From Actinomycetota bacterium (GTDB lineage Bacteria; Actinomycetota; Nitriliruptoria; Euzebyales; JAHELV01): DNA of 48,215 nt. The stretch spans positions 1 to 48,215 of the forward strand of contig JAHWKT010000005.1 in assembly GCA_019347695.1 (NCBI GenBank), written 5' to 3'. The position numbers were made by a program, and so were the translations under genes. The notes under the pieces were generated by a model, which was not told where the DNA came from, did not search any database, and worked only from the letters and a program-made list of their open reading frames with translations. This document shows positions 1-48,215 of this stretch, piece by piece. How positions within the stretch are numbered: the stretch's first letter is position 1; the number at the start of each line of letters is the position of its first letter.

Positions 1-207
1 GGTCTCGCGGGTCTGGCCATAGCTCCACGTCTCGCCGTCGGAGATCAGGCATGGCCGGTCGGCGTCGGTATCGCCCAGCAGCGCCTCCGCGCAGTTGAGC
101 ACCTGCGGATACTGCAGCTCGGGTAGGTCGAACAGCACATCGGGCAGCTGCTCGACTGGCGGCAGGCTGTCGATCGTGAACGTGTCGACGTGCGCCGACG
201 TGGTCAT
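1..207 (-). CDS. Aryl-CoA ligase (2-aminobenzoate/benzoate-CoA ligase, AbmG-like), N-terminal part; runs off the window
   Basis: Manual translation from ATG 207: MTTSAHVDTFTIDSLPPVEQLPDVLFDLPELQYPQVLNCAEALL...TWSYGQ, the typical start of this ligase family; divergent from the beta-oxidation genes. Confidence 0.8.
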   Translation of the reverse strand, partial: MTTSAHVDTFTIDSLPPVEQLPDVLFDLPELQYPQVLNCAEALLGDTDADRPCLISDGETWSYGQTRET

Positions 208-254
208 GGTCGCCTCCCGGCATCGGCTGGTGCTCACCGTAGAGGCGTCCCGGA

Positions 255-275
255 CGTCACTCAAGACCCGTGACG
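255..275. promoter_or_regulatory. Inverted repeat CGTCAC-N9-GTGACG in the divergent promoter region; possible operator
   Basis: 6-bp arms between ligase and acyl-CoA dehydrogenase; short, so could be chance. Confidence 0.3.
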
Positions 276-358
276 GTCGCCACGGTGGCGCCGCACGTCG
301 CCGACCGCGAGGCGCCATCGGTTAGCATCGTGGGACCGGTGGCGACCAGCGAGGACAC

Positions 359-1516
359 GTGCAGGGCCTGAGCGACGAGCACCGCCGCATGCGTGACGAC
401 GCGCGCGGGGTCGCACGTGACGAGCTGGCCCCCATCGCCACCCGCGGACCCCACGGTCGCGTGAACCGCGACCTGGTTCGGGCGCTGGCCGACCACGGCA
501 TCCTGCCCGCGCTGTTCCCGGCCGAGCTGGGCGGGACGGCGGCCGAGGGGGTCTCGGCGACCGCGCTGTGCGTGCTGCGGGAGGCGATCGCGCGCCAGTC
601 GGTGACCGCGGAGACCACGCTGGCGGTGCAGGGCCTTGGGTCCTACCCGATCCTGCAGTCGGGCACCGACGACCTGCGCGCACGCTGGATCCCGCCGGTG
701 GCCAAGGGACAGGCGGTCGCCGCCTTCGCGCTGACCGAACCCGGTGCCGGGTCGGACGCCGCCGCGCTGGCGCTACGCGCCGAGCGCGACGGCGACGGCT
801 TCAGGTTGACGGGCACCAAGACGTGGATCTCGCATGCTCCGGACGCCGACGTCTACACGCTGTTCGCCCGGACCACGCCGGACGCGGGCGCGAAAGGCGT
901 CACGGCCTTCGTCGTGCCCGGCGATGCCACTGGCCTTCGCGGGGCGCCGATCGAGCTGCTCGCACCCCACGCGATCGGCTCCCTGGAGCTCGACGGGGTG
1001 CGCGTGCCCGCCAGCGCCGTGCTCGGCGAGGTCGACCGCGGGTTCGCAGTGGCGATGCGCACCCTGGATCTGTTCCGGCCGAGCGTCGGCGCCGCCGCGG
1101 TCGGGATGGCGCAGGCGGCGCTCGACGCGGCACTCGACCACGCCGACCATCGGGAGTCGTTCGGGCAGCGGCTGCGCGAGTTCCAGGCGGTCGCCCACCA
1201 GCTCGCGGACATGGCCACCCGCCTGCAGGCGGCGCGGCTGCTGGTGTTCGACGCGGCCGCCGCGCACGACGCCGGGGGCGGGCAGGTCACCGGGCAGGCG
1301 GCGATGGCCAAGCTGTACGCGACCGAGACCGCCCAGTTCGTGATCGACGCGGCGGTCCAGATCCACGGCGCCGCGGGCCTCGAGCGCGGTCACCTGCTCG
1401 AGGAGCTCTACCGCGAGGTCCGAGCGCTGCGGATCTACGAGGGCGCCTCGGAGATCCAGCGCACGATCATCGCCCGTGAGCTCTATCGTGACCGGCGGAG
1501 CACCGACGGTGGGTGA
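359..1516 (+). CDS. Acyl-CoA dehydrogenase
   Basis: FALTEPGAGSD, GTKTWIS, QIHGAAG and IYEGASEIQR motifs. Confidence 0.95.
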   Translation: MQGLSDEHRRMRDDARGVARDELAPIATRGPHGRVNRDLVRALADHGILPALFPAELGGTAAEGVSATALCVLREAIARQSVTAETTLAVQGLGSYPILQSGTDDLRARWIPPVAKGQAVAAFALTEPGAGSDAAALALRAERDGDGFRLTGTKTWISHAPDADVYTLFARTTPDAGAKGVTAFVVPGDATGLRGAPIELLAPHAIGSLELDGVRVPASAVLGEVDRGFAVAMRTLDLFRPSVGAAAVGMAQAALDAALDHADHRESFGQRLREFQAVAHQLADMATRLQAARLLVFDAAAAHDAGGGQVTGQAAMAKLYATETAQFVIDAAVQIHGAAGLERGHLLEELYREVRALRIYEGASEIQRTIIARELYRDRRSTDGG

Positions 1517-2282
1517 CGCGGCCCGCCCGGACCGACGGGCGCTGGTGACCGGCGGCAGCAGAGGCATCGGGCTGGCCGTCGTCGAGCGGCTCGCGGCCGA
1601 GGGGACCGAGGTGGTCGCCCTGGGGCGCGACACCGACGCGCTCGGCGCGCTGGCCGCGACCGCCGACGACCGTGGCTGGCAGGTGCAGACCGAGGCGTGC
1701 GACGTCGGTGACGAGGGCGCCGTCGCCGACCTGTTCGCGCGGGTGGGACCGGTCGACGTGCTCGTGGCCAACGCCGGCATGTCGGCGTCGGCGCCGGTGC
1801 ACCGCATCACGCTCGACGACTGGAACCGACACCTGCGCGTCAACGCGACCGGCGTGTTCCTGACCGTGCGGGCCGCGCTGCCCGAGATGCGCGAGCGCGA
1901 CTTCGGGCGCATCGTCGTCGTGGCGTCGGTCGCCGCACTCCACGGGGCGCCCTACATCGGGGCCTACGCCGCGTCGAAGCACGCGGCACTCGGCTTCGTG
2001 CGCGCCGTCGCGGCGGAGGTCGCCGGCTCGCGGGTCACCGCGAACGCCGTCTGCCCCGGGTACGTCGACTCGGCGATGACCGACCGCAGCGTCGCGAACA
2101 TCGTCGAGCGGACCGACCGCGACGAGCGCGACGCCCGCGCGTTCCTCGAGCAGCAGCAGCCGCTGGGTCGGCTGGTCGAACCCGCTGAGGTGGCGGCGTC
2201 CGTCGCGTTCCTCGCCTCCGACGCTGCGGCACCGATCAACGGGCAGACGATCGTGCTCGACGGCGGCGGGGTGCAACACTGA
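1509..2282 (+). CDS. Short-chain dehydrogenase/reductase (3-hydroxyacyl-CoA dehydrogenase-like)
   Basis: TGGSRGIG, ANAG, YAASK, NAVCPG; GTG at 1509 preceded by GGAG. Confidence 0.93.
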   Translation: MGDAARPDRRALVTGGSRGIGLAVVERLAAEGTEVVALGRDTDALGALAATADDRGWQVQTEACDVGDEGAVADLFARVGPVDVLVANAGMSASAPVHRITLDDWNRHLRVNATGVFLTVRAALPEMRERDFGRIVVVASVAALHGAPYIGAYAASKHAALGFVRAVAAEVAGSRVTANAVCPGYVDSAMTDRSVANIVERTDRDERDARAFLEQQQPLGRLVEPAEVAASVAFLASDAAAPINGQTIVLDGGGVQH

Positions 2283-2308
2283 CGTCAGCCAACCCAGGAG
2301 CTGCGACC

Positions 2309-3133
2309 GTGACGTTTCGAGCAAGCGCGCCGTTGACGACGGAGTGGGAGCACTTCGACCTGGGCATCGACCACGGCGTGGCGACGGTGACGTTCGCGCG
2401 TCCCGACAACCTCAACGCGCTGACCTTCGAGGTGTACGCCGACCTGCGTGACCTGCTGGCGCAGCTCCCCGAGCGCGATGACGTCGACGTGCTCGTGATC
2501 ACCGGCACCGGGCGCGGTTTCTGCTCGGGCGGTGATGTCCACGAGATCATCGGTGCGCTGCGCGGCATGGACACCCGCGGGCTGCTGGAGTTCACGCGGA
2601 TGACCGGCGCGGTGCTGCAGCGGCTGCGCGAGATCCCACTGCCGGTGATCGCCGGCGTCAACGGCGTCGCGGCCGGTGCCGGCGCCGTGATCGCCCTGGG
2701 AGCAGACATCCGGGTGCTGGCGCGGTCCGCGTCGCTGCACCTGCTGTTCACCCGCGTCGGGCTGTCGGGCGCGGACATGGGCATCGCCTACCTGCTGCCC
2801 CGACTCATCGGGTTGGCACGCGCAACGGAGCTGCTGCTGCTGGGCGACCGGGTCGACGCCGACACCGCACTGGAGTACGGGCTGGCGAGCCGGGTCGTCG
2901 ACGACGACGAGCTGCCGGACGCGGTTGGGGCACTCGCCCGGCGTTTCGCGGACGGCCCGACGCTCGCGTACGGGGCGACCAAAGCACTGCTGACCCGCGA
3001 GCAGGACATGAGCCTGCAGGCCGCCGTCGAGACCGAGGCGCTCACGCAGGCGCTGCTGATGACCTCAGCCGACCACGCCGAGTTCTACGAGGCCTTCTCG
3101 GATCGCCGTGAGCCGAGATGGACAGGGCGCTGA
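2309..3133 (+). CDS. Enoyl-CoA hydratase/isomerase family protein
   Basis: GRGFCSGGD, GVAAGAG, LSGADMG; AGGAG RBS. Confidence 0.93.
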   Translation: MTFRASAPLTTEWEHFDLGIDHGVATVTFARPDNLNALTFEVYADLRDLLAQLPERDDVDVLVITGTGRGFCSGGDVHEIIGALRGMDTRGLLEFTRMTGAVLQRLREIPLPVIAGVNGVAAGAGAVIALGADIRVLARSASLHLLFTRVGLSGADMGIAYLLPRLIGLARATELLLLGDRVDADTALEYGLASRVVDDDELPDAVGALARRFADGPTLAYGATKALLTREQDMSLQAAVETEALTQALLMTSADHAEFYEAFSDRREPRWTGR

Positions 3134-3134
3134 G

Positions 3135-3554
3135 ATGAACGGCTCGCCACACGAGATCGTCAACCCGTCCACGCTGCTCGACCCCGTCGGGTTCTCCCAC
3201 GCCGTCGTCGCCGCACCCGGGCGCACCATCCACCTCGGCGGACAGACCGGCCACCGCCACGACGGGTCGCTGCCGGCGGGCCTGGTCGCACAGTTCGAAC
3301 AGGCCGCGGGCAACCTCGCGACGGCGCTCGAGGCCGCGGGCGCGCGGGCCGAGCACCTCGTGTCGATCCAGGTGTTCGTCACCAGCGTCGAGGACTATCG
3401 GGCGAACCTCGAGCCGCTGGGCGCCGTCTACCGTCGGCAGCTCGGCCGGCACTACCCCGCGATGGCGCTGTTCGAGATCGCGCGGCTGTTCGACGCCGAC
3501 GCGCTGGTCGAGCTCGTCGCGGTCGCCGTGGTGCCCGACGACGACCGGGCATGA
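3135..3554 (+). CDS. RidA/YjgF/YER057c family enamine deaminase
   Basis: GFSHAV, LGGQTG, HYPAMALFEI, LVEL motifs. Confidence 0.9.
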   Translation: MNGSPHEIVNPSTLLDPVGFSHAVVAAPGRTIHLGGQTGHRHDGSLPAGLVAQFEQAAGNLATALEAAGARAEHLVSIQVFVTSVEDYRANLEPLGAVYRRQLGRHYPAMALFEIARLFDADALVELVAVAVVPDDDRA

Positions 3555-4663
3555 CCGCGCGGTACCTCGTCCTGCGGACGTCGCAGGACACCGCCGGGGT
3601 CCCCGACCGCTGCCGGCAGTGGGCGCAGCGGGTCCGCGCCGACGTCGCGGTGCTGGGTCCGATCGGACCGGATGACCTGCGCGCGCGACTCGAGCACGAC
3701 GACTGCGCCGGTGCGGTGCTCGAGCTCGCACGTGTCGCCGACGACGCCACCGTGGCCGCCGCCATCGCGCGCGCGGCCTACCCGGTCGTGGCCGTCAGCC
3801 GCGAGGCAGTGGCCGGTGACCGCAGCGTCGTGGAGGCGGCGTGCGCCCACGTCTTCGCGGGTCGCGGTACCGGCGGGTTCGTGTGGGGCCTGTGGCATCT
3901 GCATGCCCTGCACGAGCACCCACCCCGGACCATGTCGTACGGTCCCCATCCGGCACAGGTCGCCGATCTGCGGACACCCGTCGACGCCGCCCGGCCGGTG
4001 GTGGTGCTCGTCCATGGCGGGTTCTGGCGCCACGAGTGGGAGCGCGACCTGATGGACGGCCTCGCACTCGACCTGTCGCGCCGCGGCTACGCGACGTGGA
4101 ACGTCGAGTACCGGCGGGTCGGCGAAACGGGCGGTGGCTGGCCGCAGACCGGTGACGACGTGGTGCGCGCGGTCACGGCGCTGACGATCCTCGCCGACGA
4201 CGGTGTCGACCTCGAACGGGTGGTGCTGCTGGGGCACTCGGCCGGGGCGCAGCTCGCGTTGCGCGCGGCCGCCGAGCTGCGCGACCGGGGGCGCCCGCCC
4301 GCCCTGGTCGTCGCGCTGTCGGGGCTGCTCGATCTCGGGTCGGCTGCCAGCGGCGGCGTCGGCTGGGGATCGGTGGAGGCGTTCGTGGGTGCCGGTCCCG
4401 AGGAGGACCCCGAGCGCTACCGCGACGCGGCGCCGATCGCCCACCTGCCGCTCGGGGTTGCGCAGCTGCTCGCCCACGGCACCGCAGATGCCCACGTGCC
4501 GCCCGCGCAGAGCGCGGGGTACGAGGACGCTGCCCGGACCGCCGGCGATCACATGGAGCTGGCCCGGCTCGACGACGCCGACCACTTCGCGCCGATCGAC
4601 CCGACGTCGACCGCGTGGGCGACGATCGCCGCCGCAATCGAGCGCAGGGTGCCGCCGGGCTGA
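3551..4663 (+). CDS. Alpha/beta hydrolase (HGGxW, arylformamidase/kynurenine formamidase-like) with a degenerate N-terminal type II dehydroquinase-like domain
   Basis: HGGFW, NVEYRR, GHSAG, HGTAD, DHF in the C-terminal part; first ~120 aa follow the AroQ pattern; ATGA overlap with ridA. Confidence 0.8.
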   Translation: MTARYLVLRTSQDTAGVPDRCRQWAQRVRADVAVLGPIGPDDLRARLEHDDCAGAVLELARVADDATVAAAIARAAYPVVAVSREAVAGDRSVVEAACAHVFAGRGTGGFVWGLWHLHALHEHPPRTMSYGPHPAQVADLRTPVDAARPVVVLVHGGFWRHEWERDLMDGLALDLSRRGYATWNVEYRRVGETGGGWPQTGDDVVRAVTALTILADDGVDLERVVLLGHSAGAQLALRAAAELRDRGRPPALVVALSGLLDLGSAASGGVGWGSVEAFVGAGPEEDPERYRDAAPIAHLPLGVAQLLAHGTADAHVPPAQSAGYEDAARTAGDHMELARLDDADHFAPIDPTSTAWATIAAAIERRVPPG

Positions 4664-4708
4664 CCTCGACGCCGGGACCCGGGCGACCCGGGGCCACCTC
4701 GGATGGCC

Positions 4709-4729
4709 TGCCGTGCACCACGCACGGCA
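4709..4729 (+). terminator. Hairpin after the catabolic operon
   Basis: TGCCGTGC-accac-GCACGGCA, 8-bp stem without U-tract. Confidence 0.4.
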
Positions 4730-4952
4730 ACTGTCCACCCCACGAGCCGTCGATGTCGTTGGATTCCTCTCGGCGGCCGCCACCAGCGGTCGCCTGCGGC
4801 GTATCGTGCGTCATCGTCCACGAACCGGGCTCGGTGAACATCCGGGACGCCCCGGGGATCCCCCCGGACCCATCCCTCCCCCGCATCGGGTTTGCCGGTC
4901 GGCGCGCGGGACAGGGTGACACGACGAGACGATCACGACGGTAGGAATCGCG

Positions 4953-6041
4953 ATGGCTGACGAGCTGGCACGCCTGGAGTTCGATCTCGGACCCAACGAG
5001 GCCTCGGGGCTCGAGACCTTCGACAACCAGCGTGTGCTGGCCGACCACGACTGGGACCTGGCCTTCTGGGCGGTGCTCGACGACATCGACGTCCACGACG
5101 CCATCGGCGTGATCGGACACCGCCAGGGCGAGCCGCTGCGCCGCGGATGGGAGGCCGAGCGCCTGCACGCCACCCATCCGGAGGGGTTGGGCCAGACCGA
5201 GGACGCCGAGGCGGTCAGCCGTCACCGCGGCTGGGTCTACATCTTCGGCTCCCACTTCGGCAGCAAGGACGGGCCGCTGCAGCGCAAGCGCCAGTTCGTC
5301 GCGCGGTTCACCGAGGACGACGTGGTCGACGCCTTCGGTGGCGACCCGATCGAGCTGGAGGTCCGCCACACGGGCCTGACCGATGGGCTGCACCGGGTGG
5401 TCAACGACGGGTTGGCCGAACGCGGACTCGACCTGCTGGCGCCGGGCCCGAAGGTACGCGCCGCGTTCTGCGAGGTCGACGACGACACCCCCGACAACAT
5501 GCGTCCAGCCGACAGCGACCAGCCGATCAACATCGAGGGCGTCGCGTTCCTCGCGGACGGCACCACGTTCCTGGGCCTGCGCTGGCCGGTGACCGAGGAC
5601 GGACGTCCACTGATCGTCGCGGTCGCCGGCATCCCCGAGTGGTTCGACGACGGGGACCTGCCACGGGTGACGGCCGTGCACGTCGTCGATGCCGTCGGAC
5701 GCAACGGCACGCTGGCGGGCGTCCGCGACCTCTCGGCCGCCGGCGGGCGGATGCACGTCGTCTCGGGCAACATCGACAGCCGCGACAAGGGCAGCGTGCT
5801 CCTCGAGGACCACCCGGAGGGCGCCGATACGGTCAACACCCACTTCAGCTGTGCCCTGCCGCCGATCGACCGCGACACCCGCCTCGACGCCCAGCTCGAG
5901 CGGGAGTTCCCCGACATGCCCCGCATCGAGGGCCTCGCCGTCGACTTCGGCCATGTGTTCTACGTGTCCGACGAGGACGAGGGCGTCGACATGCGCTTCA
6001 CCCGTTTCGTGGTCGCCGACGACTCGACCTCGAACACGTGA
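4953..6041 (+). CDS. Acidic hypothetical protein, predicted beta-propeller (DUF3616-like)
   Basis: Repeated blade motifs DAEAVS, NIEGVA, RIEGLA; GSHFGSK; LGLRWP. Confidence 0.65.
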   Translation: MADELARLEFDLGPNEASGLETFDNQRVLADHDWDLAFWAVLDDIDVHDAIGVIGHRQGEPLRRGWEAERLHATHPEGLGQTEDAEAVSRHRGWVYIFGSHFGSKDGPLQRKRQFVARFTEDDVVDAFGGDPIELEVRHTGLTDGLHRVVNDGLAERGLDLLAPGPKVRAAFCEVDDDTPDNMRPADSDQPINIEGVAFLADGTTFLGLRWPVTEDGRPLIVAVAGIPEWFDDGDLPRVTAVHVVDAVGRNGTLAGVRDLSAAGGRMHVVSGNIDSRDKGSVLLEDHPEGADTVNTHFSCALPPIDRDTRLDAQLEREFPDMPRIEGLAVDFGHVFYVSDEDEGVDMRFTRFVVADDSTSNT

Positions 6042-8518
6042 CGCCTCCTACCGGGCCGGCCGACGATGCACCGCGGCCGGAGCGTGCGCACGACATCGAT
6101 CGGCTGGTCGCGGCGCTCGAGCTCGAGCAGAAGGTGCGGCTGCTGACGGGCGCGAGCTTCTGGACGACCTACGCCGAGCCCGCGGTCGGGCTGCGCAGCA
6201 TGGTCATGTCAGACGGTCCGGTCGGCGTGCGCGGGACCGGCTGGGACGAGCGCGACACGTCGGCCACCCTGCCGTCACCGACCGCCCAGGCCGCGACCTG
6301 GGACCCCACGCTCGTCGCGCGCCTCGGCGAGCTGCTCGCCAGCGCGGCGCGGCGCAAGGACGTCGACGTACTGCTGGCGCCGACCCTCAACCTGCCCCGC
6401 TCGCCGCTGGCGGGACGCCACTTCGAGTGCTACTCGGAGGACCCCCTGCTGACCGGCGCGATCGCTGCCGCCTACGTGCGCGGCGTGCAGACCGGCGGAG
6501 TGGGCACCACCGCCAAGCACTACGTCGCCAACGACTCGGAGACCCAGCGGTTCACGCTCGACGTCGCCGTCGACGAGCGCGTCCTGCGGGAGCTGTACCT
6601 GGCGCCGTTCGAGCGGGTCGTGCGCGACGCCGGCTGCTGGCTGGTCATGACGGCCTACAACGCCGTCAACGGCCACTCCATGACCGAGAGCCCGCTGCTC
6701 GACGATCCCCTCACGGCCAGCTGGGGCTTCGACGGGGTCGTGGTGTCGGACTGGACGGCGGTCCGCTCGGTCGTGGCGTCAGCGTCGGCCGCCCAGGACC
6801 TTGCCATGCCCGGACCGCACAGCCCGTGGACCGACGGGCTGGTCGACGCGGTCCGCGACGGGCAGGTCGACGAGGCGACCATCGACCGCAAGGTGCGGCG
6901 GTTGTTGCGGCTGGCCTCGCGGGTCGGTGCCCTTGACGCGGTGCCGGTCACCGGCCCACGGGCCGCGGCGATCGGGACCGACGACCAGCGGCGCCTGCTG
7001 CGCGCCGCCGCGGCCGCGGGCACGGTGCTGGTCCGCAACCACGGCCCGTTGCTGCCACTGGACCCGGCGACGCTGCAGCGGGTCGCCGTGCTCGGTCCCA
7101 GCGCCGCGTCGCCGCGCATCCAGGGCGGCGGCAGCGCCGCAGTGACGCCCGAGGTGGTCGTATCGCCGCTCGACGGCATCCGAGCGATGCTGGGCCCAGA
7201 TGTGGCGGTGGACCACGCGGTCGGTGCACGCATCAGCCGCGGCCCCGAACCCGTCGACCTCGACGACGTCACGGATCCGGTGACCGGCGAGCCCGGTCTG
7301 CGTGTCCGCCTGCTCGACGCCGACGGCGTCGAGCTGCGCAGCGAGCAGCGGCTGGCCGGCACGCTGGTGTGGACCGCCGACGAGGTGCCGCCCGAGCTGG
7401 CTGCGGTGGAGGTCCACACCCGGCTGTGCGCGGACGTCTCCGGGTGCTGGCAGGTCGCCGTCGCGGGCAGCGGCCACTTCACCCTCGACGTGGCGGGTGC
7501 CACGCTGGTCGATCAGCACATCGAGCCCGAAGCGGATGATCCGGCCGCGGTCATGCTGGCGCCGCCGTACCGCGGTGGCAGCGTCGACCTCGTCGAAGGT
7601 GAGACGGTCGAGGTCGGGGTACGGCACCGGGTCGAGCACATCGAGATCGGTGTGACGGTCGTGCTCGGCGTCGAGCGCCCGACGCCGTCCGACGAGGAGG
7701 AGCTCGACCGGGCGGTCGCCCTCGCGGCAGACGCCGATGCGGCCGTGGTCGTCGTCGGCACCACCGAGCGGATCGAGAGCGAGGGATTCGACCGGACGAC
7801 GCTGGCGCTGCCGGGACGACAGGACGAGCTCGTGGCCTGCGTCGCGCAGGCGAACCCGTCAACCGTGGTGGTGGTCAACGCCGGCGGACCGGTGCTCATG
7901 CCGTGGCGCACCGACGTCGCCGCGGTGCTGCTCATGTGGTTCCCAGGACAGGAGTTCGGCGGCGCGCTCGCCGACGTACTGGATGGCACCATCGAGCCCG
8001 GCGGCAGGCTGACCACCACGTGGCCGGTGACCGAGGACGACGCGCCGGTGCTGGACACCACACCCGTCGACGGCACGCTGGTGTACGACGAGGGCCTCGA
8101 CATCGGCTACCGGGCCTGGCTGCGCAGCGGCCGGACCCCCGCGTACTGGTTCGGGCACGGCCTCGGGTACACCACCTGGTCGTACGAGGCGATCGCGGTG
8201 ACGGCGACCGGACACGGCGCCCGCGCGCAGGTCCGCGTCACCAACGCCGGGCGATGTTCCGGGCGCGAGGTCGTGCAGGTGTACCTGGCGCGTCCCGACT
8301 CGGCCGTCGAGCGCCCGGTCCGCTGGCTCGCCGGCTTCGCCGCGGTCACCGCGGAGGCGGGCGCGTCGGTCGAGGCGACCGTCGACCTGCCCGCGCGAGC
8401 CTTCGCACACTGGTCGACCGACCGGGGCGGATGGATGGTCGAACCGGGCACCTGGCACGTGCTCGCCGGCCGCAGCGCCGCCGACCTGCCGTTGACCACG
8501 ACGCTCGAGCGACGCTAG
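6038..8518 (+). CDS. Glycoside hydrolase family 3 beta-glucosidase with PA14-like insert and Fn3-like C-terminus
   Basis: SDGPVGVRG, GRHFECYSEDP, KHYVAND, VVSDW, ESEGFDR, FGHGLGYT; GTGA overlap with the upstream stop. Confidence 0.93.
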   Translation: MTPPTGPADDAPRPERAHDIDRLVAALELEQKVRLLTGASFWTTYAEPAVGLRSMVMSDGPVGVRGTGWDERDTSATLPSPTAQAATWDPTLVARLGELLASAARRKDVDVLLAPTLNLPRSPLAGRHFECYSEDPLLTGAIAAAYVRGVQTGGVGTTAKHYVANDSETQRFTLDVAVDERVLRELYLAPFERVVRDAGCWLVMTAYNAVNGHSMTESPLLDDPLTASWGFDGVVVSDWTAVRSVVASASAAQDLAMPGPHSPWTDGLVDAVRDGQVDEATIDRKVRRLLRLASRVGALDAVPVTGPRAAAIGTDDQRRLLRAAAAAGTVLVRNHGPLLPLDPATLQRVAVLGPSAASPRIQGGGSAAVTPEVVVSPLDGIRAMLGPDVAVDHAVGARISRGPEPVDLDDVTDPVTGEPGLRVRLLDADGVELRSEQRLAGTLVWTADEVPPELAAVEVHTRLCADVSGCWQVAVAGSGHFTLDVAGATLVDQHIEPEADDPAAVMLAPPYRGGSVDLVEGETVEVGVRHRVEHIEIGVTVVLGVERPTPSDEEELDRAVALAADADAAVVVVGTTERIESEGFDRTTLALPGRQDELVACVAQANPSTVVVVNAGGPVLMPWRTDVAAVLLMWFPGQEFGGALADVLDGTIEPGGRLTTTWPVTEDDAPVLDTTPVDGTLVYDEGLDIGYRAWLRSGRTPAYWFGHGLGYTTWSYEAIAVTATGHGARAQVRVTNAGRCSGREVVQVYLARPDSAVERPVRWLAGFAAVTAEAGASVEATVDLPARAFAHWSTDRGGWMVEPGTWHVLAGRSAADLPLTTTLERR

Positions 8519-8990
8519 CGGCCGGCGAGGTCGTCCATGATCGACGGCTCGATCAGGACGCTGTCGACCGCGTGGACGACGGCGTTCGACGCCGCGATGT
8601 CGGGCTCGACCACCGTCGAGTCCTCGAAACGAACACGCCCCCGTCGACGGTCGCCTCCACGAACCCGCTGACCGTGCGCACCCGACCCTCGGTGACCTCC
8701 TCGGCGGGCAGCATCGACAACACGATGTGCTCGTCGAGCAGCAGACCGTGCAGCGTGTCGAACCACCCGTCCTCGTGGAGCACGTCCAGCACCAGGCCGC
8801 CCTCCGGCTCACCGGTGACGACGAGGTCGGCGACCATGCCCTTCATGAAGTTGGGCTCGCCACGCACGGAGGGACGGTCCTCGAGCCGAGCCCCGCCGCC
8901 GCGTCCTCGAGCATCTGCTGGCGCCACTCGTCGATGTCCGCATCGTCGGTCATCGTGTCGTACAGCGCGTAGCGGCCCGGCGTGTCGAAG
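8515..8990 (-). pseudogene. Fasciclin-domain protein remnant (frameshifted, internally deleted)
   Basis: LDVLHEDGWFDTL and VVEPDIAASNAVVHAVDSVL (FAS1 H2 motif) in different frames. Confidence 0.65.
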
Positions 8991-8999
8991 ATCATCGGG

Positions 9000-9260
9000 C
9001 CGACCCGACGGCCCGACCCGACGTCGACGGCCACGACCGTCGGTGCGTCCACCTCGTCGGGCACGTCGACGCGCCGGACGCCGTTGTGCGTGGCGATGGC
9101 GAGCAGCGTTCCGTCGGGACTGAACGCCAGGCCGCCGGACCGGGCGCCGGCACCCTCCAGCGGTGCACCGATCCGTCGGCCGGTGTCGCCGTCGATGACC
9201 ACGACGGCACCGTCGTCGGTCTGCACGGCCGCCAGTGCGCCGTCGGGCGAGATGGCCAGC
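9000..9260 (-). pseudogene. WD40/beta-propeller protein fragment
   Basis: GLAFSPDGTLLAIA and DGDTGRRIGAPL repeat motifs; no proper start or stop. Confidence 0.55.
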
Positions 9261-9264
9261 GCCG

Positions 9265-9359
9265 CCGTCGATCATCCGCCGGTCCACGTCGGCCATCTGT
9301 GCCGAGGTCAGCCGGCCGATCGCCGCGGCGGAGACCGCGGGGTACACGTCGGTGCGCAT
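9265..9359 (-). pseudogene. NAD(P)HX epimerase (YjeF-N/NnrE) N-terminal fragment
   Basis: LTSAQMADVDRRMID resembles the TxxQMxxxD start of YjeF-N; truncated after about 30 aa. Confidence 0.45.
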
Positions 9360-9852
9360 GTCCATACTGTGCGCCGCCGCCGCGCGCGTCACACCTGCGC
9401 GCTACACCATGACACGTGGCGTCGGCCCCCATGGCGCCGACAGGCGAGGGAATCACCGGGGGTGAGCGGACGGTTGTCCCCAGGCACGCCCCGGACAGCG
9501 AAGGGCGCCGGCATGCCCACCACGATTCGCTCGTCATCGGCGCCGACCGAGGTCGTCGAACAGGCGCTGGGCGCCCCGTGAGCACCGACACCACACCGCC
9601 AGCGCGCGAGTTCCTCGCATCTGACATGGTGCTGCCCGAGATGGCCGAGATCGGCTCCAGGCGCGCAGCGGAGTACACGTCGGCCAGGTGCTGGTGCTCA
9701 GCGGCGCGCTGCTGTTCACCGAGGTCAACGTCGAGATGCCGGCGACCCTGCTGTCGGGCGCGCTGGGCAACTTCGCGGAGCCTGGTTCCACGAAACACGC
9801 GGCGGACCGGCTCCGCCGGGCAGAGACTCGTGGTCGGGATGGCGGCGCGACG

Positions 9853-9884
9853 CACGAAAGCCCCGCCGGGGCGGGGCTTTCGTG
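9853..9884 (-). terminator. Intrinsic terminator downstream of cspA
   Basis: CACGAAAGCCCCGCC / GGCGGGGCTTTCGTG inverted repeat. Confidence 0.85.
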
Positions 9885-9943
9885 GAGTTGGGTAGGTCGT
9901 GACACGGTGCCTCACGGCGGGGCACGACCACGCACAGGTGCAG

Positions 9944-10147
9944 CTAGAGCGCCTCGACGTCGCTCGCCTGCGGGCCCTTCTGCCCTTCGGTGACCGTGTA
10001 GCTCACGCGCTGCCCCTCATCGAGGCTCTTGTATCCCGAGCCCTTGATGGCAGAGAAATGAACAAACAGGTCGTCGCCGCCGCCCTCTGGGCTGACGAAA
10101 CCGTAGCCCTTGTCGGCGTTGAACCACTTGACCGTACCTTCTGGCAT
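9944..10147 (-). CDS. cspA: Cold-shock protein
   Basis: [14 protein letters not shown] (RNP1), LFVHFSAI (RNP2), GQKGPQA; 67 aa. Confidence 0.98.
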
Positions 10148-10327
10148 GCATATTCCGATCTGGAACGCACATACGCCGGGTTACTCCGTGTGAGAAATTG
10201 GACCCCGACCGGGTGCGCGAAGCACCCACCTTAGCGGATGCGACGGCATGTGCGGTCCTCGTCACCCCTGGCGGGGTGGTCGCATGCATCTGCGACGTGG
10301 GCCCAGGCGGAGCCGGAGCTCGGCCGA

Positions 10328-11074
10328 TCATGCGCCGTCGGGTAGTACGACCCGCCCGCGGCGGTCCAGGACGCCGAAGCAGTAGCCGCGTCTGCGGATG
10401 CGGCGGATCAACCGTGGCAGGGCCGCCATGGTCGCCTGCGAATCCTCCTTGTCGTGCAGCAGGATCACGGCACCCGACTCGAGGCGCCGCATGACCGAGC
10501 GGATGATTTGCCGCGGCGTTCGCGACGCGTCCCAGTCGTGCGTGTCGACGGTCCACAGCACCGTGCGGAACCCCATGGCGCGGACGGTGGCACGTACGCG
10601 CTTGTTCACCTTGCCGTAGGGCGGACGCAGGAGGCGACCGCCGGCGACACGCGCACGGGCGAACGCGCGCTGCGAGCGGCGGATCTGCCGTCGGATCCCA
10701 GCGTCGGACAGGCTCGTGAGGGCGGCATGGTCGTAGGTGTGGTGATAGATCCTGTGGTCACCACGCGCCAATGATCGTGCCCGCCCGGGCCGTGCCGCCA
10801 CCGATCGTCCGGTCATGAAGAACGTCGCCTGCACACGCTCCTCGGCGAGGATGGCGGCCAGTCGCTTCGAGTTGGCGTCACTCGGGCCGTCGTCGAACGT
10901 GAGCGCCACCGGGCCGTTCGCGCAGGTGCGAGCCCGCCCGGGTCCCCGTGTGGACGCGGGATCGCGCTCGGCTGGCGCAGAGCCGACGGCCAGCGCGCCG
11001 AGCGCGACGGCCACGATGACCGCGATCGTCGCCCAATGCACCGCCAGGCGGGAACCGGCCAGCGCCACCCGCAT
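10328..11074 (-). CDS. Secreted or membrane-anchored polysaccharide deacetylase (CE4/NodB)
   Basis: TFDDGP, HTYDH, RPPYG, DTHDW, ILLHD; N-terminal hydrophobic segment. Confidence 0.92.
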   Translation of the reverse strand: MRVALAGSRLAVHWATIAVIVAVALGALAVGSAPAERDPASTRGPGRARTCANGPVALTFDDGPSDANSKRLAAILAEERVQATFFMTGRSVAARPGRARSLARGDHRIYHHTYDHAALTSLSDAGIRRQIRRSQRAFARARVAGGRLLRPPYGKVNKRVRATVRAMGFRTVLWTVDTHDWDASRTPRQIIRSVMRRLESGAVILLHDKEDSQATMAALPRLIRRIRRRGYCFGVLDRRGRVVLPDGA

Positions 11075-11216
11075 CCTCCTCCGCGACCCGGGTGCTTCGA
11101 GTCGATGCGCCGCTTGCGTACGTAGCACCTACGCAGGTGCGCCGAAGGTAGCAACGATCGTCGGCCGCACCGGGGAACCCCTACCGCGGCCGACGATCGC
11201 CGCCGGATGCTGCTCG

Positions 11217-11570
11217 TCAGGCGTCGTGCTGCGCGCCGTGGGCGGCGTCACCCTCCGCGACGCTGTCGGTGTGCTCGGCCGCGCCGGGCGGACCCGCAGC
11301 GATGACGTCCTGCGGGGCCTGCGACTCGTACGAGGCGAGTTGTCGACGAACATCTTCGCGACGTCGGCCGCCCTCGCGTCGTAGTCATCCGGGTCCTGCC
11401 AGGTGCCGCGGGGCTGCAGCAGCTCGGACGGCACACCGTGGCACTCCGTCGGCACCTCCAGTCCGAAGATCGGATCGGTGACGTACTCCACGTCGTCGAG
11501 CGCGCCGGAGATCGCCGCGCGCACCATCGCGCGTGAGTGCTGGATCGACAGGCGACTGCCGGTGGTGGTG
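11217..11570 (-). pseudogene. pckA: PEP carboxykinase (ATP) C-terminal fragment
   Basis: GSRLSIQHSRAMVRAAISGAL...DPIFGLEVP...PSELLQPRGTW...MFVDN; 5' part missing, frameshift near 11340. Confidence 0.85.
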
Positions 11571-11581
11571 CCCGGTGATCC

Positions 11582-12470
11582 ATGGCCGGCTCTGAGGTGT
11601 CCGGACCGCCGTCGCCGGACGTGGTGGATCCGCGCCGCGGACGCCGAACGCTCCCCCCGACTTCGGCGCCTTCTGGGCCGCGACGATCGCCGCGCTGGAC
11701 CATGTGCCGTTCGACGTTCGGCGGACGACCCAGCCAGGTCTCACCCCGGCACCCACGCGCACGCCATCTCGTTCCGGTCGTGGCAGCGGCGTCGGATCCA
11801 CGGGTACGCACTGACCTGGGACGACGACGAGCCGTGACCGCTCATCGTCCATGCGCACGGCTACCGTGCCCAGGTCACGCCACGCGTCGAGTGGGTCCGC
11901 GCCGGCTGCCACGTGCTCGGGTTCGACATCCGGGGCTTCGGGCGGTCCGTCGACGCGGTTGTGTCACCGTCGCCCGACGGCTGGCTGCTGACCGGTGCGC
12001 GCCGCCCGGAGACCTCGGTGCTGCGCGGTGCGGTGTGCGACTACGTGCGCGCGCTGCAGGTCGCGTCCGCCCTGGGGTGACGACGCGGCGTCTCGTCTGC
12101 CATGCCGTGAGCCTGGCCGGTGGGCTGGCGACCATGGCCGAGGCGGTGGCCGGTCGCGCGGACCTGCTCGTGCTCGGCGTCCCGACGTTCGGATGGGCCG
12201 AGGGGCGTCGCCTGCTCGTGGAGCGCGGGTCGGGCGCGGAGGTCGCCGACTTCCCGGCGCGCCATCCCGAGTATCCCGAGGACGACCTGCAGGCCGTGCT
12301 GGCCTACTTCGACGCCGCACTGTTCGCGCCGGCGATCCGCTGCCCCACCCTGCTCGGGATCGGCCGGGTCGACCGGGTCGTGCCGTCGGCGTGCGTGCGC
12401 GCCATCGCCGCACGGCTGCGCGCGCCACACGAGATCATGACCGTTCCCGTCAGCCACGATTCCGGACCGG
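11582..12470 (+). pseudogene. Acetylxylan esterase/cephalosporin-C deacetylase (CE7) pseudogene
   Basis: DFGAFWAAT, HAHGY, FDIRGFG, SLAGG, LAYFDAALFAPAIRCPTL spread over several frames, with in-frame stops. Confidence 0.8.
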
Positions 12471-12830
12471 CGACGCGGGCCAGCGTGTCGAGCGGCATCG
12501 TCAGGACCAAGCAGGCGCTGTCGGTCCGTACGGTCGCTGTCGCGCGCCCCGGCGGCCGCAACCCCGACCACCCGAAGATCCGCCCAGGCTGGTCCGTCGT
12601 CTCGACGACCAGGTCCCCAACGCCAGCGAACTCGACCAACGTGGCGATCGTGCCGCTGACGAGCACGACGAGCTCAAACGTCACCGCCCGTTGGCGCAGC
12701 AGAATCTCACCCTGGGCCACGTCGTGCGGCGTGAGCTGCCCCTGCACGTGTGCGAGCAGATCGTCGGGCAGCGTCACCGCGCCCGGGATGAGCGCTGTCA
12801 GTGACAGCACGGCGGACGGCTCGTGGAGCA
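12460..12830 (-). pseudogene. Cyclic-nucleotide-binding domain protein fragment
   Basis: GEILLRQ...LVSG...PGRIFGWSGL...RATATV; collides tail-to-tail with the esterase remnant. Confidence 0.65.
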
Positions 12831-12865
12831 TCCGGTGATCGTGTCCCGCCAACGACCCTGCGGGC

Positions 12866-12881
12866 AAGGACCTTCGGCCCT
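12866..12881 (+). promoter_or_regulatory. DosR/DevR-like box
   Basis: AAGGACCTTCGGCCCT resembles GGGACn4GnCCC; 50 bp upstream of a PNPOx-family gene. Confidence 0.5.
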
Positions 12882-12930
12882 GTCGCGTTGCCCCGATTGT
12901 GCGACGCTCGCGTCCGTCAGGGAGACGCCG

Positions 12931-13340
12931 ATGTCCGAGACCGAGATCGCGCTGGTGACGCTGTCACCCGACGAGTGCCGCGCCCTGCTGGTCACCCACC
13001 GCCCCCGGCTGGGCCGACTGGTGTTCGTCGACGACGGTTGGCCGCTGGCGTTGCCCATGAACTTCGCGGTGCGCGATGAAGCCATCTACTTCCGGACCGC
13101 GCCGGGCGCAAGCTCGACGCCGCCCTCCGCGCCGACCGGGTGGCGTTCGAGCTCGACGACGTCGACGAGGTCTGGGAGGACGGGTGGAGCCTGCTGGCGT
13201 TCGGGCGTCTGCAGGTCGTCACCGACCCCGACGAGCTCGCCGAGGCGCGCCGCCTGCCACCACGACCGTGGGCGGCGGGTGACACGCCCTACCACCTGCG
13301 CATGGACATCGAGAGCCTGTCGGGGCGACGCATCACCTGA
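12931..13340 (+). pseudogene. Pyridoxamine 5'-phosphate oxidase-like protein (frameshifted near 13105)
   Basis: LSPDECRALL, GRLVF, PMNF, FRTAPG, then VAFELD, GWSL, SGRRI in the next frame. Confidence 0.85.
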
Positions 13341-13401
13341 CGCACCGACCACCTGCGCGGTTTCGGTAAAGGTCGCGTCGCGGCGGCCGACGAGCGTCGC
13401 C

Positions 13402-13701
13402 ATGATCACCAAGCGCTTCTTCAAGACCCGCGACGACGTCGAGGTCACCTTCCAGATCGACGCCCACGGCGCCGAGTCGGCCGCACTGGTCGCCGACATC
13501 CACGACTGGCGGCCGCAGCCCATGACCCGCTCGGCCCGCGGCCGCGGGCCGTTCAGGCTGAAGCTCCGCGTCCCCAGAGACGGGTCGATCCAGTTCCGCT
13601 ACCTGCTCGACGGCGTCAGGTGGGAGAACGACGACGCCGCAGACGCCTACTGGCCGAACGCACTCGGCACGGACAACAGCGTGGTCGTCTTCGGCGGCTG
13701 A
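13402..13701 (+). CDS. Isoamylase early-set/CBM48-like glycogen-binding protein
   Basis: MITKRFFKT, VTF, FRYLLDG, WENDDAAD, NSVV; 99 aa. Confidence 0.88.
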   Translation: MITKRFFKTRDDVEVTFQIDAHGAESAALVADIHDWRPQPMTRSARGRGPFRLKLRVPRDGSIQFRYLLDGVRWENDDAADAYWPNALGTDNSVVVFGG

Positions 13702-13729
13702 TCGATCACCTCCGGCGCCCTCCTACAGC

Positions 13730-13764
13730 GGACGTCCACCGTGCACATGACACGGTGGGCGTCC
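13730..13764 (+). terminator. 14-bp hairpin downstream of the CBM48 gene
   Basis: GGACGTCCACCGTG-N7-CACGGTGGGCGTCC with one G:U pair. Confidence 0.6.
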
Positions 13765-13835
13765 ACGACAGCGACGCCGACCATTGCCCGCCTGTGCTCG
13801 GTCGCAGGCGGAACGGCAAGCGTCCCGCCGACAGC

Positions 13836-13849
13836 GAGACCTTGGCCCC
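13836..13849 (+). promoter_or_regulatory. Second DosR/DevR-like box
   Basis: GAGACCTTGGCCCC upstream of the ppsA remnant. Confidence 0.35.
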
Positions 13850-13929
13850 ACCGGGTGGGTGGCATGGTCGGTCATGGTGCGGACGTGGGCGAACGCCCGC
13901 CTCAGACGACGCCGACTGGAGCAGCGGCC

Positions 13930-14530
13930 GTGGTAACACTCGAGCAGCGGGCAACCGACCAGATCATGTGGTTCTCGCAGGTTGACACCGAGGATGTCGG
14001 TCTCGTGGGCGGCAAAGGAGCCAACCTGGGCGAGCTCACGGGTGCCGGCTTCCCCGTACCCGACGGCTTCGTGGTCACCGCGGCGGCCTATCTGGCGGCG
14101 ATGGAGCGCGGCGGGGTGCGGGATCGTCTGCGCGAGGTCGCCGCCGGCGTGATGTCCCCGACCCGGACGCGCTCGCCCAGGCGTCTGGAGCAGCGCAGCA
14201 GTTGGTGCGCTGCTCCGGTACGCCAGAACAGCTGCGCGAGGAGATCGTCTCCGGCTACCGGAAGCTCGGCGACGACGTCGCCGTCGACGTCGCCGTCCGC
14301 TCGTCGGCGACGAGCGAGGACACCGCCGGCACGTCGTTCGCCGGGATGAACGGGACCTTCACCAACGTCGTCGGGCCGGACCAGCTGGTCAGCCGTGTGA
14401 TCGACTGCTGGGCGTCCGCTATGGTCAGCGCGTGATCGCCTACCGAGACCGGCACGGCATGGACGAGGAGCCCGCGATCGCGGTCGTCGTCCAACGGATG
14501 GTCGACAGTGAACGGTCCGGCGTCCTGTGA
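13930..14530 (+). pseudogene. ppsA: PEP synthase N-terminal fragment
   Basis: VGGKGANLGEL, PVPDGF, VAVRSSATSED, SFAG, IAVVVQRMV; several frameshifts, truncated. Confidence 0.88.
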
Positions 14531-14580
14531 CCGGCGATGACGCCCAGCCAACGCGGCGGTGAGCGGTGAGATCCAGCAGC

Positions 14581-15591
14581 ATGCGGGCGTGGATCGTCAA
14601 GCGGCCCGGCCCGATCGACGAACAGCCGTTGCAGCTGATCGAACGCCCGATACCAGACCCGGCACCCGATGAGGTGCGCGTGCGGGTCTCGGCCTGCGGG
14701 GTGTGCCGCACGGACCTGCACCTCGCCGAGGGCGACCTGGCACCACGCCATCCCGGTGTGGTACCAGGCCACGAGGTCGTCGGACGCGTCGACGCGCTCG
14801 GCGCGGACGTGCAGCGCTTCGCGGTCGGCGACCGGGTCGGTGTGCCGTGGCTGCGCTCGACGTGCGGCGCATGCCGCTTCTGCGCCACAAACGCGGAGAA
14901 CCTCTGCGTACAGCCGCGCTTCACCGCGTGGGACGCCGACGGCGGGTTCGCCGAGTGGTGCACCGTCCCCGCCGCCTACGCCTACCACCTGCCGGACGCG
15001 TTCGACGACGAGCACGCCGCCCCGCTGCTGTGCGCGGGCATCATCGGCTTCTGCGCATTGCGCCTCGCCGACCTCGACCACACGGCCACCGCCGCCCGTC
15101 GACTGGGCATCTACGGGTTCGGCGCCAGCGCGCATCTGGCCGCGCAGGTCGCGCTACACCAAGGCGCCACGGTGCACGTGATGACGCGCGATGCCGACGC
15201 ACGCACGCGGGCCCTCACCCTGGGCTGTGCGTCGGCCCAGGGCGGCGACGACGCCCCACCCGAGCCGCTGGACGCCGCGGTGCTGTTCGCTCCGGTCGGT
15301 GCACTGGTGCCGGTGGCACTGGAGGCACTGGATCGGGGCGGCACACTGGTCATCGCGGGCATCCACCTGTCCGACGTGCCGGCGCTCAACTACGAGCGAC
15401 ACCTGTTCTACGAGCGGCGGGTCGTCTCGACGACCGCCAACACGCGGGCCGATGGCGAGGCGTTTCTCCTGCTCGCCGCCGCGGTGCCCATCCGCGTAAC
15501 CACGACCCGCTACCCCTTCCATCAGGCGGACCATGCGCTAGCCGATCTCGCGCACGACCGTGTCAACGGCGCGGCGGTACTGGTGCGGTGA
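14581..15591 (+). CDS. Zinc-dependent alcohol dehydrogenase (AdhP-like)
   Basis: CGVCRTD, PGHEVVG, CGACRFC...C structural Zn site, APLLCAG, GIYGFG. Confidence 0.95.
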   Translation: MRAWIVKRPGPIDEQPLQLIERPIPDPAPDEVRVRVSACGVCRTDLHLAEGDLAPRHPGVVPGHEVVGRVDALGADVQRFAVGDRVGVPWLRSTCGACRFCATNAENLCVQPRFTAWDADGGFAEWCTVPAAYAYHLPDAFDDEHAAPLLCAGIIGFCALRLADLDHTATAARRLGIYGFGASAHLAAQVALHQGATVHVMTRDADARTRALTLGCASAQGGDDAPPEPLDAAVLFAPVGALVPVALEALDRGGTLVIAGIHLSDVPALNYERHLFYERRVVSTTANTRADGEAFLLLAAAVPIRVTTTRYPFHQADHALADLAHDRVNGAAVLVR

Positions 15592-15676
15592 CTCCCGCGA
15601 CCCGCTCTCGCCGAGCACCCCAGTGGACACCGTCCACCGCGGCAGATCACGCCCGCCACCGAGCGGGAGACACGGC

Positions 15677-15911
15677 CTACATGCCGAGATCGGCGGCATC
15701 CTGGCCCAGCCAGACGTGACCGAGTCCGGTCGGGACAAACCATCCGTGGGGCACACCCTCGGGGACGTCGATGCGGCGACCGGTGACATCCTGGTGCACC
15801 AGCCGAACGAACCGTGACTTGTCGCCGCCAGCGAACGGGTGCAACGGCATCTCGCGTAACCGCGCCAGATGCTGTGGGTCGTCCACCTCGGTCAGCCGCC
15901 CACGCACCATG
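15677..15911 (-). pseudogene. Second PNPOx-like protein, C-terminal fragment
   Basis: [11 protein letters not shown]...PFAGGDKSRFVRL...VTGRRI. Confidence 0.65.
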
Positions 15912-15949
15912 ATCGCGGCCCGGTGGTGCTCCCGGTCAACTACGTGCCC

Positions 15950-16234
15950 GTGGCGTTCCTGTCGATGGCCGCGGCGCTCGGCGTCGGCAACGGCGCGGTG
16001 TTCGCGCTGGTCGGCACCCGCGCACCGGCGACCAAGGTCGGCGCCGTCACCGGCTTCGTCGGTGCGGCCGGCGGCCTCGGCGGCTTCTTTCCCCCGCTGG
16101 TCATGGGTGCCGTCTTCGAGGCCACCAGCTCCTACGCCATCGGGCTGGCGCTGCTGTGCCTCACCGCGCTGACCGGAATGGCCTACACCTACCGGCGGTT
16201 CGCCCGCAACGCCAGTTCCGCAGCGCCAGGGTAG
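15950..16234 (+). pseudogene. narK: Nitrate/nitrite MFS transporter C-terminal fragment
   Basis: [31 protein letters not shown] nitrate signature; 5' part missing. Confidence 0.82.
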
Positions 16235-16313
16235 TGACCGCTGACGAACGGCAACCCCGTGATGCCCGTGCCTGCAGTGCCAACAGGCTCGCGCCGGTGC
16301 GGTTGCTCTCTGA

Positions 16314-16835
16314 TCACGTGTCCTGCTCCGGGCCGGTCGCGGACGCATCCCGCTCGTCGACCTGCTCCTCGGCTCCGGATGACGCGTCGTCGGCGGGGCC
16401 GGACACGGGCTGATCGAGCGGGTTGATCCACCGGACGTCGAAGAACCGGGCGAAGTCGGCGTCGGCGGAGACCACTGCGACCCCGTGATCGATCGCGAGC
16501 GCGGCAAGCGCCGCATCGGTCACCAGTGGCCCGCGGACCCGGTGGTTGCGCACCAGGCGGCCGAGCACGCCCGCGTACGCGGCGGTGGGCTGAGGCACCC
16601 ACGCACGCGGTGCGGCAAGCCAGTCTTCGACCTGCTGCCACGCGACCTCGGGCTCCAGCGGTTCGGCGAACGCGCGCGGGTTCGTGGCGATGCGCAAGAA
16701 CGCGGCGACGGTCTGCCAGGGGAATCCCACCCTGGTCGAGCCGTTGAGCGCATCGACCAACCATGTGCGCGCTCGGTCATGATGCGGATCGTCGGAGTTG
16801 CGGGCGTACAGCAGGATGTTCGCGTCGAGCAGCAT
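16314..16835 (-). CDS. vapC: VapC PIN-domain toxin with acidic C-terminal tail
   Basis: LLDANILLYA, FLRIATNP, VTDAALAALA, SADADF, WINP. Confidence 0.93.
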   Translation of the reverse strand: MLLDANILLYARNSDDPHHDRARTWLVDALNGSTRVGFPWQTVAAFLRIATNPRAFAEPLEPEVAWQQVEDWLAAPRAWVPQPTAAYAGVLGRLVRNHRVRGPLVTDAALAALAIDHGVAVVSADADFARFFDVRWINPLDQPVSGPADDASSGAEEQVDERDASATGPEQDT

Positions 16836-17071
16836 CAGCCGTGTGCGTCGCCCTCCAGAATCGCGAGCGTCTCCTCGATGTCGTCGAGCGGCAGGCGCGG
16901 GCGCCCCATAGCTGAGACGTTCTGGTGAAACGGTCGCGGTTCCGCCTCGGACCGCGCGAGTCCTCGCCGTGCCAGGGCGTTGACTATTTCGCTCACACCA
17001 ACGCCTCGCTCTCGCCGCGCCTCTTCCACGGCGCGCGCGACATCAGCGTCCAGAGTGATGGTCGTCCTCAT
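16835..17071 (-). CDS. vapB: VapB-type RHH antitoxin
   Basis: MRTTITLDADV...SEIVNALARRG; TGATG overlap with vapC. Confidence 0.88.
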   Translation of the reverse strand: MRTTITLDADVARAVEEARRERGVGVSEIVNALARRGLARSEAEPRPFHQNVSAMGRPRLPLDDIEETLAILEGDAHG

Positions 17072-17097
17072 GCACATAGCCTAGCATCACGATGCAC
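17072..17097 (-). promoter_or_regulatory. Leaderless promoter and operator of vapBC
   Basis: TAGGCT-N6-ATG; GCATC-ac-GATGC palindrome next to the -10 box. Confidence 0.6.
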
Positions 17098-17181
17098 GGC
17101 CGCGTCCAGAGGATCTCTGCATCGTCGGCAACGAACTCGACGTGCCGCGCGGTCTTGACACGCGAGCCAGAACTCGATAGA

Positions 17182-17199
17182 TTCGGTCGATCGACCGAA
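17182..17199. promoter_or_regulatory. Putative TetR operator, copy 1
   Basis: Perfect 18-bp palindrome TTCGGTCGATCGACCGAA 8 bp upstream of tetR; core repeated at 20685. Confidence 0.85.
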
Positions 17200-17207
17200 C
17201 AAATTGC

Positions 17208-17834
17208 ATGAGTGGAGTGGCGATCGCTCGACGACCAGAATCCAGTGACACGGCGGAGCGGATACTCGCCGCAGCCAAGCACGCGTTGCTCGAGTCCGGC
17301 TACGGGGCGTTGTCGACGCGCGGCATCGCCGACCAGGCCGGTGTGCCGCTGAGCCAGATCCACTACCACTTCGGGTCCAAGCGACAGCTCGTTCTTGCAC
17401 TGCTGGAGGCCGAGAACGAGCGGCGGTTGGCGCGGCAGGCGGCGATGTACGCCGCCGACCAGCCGCTGTGGAAGCAGTGGGAGCAGGCCTGTGACTTCCT
17501 CGAGGACGATGTGGCCTCGGGCTATGTCCGCGTGCTGCAGGAGATGACCGCCGCCGGTTGGTCCGACGATGCGGTGGAGACCGCGGTCCGGGCGTATCTC
17601 CGGGGCTGGTTCCGGCTGCTGACCGGTGTCACGGAGGAGTTCGCGAACGACGTGGGTGGGCTCGGGCCGTTCGAGCCCAAGGAGGTCGCGACGCTGGTCG
17701 GCGTCGCCTTCCTCGGGGCCGAGACGATGATCCTGCTCGGCGTGAGCGAGGAGGAGATGCCCAACCGGTCTGCGCTGCGCAAGGTCGGAGCACTGATTCG
17801 GGCGATCGAGGAGCGCGACGGCGAGGAGCGATGA
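17208..17834 (+). CDS. TetR/AcrR family regulator
   Basis: ERILAAA...GYGALSTRGIADQAGVPLSQIHYHFGSK HTH. Confidence 0.95.
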   Translation: MSGVAIARRPESSDTAERILAAAKHALLESGYGALSTRGIADQAGVPLSQIHYHFGSKRQLVLALLEAENERRLARQAAMYAADQPLWKQWEQACDFLEDDVASGYVRVLQEMTAAGWSDDAVETAVRAYLRGWFRLLTGVTEEFANDVGGLGPFEPKEVATLVGVAFLGAETMILLGVSEEEMPNRSALRKVGALIRAIEERDGEER

Positions 17835-18706
17835 TCATGAGAGCGCGATTGCCTGACGTCGAGGGTCACGTCGACCGCGACGGTGTCGAGATCGGCTACG
17901 AGGTCCACGGCAACGGCGCGCCGACGCTCCTGTTGCTTCCGGCGTGGACGATCGTGCACAGCCGGTTGTGGAAGGGGCAAGTCCCGTACCTCGCGCGCCG
18001 CCATCGCGTGGTGGTCTTCGACGGGCCGGGCAACGGCCGCTCCGACCGCCCCCAGGATCCGGATCCCTACGGGCACGAGGCGGTCGCCGCGGCCGCGATC
18101 GACGTCATGGACGCCATCGGTACCGACGCGGTGGTGCTGGTCTCCCTGTCGAAGGGTGCCAACTGGTCGCTGAAGCTCGCGGTCGATCATCCCGAGCACG
18201 TGCTCGGGCAGGTGTTCATCGCTCCGTCGGTCCCCTTGGCGCCGCCTAGCGGGGCCAGAGCGAGAAGCGTCGACACGTTCTACGACGAACTCGAGGACCC
18301 GCAGGGCTGGGAGAAGAACAACGCCCACTACTGGCTGCGTCACTACGAGGACTTCGCCGAGTTCTTCTTCTCGCAGTGCTTCCCCGAGCCTCACTCGACC
18401 AAGCAACGTGAGGACACCGTCGGGTGGGCGCTGGAGACGAAACCGGAGGTGCTGCTGGCCGACGCGATGGCCGGCATGCCCGACCGCGACACCGTGCTGG
18501 GGTGGTGCGCCCGCGTCGACAGCCCGGTGCTGGTCATCCACGGCAGCGAGGACCGCATCAGCCCCTTGTCCCGCGCAGAGGCGCTGACCGAGGCCACCGG
18601 CGGGGAGCTCGTCGTCCTGCAAGGCTCCGGCCACATCCCGCTCGCGCGGGATCCCGTCAAGGTCAACCTGGCGCTGCGTGACTTCGTCGATCGTGTGGCG
18701 TCATGA
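17831..18706 (+). CDS. Alpha/beta fold hydrolase
   Basis: FDGPGNGRS, SLSKG nucleophile elbow, IHGSED, GSGH; ATGA overlap. Confidence 0.92.
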   Translation: MIMRARLPDVEGHVDRDGVEIGYEVHGNGAPTLLLLPAWTIVHSRLWKGQVPYLARRHRVVVFDGPGNGRSDRPQDPDPYGHEAVAAAAIDVMDAIGTDAVVLVSLSKGANWSLKLAVDHPEHVLGQVFIAPSVPLAPPSGARARSVDTFYDELEDPQGWEKNNAHYWLRHYEDFAEFFFSQCFPEPHSTKQREDTVGWALETKPEVLLADAMAGMPDRDTVLGWCARVDSPVLVIHGSEDRISPLSRAEALTEATGGELVVLQGSGHIPLARDPVKVNLALRDFVDRVAS

Positions 18707-20640
18707 GAGCTCGCCAACCTGACCTGACGGGCGTCGTCGACCGCGACGGGGTGCCAATCTTCTACGAGGTGCACGGTGACGGAGAGCCAGCACTGCTGCT
18801 GATCCCGCCGTCGCCGATCACCCACTCGCGGATCTACAAGGCGTTGCTGCCTCACCTCGCCCGTCACCACCGTGTGGTCACGTTCGACGGACGGGGGAAC
18901 GGCCGATCGGGACGGCCCGTCGACGTCGAGGACCACACCCGGGCAGCCAACGTCGCCGACATCCTGGCCGTGCTCGATGCGACCGGGACCGCCGATGCGG
19001 TGTTGGTGACCCACTGCCACGCCGCCTGGTGGGCCGTGGAGACCATCGCCTCCCAACCCGACCGCGTGCGAGCGCTGGTCGCGATCGAACCTGGCGTTCC
19101 CTACCTCGGCTGGGCGCTGGAGTCCACCGGCGAGGTCCTGGCGGCCGCCGAGGAGGCACAGGACCTGGACCCACCGGGAAGGGAGCGCTTCGAGCAGCAG
19201 TGCCGTGACCTGGGTGTGCCCACGCTGGTCATCCACGGTGACCTCGACGTCTGCCAGCACGTCGACCGCGGCGCCGCGTTCGCCGAGCTGACCGGTGGCG
19301 ACCTCGTCGTCATCGAAGGCTCCGGCCACCTTGCCCTCGTCAGGGACCCGGTCGCCGTCAACCGCGCCATCATCCGCTTTGTCGATCGCATCACGGGAGC
19401 AGCCATGCGTCGTCACACCTGGACCCGCGGCATGCACCGCGAGCGCAAGGTCCTCTACCTGTCATCGCCCATCGGTCTGGGCCACGTCCGTCGCGACCTG
19501 GCCGTCGCCGAGCAGCTGCGTACGCGCCACCCCGACATCCGGGTCGAATGGCTCGCCCAACATCCCGTCACCACCGTGCTCGAGGCGGCCGGCGAGACCA
19601 TCCACCCGGCCAGCGACTGGCTCGCCTCCGAGTCCGGCCACATCGCGTCGGAGGCCGCGGGCCACGACCTGCACTGCTTCCAGGCGCTGCGGCGCATGGA
19701 CGAGATCCTGGTCACCAACTTCATGGTGTTCCAGGAGGTCGTCGAGGACGGGCTGTACGACCTGGTCATCGGCGACGAGGCGTGGGACGTTGACCACTTC
19801 TGGCACGAGAACCCCGAGCTCAAGCGCGGCTCGCACGTCTGGTTCACCGACTTCGTGGGCTACCTGCCGATGCCCGACGGCGGCGAGCGCGAGGCGTACC
19901 TGACGGCCGACTACAACGCCGAGAAGATCGAGCACATCGAGCGGTTCCCGCGGATCCGGGACCGCGCGATCTTCGTCGGCAACGCCCCCGACGTGGTTCC
20001 CGAGGTGTTCGGGCCCGACCTTCCCAAGATCACCGACTGGACGCAGGACCACTTCGACTTCTCCGGCTACATCACCGGGTTCACGCCTCCACCGCCCGAC
20101 GAGGCCGCGCAGTGGCGAGCCGAGCTGGGCTACGCCGACGACGAGAAGATCTGCATCGTCACCGTCGGTGGCTCCGGCGTCGGCGAGGACCTCCTGCACA
20201 AGGCGATCGCCGCGTACCCGATCGCCAAGCGAGCGGTTCCGGAGCTGCGCATGGTCGTCGTCGCCGGGCCCCGCATCGATCCGCAACGTCTTCCCCGGTA
20301 TCCCGGGTTGGAGGTGCATGGGTACGTCGAGCGCCTCTACCGGCACCTGTGCGTGTGCGACCTCGCCGTCGTGCAGGGCGGTCTGACCACCACCATGGAG
20401 CTGACAGCGGCGCGCCGGCCCTTCCTCTACTTTCCGCTGGGCCACCACTTCGAGCAGACCTACCACGTCCGCCACCGGCTCGATCAGTACGGCGCCGGGG
20501 TGCACATGGACTACGTGGCAACCGATCCCGACGGACTCGCCGCGGCGATCACGGCCGAGATCGGTCGCGCTGTCGACTACCGGCCGGTGGAGACCGACGG
20601 CGCCGAGCGCGCGGCCGCCATGATCGCCGAGTTGATCTAG
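18703..20640 (+). CDS. Alpha/beta hydrolase fused to a GT-B glycosyltransferase (GT28/UDP-GT-like)
   Basis: N-terminus paralogous to the upstream hydrolase (FDGRGNGRS, IHGD, GSGH); C-terminus SPIGLGH, TVGGSG, DLAVVQGGLTTTME, HFEQ. Confidence 0.9.
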   Translation: MRARQPDLTGVVDRDGVPIFYEVHGDGEPALLLIPPSPITHSRIYKALLPHLARHHRVVTFDGRGNGRSGRPVDVEDHTRAANVADILAVLDATGTADAVLVTHCHAAWWAVETIASQPDRVRALVAIEPGVPYLGWALESTGEVLAAAEEAQDLDPPGRERFEQQCRDLGVPTLVIHGDLDVCQHVDRGAAFAELTGGDLVVIEGSGHLALVRDPVAVNRAIIRFVDRITGAAMRRHTWTRGMHRERKVLYLSSPIGLGHVRRDLAVAEQLRTRHPDIRVEWLAQHPVTTVLEAAGETIHPASDWLASESGHIASEAAGHDLHCFQALRRMDEILVTNFMVFQEVVEDGLYDLVIGDEAWDVDHFWHENPELKRGSHVWFTDFVGYLPMPDGGEREAYLTADYNAEKIEHIERFPRIRDRAIFVGNAPDVVPEVFGPDLPKITDWTQDHFDFSGYITGFTPPPPDEAAQWRAELGYADDEKICIVTVGGSGVGEDLLHKAIAAYPIAKRAVPELRMVVVAGPRIDPQRLPRYPGLEVHGYVERLYRHLCVCDLAVVQGGLTTTMELTAARRPFLYFPLGHHFEQTYHVRHRLDQYGAGVHMDYVATDPDGLAAAITAEIGRAVDYRPVETDGAERAAAMIAELI

Positions 20641-20684
20641 CCACAGCCGACGCGAGAGAGAGGAGCAGCCGCTTGTTCCGAAAA

Positions 20685-20700
20685 TCGGTCGATCGACCGA
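20685..20700. promoter_or_regulatory. Putative TetR operator, copy 2
   Basis: Perfect 16-bp palindrome TCGGTCGATCGACCGA, identical to 17183-17198, 27 bp upstream of the OsmC gene. Confidence 0.85.
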
Positions 20701-20727
20701 CCAGGTACGAATCACGGGAGAGATGAC

Positions 20728-21306
20728 ATGAGTTCTGCAACCACGACCCAGGCGCGTCGCCCCCTCAACGGCGTGGACGTGCCGACCCTGTTCGCGACCA
20801 TCGACGCCGTCAAGGCCCAGCCCGAGGCCGCCCGGTTCCAGTTCCGGGCCGTCAACCGGTGGATCAGTGGTACCCACAGTCGCACGACCATCCACGGGTT
20901 CTTCGGCGTCGGTCAACAGCTGCAGCACAAGGCTGAGCACACCTATGACGCCGACCATCCCGAGGTGCTGGTCGGCACCGACCAAGCACCGAGTCCGGTG
21001 GAGTTCATTCTCCACGGCTTGGCGGCCTGCCTGACCGCTGGTATCGGCAACATCGCGGCCGCCCGTGGCATCGAGCTGACGGAGGTCGAATCCCGCGTGG
21101 AGGGCGACATCGACCTGCGCGGGTTGCTGGGGCTGTCCGACGAGATCCGCAACGGCTACGAGCAGATCCGGGTGAGCTTCCGGATCGCCGGCGATGCGAC
21201 CGAGGAGCAACTCCGCGCCGTGGTTGAGCAGTCACGCGCCCGATCGGCGGTATTCGACATCGTCACCAACGGCGTGCCGGTCGACGTCAGCGTGGAGACC
21301 GCGTGA
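20728..21306 (+). CDS. OsmC/Ohr-fold protein (single Cys)
   Basis: NGVDV, DHPEVLVG...PSPVEFILHGLAACL, VEGDIDLRG, RSAVFD. Confidence 0.9.
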   Translation: MSSATTTQARRPLNGVDVPTLFATIDAVKAQPEAARFQFRAVNRWISGTHSRTTIHGFFGVGQQLQHKAEHTYDADHPEVLVGTDQAPSPVEFILHGLAACLTAGIGNIAAARGIELTEVESRVEGDIDLRGLLGLSDEIRNGYEQIRVSFRIAGDATEEQLRAVVEQSRARSAVFDIVTNGVPVDVSVETA

Positions 21307-21379
21307 GGGAGAACCAGTCCAAAGCGGTCGGTCCCGGCACGCCGGGATCGACCGCTCCCACCACGGCGAGGTGACCTGG

Positions 21380-22540
21380 ATGGCTGACCACGACGTGATC
21401 ATCGTCGGTGCCCGCGCCGCCGGAGCCAGCACGGCACTGCTGCTCGCGCGCGCCGGATGGCGCGTGCTGGTCGTCGACCGCGCGCGGCGCGGCAGCGACA
21501 CGCTGTCGACGCACGCGCTGATGCGACCGGGCGTGCTCCAACTTCAGCGGTGGGGGCTGCTCGACGCCATCATTGCCGCCGGCACCCCTGGCCAGGACCG
21601 TGTGGTCTTCCACTACGGCGACGACCGCGTCGACCTCGAACTGTCGTCGCGGCTGTACGCGCCGCGGCGCACCGTCCTCGACCCGGTGCTGGTAGCGGCC
21701 GCCGAGGACAGCGGCGCGGTGGTGCGCTTCGGCGTCGACGTCCGCGGTCTGTTGCGCGACCCCGACGGGCGTGTCACCGGGATCCGCGTGCGTGACAGGC
21801 ACGGCCGTACGATCGAGCTGCGCAGTCGGATGACGGTGGGAGCGGACGGTCGACGATCGCTGGTGGCTCGCGACGTCGACGCCGAGGTAACCCGCCGCGG
21901 TGCCAACGCGGCCGCCGCGATGTACGGCTACTGGACCGGTGTCGAGACCGCAGGCTACGAGTGGGGCTTTCGGCCGGGCCGCAGCGCCGGGCTCATCCCC
22001 ACCGGCGACGCGCGGGTGTGCGTGTACGCCGGCATGCCGCCCCAGCGGTTCGCGCACGAGGTGCGCTACGACCCCGAAGGCGGGCTGCACCGCGTGCTGG
22101 CGGAGACCACGCCCAGCGTCGCCGAGCGGGTCGCGGCCGGACAGCGCGTCGAACCCGTCAGAGGATTCCCTGGCATGCCAGGCTGGCTGCGCCGACCGTG
22201 GGGTCCGGGCTGGGCGCTCGTCGGCGACGCCGGCTACTTCAAGGACCCGATCACCGCCCATGGCATCACCGACGCGCTGCGCGACGCCGAACTGCTCGCC
22301 CGGGCACTCGACCGCCTGCTGCGAGGCGACGTCGAACCGGCAGACGCGCTGGCCGACTACGAGCGCAGGCGCGACGCCCTGTCCATCCCGCTGCTCGAGA
22401 TCACCGATGCCGTCGCCAGCTTTGCCTGGACACTGCCCGAGGTGCAGCGGCTGCATCTGAAGATGAGCGACGCCATGCAGCAGGAGGTCGACGCGCTGAC
22501 CGAGCTCGACCCCCTGGTCGCACGCCCGGTGGCCGCATGA
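21380..22540 (+). CDS. FAD-dependent oxidoreductase (geranylgeranyl reductase/monooxygenase-like)
   Basis: VIIVGARAAG, GADGRRS, GWALVGDAG, DPITAHGI. Confidence 0.92.
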   Translation: MADHDVIIVGARAAGASTALLLARAGWRVLVVDRARRGSDTLSTHALMRPGVLQLQRWGLLDAIIAAGTPGQDRVVFHYGDDRVDLELSSRLYAPRRTVLDPVLVAAAEDSGAVVRFGVDVRGLLRDPDGRVTGIRVRDRHGRTIELRSRMTVGADGRRSLVARDVDAEVTRRGANAAAAMYGYWTGVETAGYEWGFRPGRSAGLIPTGDARVCVYAGMPPQRFAHEVRYDPEGGLHRVLAETTPSVAERVAAGQRVEPVRGFPGMPGWLRRPWGPGWALVGDAGYFKDPITAHGITDALRDAELLARALDRLLRGDVEPADALADYERRRDALSIPLLEITDAVASFAWTLPEVQRLHLKMSDAMQQEVDALTELDPLVARPVAA

Positions 22541-22577
22541 CACCTCGAATACCGGAGGTCGCGGTTGCGTCGTCGGA

Positions 22578-22758
22578 TCACGTACCGCTCGGCCTCGGCT
22601 CGTCGATCCGGAACCCGTCGAAGGACGGTTCCAACCGCACCGCTTCGACGACGTGCAACTGATCACGTGCAGCGCGTTCACCGACTGTTGCGCTGCAGCG
22701 CAACCATCCGCGCCCGCTTCAGCAGGTGATCATCGACCGTCACCGTAAGGTTCGCCAT
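22578..22758 (-). pseudogene. Collapsed TA relic: RHH antitoxin N-terminus and a possible PIN toxin tail
   Basis: MANLTVTVDDHLLKRARMVALQ, frameshift into SVNAL, then FDGFRIDEP resembling PIN-toxin ends. Confidence 0.55.
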
Positions 22759-22810
22759 GGCCGGTGTTCCGCGCAACCCGTGTAGCACAGTTGCCCGAGA
22801 GGGACGGCAG

Positions 22811-24493
22811 CTACTGCAGTGGCACGCTGCCGTCGTGGGCGTGGGCCTGCGAGTGGACGGTGAGCAGCTGCGCGTCGATCGCGTCGCGGTCGACGTCGAC
22901 GATGTCCAGGCCCACGAGATGGCGCGTGACCGGGCAGCCCTCACGATCGAACGCCTGCGCAGCCGTCAGCGCTGCGGCGGTGTCCGCATCGATCCGCCCG
23001 TGCTGCGCGAGATGCTCGTCCCAGTCGGCGACCGTGAACATCTCGGTGATCCGGTACGGGCGGTCCGCGTCGCGGTACAGCGACCAGCGTCGCGCACCGG
23101 TGCGGAACCGCTCGCGCCGCAGCACGCGCAGCGCTGCGAGGAATGCGTCCAGATCTTCTGGATCGATCTGCCACGTCGTGGCGACCACGACCGGGGACCC
23201 GGCCACCCGTGTGGCGTGCTGGGGCACGGAGAAGTCGTCGGGCGGCGGCAGCGGCTCGGCGACCTCGCCCAGCACCGGCAGGGTCAGCCGCGACGCGACG
23301 ACCCCCAGCATCGCGGTCGCCGCACACGCGACAGCCACGGCGCGACCCGCACCGACACCCTCGGCCAGCGCGCCGGCGACCACCGCACCCAGCGGCTGCA
23401 ACGCGATCGCCAACAGATACAGCGACACGACCCGGCCGCGAACCCAACCCGGCGCCAGCGTCTGGATCGTGGCGTTGAGTGTCGTCAACGTCCATACCCA
23501 CGCCGCACCCGCGACCGCCAACGTCGCCGCGCTGACCACCGGCCACGGCGACAGCCCGAACACCACGCCCATCGCGCCGAACGCCACGATCGACCCGGGC
23601 AGCATCCGCTGGCCCAGCACGCGACGGGCCGGCTCCCTCGTAAAGGCAGCTACCAGGGCGCCGGCGCCGAACGCGCCGTAGAGGAACCCGAACCCACTCG
23701 GCCCGAGCGCCAGGTCGTCGCTGACCACGTTCGGCAGCAACGCCTGCACACTCGTCGCCGTCACAGCGAACGCTGCCGCGATCACCAGCAACACCCGGAT
23801 CGGCTGGGTGAACCGCGCGTAACGCACGCCGGTCGCCGCCGCGCGCCACAGCCGCCGGCCCGCGTCGTCTTCCACCCGCTGTCGCGGGAACGACAGCAGC
23901 ACGGCCACGACCGCGAGGAACGACACCGCGTTCGCGCCGAACGCGACAGCGGTCAGACCGGCGGCGACCAGCACCCCGCCAAGCGACGGGCCGACCGCGC
24001 GCGCCACGTTGAACGCCGCGGAGTTCAACGTGATCGCCTGGGCACGAAGCCGTGGGCCAACCAGATCCGGAACTAGTGTCTGGAACGCCGGCAGGTGCAC
24101 CGCGGTACCCGTGCCCAGCACGAACGACAGCCCGAGCAGCCAGGCAGGCGTGATCGTCCCGGCGTAGGTCATGGCAGCCATCGTCGCGACCGCCGAGGCG
24201 GAGATGAGCTGGCCGGTGATCATCAATGTCCGCCGGTCGAACGCATCGCTCAACACGCCGGCCGGCACCGTGAACAACAGCCGCGGCAGCGTCAGCGCGG
24301 TCGTGACCAGCGCGACCAACAACGGCGACCCGGTCAACTCGTTCATCAACCACGGCGCCGCCGTGAGCTGCAGGAACGTGCCGACATTGCTGACGATCGC
24401 CGCCGACCACACCCGCCGGTACTCGGGCACGGCCAACGGCTCCATCGCGCCGACAGGACCGACCACGCTGGGAGGAGTCGACGCACCGGTCAT
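22811..24493 (-). CDS. MFS transporter (MFS_3/DUF894 type) with C-terminal ABM-like domain
   Basis: AGVLSDAFDRR, LNSAAFNVARAVGP, about 12 TM segments; C-terminal GARRWSLYRD...WDEHLAQH; TAGCGT-N6-ATG. Confidence 0.92.
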   Translation of the reverse strand: MTGASTPPSVVGPVGAMEPLAVPEYRRVWSAAIVSNVGTFLQLTAAPWLMNELTGSPLLVALVTTALTLPRLLFTVPAGVLSDAFDRRTLMITGQLISASAVATMAAMTYAGTITPAWLLGLSFVLGTGTAVHLPAFQTLVPDLVGPRLRAQAITLNSAAFNVARAVGPSLGGVLVAAGLTAVAFGANAVSFLAVVAVLLSFPRQRVEDDAGRRLWRAAATGVRYARFTQPIRVLLVIAAAFAVTATSVQALLPNVVSDDLALGPSGFGFLYGAFGAGALVAAFTREPARRVLGQRMLPGSIVAFGAMGVVFGLSPWPVVSAATLAVAGAAWVWTLTTLNATIQTLAPGWVRGRVVSLYLLAIALQPLGAVVAGALAEGVGAGRAVAVACAATAMLGVVASRLTLPVLGEVAEPLPPPDDFSVPQHATRVAGSPVVVATTWQIDPEDLDAFLAALRVLRRERFRTGARRWSLYRDADRPYRITEMFTVADWDEHLAQHGRIDADTAAALTAAQAFDREGCPVTRHLVGLDIVDVDRDAIDAQLLTVHSQAHAHDGSVPLQ

Positions 24494-24545
24494 GCCGTCA
24501 CGCTAGCCCGTGGCAGAACCCGCGCGCTGTTTGATCACCTGGCGG

Positions 24546-25565
24546 TCAGCCGAGCCCCGGAGCTCCGGCGTACGCCGGCAGGGCCGGCTGTCCCCCAAGA
24601 TGGCAGTACAGGACCCGGGAACCGGCGGGGATCTCGCCGGACCTGATCATGCCGACCAGCCCTGCCATCGACTTGCCCTCGTACACGGGGTCGGTCAGCA
24701 TGCCCTCGCTGCGCGCTGCCAGGTGGATGGCCTCGATCGTTGCCTGGTCGGGGATGCCATACGCGGGTCCCGCGTAGCCGTCGACGACGATGATCTCGTC
24801 ATCACGCAACGGCCGGCCGACGCCGATCCGCTCAGCCGTGTCGGTCGCGATGCGCGCGACCTGCTCGACGGTCTGGTCCAGCGTCGCCGACGCGTCGATG
24901 CCGATGACCCTGCGATCGTCGCGATCCTCCAGGGCGAAGCCCGCGATCATGCCGGCGTGGCTCGAGCCGGTCACGGTGCACACGATGATCGTGTCGAAGA
25001 ACACGTCGTGCTCGGCCTCCTGCACGGCGACCTCCCGGGCCCAGTTCGCGAACCCCAGGCCGCCGAGCGGATGATCCGACGCGCCGGCGGGGATGGCGTA
25101 CGGGGTGCCGCCCGCGTCCTCGACGGACGCCAGCGCACGCTTCCACGAGTCTCGGATACCGATGTCGAACCCCGCCGGGTCGATGCGGATGTCGCCGCCC
25201 ATGATGCGGCTGAGCTGGATGTTGCCGACCTTGTCGTACGCCATGTCGGGCCAGTCGACCCAACCCTCCTGCACGGTGACGGCGCCGAGACCGAGGTGGC
25301 ACGCGACACCGGTGACCTGCCGGGTGTGGTTCGACTGGATCCCCCCGATCGAGACCAGCGTGTCGCAACCCGTGTCGAGCGCCTCGGCGGCGAGATACTC
25401 GAGCTTGCGGACCTTGTTGCCGCCGTACGCGATACCCGAGTTGCAGTCCTCGCGCTTGGCCCAGATCTCGACGTGACCGCCAAGCGCCGCGCTCAACCGC
25501 GGAAGCGGATGGATCGGCGACGGACCGAACAGCAGCGGCTCGCGGCGGAAGTCATCAAGGCTCAT
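24546..25565 (-). CDS. acdS: 1-aminocyclopropane-1-carboxylate deaminase
   Basis: [22 protein letters not shown] (PLP Lys), [19 protein letters not shown] and HLGG (Glu/Leu residues that separate AcdS from D-cysteine desulfhydrase). Confidence 0.96.
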
Positions 25566-26139
25566 CGACTGCTCCGGTCGAGACAGCGCTGTCGGTCCGA
25601 TCGTCATGGGGTGTCGGGACCCTGTCAACTCGCCCCGCCCCCCATGCGCCATCGGACAACAGCGTCCGCCACCGGATGGTGGGTCGAGATCTCGCGTACT
25701 GCTCGGGCCGAGATCGGCAGCTCGTCAGGCTCGAACTCCACAAGCACGACGGGGAGCGGCAGCAACTCGATCGCCAGAGTCGAACCGACGGCGCCGTACG
25801 GCGCGTTGCTGATACACAGGAGCCACGCTGCGGGACGCGATCCTCGCGACAGCGATGGACGATGGTCGTGCCGCAGCGGCTCGACTCGTCGGTAGGACGC
25901 CCTCATCTGCACGCATCACCGATCGAGATTCGCCCACGTCCAGCGCGCGACCCGGAGATGACGCGGTAATCGACGCACGAGCGCTCGCTGACGAGGAACC
26001 CGCACGGCCATGCAAGCCACCCCGTGTTCGAAGGACACGCGGGGTGCTCGATCGTGTCCGCCGGCTCCCCCGGCCCACGTATCCGCCATCTTCGCCCCAC
26101 CGGCCGCCGTCAACTCCCGGCGCACCGGCGTGTCAGCAC

Positions 26140-26485
26140 GTGTCAACAGACCGACTCTCGCCCAGAACTGGTCGCCGCTCCACGCTCCACGGCGTCGATC
26201 ACTATCGTCGACCTCGTCGATCGTGGTGGCCTCGGCCGGCAGGGCGGCAACATGGGCGACGACGCGAGTCGCGTCAGCCATGCTGGCAGGGATCGGCTGT
26301 TCCCGACGACAGACCTGCGATGCCGCCTGTCGACAGTCGGCCGGGCGCGGGGACGCGGATCGTTACGCATCCGCACCCGACGGCCGTCGTGCGACATCGC
26401 TGGATCGCGGCGCGGCGCGGTCCGATGCCGCGCTGCAACTCGTGCACGCGAACACCGCCGAGAACAGTAGGGCCAGGCGGCGCAT
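26140..26485 (-). pseudogene. Possible degraded lipoprotein gene
   Basis: MRRLALLFSAVFACTSC signal peptide/lipobox-like start followed by a premature stop. Confidence 0.3.
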
Positions 26486-26716
26486 CCAACGGCCACCGTC
26501 GGCAACCGGTGAGAGGATTACAGCCATAGCATTCACCCGAATGTCGCCCCGGTGCACCGTAGTGTCCGTTGATGGCTGTATCGGGGCTGCGCGTACGACC
26601 TCCCCAAGGTGGACGATCGCCGATCGTTGACAATGGCTACATTCGTCGCTGCGTGGCCGGCGACCCACGAGCTACTCGCCCGGCGAGGCACGTCGACCAA
26701 CCGGCGGACATCGCAA

Positions 26717-26753
26717 TACACATTCGTCACGGCTCAATGTGTACGATGGTGAC
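26717..26753 (+). promoter_or_regulatory. vapBC operator and leaderless promoter
   Basis: TACACATT-N11-AATGTGTA inverted repeat overlapping TACGAT-N6-ATG. Confidence 0.7.
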
Positions 26754-26954
26754 ATGCGCACCAACATCGACATCGATGAGCAGCTCCTCGCCGACGCACA
26801 AGCCATCGCCGGCACCGCCACCAAGAAGGCCACGGTCGAGCACGCCCTGCGAGAACTCGTCCGCCGCAAGGACCGACAGCGCATCCGAGAGCTACACGGC
26901 AGCGTCGAGTGGACCGGCGACCTCAACGAGTCCCGCAGCGGCCGACATCAGTGA
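26754..26954 (+). CDS. vapB: VapB antitoxin (MRTNI type)
   Basis: MRTNIDIDEQLL...TKKATVEHALREL...WTGDLNESR. Confidence 0.92.
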   Translation: MRTNIDIDEQLLADAQAIAGTATKKATVEHALRELVRRKDRQRIRELHGSVEWTGDLNESRSGRHQ

Positions 26955-27385
26955 TCGTCGTCGACACCACCGTCTGGATCGACTACTTCGCAGGCCGCGA
27001 CGAGAAGCCGCACGTCGGCGAACTGCAGCAGCTCGTGGACGCCGACGCCGGGATCGCACTCACTGACGTCATCCTGGGCGAGATCCTGCAGGGACTGCGC
27101 GGCGAGCACACCGTCCGGCGGGTCGATCAGCGACTGCAAGCGTTCGACATCCTGCGGCTGCGCACGCTCGACGACTTCCGCAACGCCGCTGCGCTGTACC
27201 GGCACGCCGGAAGCAAGGGCAAGACCATCCGCCGAACCCTGGACTGCCTCATCGCGACCGTATGCATCCGCGAGAGCTGCGCCATCCTCCACAACGACCG
27301 CGACTTCGACCACCTCGCCGACGTCACCGACCTCGTGGTGCACGCCGCGCCCCATTCCGGCGACCGGGGCGACCCCACACAATGA
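26951..27385 (+). CDS. vapC: VapC PIN-domain toxin
   Basis: IVVDTTVWIDY, EILQG, TIRRTLDCLIA, LHNDRDF; GTGA overlap. Confidence 0.94.
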   Translation: MIVVDTTVWIDYFAGRDEKPHVGELQQLVDADAGIALTDVILGEILQGLRGEHTVRRVDQRLQAFDILRLRTLDDFRNAAALYRHAGSKGKTIRRTLDCLIATVCIRESCAILHNDRDFDHLADVTDLVVHAAPHSGDRGDPTQ

Positions 27386-27409
27386 CCTCCCACGCCCTGG
27401 ATCACAGTT

Positions 27410-27975
27410 TCACGGGTCGCCAGGCCCGCGTCGACTCGTCACAAGCGCGGCGGCCATCTCTCGCGCCGAGCGCCATGCGTCGTCGACGTTGCTGACAGCC
27501 CCGGCGACGGTGGCGCCTTCCTCCAGGACGAGCAGGCGCTCGCCGAGCGCGCGGGGGTCGCTGGCGCCGGCATCCAACGCGAGGCGGGCGAACAGTTCAC
27601 GAATCCACTGCTTCTGGGCGGCAACAACCTGCCGGGCCGGGTGGTCTGGATCCGGGAGCTCGGCGAACGCGTTGATGAAGGCGCAGCCCCGGACGGCCTC
27701 GCGTCGCATCCAGACATCGCACGCGTCGAACACGGCGAGCAGGCGATCCGTGGCGGTGCCGTCGCAGCGCTCCAGCTCGTCGAGCAGCCAGGCACGCCGC
27801 CGTTCATCACGGTCACGCAGGTAGGCGGCGACGAGCTCGTCCTTGGAGCCGAAGTTGTTGTACAGCGTCATCTTCGAGACGTCGGTGCGCTCGACCAGCG
27901 TGTCGACGCCGACGGCGGGGATGCCGGCGCCGTAGAAGAGCTCGCCCAGACGCCCTGCAGCCCGCTGTACGGCCG
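27410..27975 (-). pseudogene. TetR family regulator with missing or degenerate N-terminus
   Basis: ELFYGAGIPAVGVDTL...SKMTLYNNFGSKDEL, RGCAFINA; no convincing start. Confidence 0.75.
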
Positions 27976-28165
27976 ACACATCAGTCCCGACCGCGAACTC
28001 GCGGCCGCACTTTCCGAGTAGACGGACTGGGTGGTCGAGCACACTGGGCGTCGAGCGTGCATCGCTCGGCGTATGAGGCTCCCGCATGCTGCGACGACAT
28101 CGGGGCACCGCTGCGTCGCCAACGCCGACCGCTGCGCCTGCGGCTGGCTGCGTTGGCGCTCCGGC

Positions 28166-28422
28166 TCACGTCGACAGCACGGTGCCCTGTACCGGCCGAT
28201 GATCCGATCGGCGGTCACGAAATGGAGGTTGTCGACCCTCGCTAGCGCGACGTCGAACTCAAGACGTCCGAGCACCGTCTTGATCTCGGCCTCCCACAGG
28301 CTCGCCGCGCTGACGAACACCATCGCGGAGCCGTCGGCGATCGCAGTGCGCGCATCTCGCGACAGCCGCGGATCGTCCACCAGCCACCACAGGAAGGCGT
28401 GGGTGTTCAGCAGCAGCGACAT
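28166..28422 (-). pseudogene. vapC: Degenerate paralogue of the vapC at 45297-45683
   Basis: MSLLLNTHAFLWWLVDDPRLS...SAASLWEAEIKT nearly identical; first catalytic Asp changed to Asn, central ~40 aa deleted, 1-nt deletion near the 3' end. Confidence 0.88.
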
Positions 28423-28475
28423 CAACCGCTCTGATTCGTCGGTCGCCAACACAGACAGAACCCGCGAGCGCATGG

Positions 28476-28799
28476 TCAGTAGACGATGTCGAGCGCGTAC
28501 CGCAGCGCACGGTCCAAGTCGGCCCGCACGACCTCCCCGAGGTGGCCGACGGGCTCGCCGTCGAGCACACTGACCGGCACAGTGATCACGCTGTCACAAC
28601 TGATGACGCACCGGTTGCCAAGACCCTGCTCCGGTCCGATCCGCACTTCGGAGCGGATGCCTCGGATCGTGCGGGTGATCGGCGCGCAGGTGACAGACGT
28701 CAGCACGCCGAGGGCGGCGTCTCGCGTCAGCACGCACACGGGACGTCGTCCCGTGTGCGGTCCGAGATCAGCCCAGTAGATGTCGTTACGGGCTACCAC
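28476..28799 (-). CDS. mazF: MazF/PemK family toxin
   Basis: RNDIYWADL...RRPVCVLTR, VTCAPIT, ISCD, ALRYAL. Confidence 0.92.
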   Translation of the reverse strand: MVARNDIYWADLGPHTGRRPVCVLTRDAALGVLTSVTCAPITRTIRGIRSEVRIGPEQGLGNRCVISCDSVITVPVSVLDGEPVGHLGEVVRADLDRALRYALDIVY

Positions 28800-29038
28800 G
28801 CCGGAACGGTCTGAGCAGCCAGCCTCCGTGCGGACTGCACCAGTGCAGGATCAGCCGGGTGGCGTCGGTACGCCGCGACGAGTTCGCGGTCGGCGTCAGC
28901 AAGATCCTCGGCGGTGATCACCGCCTGCGCGCCGCGGCGCAGAAGCTCGGACCGGTTGGTGCCGAGCCGGGCAGCCAACCTGTCGAGCTGCGCAACCAAT
29001 TCATCGTCGAGCTGCACGAGCACTTCGCGTCGAGACAT
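28793..29038 (-). CDS. CopG/RHH antitoxin
   Basis: VQLDDELVAQLD...NRSELLRRG; overlaps mazF; TAGCAT-N6-ATG with two CATATG boxes upstream. Confidence 0.88.
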   Translation of the reverse strand: MSRREVLVQLDDELVAQLDRLAARLGTNRSELLRRGAQAVITAEDLADADRELVAAYRRHPADPALVQSARRLAAQTVPAW

Positions 29039-29059
29039 GAGCATATGCTATCACATATG

Positions 29060-29712
29060 ACGTTCGGCACGCTGGCGATCGTCGCCAACACTGCGACGCC
29101 GCCGGCATGCCCGGTCGTCAACGCGAGCAGCGCACCGATCGGGAGGAACGCGGCCACGACGACGGCCGACACTCCGCCGCCCGGCCGCCGTGGCGTCCGT
29201 CGGTCGACCGGCGACCAGCAGCCACGCGATCAGCGCGACGAGGACGGGCACGACCCATGCTCCCAGGCCAGCCCGCCAGCCTCCGGCGAGCCGCGCGATC
29301 GGAACCGTGGCCGCGGCGGCCGCAGCCGAGCCACCACCAGCGCCTTCGAGTACATCGCGGTCGCCCACTCGAGACGGTCCGCGAACCAACGTTTCACTGC
29401 CACCGGCAGCAGGACATTGCCGAGGGCTGCGCCGGCCACGGCGACGCCGGTGGCGACGAGCACCGCCGTCGGCCGCTGGATCAGCACCCGCGCGACGAGC
29501 CCCACCGCGAGCGCGCTGACGGCTGCGATGAACGTCGCCGCCAGACCGATGGCCGTCGCGGAGCTCACCCGGTCGTCGTCGGATCCGGTCGACTCCAGTT
29601 GACGTGCAACGGCAACGTCACGACCCCGGTCGCCCTTGACCACCGCAGGGTCGTCGACGTCGTCAGAGATCTCTGGCGGCACATCCCCACGCGATACCCG
29701 CGACTGGCTCAT
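29060..29712 (-). pseudogene. CynX-like cyanate permease (MFS) remnant
   Basis: GAALGNVLLPVAVKRWF, TAMYS, GGWRAGLGAW; frameshifted and truncated. Confidence 0.75.
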
Positions 29713-30025
29713 ACCGCGATGGTACGTCCGTTCGAGATCGGCGCGGCCGCCAGGGCTCGGTGCCAGTTCGTGGTTGCGATCTGCCTTGCGAGCGAGACAC
29801 CGCGTCGCGACCCGGCGCGCGCCGCCATCCACATGGCGCCGTACGGTTCAGGGCGTACGCGGTCTCGCCATATGCGACACCCGGCTGGTCGCCGACGGGC
29901 ATCGCCCCAGCGTTCGTACTGCATCTGGACCCCTATCGGGTCTTGCCCGGGCAACTGCTCCGCGTACGCTCAGGCAGTACAACGCGCTGTGCCTGAGGTC
30001 GCGGTGCCAGTCGAAGGGAAACGCG

Positions 30026-30895
30026 ATGGACTTGATCGTGGTTGGAGTGGACGGGTCGGCGCCCGCGGACACCGCACTGCGATGGGCGGCACGACAGGCC
30101 CGGCTCACCGGCGCCGAACTGGCTGTGGTGTACGCCTACGGACGGCGCCCCGGCCGCGCGAGGTCGGAAGATGGCAGCCGTGCGCTGGCCGACAAGCTGC
30201 TGACGTCGATCACGAAGCGCAACAGCGACGTGCTCGAGCACGTGACATGGCACCTGCACGCGGAGTCGGCCGGGCGAGGCTCACCCGCGCGCGTGCTGAT
30301 GGACGAGGCGGAGCAGGCGGACCTCATCGTCGTCGGCTCCCGCGGCCGCGGCGGATTCGGTGAGCTGCTCCTTGGCTCGACCAGCTACCGACTGGCCGGG
30401 CGCACCAGGACCCCCGTCGTCGTGCTCCGCGCGGACCTGCCGACCGGCGCCGATGAGCCCCCGTTCCCCGGGGATGTGGTGGTGGGCGTCGATGGCTCGG
30501 ACACCGGTGACCGCGCGCTGCTATGGGCTGCCGCCGAAGCACGACGTCGCGACGTGACGCTGCACGTCCTGCATGCACAGCCGCTGCCGACCCACTACCT
30601 CTACGGGATGGGCTCGGTGCCCAACATCGACAAGGAACGGGCGCTTATTGTCGAGGAGGGCGAGAAGATCATCGAGCGGGCGCTGACCCGCGCACAAGAC
30701 GCGCTCGACGACATCGAGATCGCCAGGCACTGTCTCGTGGAACCCGTCGCCAATGCGCTGGTCAGCTTCGCCGGACGCGAGAACCTGATCGTCGTCGGCA
30801 GCCGGGGACACGGCTATGTCAGCGGGTTGATGCTCGGAGCGACCAGCCACCAGGTACTCCACCACGCCCAAGCACCGGTGGTCGTCGTGCCGTAA
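30026..30895 (+). CDS. Tandem-domain universal stress protein
   Basis: Two IVVGVDGS...VVGSRGxG...LGS/AT...PVVV repeats. Confidence 0.95.
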   Translation: MDLIVVGVDGSAPADTALRWAARQARLTGAELAVVYAYGRRPGRARSEDGSRALADKLLTSITKRNSDVLEHVTWHLHAESAGRGSPARVLMDEAEQADLIVVGSRGRGGFGELLLGSTSYRLAGRTRTPVVVLRADLPTGADEPPFPGDVVVGVDGSDTGDRALLWAAAEARRRDVTLHVLHAQPLPTHYLYGMGSVPNIDKERALIVEEGEKIIERALTRAQDALDDIEIARHCLVEPVANALVSFAGRENLIVVGSRGHGYVSGLMLGATSHQVLHHAQAPVVVVP

Positions 30896-31246
30896 TCACC
30901 GGCCGAGCCCGACAGCAGCCACCATCCATCATGTCGAGCGCCACACCGTGACGGGCGTCCTGCTGCTCGTCACCGGCGCCGCCAGCGCCGGACTGGCCAT
31001 CCTCGGTGCCCGCTGGGCACTCGGGTTCCTCGCGCTGCTCGGCGTCCTGGCCGTGCCCGTGGGCCGCACCCTGCCCGACGTCAGCGCGTCGCCCAGCTGA
31101 TACCTGTCCCACCCACGTACCGGGCCACCCTTTGCCACCGCGACGAGGCCGTCGAGGTGGGTGCGGGCGATCACGTGGCGATCCGCCCCAGCGTCACTGC
31201 TCGCACGCGCGAGGACGCCGTCGTCCTGCTCACCGCGGCTGCGGGT

Positions 31247-31281
31247 AGATATATATAAACTACAGTTCGCCTGTAATACTG
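31247..31281. promoter_or_regulatory. AT-rich putative operator/promoter
   Basis: ATATATATAAAC-TACAG-ttcgc-CTGTA-ATACT; resembles TAAACACATCGCGCCTAGAA near 32893. Confidence 0.4.
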
Positions 31282-31286
31282 TGCGT

Positions 31287-32603
31287 ATGGGGGCGAAGCG
31301 GCAAGCTGACGGCGAGGCGACGGTACCCGCGGAGCACGGCGTGCGTCAGGCGCGGCACCGCCGTCGAGCAAGCGTCGGCGACGACCACGGTCACCGTTCG
31401 CGGCGGTCGCGCCCGCCGTCGGGATCGCACTCGTCTACGGCGTTGCAGTCGCGGTGTGGGTCGTCGCCGGTGACCGCCTGCCCGCCGGGCGGTGGCTGGC
31501 GGTGCACCTGTTCACGCTCGGCGTGCTGACCAACGTCGTGGTGGTCTTCTCCCAGCACTTCGGGCTGACCGTGACCCGCGCACCCGACCAGCGGTCGCGG
31601 TGGCAGCCGGCGATCCTGAACACCGGCATCCTGCTCGTGCTGGTCGGCATCCCAACATCGAGCACGTGGACGATCGCACTGGGCGCGACGATCACCACGA
31701 CGGTCGTGTTCCGCTTCGTATCTGCGGCTGCGGCGCATGCGCCGCCAAGCTGTCGGCGCGCGGTTCGCGTGGATCGTGCGCATCCACGAACGCGCGCACG
31801 GCTCGTTCATCCACGGCGCCGTGCGCGGGCTGCTGTCGGGCGTCGGAGCGCTGCGCGGGTCGTGGTACGGCGCCGGGCGGATCGCGCACCTGCACGTCAA
31901 CATCCTCGGCTGGGCGGGCCTGACGCTGTTGGCCACGCTGGTGTTCTTCGGCCCGACGATGCTGGGAACGCGGATCGAGTCCGGCGCGAACGCCCGCGCC
32001 GCGGTCGCCTTGCGTCGGGCAGCGACCGCGCTGACGATCGCGGTGGTGTTGCTCCTTGCGTCGGGCGTCGACGGACCGGCCGGCAAGGCGTTCCGTTCAG
32101 CCGCCGCCCTGGCTCTCGGTGTGTACGCCTGGGCGGTGGGCATGGTCTGCCTCCCGGTGCTGCGAGCCGCTCGGGCGGCCAAGCCGTCGGCGGCACGACC
32201 ACCACTGATCGCGCTGTGCGGCTGGTTCCCCGTGCTCGCCTGGGCTGATGTCGTCGTCGCGACCGGCGGGCTGCAGTTGCTGGACGCGCTCGGGCTCGCA
32301 GCACTCGCCGGCGTGTTCGACCAGGCCTTCGCCACAGCGTTGAGCTACGTCGCTCCGGCGCTTCGCGGCCGGACGAACGCCGACCGCGCGCAGCTGACGG
32401 CCCGGCTGACGCGCGGCGCGACACCGCGCACCGTGGCGTACAACATCGGCGTGGTCGCCGTGGCCGTCGCCGCGGCCGGCGGCACCACGCTCGATGCCGC
32501 CGGAGCAGGGTTGGCCGCCGTGGCCTGGCCGCTCGTCATCGCCAGCATCGCGACACAGGCAGTGATGGCACTGTGGCCGGTCGGTCGAGACGCGCCATTG
32601 TGA
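31287..32603 (+). pseudogene. Polytopic His-rich membrane protein (NnrS-like/nitrite-reductase-associated), frameshifted
   Basis: WLAVHLFTLG...FSQHF, AHLHVNILGWAGL; at least two frameshifts. Confidence 0.65.
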
Positions 32604-32644
32604 CGTCGGGGCAGGTCATGCCGGCGTGACCTGCGACCGCGTCG

Positions 32645-32803
32645 TCACGCCTCGGGTTCCGCCCGTTCCGCGGGGCCATCCACCGGCGCGAGAGCACGCT
32701 CCGCGCCGCAGTGGGGGCACCGATCGTCGTCGACGTGGTCGGGCTCGAGGAATCGCCCACACGACAGACACGTCTGACCCAGCCAGCACGCATCGTCGCC
32801 CAT
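32645..32803 (-). CDS. Small Cys-rich zinc-ribbon protein (52 aa)
   Basis: MGDDACWLGQTCLSCGRF...RCPHCGAE, two CxxC pairs; TACCGT-N6-ATG leaderless signature. Confidence 0.7.
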   Translation of the reverse strand: MGDDACWLGQTCLSCGRFLEPDHVDDDRCPHCGAERALAPVDGPAERAEPEA

Positions 32804-32932
32804 ACCTCGACGGTAGCGGGCGGCGAAGGCGCCCGCTGCCGCACACCGCGCGCAGGCAAGGTGGGCAACGGATAGGTGGAAGTCGGTAGTATTAAACACA
32901 TCGCGCCTAGAACCGATCGCGGAGGAACCACG

Positions 32933-33610
32933 CTGGACCCCGACGTACGGATGCATCGCGCGCTGGCGGACGAGACGCGCAGCAGACTCCTGCGGATCCT
33001 GCGCGCTTCGCAGGAGCCGCTCGACGCGCGCGAGCTCGCCCACCAGCTCGGTCTGCACCTCACAACGGTGCGCGCCCACCTCGATGTGCTCGTCGAGGCC
33101 GGACTCGCCACGTCCCATTCGGAGGACCGCACCACCCCGGGGCGCCCGCGCCGCCTCTACGAGGCGGCCGACGATCCCTCCACCGCGGTCGACGCCGGCG
33201 GCTACCGGCTACTGGCCGAGATGCTCGCCAGCCACCTCGCGGCCACGAGCGGCGACGTGGCCAGCGATGCCGTCGCGGCCGGCCGCGAATGGGGAACCTA
33301 TCTCGTGCAACGGCCCCCGCCGTACACCACGACACCGAGCGATGCCGCACGCGCCGAGCTGCTGCAGCTGATGGGCCGGCTCGGGTTCCAAGCTGAGCTC
33401 GACGCCGACGGCACCCGGATCCTGCTCCATCGCTGTCCGTTCCTCGATGTCGCCCGACGCCATCAGGACGTCGTGTGCTCGCTGCACCTGGGGATCCTGC
33501 AGGGTGCGCTGCGGACCCTCGACGCGCCACTGGACGCACGTGACCTGGAGCCATTCGTGCAACCCTCGCTCTGCGTCGCCCACATCGCCGAGACAGACCA
33601 CGCCGGCTGA
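32933..33610 (+). CDS. ArsR-like HTH regulator with three-Cys sensor domain (COG2345, ArnR-like)
   Basis: ALADETR, TVRAHLDVL, GRPRRLY, HRCPF...VCSLHLG...LC; GGAGG 7 nt before CTG 32933 (alternative ATG 32951). Confidence 0.88.
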   Translation: MDPDVRMHRALADETRSRLLRILRASQEPLDARELAHQLGLHLTTVRAHLDVLVEAGLATSHSEDRTTPGRPRRLYEAADDPSTAVDAGGYRLLAEMLASHLAATSGDVASDAVAAGREWGTYLVQRPPPYTTTPSDAARAELLQLMGRLGFQAELDADGTRILLHRCPFLDVARRHQDVVCSLHLGILQGALRTLDAPLDARDLEPFVQPSLCVAHIAETDHAG

Positions 33611-33672
33611 CCGCCATTCGCTAGCACCGGCGTGGAGCGCCGTTCGGGGACCGGCCGACACCAGGAGGATCA

Positions 33673-34038
33673 GTGAGCTCGAGGATCTGGCTGCGGCGCG
33701 CCTACGACACGCCGACGCGCAACGACGGCCACCGGGTACTCGTCGATCGGATCTGGCCGCGAGGGGTCTCGAAAGAGGACGCGCGCATCGACGACTGGGC
33801 GCGCGAGCTGGCCCCCAGCGATGACCTTCGCCGCTGGTTCGACCACGACACCGAGCGCTGGGACGAGTTCCAACGGCGCTACCGCGCGGAGCTCCGACGC
33901 CAGGAGCAGTCGCTGGACCAGCTTGCACGACGAATCGACGAGGGCCGGGTCACCCTGGTGTACGGCGCCCGTGACGAGCATCACAACAACGCTGTCGTGC
34001 TCCGCCACGTCCTCGAACTGCGGCGCCAAACGCCATGA
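33673..34038 (+). CDS. DUF488 (YeaO) family protein
   Basis: RAYD...DGHRVLVDRIWPRGVSK, LAPSDDLRRWF, LVYGARD, NNAVVL. Confidence 0.93.
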   Translation: MSSRIWLRRAYDTPTRNDGHRVLVDRIWPRGVSKEDARIDDWARELAPSDDLRRWFDHDTERWDEFQRRYRAELRRQEQSLDQLARRIDEGRVTLVYGARDEHHNNAVVLRHVLELRRQTP

Positions 34039-34104
34039 GCGGGCGTGCACGCCCGGCCGAGCTGCGAGGTCACCCTCGGATGGCAGCGGCCCATGGGCGG
34101 CGTC

Positions 34105-34320
34105 GATGACGACGGCCGGCGATGACCTGGCTCGGCCTCTGCGTGGCATCGACCGCACGAACATCATCCTGTACTGTCGCCACTGGCACGCCACGACGCG
34201 GTTCTATCGCGACGACCTCGAACTCCCCGTCGTCCACACCACCGAGTGGTTCGTCGAGTTTCACCTCACCGGCGAGTCGTACCTCAGCATCGCCGACGCA
34301 CCACGACGGCGCCACGTGCG
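34105..34320 (+). pseudogene. VOC/glyoxalase family N-terminal fragment
   Basis: NIILYC...TRFYRDDLELPV...WFVEF...LSIAD; truncated. Confidence 0.6.
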
Positions 34321-34329
34321 CGACGGCGA

Positions 34330-34645
34330 CATGACAGCAGCCCTCGACGACGCCATCGACTTCCTCTGTGAGCTCGGGCCACATCGAAGATCGATCGGCG
34401 ACCCACCAGCTGTCCAGCGGTGAACGCAACGGGTCGGCATCGCACGCGCCCTGATCAACCATCCCGACGTGCTGCTCGTCGACGAGCCCACCTCGGTGCT
34501 CGACCACCAGCGTGGCCGGCAGATCGTCGACCTCCTCTCCGAACTCACCCACCAGCGCTACGTCGCGACGGTGATGGCACCCACGACCGCACACAGCTCG
34601 ACCACGTCGACATCTCTACCACATGCACGACGGACGCCTGACCAC
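34330..34645 (+). pseudogene. ABC transporter ATPase (LolD-like) C-terminal fragment
   Basis: [23 protein letters not shown] (Walker B); degraded LSGG signature. Confidence 0.8.
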
Positions 34646-34975
34646 CGCCGCGCCGATCGCCGTCGCCATACCGACCGCCAACGCGCGATAGACAGCAGCA
34701 CGGGATGGCCCAACTCGGTGTGGTCGCTGGCGCTCGCGCGACCCCACAACCCCGTGCGCCGTCCCACCACGAGCGCGCGTGTGGCCGAGGTGCATGGACT
34801 GGTTCACGCGACTTACGTGCTCGCGTCGTCGGTGGCCACCGAGCACGCCGCGACCATCAGCTTCGCCGCCTTGGGCATCGCTTTCATCGCGCTCGCTGCG
34901 CCTATGTCGGGCTACGCCAACGCGCGCGGCACAACCGACGAGGATGAACGCCAACACGCTGTAGGAACGCGGAGG

Positions 34976-36928
34976 TCAGGTCTTGGTAGGTCCGCGGGTC
35001 GGCTCCGGTGCAGCTGCAACGGTCCGCGGGTGCTGCGCCCGTACCCACGCTTCGATGCCGGCGATGCCGTGGTCGCGGTCGGCCGATGTCACGATGAGCA
35101 GATCGCCTGGGCACAGGCGGGTGTCTCCGCGGGGCAGCAGAACCCGATCGTTGCGTACGACGGCGGCCACGAGGACGTCGGGCGGCGGCATCGCCTCGCG
35201 CAGCAGCTGTCCGACGAGCCGCGAGTCGTCGGGCAGTTCGACCTCGATCACGTCGAGGCCGGTGTCCGAGATCGGCAGCGCGTCGGCGATGACGTCGGTC
35301 GTGGAGGGTCGGGTCGCCAGTCCGAGCGCAGTGATCACGGGCACCGCGGTCGTGCCCTGCACCAGCGCCGAGACGAGCACGACGAAGAACACGGCGTGGA
35401 AGATGGTTGTCGCGCCGGGGATGCCGGCCGAGTGCGCGAAGGTGGCCAACACGATCGGTACCGCGCCACGCAGGCCCAGCCACGACACCGCGGCGATCCC
35501 GCGTGCCGAGAAGCCCATCGGCGCCAGAGTGACCGCACACGCCAGCGGGCGGCCGACCAGCACGAGCAGCGCGACAAGGCCCAGCGCGGTGAGTGCGATA
35601 CCGGGCAGCTGCGACGGGAACACCAGGAGGCCCAACAGCAGAAACAGACCGACTTCGGCGCCGTTCGCCAGCGCGGTGTGGAACGATCGCAACGAGGCCC
35701 GATGGCGGGGCGTCTCGATGGCCAGGACGATCCCGGCGATGTAGGTCGCGAGGAACCCTGACGCCCCGAGCGTGGCGGCGACGCCGTAGGTCGCGCCCGC
35801 GATCGCCAGCCCCACGATCGGATACCAGCCTCTCGCCGCATCCCGGATGTGATGGAACAGTCGACCACCCGACCAGCCCGCGGCGACCCCGACGGCGACC
35901 CCGCCGATGAGCTGTGCCGCGCCGAACACGACCCACGCGGCGGCGCTGGGCGGGGTGATCCACGCTGACAACAGACCGACGGTCAGCAGCACGGCGACGG
36001 GATCGTTCGCACCTGACTCGATCTTGAGCACCGCCGACAGGCGCTCCGGCAGCGGCGCGCGGCGCAGCAGATCGAACACCGCCGCCGCGTCGGTGGACGC
36101 GACGATCGCGCCGACGAGCCAGGCGGCACGGCTGGGAACGTCCAACAGCCACATCGCGCCCAGCGCGGTGATACCTGCCGTGATCAGCACGCCGACGGTG
36201 GCCAGGACGACGCCCGGCGCAGCCCCTCGGCGCAGATGTCGCACGTCGGTGGTCAACCCGCCCTCGAACAGGATGATCACCAGCGCGCCGACACCGAGGC
36301 TCTGGACCAGCACCGGATCCGACAGGCTGATCCAGTCCAGCCCGTCATCGCCGACCACCATCCCGACGGCCAGGAACGACAGGGCGGCGGGCAGGCGCAG
36401 CCGCGCGGCAAGGACCGCGGTGAGCGATCCGACGATCAACAGCCAGGCGCCGACCAGCAGCGGCCGGTCGACTGCCAGTCCGGCGTCCAGTGCGTCCGCG
36501 GCGGGCGGATCGGTCGAGCCGGCCACGGCGGCGAGCAGGTACGCCACCATCACGCTGCCCGTCAGCAGCAACGCGGTCGCAGCCAGGACCACGCGTACCG
36601 CCGAGCGGAGATCGTCGTCGTGGTGGTCCTGGCGTCGACGTTGCAGCAGTGCGTGTGCGGTCGCACCTGCGGTCATCCCGAGCAGCAGCGCAACCACCAG
36701 GCGCCAGCCACCCGACAGCACGAGTCCGGGTGTCAACGGCCCGAACGCTACGACGATGCCGATCGCGACGATCACGGCGCTGCCGAGCTTGACCGGATGG
36801 GACACCTGCCGCAACGCCCACCCGAGCTCACCCGCGATCAGGCGGCCCAGTGACATCCCGGCCGCCGAGCCGTCACGCCGAGCGTCACGGCGGGCCGCGG
36901 TCAACAGGCTCGACCACCACGGTCTCAT
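34976..36928 (-). CDS. cvrA: K+/H+ antiporter (NhaP2/CvrA type) with TrkA-C domain and ~150-aa N-terminal membrane extension
   Basis: [51 protein letters not shown]. Confidence 0.88.
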
Positions 36929-37053
36929 CGTGGCGAGACTATGTCATGCACACGCCGGGCGCGGTCCCCATGGCGGCTTTGTCGTGTGTCGCGCCCAAGC
37001 ATCGCCGGTCGTGACTTCGCGACCGACCGGCCGGGGCCCTACCATCGGCACGC

Positions 37054-37533
37054 ATGAGTCGCCCTATCGATGCCGACACGATCACAGTTCGGCGCGCCCG
37101 GTCGGCCGACCTCAACGAACTCGCCGCTCTCCGGGCGGAGTGCGGTCTCGTGCCGTCACCACGCGGATTCCGCGACGAGATGGAGCGCATGCTCAACAAC
37201 TCATCGGAGGTGTGCCTCGTGGCCTCGGACACCTCCAACGGCGGGCAGATCGTCGGCGCACTGGTGGGATCCTACGACGGTCGCTCCGCGAACGTCTCAC
37301 GTCTGGCCACCCACCCCGACCACCGCCGACGCGGCATCGCCACCGCACTCGTCGCCAGGTTCACCGCAGCCCTCGACCACCCGAGCGTCAGCGACGCGTC
37401 GGCGCTCGTGCTCGACCGCACCCCCGACGCTGACCGGCTGTGGACAGCACTCGCCTTCGACCACATCGGCGACGTGCCCGCCTACCGTCCGTCGGTTCGA
37501 GCACGTGGTACCGACCGCCGGGGCACAGCATGA
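37054..37533 (+). CDS. GNAT acetyltransferase
   Basis: GSYDGR, RLATHPDHRRRGIA acetyl-CoA motif. Confidence 0.88.
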   Translation: MSRPIDADTITVRRARSADLNELAALRAECGLVPSPRGFRDEMERMLNNSSEVCLVASDTSNGGQIVGALVGSYDGRSANVSRLATHPDHRRRGIATALVARFTAALDHPSVSDASALVLDRTPDADRLWTALAFDHIGDVPAYRPSVRARGTDRRGTA

Positions 37534-39599
37534 CCTTGACGCTCCTGGCGGCGGCAGCCCCCGAAGGTGGTGGCGCACCGGCGTTCCTCACCGAGGTGGC
37601 GGCGCTGCTGATCGCAGCGGCGATCGCGGCGTACACGGCGACTCGGCTGCGTCAGGTCCCGATCGTTGGGTTCCTCGTGGCCGGCGTGGTCATCGGTCCC
37701 AATGCCGTCGGGCTCGTCCGCTCGATCGAGACCGTCAACGCCGCGGCCGAGCTCGGCGTGATCCTGTTGCTGTTCACGATCGGCATCGAGTTCTCCCTCG
37801 ACCGGCTGGTCGCCATCCGCCGGCTGATCATCGGTGGCGGCACCCTGCAGGTGGGTCTGGCGATCGCTGTGACCGCGGGCATCTGCGTCGCCGTCGGCTC
37901 GTCGGTCCCCGAAGCTGTGTTCAGCGGCATGCTCGTGGCGCTGTCGTCGACGGCGATCGTGCTCAAGCTCCTCGCCGGACGGAGCGCGACCGACAGCAGG
38001 CCTGGGCGCGTGCAGGTCGGGCTGCTGATCTTCCAGGACCTGGCGATCGTCGCGTTCGTGCTGCTGGTGCCGATGCTCAGCGGGGACGGTGGTAGTGCGC
38101 TCGACATGGTCGTCGCATTGGGGCGGGCGGCGGTCGTGGTCGCGGCGGTGCTGGTCGGCGCGCGGCGTGTGATGCCGCAGCTGCTCGAGCGTGTGGCCCG
38201 CGCCTGCTCGCAGGAGGTCTTCCTTCTCGTCGTCGTGGCCGTCTGCATCGGTACGGCCTACATCAGTGGACTGCTGATCGGGTCGGTGACGCTCGGCGCC
38301 TTCCTCGCCGGGCTCCTCGTCGGCGAGTCGGCGTTCGATCTGCAGGCCCTCGGCGAGATCATCCCGCTGCAGACCCTGTTCAGCGCGGTGTTCTTCATCT
38401 CGGTCGGGATGTTGCTCGACCCTGGATTCCTGCTCGCCAACGCCGCACTCGTGCTGGCAGTCGTCGCCGTCGTCGCCCTCATCAAGGTCACCACGACCGC
38501 CGTCGCCGTCGCCGCGCTGCGCGAACCGGTGACAGTGACAGCGGTCGCCGCCTTCGGGCTCGCGCAGGTCGGCGAGTTCTCCTTCGTGCTCGAAGGGGTG
38601 GGTCGAGAGGCGGGCCTGACACCGGCCGGTCTGGGCGAGACCGGCAGCCAGACGTTCATCGCCGCGACCGTTGTACTCATGCTCGTCACACCGGCGCTGT
38701 CGGCGCTCGGTCGCATGCTCGCGGCACGCGCGATCGCCGGCCGCGACCGGTCGCTGGCGGAGGATCTCGTCGGCGGCTCCGATACGCGGCACGGTCACGT
38801 GGTCATCGCCGGCTACGGCGCCGCGGCCCGCGCACTGGCGGAACTGCTCGACCGCAACGGCATCCCGTTCGTGGTCACGACGCTGTCGCCGGACGGCGCC
38901 AGCGAGGCCGCCGACGCCGGCTACGATGTGCTCCGCGGCGACGCGACCCGGCGGGCGACGCTGGAGGCCGCCGAGACGCCCGACGCGCGCTGTGTCGTCA
39001 TCGCCGACGACGAGCCCGACGCCGTCGCGCGCACCGCCGCGACCGCGCGGATGGTCGCGCCCGGCGTCCCGGTGATCGCACGTGTATGGGGCGACGCCGA
39101 TCCCGAAGCGCTCGGCGTCGACGAGCTGGTGACGGCCGAGAACGCGTCGGCGCTCGCCGTCGCCGTCCGCGTGCTGCGCCGCTTCGGCCTGGCGAACACG
39201 GCCATCGCCGCCGAGGTCGATCGCATCAAGCGCAGCGGATGGACCGGCGGCGCCGTCACCGCCACGCTGAGCGCCATCGACCGGGCCAGCCAGCTCGAGT
39301 TCCGCCCCATCGACACGCAAGGCTGTCCACACGTCGACGAGATCACCCCGGTCCTGCCGAGTGCAGCCGGTTGCGAGGACTGCCTGCGCATGGGTGCGCG
39401 CTGGAACCATCTGCGGGTGTGCCTGTCATGCGGGCACGTCGGCTGCTGTGACTCCTCACCGAATCGCCACGCAACGGCGCATCACAACGAGACCGGACAC
39501 CCGCTGATCGCCTCCGGCGAGGAGGGCGAGAACTGGGCCTGGTGCTACGTCGACCGCGCCCGCATCGACGGCCAGCCCACCATCGACAGCCCGACGTGA
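37530..39599 (+). CDS. CPA2/Kef-type cation:proton antiporter with KTN domain and C-terminal UBP-type zinc finger
   Basis: LLFTIGIEFS, LSSTAIV, LIFQD, AQVGEFSFV; IAGYG...GDAT KTN; CPH...CEDC...HLRVCLSCGHVGCCDSSPNRHATAH...WCYVD. Confidence 0.92.
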   Translation: MTLTLLAAAAPEGGGAPAFLTEVAALLIAAAIAAYTATRLRQVPIVGFLVAGVVIGPNAVGLVRSIETVNAAAELGVILLLFTIGIEFSLDRLVAIRRLIIGGGTLQVGLAIAVTAGICVAVGSSVPEAVFSGMLVALSSTAIVLKLLAGRSATDSRPGRVQVGLLIFQDLAIVAFVLLVPMLSGDGGSALDMVVALGRAAVVVAAVLVGARRVMPQLLERVARACSQEVFLLVVVAVCIGTAYISGLLIGSVTLGAFLAGLLVGESAFDLQALGEIIPLQTLFSAVFFISVGMLLDPGFLLANAALVLAVVAVVALIKVTTTAVAVAALREPVTVTAVAAFGLAQVGEFSFVLEGVGREAGLTPAGLGETGSQTFIAATVVLMLVTPALSALGRMLAARAIAGRDRSLAEDLVGGSDTRHGHVVIAGYGAAARALAELLDRNGIPFVVTTLSPDGASEAADAGYDVLRGDATRRATLEAAETPDARCVVIADDEPDAVARTAATARMVAPGVPVIARVWGDADPEALGVDELVTAENASALAVAVRVLRRFGLANTAIAAEVDRIKRSGWTGGAVTATLSAIDRASQLEFRPIDTQGCPHVDEITPVLPSAAGCEDCLRMGARWNHLRVCLSCGHVGCCDSSPNRHATAHHNETGHPLIASGEEGENWAWCYVDRARIDGQPTIDSPT

Positions 39600-39702
39600 T
39601 ACGAGCGGTCAATGGCGTCGGCCCGGTCCGTGTTGAGGATGCCGCGCAGATCGCTCGGCCAGCTCAGGGTGTATGCAGCACAGCCGTCACACCACACCCG
39701 CA

Positions 39703-39933
39703 TCATCGCGCACCTCCTGCCCGGCGGACGTCGAGCCCGCCCGACGCCGCCTGTCCACCGACGATCGAGCCGGCTGCGATCAGCACGCGACCCACGTGCA
39801 CCCGCCACGCCGGCGTGACCCCCGAAGACCTGCGCGTTCGGCGAGCTGCCGCGACGCGGTTGTGCCGGGCGGCCTCACGGCGACGCTCCTCGAGCGTGGC
39901 CTCGACAACCTCTGCCACCATTAACCCGCTCAT
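39703..39933 (-). CDS. Small basic hypothetical protein
   Basis: 76 aa, ERRREAARHNRVAAAR...VGRVLIAAG; GAAGG RBS; divergent from the CGNR gene. Confidence 0.55.
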   Translation of the reverse strand: MSGLMVAEVVEATLEERRREAARHNRVAAARRTRRSSGVTPAWRVHVGRVLIAAGSIVGGQAASGGLDVRRAGGAR

Positions 39934-40006
39934 TGCGGTGCCTTCCCGTAACGGGTATAACCGTCTTGATGGCTTACAACCTATATCGAACCCTGTAAGG
40001 AGTCAA

Positions 40007-40574
40007 GTGAAATACGATCATTACAGCGATCCGTCGATCGCGGTCGCGGTCGACCTGATCAACGACTTCGGCACCGTACCGCTCGACTCGGCCGGACACG
40101 GCGACAAACCGCTCGGTGACCCGGCGGCGTTCCTGCGGGGCCACGGACTCGACGACACCGGCGTGACGCAGGCCGACGCGCCCGCCGCGCAGGACCTCGC
40201 CGACCGGCTGCACGAGGCACTCAACACTGACGATCCGGCACGCGTGGTGGACGTCGTCAACGGCGTGCTCGCCGACGCCAACGCGGTCCCCCAGATCAGC
40301 AGCCACGACGGCCAACCGTGGCACCTGCACTACCACGCCGCCGGCGCCGCGCCACTCGACCAGTTTGGCCGCCACCGCCGCGATGGGCCTCGCCACCGTG
40401 CTGTGCACCAGCGGCACCAGCCGCTTCGGGCACTGCGATGGCACCGCGTGCCGCGACGTCTACGTCGACACGTCGCGCAACAACCGACGACGATTCTGCA
40501 GCGACGGCTGCGCCAACCTCGCCCACGTCACCGCACACCGCGCGCGCCAGCGGGCGGACGGGCACACGAACTGA
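40007..40574 (+). pseudogene. ABATE/CGNR zinc-finger protein (1-nt frameshift near 40365)
   Basis: AVDLIN, HDGQPWHLH, then CDGTAC...VDTSRNNRRRFCSDGCAN; AAGGAG RBS. Confidence 0.85.
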
Positions 40575-40589
40575 CCGGCCGAGGCGTTG

Positions 40590-40741
40590 CGGTCAGCGAC
40601 ATCCGCCACCTGGGACCCGACGGCTGGCAGCCGGGGACGCATCCGGATCGCGCCGACTACGGCTCGTTCGCCGACTTCAGCGACCCCGACGGCAACACCT
40701 GGGTGCTGCAGGAGGCGCGGCGCGGCGACGCGACCGCCTGA
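40590..40741 (+). pseudogene. VOC/glyoxalase C-terminal fragment
   Basis: HPDRADYGSFADFSDPDGNTWVLQE. Confidence 0.75.
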
Positions 40742-41551
40742 CGGCGCGCAACAGCACGACGACGGATCAGGCCGTATCGACCCGGCCGCCGAAAAGCGGT
40801 TCATGTGAACGTTCCGTGGGTGGGTTGACGGCGCCTGCATAGCGCAACGCCGCCTCTGGCCTACGTTTCCGGCTATCTGAGGCTGGAATCGATGGGCGCT
40901 GGAGGCGGCGCGAGCTGGTCGGCGCCGCCAGGTCGGTGTCGGTGTAACCGGTGAGCAGCGGAGCCCACTCACGCGCCGGCATGTCAAGCCACGCGCGTGC
41001 TCGCTGGTCCGGCGCGAGCCGGCCGGTGATGCGCTGCAGTGCGGCGGCGAGCGGGGAGGACCACCTGTGGCGGGCCGCGCAGGCGGTTCGTGAGCTCACC
41101 GACGCGGTGGACGACCGCGCGCCGCAGCCGTCCGATGACCAGTGAAGCGGTCGAGGCGCCGTCACTCAGGTCGCGGCCAAGCACCGAGCGCAGCGTCGAC
41201 CGGGTCGTCCACGGCAGGCTGAACTGGTGGCGCCTGCTTCGACTGCTGAACGAGCAACGTCCGCGCTGGGACGAGCACTACCGTGTTGGCCACGCCGTGA
41301 CCGCGCTCACACACGCCGGCCGGGCGACCGTGCTCGCCTACCTGCAACACCGCGCGACCGGCCCGCGTCACGACCTGCACGGCTGACCCTGCCGGTCACG
41401 CGCCGGACGCGGCAGCCGACGAGCGCGATCGATCATCAGCAAGGACGGTCGACTGCGATCGGCTAGGATCCACGCGGCCACCGTCGGGCTCGGCTGTCAT
41501 GCCCGACGTGCCGCGACGCGGGCGCCAGAGGCTTAGCACGAGGAGGACCGC

Positions 41552-42079
41552 GTGGGGACAACGGATGCGACGCCGGCGGTCCTGGATGAGCTCGACGCTG
41601 GCGAGCGGTCGGTAGTCCTCGACCGGCTGCTAGCCGATCATCCGGACCTGCGACCCGAAGCCGAGGCACTCGCTCGGGAGACGCTCGACGACGTCGACGA
41701 GGATGCCGTTGCCCACGAGGTCGTCGAGATCTACCGCGACATCGAGATCCAGCGCATCGGTGAGCGGGTCGGTCCGCGGCGCGGCCGCGGCTACATCGAC
41801 GAGCACGAGGCGGCGTGGGAGCTGCTCGAGGAGGCGCTGCAACCGTTCCTCGGACAGATCGCTCGTCGTGCCAGGTCGGGATTCACCGACGCGGCCCGGC
41901 GCTATGCGGCCGGCGTGCTGAGTGGGCTCGGCAAGCTCCGGGCCGACGCGGATCCCGACAGCGTGTTCGGCTGGGGTCCGCCCGAGGAGGCCGCCGATTC
42001 GCTGGGCTGGAGCGTCCGACACGCCGCCGAGGAGGTCGGTGTGCCGTTGCCGGATCCGTCGCCTGGGACTGAGTATTGA
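41552..42079 (+). CDS. Hypothetical helical protein resembling the post-SWIM region of the next gene
   Basis: GAGGAGG RBS, acidic helical composition, GYIDEHEAAWEL. Confidence 0.7.
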   Translation: MGTTDATPAVLDELDAGERSVVLDRLLADHPDLRPEAEALARETLDDVDEDAVAHEVVEIYRDIEIQRIGERVGPRRGRGYIDEHEAAWELLEEALQPFLGQIARRARSGFTDAARRYAAGVLSGLGKLRADADPDSVFGWGPPEEAADSLGWSVRHAAEEVGVPLPDPSPGTEY

Positions 42080-42109
42080 TGTACACGGCAGGATGCTCGT
42101 GGTGACGCC

Positions 42110-43701
42110 GTGACGATCACGGTGCCGGTGGATGCTGGCGATGCCACGGTTGCGACGGATGATGCCGGCGGCGAGCAGGATGCACAGCTGACCGAGGTCC
42201 TCGACGGTGCGCTGCTGGCGGCGTACGCAGGCTGGCTGATCTACGAGCGCGGTGTGGACTACGCGACCCACGGACACGTGACGCACCTGCAGATCGGCGG
42301 GCACCGCGCGACGGCGGTGGTGCAGGGCACGCGACCGTACGATGTCACGATCGAACGCGTCGGGTCGACACTGACCTTCGACTGCACGTGCCCGATGGGC
42401 GCGATCGACGAGTTCTGCAAGCACCTGGTCGCGCTCGGGGTGGAGCTCGTCGGCGACGACGAGCCGGACGTCGCCGACGTCGCGCGCGCTGGCCCCGACG
42501 CCCCGCGCGTGGACCCCGATGCCATCGACCTCGACGCATGGCTCGCCGACCAGCCCGCCGACCGGCTGCGCGAGCTGCTGACCGCCGAGGCGGCGCGCGA
42601 CCCGGACGTGCGCCGGCGGCTGTCGGTCGTGGCCGCCGCCGACACTGGCGAGTCGCCCGAGTTGTCGTCGCTGCGCGCGCGAATCACCGACGCCTTCGCC
42701 GTCGGCCATCACCACAGCTACCGCTACATCGAGTACCGCGACGCGTACGCATGGGCGCACGACGTCGAGGCGGTGATCGACGCGGTCGACGAGCTGCTCG
42801 CCGCCGGGTTCGCCGCCGAGACGGTCGCGCTGGCCGAGACGATGCTCGCCGAGCTCAACGACAGCGTCAACTACGTCGACGACTCCGACGGCCACCTGGA
42901 CGGGCTGTTCGAGTCCGCAGCCGACCTGCACCTGCGCGCCTGCGAACAGGCGCGTCCAGACCCGGTCGCGCTGGCCGGGCGGCTGCTGGACTGGGCGCTG
43001 TCGTGGGAGCTGGACGGGTTCCTGTACGCCGTCGGCGACTACGCCGAGGTGCTCGGCAGCGCCGGCCTCGCCGCATACCGCCAGCTCGCCGAGCAGCGCT
43101 GGGCGCAGATCCCCGCGCTCGGCCCCGGCGACGACCACCACGACCGCTTCGCGATCACCACCGTCATGGAGCACCTGGCCGAGACCACCGGCGGACTCGA
43201 CGCGCTGCTCGAGGTGATGCAACGCAACCAGGCGTCGGGGCATGCGTTCGTGCGCATCGCCACGGCCTGCCGCGACCACGACCGCGACGACCTCGCGCTG
43301 GACTGGGCACAGCGCGGCCACCAGGCGTTCCCCGGCGAGTCGCGCCTGACCGAGCTGATCGGCGACATCCACGCAGACCACGGCCGCCACGACGAGGCGC
43401 TGGCCGCCGAACGCGAGCTGTTCACCGGCGGACCGTCGCTCGCCCGCTACCACCGCCTCATGCGCCGTGCCGAGGCAGCCGGGCGCTGGCCGACCGAACG
43501 CGGGCCCGCCACCTCGAACGCGCGCTCGAACCGGCCGACAACCGGGCGTACGACGAGGTCGTCCGGCTGCTGCAGATCATGCGGCCCCTGTACGACGCGA
43601 CCGACCGCGGCGACGCGTTCTCCCCGCTCGTCGCGAGCATCCGCACGAGTTACAAGCGCCGCCGCAACCTCGTCGCCCGCCTCGACCGCGCCCGCCTGTA
43701 G
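42110..43701 (+). pseudogene. SWIM zinc-finger protein with helical-repeat C-terminus (frameshift/deletion near 43510)
   Basis: YERGVDY, VQGTRPY, CTCP...FCKHLVA, VDDSDG; true tail YKRRRNLVARLD is in another frame ending 43701. Confidence 0.85.
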
Positions 43702-43985
43702 TCGGCGGCCCGTCTCCCCCACCGGCCACGCCGTCGGGCCATCAGCTGGAACCACTGCTCCACCCGCTCCGTCCCGGGTGCGGTCACCCGTAGGCCGCCG
43801 ATCTCGGACGCACACGCTGATCCCCCGCCAGAGCGTCACAGAGTCAGAAGCACCTCAACCGCACTTCCGCGGTGCCCTCGCCGACCTGGGACGCCACCTC
43901 GTCAGCCTGGCAGGAACACGCCCGCCGCTGAGAGACAGGCCACAGTGACACGTGCGGCTCGCCTGCGCAGACAGCCCAACGACGG

Positions 43986-44393
43986 TCAAGCGACCACCGG
44001 CGTCGGCGGTATGACGAACGCACAGCGGGGTCCGGCTGCGCCCATCAACCGCCGGTCGAGCGTAGCGACCGGCACACCAAGTATCTCAGCAACCGCCACG
44101 TACCACGCGTCGTACGCCGTGACGTTGTAGCGCAGCTCCCAGACCCGCGCGCCGAATGGCTCGTAGGGGTACAGCTGCCACGACATGCGTCGCAGGTCCT
44201 GGTGCGCCGACGCCGCTCGAGACCGATCGATACCCCCCGCGAGCTCACTTCGCCGCAGCAGGTTGGCCGCTTCGACCGGGCACAAGTGCGGCGCAGCCAG
44301 CGGCCCACGCGCCAGTTGCTGCTCAGCCCACCGACCAGTCGTGCCGGAGTCGATGAGCGCGGCCACCACCACCGAAGCGTCGACCACAAGCAC
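43986..44393 (-). CDS. vapC: VapC PIN-domain toxin
   Basis: LVVDASVV, EAANLLRR, WELRYNVTAYDAWYVAVAE, TLDRRL. Confidence 0.93.
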   Translation of the reverse strand: MLVVDASVVVAALIDSGTTGRWAEQQLARGPLAAPHLCPVEAANLLRRSELAGGIDRSRAASAHQDLRRMSWQLYPYEPFGARVWELRYNVTAYDAWYVAVAEILGVPVATLDRRLMGAAGPRCAFVIPPTPVVA

Positions 44394-44396
44394 TGA

Positions 44397-44630
44397 TCAG
44401 GCCCGGTCCTCGTCGCGCCAGCGAAGCAGGTCGTCCACGTCGAGGACCGCGGGGCTTGCCTCCTTGCGCCGGCGGATCTCGTCGAGCAGTGTGTCCACGT
44501 CGGGACGTGCGGCAAGGTCGGTGAGATGTTGCCGCAGGTACTGCTGGAGCGAGCGGCCGCTGCGCGCAGCTCGACTGGCGAGCTCGTCACGTACGTCGTC
44601 GGGAAGGTCCCTGATCGTCACGCTTGTCAT
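44397..44630 (-). CDS. FitA-like RHH antitoxin
   Basis: VTIRDLPDDVRDELASRAARSGRSLQQYLR; TAGCAT-N6-ATG. Confidence 0.9.
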   Translation of the reverse strand: MTSVTIRDLPDDVRDELASRAARSGRSLQQYLRQHLTDLAARPDVDTLLDEIRRRKEASPAVLDVDDLLRWRDEDRA

Positions 44631-44758
44631 GCATGCATGCTAGCATCATCGCTGCCGTTAGCTCACAGACACTGGCAATCCAGCTCGGCGCGTGCCGGCG
44701 GGTGCGGCGTGGATCAGCCCCATGAGGGGCACTGTACCGGGGCGCGCTCGGCTCGTCG

Positions 44759-44956
44759 CTACCCGTCGTCACGTGGCTGGCCAACGAACTGTGCGACGGT
44801 GTCGGGCTGGTCTTCCATACAGAAGTGGCCGGCGTCGGCGATGACGTGCCGGTCGGCGCCGGGGATGTCGTCGGTCAGACGGTGGGCACAGTCGACCGGC
44901 ATGTCTACCGTGACGTTGCCGAAGGTGACCGGCGCACCACGGGCAGCCCAATCCAT
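44759..44956 (-). pseudogene. Alpha/beta hydrolase C-terminal fragment
   Basis: IPGADRHVIADAGHFCMEDQPD. Confidence 0.7.
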
Positions 44957-45019
44957 GCCTGTCTCAACGTAGCCAACGTATCTAGCAGATGGCTACGTCG
45001 ACAACCCGCCCGATGCGCT

Positions 45020-45036
45020 GCAGGTCGCTGACCTGC
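45020..45036 (-). repeat. Hairpin just downstream of the tRNA fragment
   Basis: GCAGGTC-gct-GACCTGC. Confidence 0.6.
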
Positions 45037-45044
45037 GGTTTTGC

Positions 45045-45088
45045 GGTGGAGCTAAGGGAATCGAACCCCTGACCTCTTCCATGCCATG
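45045..45088 (-). tRNA. Partial tRNA-Ala(GGC), anticodon loop to 3' end only (att core)
   Basis: Minus strand CATGGCATGGAAGAGGTCAGGGGTTCGATTCCCTTAGCTCCACC; GGC anticodon, TTCGA loop; no 5' half upstream. Confidence 0.88.
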
Positions 45089-45101
45089 CACACGCCGAAC
45101 C

Positions 45102-45250
45102 GTCCAACGCGTCCGGCAGCGTCCCATGGAGGCCACCCACGTCCGATCGTATCCGACGGGCGCGCAGCGCAGAAACCGCGTAAGCAAGACGTATTGCGTC
45201 CAATGCGTGATCGCCGGTCCGGCGACGTCGCTCGCTGTCCCGTGACGTCC
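45102..45250 (+). repeat. Two ~10-bp-periodic GTCC arrays
   Basis: GTCC or variant at 45102, 45111, 45121, 45131, 45141, 45151 and 45198, 45207, 45217, 45227, 45237, 45247. Confidence 0.75.
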
Positions 45251-45296
45251 CAGCGACCGCCGGTGGCTACGTTGCTGGCTACGTCGGGCGCCCGAC

Positions 45297-45683
45297 TCAC
45301 GTCGACAGCACGGCGACCCCGTACCGGCCGATGACCTGGTCGGCTGTCACGATGCGGAGGTCGTCCACCATCGCCTGCGCGACCAGCATCCGGTCGAAAG
45401 GATCGTTGTGATGCGGCGGCAACGTCGCAGCGGTGCGGGTGTACCGACCGGTGATCGCGAGCTCGGTGAAGCCGTTGCCCACCACCTCGTTGGCGAGGTC
45501 GACGGTGTCGACGTCGAGCTCGAGGCGTCCGAGCGCGGTCTTGATCTCGGCCTCCCATAGACTCGCCGCGCTGACGAACGCCATCACCGAGCTGTCGGCA
45601 ATCGAGGCGCGGGCCTCTGGCGACAGCCGCGGGTCGTCCACCAGCCACCACAGGAACACGTGGGTATCCAGCAGCAGCGACAT
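45297..45683 (-). CDS. vapC: VapC PIN-domain toxin
   Basis: LLLDTHVFLW, SAASLWE, LPPHHNDPFDRMLVAQA, VTAD. Confidence 0.94.
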   Translation of the reverse strand: MSLLLDTHVFLWWLVDDPRLSPEARASIADSSVMAFVSAASLWEAEIKTALGRLELDVDTVDLANEVVGNGFTELAITGRYTRTAATLPPHHNDPFDRMLVAQAMVDDLRIVTADQVIGRYGVAVLST

Positions 45684-45752
45684 CAACCGCTCCGACTCGT
45701 CGAAGCGTGTCGTATGGTCACCGCGACCCGTGGAAGCGGGGATGCCATCGCG

Positions 45753-45980
45753 TCAGCCGCGGAAGGCGTCGACGAGTTCGTCGGGCAACGGATCGTCGAA
45801 GTCCTCAGCGATCCGGATGCACCCTCGCAGGCTTCCCGGTTGACGCTCAGGCGCTGCGTGCGCCACAAGGCGGGCGATCGGCCGGTTGTTGCGGGCGATT
45901 ACGACTTCCTCACCCTGTTCGACGCGCTCGAGCAACCGTGACAGGTGGGTCTTCGCTTCGTGGACGTTCACAATCGTCAT
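45753..45980 (-). CDS. Phd/YefM family antitoxin
   Basis: VNVHEAKTHLSRLL...GEEVVIAR...PIARLV...DFDDPLP; TAGACT-N6-ATG with GACCA-GACTA-GACTA repeats. Confidence 0.93.
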   Translation of the reverse strand: MTIVNVHEAKTHLSRLLERVEQGEEVVIARNNRPIARLVAHAAPERQPGSLRGCIRIAEDFDDPLPDELVDAFRG

Positions 45981-46068
45981 GAACTTAGTCTAGTCTGGTC
46001 ATGCAAGGAGGGCAATCGGGCTGCCGTGGACGCGGAGGCCCAGCGCGACCCAACCAGGTCCTCCCACG

Positions 46069-46082
46069 CGCTGGACGTTTCC
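46069..46082 (+). repeat. Direct repeat CGCTGGACGTTTCC, copy 1
   Basis: Identical to 48182-48195; flanks also similar (CTCCC...GACT). Confidence 0.75.
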
Positions 46083-46127
46083 ACGGACTACTCTCGACTG
46101 TCCCGATACATCCCGGCGCGGCGCTGG

Positions 46128-46907
46128 TCAGCGCACGACGAGTTCGCCGGCCATGTCGGGGGCGTGGGGGATGCAGTAGAAGCGGTAGGTGCCGGCGTCG
46201 GCGGGGAACGTGACCCGTTGGGTGGCGCCGGGCGGGACGTTGAGGTCGACGCCGAGCTCGTCGATCGTGAATGTGTGCCGCGTAGGGTCGTCGTTGGTGA
46301 CCGTGACCGCGACCTTTCCGCCGTCGGTGGTGATGGTGCGGGTGTCGAACTGGAAGTCCTTGGTGGTCAACTCGATGTCACCGGGCTGGGCTGCGACGCT
46401 GTCGATGCGGGCGGCCGCCACGATCGATACGGCGGTCGCAGCAACCAGCACAACGACAGCCGTTGCCGCAACCCCAGTCGCGGGTCGCGGCGATCGGCGG
46501 GCAGGCTGTCGGGCCTGGCGGAACGCTGGGACGGCCGCGATGCTGCCGGCAAGGGTCGCCAGGGTGAACAGCGTCAGTGGCAGGAAGTCGCCGGGGGTCT
46601 CGGGATGGGTGAGCGCGTCGGCGAGGAACGGCGCGCTCGACACAAGCTCGGCGAGCAGCACGACGCCGAGCACCACGACGCCGGCCCGCCGCCACCGCCA
46701 GACCACCAGCAGGCCGGCGACGATCGGGGTGGCCATCGCCAGGAAGAAGCTTTCGATGCTGCCGGCGATGATCATGGCGATCACGAACGATGCGATCGTG
46801 GCGCAGCCCGCGGCGACAAGCAGGCTGAGCCATCCGACGCGTGGCTGTCTGCTCGACACGACGGGGGCGGTGCGGGTGGGTTGATTGGTGTGGCTGGTGG
46901 TGGTCAT
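46128..46907 (-). CDS. Membrane protein with C-terminal cupredoxin domain
   Basis: About five TM segments, then HTFT...GTYRFYCIPHAPDM (His, Cys, His, Met type-1 Cu ligands). Confidence 0.82.
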   Translation of the reverse strand: MTTTSHTNQPTRTAPVVSSRQPRVGWLSLLVAAGCATIASFVIAMIIAGSIESFFLAMATPIVAGLLVVWRWRRAGVVVLGVVLLAELVSSAPFLADALTHPETPGDFLPLTLFTLATLAGSIAAVPAFRQARQPARRSPRPATGVAATAVVVLVAATAVSIVAAARIDSVAAQPGDIELTTKDFQFDTRTITTDGGKVAVTVTNDDPTRHTFTIDELGVDLNVPPGATQRVTFPADAGTYRFYCIPHAPDMAGELVVR

Positions 46908-46935
46908 CGTCACGTCTTCTGAGGTTCTGTGGGCG

Positions 46936-47366
46936 CTACGCCGCGGTACCCGCGGGACGTGCGCCGAGCTGCAACAGCACGCTGTGGTGTCGACGGCGGC
47001 CGAGTACTCGCCGATCCGGCCGTCGTCGCCGACCCGGTTGACGTCGATGAGCTCGAACGCGACCTGTCGCCCGGTGGGTGCCAGGCCGAGGAGCTCGCCG
47101 GTGTGGGTGCCCCGCACGGTGCTGCGGGTGACGATGCGGTCTGCCTCGACGATCTGGTCCTCGACGATCACGTAAAGATCGGGAAACGCGCGACGCAATG
47201 TCGTGACCGTGTTCTTGAGACCCGCAAGGCCGGTGCGCTCCGGCGGTGTCGAGCTGTGGTCGAGGTCGTCGCACGCGCTGAGCTCGTCGACGACGGGCAG
47301 GTCGCCTTGGGTCCACACCTCCTCGACGAGACGGCGGGCCTGGCGCCTCATCCACTCCGGTGACAT
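46936..47366 (-). pseudogene. SnoaL-like ester cyclase (frameshift near 46985)
   Basis: EEVW, AFPDL, GTHTGELLGLAPTGR; AGGAG RBS; VLLQLG tail in a shifted frame. Confidence 0.82.
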
Positions 47367-47391
47367 CGGCGACTCCTGGAAGTCGCGAGCG

Positions 47392-48097
47392 TCACGCCAC
47401 GGGCGAGCGCGTTGGGTCCGTGCGCTGTCGTGCGGGCTCCGAGACGACGGACGGCGGTCCGGTGGCGTGACGACGGGCAGGTGTGGGATGGCGCACCCGA
47501 GCGCGAGCACTGCGAGGAACGACCAGTAGTACAGCGCGACCCACGCGTCTCGGGGGGTCGTCACGGCCAGCTCGGGGCCACCGAAGCCGGTGACCGTGGG
47601 CGCCCAGGTCGGGATCGGCGTCAGTGCGATCGCGCCGCTGACGATCCGTCCCCATAGCGGACCGCGGCCCGACAGCGCGTAGCCGCCCGCCATGCCGAAC
47701 AGCGGCACGCCGATCGCGCCGCCGCCCAGCCCATCGGCGAAGAACTCCTCCAAGCCCGCCATGGGGCCGCCGGGCGCGGTGGCCACCCCGTGGACCAGCA
47801 CGCCGGCGAACAGCAGCGGCGCCGTGGCCAGCCACCGCCAGCCTCGCCGGCCGCCGGTGCGGCGCAGGTGCTCGGCCCAGCCCAACAGCGCGCCGGTCAG
47901 CACACCGGGCAGCAGGATCCACACGAACGTGCCGACCCACTCGACACCAGACGCGGGCCCGGCGATCTCCACCATGAACCCGCGCAGCCCCGCAGCCCAC
48001 GCCAGACCACACACCCCGCCAACAGCGACCAACGCCACGAGCCCTTGTGTCGCAGGCCACGCTCACGCGTTCCGTCGCGGGTCGACGTCGATCGCAT
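47392..48097 (-). pseudogene. Gly-rich membrane protein, frameshifted near its start
   Basis: GLAWAAGLRGFM, ILLPGVLTGALLGWAE, GGYALSGRG; GGAGG RBS before ATG 48097 is out of frame with the body; 3' end uncertain. Confidence 0.6.
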
Positions 48098-48181
48098 CAT
48101 CCACCTCCAAGGCCGCGCTCCGACCACCGACCGCAGCGTGCGCCACCGCGGGACCGTGCGCCACGACGAGGACTCCCCGTT

Positions 48182-48195
48182 CGCTGGACGTTTCC
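48182..48195 (+). repeat. Direct repeat CGCTGGACGTTTCC, copy 2
   Basis: Identical to 46069-46082; upstream of the three-gene block. Confidence 0.75.
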
Positions 48196-48215
48196 CTAGA
48201 CTTCGCGACGGTGGA

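Follow-up and report, generated by a model that had tools for sequence, protein, structure and literature searches.

Several described systems resemble parts of the locus analyzed here. The MphR(A)-macrolide phosphotransferase operon and the QsdR-lactonase QsdA pair are each controlled by a local, autoregulated TetR repressor of an adjacent enzyme that modifies a small molecule. E. coli NemR is a TetR regulator that senses electrophiles and bleach through cysteine. In the RhlA and RhlB pathway, an alpha/beta-hydrolase fold is paired with a GT-B fold, and the OsmC/Ohr peroxidases have two conserved catalytic cysteines.

The window (the whole stretch of DNA that was analyzed, 48,215 nucleotides from an Actinomycetota bacterium) contains a five-gene locus that we assign, as a so far uncharacterised member, to a known type of system. 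As in the MphR(A)/QsdR type, a repressor with a TetR_N helix-turn-helix and a nine-helix fold has a palindrome over its own promoter and enzyme genes directly downstream. Unlike that type, it matches no curated TetR subfamily, and a second operator recruits lineage-specific cargo. From sequence features, conservation, domain families and folds we infer, with moderate confidence, a two-operator TetR regulon built on a core of tetR and a hydrolase-glycosyltransferase fusion gene, in which repression and induction would govern ester or lactone cleavage and then glycosylation, with lineage-specific cargo attached. All five ORFs are open and belong to the families named in an earlier sequence-only reading of this DNA. 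That reading recognised no characterised pathway with this gene set, and we agree: no NCBIfam equivalog cut-off is reached, so no family names a substrate, and our literature search found nothing on this system, nor the operator sequence in print.

Operator 1 (17182..17199, unstranded) is the 18-bp palindrome TTCGGTCGATCGACCGAA, with the 16-bp core TCGGTCGATCGACCGA at 17183-17198. Operator 2 (20685..20700, unstranded) is the same 16-bp palindrome, so the perfect repeat described earlier ahead of tetR and osmC is exact. These are the only two copies of TCGGTCGATCGACCGA in the window, and 100 dinucleotide-preserving shuffles of the window contain 0. The assembly (3.48 Mb, 87.7% complete) contains the exact sequence nowhere else. 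One copy with a single mismatch lies on contig C53, inside a 711-aa ORF.

The tetR operon has a sigma-70-like promoter (17155..17183, forward strand), with TTGACA at 17155-17160, a 17-nt spacer and TAGATT at 17178-17183. It is the sole promoter-like site in 16900-22900 (10 of 12 positions match, against 0.3 expected). Operator 1 abuts this promoter, with its first bases inside the -10 box and its end 9 bases short of the tetR ATG (17208); the expected transcription start of tetR would be covered by it. Since the operator begins within the -10 box, a bound repressor would block RNA polymerase. Footprinting of eight aligned tetR upstream regions leaves TTGAC and 17 operator bases as the only invariant bases (8/8), with a mean identity of 52% elsewhere in those regions. 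We predict that TTCGGTCGATCGACCGAA is most likely the binding site of TetR.

The comparison set comprises 80 related loci from several phyla, 69 of which are informative (800 bp or more of sequence ahead of the fusion gene). A TetR orthologue, defined by at least 40% identity and a position directly upstream of the fusion on the same strand, is present in 51 of the 69. All 51 have a conserved palindrome at the promoter, either the 16-mer or a 14-bp variant, in front of the transcription unit that includes tetR. In 36 of them the tetR start has the 16-mer, with up to three mismatches, in the 250 bp ahead of it (32 with at most one mismatch, 18 exact). Ten of the remaining 15 have the 14-bp variant TTCG(T/G)TCGA(A/C/T)(C/T)GA(A/T) beside a TTGA(C/T/A)T box (read by eye). 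In the other five, additional genes precede tetR, and a 16-mer-like site lies in front of those genes. In the closest relative (L011) both 16-mers are still exact, with proteins only 72-82% identical.

These data bear on the reading that the palindromes arose by chance, or belong to a repeat scattered through a GC-rich genome, and have no regulatory role. TCGA-like units are common in DNA of 70.5% GC, and the window holds a copy with three mismatches at 29196-29211. The reading is nevertheless barely credible, effectively refuted by the shuffles, by the two exact copies only in the genome, by the footprinting, and by a site position beside tetR that is kept in distant phyla with diverged flanking DNA.

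The only conserved neighbour of the fusion gene is tetR. The two form a cassette amid unrelated genes at two loci (L024 and L046) and likewise on a Deinococcus plasmid, and by sequence comparison tetR plus the fusion is the conserved core unit. The fusion lacks an adjacent TetR orthologue in 18 of the 69 informative loci, so the enzyme is not strictly dependent on this regulator. The proposal of a TetR regulon is borne out as far as sequence comparison goes: TetR and operator co-occur with the fusion across phyla, and the operator accompanies osmC whether that gene is downstream or divergent. Conservation of the neighbourhood, proposed earlier as a check, extends to tetR, the fusion and the palindrome; osmC and the flavoprotein gene are lineage-specific.

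The tetR gene (17208..17834, forward strand) encodes a 208-aa TetR-family repressor. PF00440 (TetR_N, helix-turn-helix) matches residues 19-65 with 45.8 bits (cut-off 24), and the AF2 model (pLDDT 92.5) shows an all-helical fold of two domains with nine helices. All Foldseek matches listed are TetR-family regulators (TM 0.45-0.74). The best curated subfamily, the ScbR-type gamma-butyrolactone receptors (NF041196), reaches 45.5 bits where 150 are required.

All 52 TetR orthologues carry Cys95, and E. coli NemR (4yze) stands at ranks 2-3 of the fold matches with a TM of about 0.7. The repressor could accordingly be imagined as a thiol-based oxidant or electrophile sensor like NemR, in charge of a stress-detoxification regulon centred on the OsmC-like and flavin enzymes. 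The redox-type cargo seen across loci (two OsmC-like kinds, Pyr_redox_3, FAD_binding_3, SBP56, and DUF1326 with PpoB2) and the one invariant Cys retained by the OsmC-like protein point the same way. We consider this a serious though unlikely alternative. Nineteen further TetR columns are as invariant as Cys95, which may therefore be structural, and NemR is not set apart from generic TetR matches, all with E values of about 1e-5 to 1e-4. The likeness to NemR lies in the fold and in the presence of an invariant Cys in the regulator here; the regulated genes differ. The universal partner, a hydrolase-glycosyltransferase, is atypical for oxidant or electrophile defence, and redox cargo is found in a minority of loci only. 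For the two-operator regulon that we favour, a redox or thiol signal would fit about as well as a classical ligand, because of the varied cargo and the invariant TetR Cys.

Next to tetR is a stand-alone alpha/beta hydrolase gene (17831 or 17837..18706, forward strand). ATGA overlaps at 17831-17834 and 18703-18706 join the first three genes, as the sequence-only reading saw. Homologues have MRAR as their first residues, which makes the ATG at 17837, 2 bases past the tetR stop, a possible alternative start of the hydrolase. The protein matches PF00561 with 77 bits. It has a Ser nucleophile (S-L-S-K-G), and its Asp and His fall in invariant columns, completing a Ser-Asp-His triad. These features are shared with Est816 (5egn), PcaD and EstT/EstX. 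The closest solved structure is the esterase 5egn (E 1.7e-19). Scores stay far below the cut-offs for the 3-oxoadipate enol-lactonase PcaD (TIGR02427, 68.3 bits against 255.85) and for the macrolide esterases NF052610 (45.6 against 420), EstT (NF041759, 31.8 against 450) and EstX (NF033124, 37.7 against 600). Judged by family and catalytic residues, the enzyme likely cleaves an ester or lactone bond. Est816, the enzyme of structure 5egn, is described as degrading acyl-homoserine lactones (PMC5133562).

The fusion gene (18703..20640, forward strand) encodes a 645-aa protein with a degenerate alpha/beta-hydrolase domain (approximately 18703-19400) and a GT-B domain (approximately 19405-20637). 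The protein family has at least 8000 matches, with generic names only. The best solved relative of the hydrolase domain is also 5egn (E 1.4e-24), and the profile match list includes EstT and EstX (E 1.2e-13 and 7.6e-10). The fused copy differs from Est816, PcaD, EstT and EstX in its nucleophile and in its lid. The nucleophile elbow reads T-H-C-H-A, with Cys replacing Ser, and a 61-codon deletion at 19110/19111 removes a 61-residue lid stretch that is kept in 10 of 10 aligned fused homologues and in the paralogue P0002. Each of the 119 other homologues listed has at least 690 aa. An independent contig of run X1, which may be the source sample, covers the deletion junction (18145-19893) without a single difference or gap; the deletion is therefore not an artefact of the MAG assembler. 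The block was said to be free of frameshifts, and this is literally true; the third gene is not intact for all that, with the lid lost and a length of 645 aa. As the fused domain is degenerate, any hydrolysis here must come from the separate Ser hydrolase.

Among the fusions, a G-x-S-x-G serine is the ancestral and commonest form of the hydrolase domain. An A-H-C-H-A clade has Cys at the nucleophile position, and this Cys-type domain has been deleted or replaced repeatedly. The locus captures evolution in progress, in which a duplicated, fused domain changes its nucleophile first and is then eroded or replaced.

The GT domain model has a pLDDT of 93.3. The best Foldseek matches are OleI, CalG1 and YojK (2iya, 3oth and 7vm0), with CalG2-4, SpnG and GtfD also among the top matches, and in the model the domain has two Rossmann-like halves and folds like GT1 small-molecule glycosyltransferases. 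As in the GT1 enzymes (the macrolide enzymes OleI/OleD 2iya/2iyf, CalG1-4, YojK and YjiC of B. subtilis, SpnG), the GT-B fold extends over the whole domain (Foldseek E 3e-14, TM about 0.6; VIA-align Z 25-27 over 312-344 residues). Sequence identity to them is just 14-20%, and the fusion partner, an alpha/beta hydrolase, sets the protein apart. VIA-align gives Z scores of 26.7 for CalG1, 26.4 for YojK and 25.5 for SpnG, with MurG scoring nearly as high (23.9), so the fold alone does not indicate the type of acceptor. The match to PF04101 (Glyco_tran_28_C) is marginal, at 25.6 bits against a cut-off of 22, and the macrolide glycosyltransferase family TIGR01426 (MGT) gives 22.4 bits against 260. 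Motifs in common with the GT1 enzymes are an N-terminal G-L-G-H with an invariant His and a C-terminal GGLTTTMEL...FEQ.

The same domain pair as in the RhlA/RhlB pathway could belong to a biosynthetic set, in which an alpha/beta-fold acyltransferase and the glycosyltransferase make a glycolipid or glycosylated signal and TetR gates its production. The Cys of the A-H-C-H-A clade would suit acyl-thioester chemistry. We find this quite improbable, given the ordinary G-x-S-x-G serine of the ancestral form, the repeated loss or replacement of the Cys-type domain, and top fold matches that are tailoring or xenobiotic GT1 enzymes. Conserved sugar-nucleotide, acyl-carrier or export genes were not found near the fusion, where tetR stands alone as a conserved neighbour, and the distribution is patchy among relatives (10 of 41 genomes).

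Operator 2 lies in the 87-bp gap between the fusion gene and osmC. It starts 45 bases past the fusion stop and ends 27 bases before the osmC ATG (20728). The osmC gene (20728..21306, forward strand) encodes a 192-aa OsmC-like protein of a one-cysteine subfamily. It shares the PF02566 domain with the OsmC/Ohr thiol peroxidases (72 bits, cut-off 27.5). Unlike those enzymes, it has one canonical cysteine, the invariant Cys101, with Ser at the second position in 13 of 13 sequences, and an N-terminal extension of about 80 residues. Its nearest solved structure is an uncharacterised 'hypothetical protein' (2opl, E 7e-46). The last gene (21380..22540, forward strand) encodes a monooxygenase-like FAD-dependent oxidoreductase of the FAD_binding_3 type (PF01494, 100 bits, residues 4-334). 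Among solved structures it is closest to 6sw2 and 2x3n, 'probable FAD-dependent monooxygenase' (E 2e-18), and then to halogenases. This gene follows osmC in seven related loci and is further along the same strand in two more.

The short gap between the fusion and osmC has no terminator-like hairpin and, in a scan confined to sigma-70-type consensus, no promoter hexamers, including at operator 2. This would fit a single transcript of all five genes from the tetR promoter, with operator 2 as an internal auxiliary operator (a roadblock or looping partner). We think this rather improbable, partly because of that limit of the scan. At three loci (L018, L041 and L073) the osmC homologue is divergent from tetR and operator copies are found beside both starts; there osmC must have a promoter of its own. 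Of 12 loci with an osmC homologue, 10 have the operator no more than 178 bp upstream of that gene, in both gene arrangements.

Downstream sequence is available for 75 loci, and in 15 of them a palindrome-like site begins 47-140 bp past the end of the fusion match. The genes that follow the second operator vary by lineage, with the OsmC-like protein and flavoprotein here and an AurF-like oxygenase or a secreted uncharacterised protein elsewhere. Alternative gene sets sit behind this operator or elsewhere in the tetR operon, and the cargo across loci includes the OsmC-like proteins, Pyr_redox_3 and FAD_binding_3 flavoproteins, methyltransferases, SBP56, the DUF1326 and PpoB2 pair, and a copper-chaperone family. 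Because these genes differ between lineages, osmC and the flavoprotein gene are swappable cargo and not fixed pathway partners. The one fixed route of hydrolysis, oxidation or reduction, and glycosylation proposed earlier does not survive this comparison, in which the two genes are one of several sets. Through a second copy of the operator, different lineages can tie different genes to the same regulon, again evolution in progress.

In the two-operator regulon, TetR on operator 1 would silence tetR and the translationally coupled Ser-hydrolase and fusion genes, and TetR on operator 2 would do the same to osmC and the flavoprotein gene. A small ligand would release the repressor from both operators at once. 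The Ser hydrolase would likely then cut an ester or lactone bond of a small, probably lipophilic molecule, and the GT1-like domain would likely glycosylate that molecule at a hydroxyl, possibly the one freed by the cleavage. A xenobiotic, antibiotic or signal would be inactivated or tagged as a result. The OsmC-like protein and flavoprotein would have joined the regulon in this lineage via an operator placed in front of them.

A bolder version, which we put forward as a doubtful speculation, is a 'sense, open, cap' cassette spread horizontally across phyla. The Cys-invariant TetR would sense a lactone or ester signal or antibiotic, the Ser hydrolase would open it, and the fused GT1-like domain would at once cap the freed hydroxyl, making inactivation irreversible; the second operator copy would dock the redox or methylating enzymes of each lineage. 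If true, lactone signals would be quenched, or macrolactone drugs inactivated, by a new enzymatic logic, and a ready-made regulator-operator pair would come with it.

For the regulon as such, a large fusion family with a clean regulator and an almost invariant operator offers a direct experimental handle. A reporter carrying the 18-base operator would allow an inducer screen, and the inducer would probably give a lead on the substrate. Should the latter prove to be an antibiotic or a signalling lactone, the genes would represent an unrecognised mobile inactivation mechanism of soil and marine bacteria.

The surrounding region was earlier described as decaying. In a spot check, two ORFs upstream of the locus (12823-13701 and 13741-14349) each match only about 50 positions of their Pfam profiles.

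The window encodes a TetR regulator (tetR, 17208-17834; TetR_N, 45.8 bits), a stand-alone alpha/beta hydrolase (17831-18706; Abhydrolase_1, 77 bits) and a fusion protein of 645 amino acids (18703-20640) that joins a second alpha/beta-hydrolase domain to a glycosyltransferase (GT) domain (Glyco_tran_28_C, 25.6 bits, cut-off 22). These are followed by an OsmC-like protein (20728-21306; 72 bits) and a flavoprotein (21380-22540; FAD_binding_3, 100 bits). The sequence-only reading had the first three genes joined by ATGA overlaps, and both overlaps are real (17831-17834 for tetR and the hydrolase, 18703-18706 for the hydrolase and the fusion). Since its homologues begin with MRAR, a start at 17837 is also possible for the hydrolase; translational coupling is close with either start. 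The best supported reading of the region is that TetR is a repressor that would act, through a pair of identical operators, on its own operon and on a second unit.

The same perfect palindrome had been reported before tetR and before osmC, and the 16 bases TCGGTCGATCGACCGA indeed occur exactly at 17183-17198 and 20685-20700. No other exact copy exists in the window (and none appears in 100 dinucleotide-preserving shuffles) or in the whole assembly (3.48 Mb, 215 contigs, 87.7% complete). The first site widens to an 18-base palindrome, TTCGGTCGATCGACCGAA, at 17182-17199. The sole sigma-70-like site between 16900 and 22900 is a promoter, TTGACA-17-TAGATT, at 17155-17183, which matches at 10 of 12 positions against an expectation of 0.3 sites. 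Its final base is the initial base of the 16-mer, and therefore binding at the palindrome would place a protein over the transcription start. Near the second site, the consensus scan of 16900-22900 finds neither sigma-70-like hexamers nor a terminator-like hairpin. Two candidates for a third operator were rejected: a copy with one mismatch on C53, another contig of the same assembly, falls within an ORF of 711 amino acids, and a copy with three mismatches (29196-29211) is in GC-rich sequence with no conserved partner close by.

Scanning one genome for each species gave 80 related loci (numbered with L), assigned by their record titles to Actinomycetota, Alpha-, Beta- and Gammaproteobacteria, SAR324, Chloroflexota and Eremiobacterota. 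The sequence-only reading had proposed a neighborhood analysis for conservation of the genes and the palindrome; tetR, the fusion and the palindrome recur together in many of these loci. A TetR orthologue (tblastn, at least 40% identity) lies directly upstream of the fusion on the same strand in 51 of the 69 informative loci, those whose sequence extends 800 bp or more ahead of the fusion; 18 of the 69 are without one. The 16-mer is present with up to three mismatches no more than 250 bp from the tetR start in 36 of the 51 (at most one mismatch in 32, exact in 18). Ten of the other 15 loci, mostly Alphaproteobacteria, have a 14-base relative, TTCG(T/G)TCGA(A/C/T)(C/T)GA(A/T), identified by eye in the printed sequences, and the remaining five have a 16-mer-like site farther upstream, before extra genes that precede tetR. 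Eight tetR upstream regions were aligned (mean identity 52%), and only TTGAC and 17 operator bases are invariant. L011, the closest relative of the window, keeps both exact 16-mers, and its proteins are 72-82% identical to those of the window. Conservation across loci, invariance of the footprint and retention in L011 provide strong comparative evidence for the palindrome as the predicted TetR operator.

The 14-base operators are upstream of tetR in L051, L055, L056, L059, L061, L065, L066, L067, L070 and L071. Judged by eye, most of them occupy the spacer that separates a TTGACT-like box (-35) from a TAAT-like box (-10), and not a place past the -10 box. The actinobacterial operator, an 18-mer, equals the 14-base operator with one additional central TCGA; the half-site spacing differs by four bases between these operator forms of one regulator family. 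No further match to the 14-base variant occurs anywhere in the window.

In 15 of the 75 loci with downstream sequence, a palindrome-like site begins 47-140 bp past the point where the fusion match ends. The sequence-only reading placed OsmC and the flavoprotein in one induced pathway with the other enzymes, a view that the comparison across loci does not support as stated: the genes behind this second site are OsmC-like and flavoprotein genes in the window's arrangement in seven loci, an AurF-like di-iron oxygenase in five, and, in three, a gene for a secreted protein that matches no Pfam family. Where an osmC homologue is present (12 loci), a site lies no more than 178 bp from the osmC start in 10, and in the other two it stands before intervening genes of the same operon. 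In L018, L041 and L073 the osmC homologue and tetR are divergent, and between them lie two operators, one next to each gene. Elsewhere, the genes behind an operator and ahead of tetR are SBP56 and a membrane protein, or a methyltransferase. Several alphaproteobacterial loci have a DUF1326 and PpoB2 pair downstream of the fusion, and in L024 and L046 a two-gene unit of tetR and the fusion is surrounded by unrelated genes. From these varied genes, and from the two loci with tetR and the fusion alone, we conclude that the conserved core is tetR plus the fusion, with OsmC and the flavoprotein as one among several interchangeable additions. A biosynthetic role for the fusion, in which it would serve to make a glycolipid, is less likely because tetR alone is conserved around it.

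Between an operator-like site and tetR, L010 (4818-6218) and L074 encode a full-length SBP56 (selenium-binding protein family, 613 bits) with the membrane protein, and L048 encodes the methyltransferase, which has an Rv2258c-like winged helix domain. Gene neighbors across loci were compared by all-against-all BLAST of 1003 ORFs kept by a crude filter, which dropped the window's own tetR; the TetR counts given here come from tblastn. In cultured Cellulomonas, Naasia and Actinomycetospora, the neighbors of the fusion are not conserved and give no hint of function. The Cellulomonas fusions (L004, L019 and L034) have the nucleophile elbow T-L-C-D-A, are without an adjoining tetR or stand-alone hydrolase, and adjoin a small GNAT-like ORF and a FAD-type ORF of 548 amino acids (both labels by eye).

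The fusion protein family is very large, with at least 8000 matches in our search. Among the matches listed, the 119 other fusion homologues have 690-753 amino acids, mostly 706, and generic names only. Proteins with the GT domain only (400-412 amino acids) form separate clusters in the ESM Atlas. Within the window's order, the fusion is present in 10 of 41 genomes, a tally that counts the window's own genome and takes in G034, flagged as unpublished, and it is present in one of the four other genomes of the genus. This makes the module an accessory one, patchily distributed among relatives.

A stretch of 61 residues, some of them nearly invariant, is missing from the hydrolase lid of the window fusion; this segment is kept in all 10 aligned fused homologues and in the stand-alone paralogue. 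The deletion junction is spanned without difference by a contig from the independent assembly of X1, a sequencing run that is possibly from the source sample. In a DNA alignment made to seek microhomology, the position of the 183-base gap is ambiguous. The block had been described as free of frameshifts, and its ORFs are open, but the fusion is not intact.

The nucleophile elbow of the window's fused domain is T-H-C-H-A, whereas that of the stand-alone hydrolase is S-L-S-K-G. Across loci, fusions standing alone nearly always have G-x-S-x-G; in 18 of the 21 loci where a stand-alone Ser hydrolase separates tetR from the fusion, the fused domain carries a Cys instead, mostly as A-H-C-H-A. In a midpoint-rooted FastTree tree of 97 hydrolase domains, with support values uninspected, the Cys-type domains form one clade, to which the fused domain of the window belongs. 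In the same tree, the sister of the window's stand-alone hydrolase is the Ser domain that L011 has joined directly to its GT domain, and the stand-alone clade also takes in the fused Ser domains of L015 and L026. The Cys-type domain is entirely absent from L011. We infer a duplication of the hydrolase domain and a change of nucleophile in the fused copy, which was later eroded in the window and elsewhere gave way to the Ser copy. The pattern suggests repeated replacement of the Cys-type domain in L011, L015 and L026, perhaps by recombination between tandem paralogues. The loci in which a Ser-type domain that groups with the stand-alone hydrolases is joined directly to the GT domain, with the Cys type gone, are L011 (7998-10151), L015 (2609-4798) and L026.

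The GT domain model (pLDDT 93.3) matches OleI (2iya), CalG1-4, YojK and GtfD by Foldseek (E ~1e-12 to 3e-14), and CalG1 (Z 26.7), YojK (26.4), SpnG (25.5) and YjiC (25.2) by VIA-align. GT1 small-molecule glycosyltransferases are the best fold matches, at just 14-20% sequence identity, and MurG (Z 23.9, VIA-align) is little below them. Across 63 aligned GT domains, the His of G-L-G-H is invariant and a GGLTTTMEL...FEQ segment is conserved. The nearest solved relative of both hydrolase domains is the esterase 5egn (Est816), described as degrading acyl-homoserine lactones (PMC5133562). We infer that TetR would respond to a small molecule that is later modified by the hydrolase and the GT1-like domain. 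Cleavage of an ester or lactone, then glycosylation, possibly on the hydroxyl released by cleavage, is a plausible sequence of steps.

The main rival is that the signal is sensed through a cysteine, which would make TetR a redox or electrophile sensor. TetR Cys95 is invariant (52 of 52 orthologues), and one of the first fold matches of the TetR model (pLDDT 92.5) is E. coli NemR, though many TetR regulators match this model about equally. The OsmC-like protein, whose closest structure (2opl) is itself uncharacterized, has one invariant Cys, and its second canonical position is Ser in 13 of 13 sequences. The sequence-only reading had recognized no characterized pathway with this gene set. This agrees with our searches: by title and abstract, no paper among those listed concerns this regulator-fusion system, the papers matched by the core string GGTCGATCGACC are unrelated, and no curated NCBIfam model that names a substrate reaches its cut-off for the window proteins. 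The finding is a solid, testable and apparently uncharacterized example of an already familiar type of system; it does not establish a new type.

A cultured strain, Deinococcus sp. QL22, has tetR and the fusion on a 669 kb plasmid (L100; NZ_CP097150.1, 292469-295210), and the record splits the fusion into two annotated genes, an alpha/beta hydrolase and a glycosyltransferase. The 16-mer is not found there at up to three mismatches; a different palindrome, CGACAGAGTCTGTCG, is located ~105 bp upstream of tetR.

The regulon in the window is flanked on one side by a PIN/RHH toxin-antitoxin pair and on the other by a convergent MFS transporter gene. The VapBC-like pair is directly upstream (minus strand, 16314-17077; ribbon-helix-helix 16835-17077, PIN-domain 16314-16835), and a second PIN gene (26909-27385, plus strand) lies 4.4 kb downstream. 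The transporter gene (MFS_3, 384 bits; 22811-24493, minus strand) converges with the end of the flavoprotein gene. Beyond it is a second TetR gene (27410-28108, minus strand), unrelated to that of the regulon; neither gene has a copy of the palindrome. Two ORFs upstream of the regulon, 12823-13701 and 13741-14349, have Pfam matches that cover ~50 positions (Pyridox_ox_2, 2-48 of 140; PPDK_N, 2-52 of 328) and are possible gene fragments; as such they would fit the earlier description of a decaying region.

Follow-up and report, generated by a model that had tools for sequence, protein, structure and literature searches.

How does the 3' half of a tRNA-Ala gene come to lie between two sets of arm-type repeats in a stretch of DNA that carries no integrase? 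The site lies in a draft actinobacterial genome (215 contigs, 3.48 Mb, 70% G+C, 87.7% complete) on contig C51, all 48,215 bp of which were analysed and are referred to here as the window. Lambda-type attP sites (lambda, mycobacteriophage L5) have a core flanked by arm-type repeats on both sides, and accessory sites are expected between the P arm and the core. A reading of the window made from its letters alone (the sequence-only reading) had described a complete attP-like site at the tRNA-Ala half and had proposed that it was the junction of two tandemly integrated elements, an excised circle, or a non-autonomous unit mobilised in trans. The results below make it probable that the site is an internal attachment junction, produced by successive site-specific insertions into the 3' half of tRNA-Ala(GGC). 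The labels int_A, int_B, P and P' are our own. Genes were called with our own codon-usage ORF picker, trained on the source genome, and the genomes compared were draft MAGs, whose assemblies break at these repeats.

The site is a unit of ~350 bp whose parts follow one another, in the sense of the tRNA, as P arm, spacer, core, inverted repeat and P' arm. Its features and those of the surrounding window are listed here from right to left.

46128..48038, minus strand: cargo of the P side, a single long ORF with membrane, SnoaL and cupredoxin parts (Pfam)
45753..45980, minus strand: Phd/YefM antitoxin gene (Pfam PhdYeFM_antitox, E 2e-12)
45297..45686, minus strand: VapC (PIN) toxin gene, its stop 10 bp from the P arm (Pfam PIN, E 5e-11)
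44949..45295, minus strand: whole attP-like unit, comprising P arm, spacer, core and P' arm (profile match, E 2e-98)
45264..45286, minus strand: P arm, two tandem arm repeats 12 bp apart, reading CGACGTAGCCAGCAACGTAGCCA in the tRNA sense (motif scan and alignment)
45089..45263, minus strand: P-side spacer, 175 bp, containing GGAC(G) motifs and a GGTCGGATACGATCGGACG block, both conserved (conservation profile)
45046..45088, minus strand: core, the part of tRNA-Ala(GGC) that runs from the anticodon loop to its 3' end, lacking 1 nt of the T stem (match to the C167 tRNA)
45020..45036, minus strand: short inverted repeat past the tRNA end (GCAGGTC/GACCTGC), inside a conserved AACCGCAGGTCAG motif (folding and conservation)
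44965..45000, minus strand: P' arm, with one reverse, one degenerate middle and one forward repeat (motif scan, alignment and sequence reading)
44759..44956, minus strand: fragment immediately past the P' arm that resembles an alpha/beta hydrolase C-terminus (weak Pfam match to Abhydrolase_6, E 0.0057, below the curated cut-off)
43986..44630, minus strand: FitA-like RHH antitoxin (44397-44630) and PIN toxin (43986-44393) of the P' side (Pfam)
28476..28739, minus strand: PemK/MazF toxin gene (Pfam), whose congener orthologue (L033, 5710-5973) adjoins an intact P arm
28127..28430, minus strand: eroded P-arm repeat (TGGCTGCGTTG at 28145), and a degraded VapC paralogue of the gene at 45297-45686 (pairwise match and sequence reading)

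A profile built from 11 copies of the unit aligned to 44949-45295 over profile positions 13-369 of 374, and no further unit was found in the window (next-best match E 1.1, all filters off). The core (45046-45088, minus strand) is, but for a single deletion, identical to the tRNA-Ala(GGC) gene that the genome carries on contig C167 (complement 1-74), from position 31 of that gene to its 3' end, and thus matches its chromosomal target as an attP core should. The half first read as 44 bp is present and is 43 nt long, because one C of the T-stem run is absent. A functional tRNA gene would show a complete cloverleaf recognised by tRNA finders; no tRNA gene was called in the window by ARAGORN, and Rfam returned no tRNA match even at E<=1. 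Exact copies of TGGCTACGTYG number four in the window (44965(-), 44990(+), 45264(+) and 45276(+)), two on each side of the core as had been claimed, and alignment with other copies added a fifth, degenerate one at about 44976-44984. The core is accordingly flanked by repeats of one motif, unlike its own sequence, two on the P side and three, one of them degenerate, on the P' side, where the unit family has the consensus GAACGTAGCCA-NN-TGGCTACGTTGGCTACGTCG. When one mismatch was allowed, 7 copies were found in the window against 1.55 expected, and none of 100 shuffles gave 7. The window copy carries two lesions, the 1-nt core deletion and the degenerate middle P' repeat.

The hairpin noted after the tRNA end has a stem of 7 bp (45020-45026 paired with 45030-45036) and its inverted repeat is conserved across units. 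Its folding energy is ordinary (z = -1.1; 25 of 200 shuffles fold equally well), no T run lies 3' of the stem and no terminator was found there by a terminator scan, so that it is no canonical terminator. The spacer GGAC(G) motifs and the GGTCGGATACGATCGGACG block are putative sites for accessory proteins; GGACG motifs related to those of the spacer are also present in Acidimicrobiia units.

Pfam searches bore out the toxin-antitoxin (TA) operons described on the two flanks, Phd/YefM with PIN to the right and FitA-like RHH with PIN to the left, and the recombinase domains PF00589, PF00239 and PF07508, tyrosine or serine, were without match on C51, as the sequence-only reading had found for the 48 kb. 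The right-hand flank recurs elsewhere in parts: the block from the Phd gene through VapC to the P arm (46001-45253) has copies, 84-95% identical, in L040, L140 and L093, where the DNA upstream of it differs, and the homologues of the SnoaL/cupredoxin ORF are three separate genes within a cassette bounded by two units in L034.

In the source genome TGGCTACGTYG has 11 exact copies, and a tRNA-Ala half is present at each of the three loci to which 9 of them belong. Two of these loci are further copies of the unit: the one on contig C181 is complete, with an 87-bp deletion in its spacer, and the one on contig C130 (85.5% identity over 242 bp) ends with its contig, exactly at the core end. The core of tRNA-Ala(GGC) is present four times in the genome and two contigs end in it; the complete tRNA-Ala(GGC) gene stands at the very start of contig C167. 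It had been proposed that a full tRNA gene, an integrase and more arm repeats be sought to the right of the window. Nothing lies there, since the window is a whole contig, and the full tRNA gene and additional arm repeats were instead located on C167 and on C181 and C130, respectively. That the unit is itself a repeat explains why the assemblies of these genomes break at tRNA-Ala.

The unit is present in all four congeners (1-5 copies each); outside the genus, among 61 genomes searched, essentially the tRNA part alone was matched. A 20-mer of the P arm was found at 12 places in the five genus genomes, all five of which contain it (0 for a reversed-pattern control), and 43 other genomes of the order gave just two matches, each with 2 mismatches (G010, G026). 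Unpublished genomes (G026, G029, G032, G034) were counted only in the congener/61-genome search, in the 20-mer scan of the order and in the search of the order for int_A described below. Public collections, scanned with the pattern, yielded 22 stretches from genomes and 71 from metagenomes, and the 11-copy profile detected the unit or part of it in 16 and 67 of these, respectively; five genome stretches lying within known congener loci were left out of later counts. The matching genome records are MAGs of Nitriliruptorales, Actinomycetota, Acidimicrobiia or Acidimicrobiaceae. The six genome stretches that hold the 20-mer without the unit (Polyangiaceae, Granulicella and others) were treated as chance matches. 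Among viral contigs, the single stretch with the P-arm pattern (L178) proved to be a 28-nt arm match with no unit, and no relatives of int_A were found. ARAGORN calls of 'tRNA-Met' or 'tRNA-Thr' over the spacer and core of C130, L034 and L137 were discarded as false positives on the unit.

The arrangement of these copies relative to one another identifies the unit as a seam. Ten contigs carry two units each, 0.8-7.8 kb apart, and the two units are in direct orientation in all ten pairs. Nine complete cassettes were recovered, all from sequences of the window's lineage, with lengths of 826-7775 bp and 2-9 called genes each. Similarity to integrases (15 integrase queries plus int_A) was absent from eight of the nine, the lone exception being a 35-residue remnant of int_B in the L084 cassette. 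L033 has two units 2.8 kb apart that enclose an RHH antitoxin, a PIN toxin and a 302-residue protein, and L034 has two units 6.6 kb apart that enclose the homologues of the SnoaL/cupredoxin ORF and a 908-residue regulator. The start of an array, in attL form, is seen in L135, which reads from a full tRNA-Ala(GGC) into a P' arm, then through an integrase-less block of 5.3 kb with RHH and PIN genes at its end, and on to a P arm with core. The cis layout of the window site thus recurs as same-orientation seams anchored at a tRNA gene, and it separates cassettes in congeners and in metagenome contigs alike, as the proposed junction of tandem elements would require.

A census covered 62 distinct cores. 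Upstream of the core lay a P arm in 53, the 5' half of the tRNA in 4 and a contig cut in 5, with no other arrangement, counts that are biased because most metagenome loci were ascertained through the P-arm pattern; downstream lay a P' arm of type A in 41, of type B in 7, other sequence in 6 and a cut in 8. In a whole-unit search of the five genus genomes, every core without the 5' half of the tRNA was preceded by a P arm or cut. The window contig itself holds one unit and a decayed remnant at ~28.13 kb. The second boundary of the window copy is unseen because the genome is a draft of 215 contigs, and its tandem layout is extrapolated from its relatives and should be read as likely by comparison with them.

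Genes next to the unit follow a rule. A P arm is present in 67 units; in 48 of them a gene was called no more than 300 bp upstream, and in 42 of the 48 that gene points at the P arm. Matches to Pfam-confirmed representatives identified 36 of the 42 as toxins of the PIN (14), PemK (7) or AbiEii (15) type, so that a toxin pointing at the P arm is the neighbour in 36/48 units with a called neighbour. The median distance between the toxin stop codon and the unit is 3.5 bp, with a range of -22 to +76. This position directly after toxin genes, together with the small conserved inverted repeat, could be taken to mean that the unit is a dispersed repeat with another role, for instance in the regulation or termination of TA operons, and that it merely resembles an att site. 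Such a role is very improbable, given that 48/61 cores match the tRNA 3' half exactly, that attL forms begin at full tRNA genes, that the orientation is always that of the tRNA, that an integrase gene adjoins the same arms and that no terminator signature was found.

Sequence conservation within the unit bears on selection for its cis sites. Across 34 distinct full-length units, median pairwise identity was 80% (range 72-94%), and conservation was 97% or more in the core, in the repeats of the P arm, in the P' arm and in a set of spacer GGAC(G) motifs. The 48 cores identical to the tRNA half come from 61 that could be scored, and the window copy is among the 13 that differ. The near-invariance of arms and core despite divergence of ~20% argues for selection on the cis sites and is hard to explain otherwise. 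In Mantel tests on the same 34 units, the two halves of the P side correlated with r = 0.20 (p about 0.01), and for the P halves against the P' side r was 0.02 (p 0.42) and 0.10 (p 0.12); the direction is weakly suggestive of crossing-over at the core.

A tyrosine integrase, int_A, adjoins the window-type arm motif beside tRNA-Ala(GGC) in three Acidimicrobiia/Actinomycetota MAGs (G061, G064 and G065). All three run from a full tRNA-Ala(GGC) through P' arm repeats to int_A, which starts about 50 bp past the repeats and reads away from the tRNA, and a P arm with core follows 6, 30 and 23 kb downstream, respectively. Pfam Phage_integrase (PF00589) is matched by two int_A copies (E 1.5e-15 and 1.3e-16) and by the C-terminal part of the G061 copy, which has a frameshift. 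The cognate integrase expected next to an attP site is therefore found beside the same arm motif in these three MAGs and is missing from C51. On this arrangement, int_A is the integrase type linked to the window's arm motif. Traces of int_A also follow a unit in L094 (38% identity over 246 residues, gene truncated) and in L110 (74% over the first 35 residues, then contig end).

The same arms are found at a different tRNA. In G063, a full tRNA-Val(TAC) is followed by four units with window-type arms around tRNA-Val halves, with blocks of 0.6-2.3 kb between the units and between the tRNA and the first unit. The blocks encode a 111-residue protein, a 653-residue cyclase-domain protein, a pair of 59 and 105 residues and an HTH protein. 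The array is complete and integrase-less and has chromosomal genes on both sides, and no int_A relative was found in the G063 genome at E<=1e-15.

No close int_A was found in the five genus genomes (88-97% complete), where the best matches were distant integrases with 25-28% identity, and no int_A-like gene above 37% identity was found in 48 genomes of the order. These absences, the truncated int_A remnant of L094, the lesions in the core and P' arm of the window copy and the decayed remnant at about 28.13 kb are what would be expected of a pure fossil, that is, of past tandem insertions whose integrase has been lost and whose units persist because they are young or hitch-hike with TA genes. 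Such a history is a serious possibility that falls somewhat short of being probable. It accounts poorly for arms, core and P' arm that are near-invariant in 34 copies of units differing by ~20%, which is hard without selection, and the MAGs from which int_A is absent are incomplete, with assembly breaks that fall exactly on these repeats. Since no int_A was found in the source genome, the window copy is probably dormant unless a helper arrives; we put its being currently active at roughly one in three.

A second integrase belongs to the same locus. The gene int_B, about 28% identical to int_A, lies beside tRNA-Ala(GGC) in the congener G003; in the congener locus L042 it adjoins the true tRNA-Ala(GGC), convergent with the tRNA. 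An HTH_17 excisionase-like gene (Pfam; xis, our label) lies upstream of int_B, and 3-4 copies of a repeat, TGGACCCAWT, lie inside its own 3' end. A type-A P arm and core directly precede intact int_B with xis in L105 and L114, and precede int_B remnants in L107, L085 and L043. The source genome has its own int_B on contig C171, 87.5% identical to the L042 gene, with homology that stops at the core boundary. These placements raise the question of whether int_B acts on the units, all the more as a P arm with int_B-type repeats was absent from all loci examined, among which no contig reaches the far end of an int_B element. That int_B serves the units is nevertheless unlikely: the repeats next to it are of a different motif, it is distant from int_A, the C171 gene is not beside a core in its own genome, and hybrid junctions are expected wherever two unrelated elements share one target.

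The window as a whole was compared with the congeners. Positions 1-4650 form one syntenic chromosomal block in 4/4 congeners, and the stretch from 4.7 to 40 kb is a non-syntenic mosaic whose matches are spread over many contigs in each congener. An excised circle or plasmid, the second of the origins first proposed, was rejected on the basis of this chromosomal synteny and of contig ends that do not overlap. Three TA remnants lie at 26.7-29.1 kb, namely a VapBC pair, a VapC pseudogene and a PemK gene; the congener orthologue of the VapBC pair (L014) shares a contig with an intact unit and lies about 0.5 kb from its P' arm. The remnant at ~28.13 kb was recognised by pairwise match and sequence reading (window 45274-45383 against 28143-28251, 82%; 28248-28441 against 45509-45702, 87%), and the unit profile does not score there (E 19). 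The window fits an old, eroded array in which the unit at 45 kb is the best-kept seam, in line with the accreting cargo array suggested earlier.

Because the core is a repeat, an assembly artefact was considered, in which a full tRNA gene or two unrelated regions had been misjoined at the core. The genome has four core copies, two contigs end in the core, and the likely source run has Logan contigs that end at 45075 and resume at 45079, leaving the break inside the core with both flanks covered at about 8-9x. The joints listed in the source-run contigs have short sides (20-35 letters) and resemble repeats or other organisms. A misjoin is still hardly credible: the P-core-P' layout is found in dozens of independent assemblies, the window copy has private variants, and one source-run contig runs without gaps from 43333 into the core and another from 45128 to 48121, at similar depths (7.95 and 8.99).

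The junction produced by successive insertion would have formed as follows. The right block (Phd-VapC and the SnoaL/cupredoxin ORF) would end with its own P arm and the left block (the hydrolase fragment, FitA-VapC and what lies beyond) would begin with its own P' arm; both, being integrase-less, would depend on an integrase supplied in trans. The arm repeats would be those of a family of elements whose int_A sits right after the P' arm by the tRNA in other Actinomycetota. The N-terminal domain of the integrase is predicted to bind the TGGCTACGTYG repeats and its remaining domains to bind near the anticodon stem-loop, where the strands would cross; strand exchange is placed near the anticodon loop because identity to the tRNA starts there. 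A circle carrying P-core-P' could enter any existing core, and its entry into a core already flanked by the arm of another element would give exactly such a P-core-P' seam. Any block between two cores might leave again as a circle, given an integrase and probably an excisionase in trans, and for most blocks such loss would be penalised by the TA pair at their P end. Mobilisation of the blocks in trans as non-autonomous units is plausible on this layout. A bolder version holds that integron-like gene shuffling is at work in at least two classes of Actinomycetota with a phage-type integrase, where cassettes consist of a full attP and usually a TA pair, where a single integrase supplied in trans would carry out their insertion, excision and reordering at a tRNA gene, and where the arms have stayed fixed while the core was switched from Ala-GGC to Val-TAC; this we regard as doubtful.

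The site is lambda-like in its 2+3 arm layout, with two repeats on P and three on P'. It differs from the lambda attP in that no integrase gene is adjacent, the site is chromosomal rather than phage-borne and binding to the arms is putative. Integron arrays are likewise ordered rows of small, promoter-poor blocks in the same orientation, separated by recombination sites. The relation to integrons is one of analogy and not of membership: the separators here are ~350-bp duplex attP-like units with a tRNA half rather than folded attC sites, the integrases are ordinary PF00589 proteins beside tRNA genes and apparently not of the IntI type, and there is no attI/Pc platform. TA cassettes are common in chromosomal integrons (PMC13108822).

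Closer parallels are found among elements that accumulate at small-RNA and tRNA genes. The ssrA islands of Dehalococcoides lie several in tandem downstream of one small-RNA gene and are separated by repeats of its 3' end, and of those treated in the cited sections 16 have an integration module and 15 do not, the latter being suggested to be cis-mobilizable (PMC3146451). That system differs from the present one in having a serine recombinase and 20-bp repeats, with no arm sites and no TA link reported in those sections (PMC3146451). Successive insertions of Prochlorococcus tycheposons at one tRNA are described as pushing older elements inward, with a partial tRNA between neighbouring elements and with degraded remnants and partial tRNAs scattered through the islands (bioRxiv 10.1101/2020.12.28.424599). 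The Prochlorococcus elements, unlike the blocks here, carry integrases and often replication genes, and the cited part of that account makes no mention of arm-type sites (bioRxiv 10.1101/2020.12.28.424599).

Streptococcal ICE-related CIMEs keep their att sites and have lost their integration and transfer genes, according to the cited part of the source, which also describes chimeric internal att sites, even between elements whose integrases are <30% identical (PMC5704250). Integration genes are absent within the window blocks, as they are in CIMEs, and the hybrid junctions of type A and type B found here match such chimeric internal sites (PMC5704250). The window site is best read as the equivalent of an attI between CIMEs, and tandem accretion with CIMEs as its closest known case. 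The present arrays differ from CIMEs in that many small blocks (0.8-7.8 kb) stand in a row, each seam with both full arm sets, in that most blocks end in a TA pair, in their hosts (Nitriliruptorales and Acidimicrobiia) and in that no conjugation genes were seen; mobility has been demonstrated for CIMEs and is putative for the blocks here.

A limited and general literature search found no description of such arrays in Nitriliruptorales or Acidimicrobiia, which is weak evidence that none is in print. Growth of an island by successive insertion at a tRNA is already known, and the arrays described here are an unusually tidy, TA-rich form of it. What seems new is the combination of intact seams with both arms, very small blocks that are often a TA pair only, the rule that a toxin gene runs to the P arm, and a shared arm motif. 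The toxin rule spans at least three toxin families, and the one arm motif is common to two classes and to two tRNA cores.

Islands beside tRNA genes are commonly put down to an accumulation of decayed prophages and integrative elements. The preserved seams make the rules legible here: a fixed five-repeat arm layout, a tRNA-half core, strict orientation and a toxin ending at the P arm. The unit profile is a tool with which such arrays can be mapped in metagenomes, and the rules make three questions testable, namely whether integrase-less blocks are mobile in trans, whether TA pairs are retained at their position by punishing loss, and how a single arm specificity comes to be joined to different tRNA cores.

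Units of the attP-like type were also found at a second tRNA target, in altered arrangements and with an interrupted core.

Variant units in other Actinomycetota genomes
9875-16524 of locus L149 (genome G063, contig C29): units with tRNA-Val(TAC) halves, the arm motif being the same as at tRNA-Ala
10237-10383 of locus L152 and 3539-3686 of locus L154 (both genome G065): facing P-arm repeat pairs
6948-9992 of locus L038 (congener G004, contig C46): unit interrupted in its core by an insertion sequence encoding a 431-residue transposase

The L149 array consists of a complete tRNA-Val gene followed by four units, and lacks an integrase. Here the core target has switched from tRNA-Ala to tRNA-Val(TAC) with arm specificity retained. 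A 13-bp core end is present in two copies at the ends of this array and of that at L148, and one such two-copy form also lies in L130. At L153 (genome G064, contig C1, ~10150-10300) the core end (CATCGCCTCCACC) stands in four tandem copies, joined directly to an int_A gene (the integrase linked to the arm motif) with a truncated N-terminus. Repeated or aberrant exchanges may have left these tandem repeats behind as scars. At both G065 loci the two P-arm repeat pairs head towards each other with ~120 bp between them, an inverted arrangement that none of the other arrays showed.

Past the insertion sequence of L038 lies an integrase of a third kind (426 residues), the 3' end of which overlaps a tRNA-Thr(TGT) gene. 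At L040 (congener G002, contig C59, ~400-440), the 700-bp interval separating a P' arm from the Phd-VapC toxin-antitoxin pair contains a piece that looks like the T arm, acceptor and CCA at the 3' end of a different tRNA; this piece could be the vestige of a different attachment site. In the window's own genome, the 3' end (~95 bp) of int_B, the second integrase at tRNA-Ala(GGC), recurs at two contig ends (C171, 5912-6010; C71, 11610-11714), which hints at additional type-B P' arm copies left unresolved by the assembly. The same genome carries three consecutive tyrosine recombinase genes on a 3.2-kb contig (C55, 717-3050), in the layout of a recombinase-in-trio element.

The P-side cargo of the window (46128-48038) is a single 636-codon ORF uniting membrane, SnoaL and cupredoxin parts, the counterparts of which are encoded separately at L034, by three genes (248, 153 and 245 residues); the ORF is either a fusion or a read-through of lost stops. 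Window positions 29872-31097 were 98% identical to contig C494 of congener G001, whereas the remainder of the region showed 70-89% identity to congeners, and this disparity in identity suggests that the segment was recently transferred or is a mobile piece common to both genomes.
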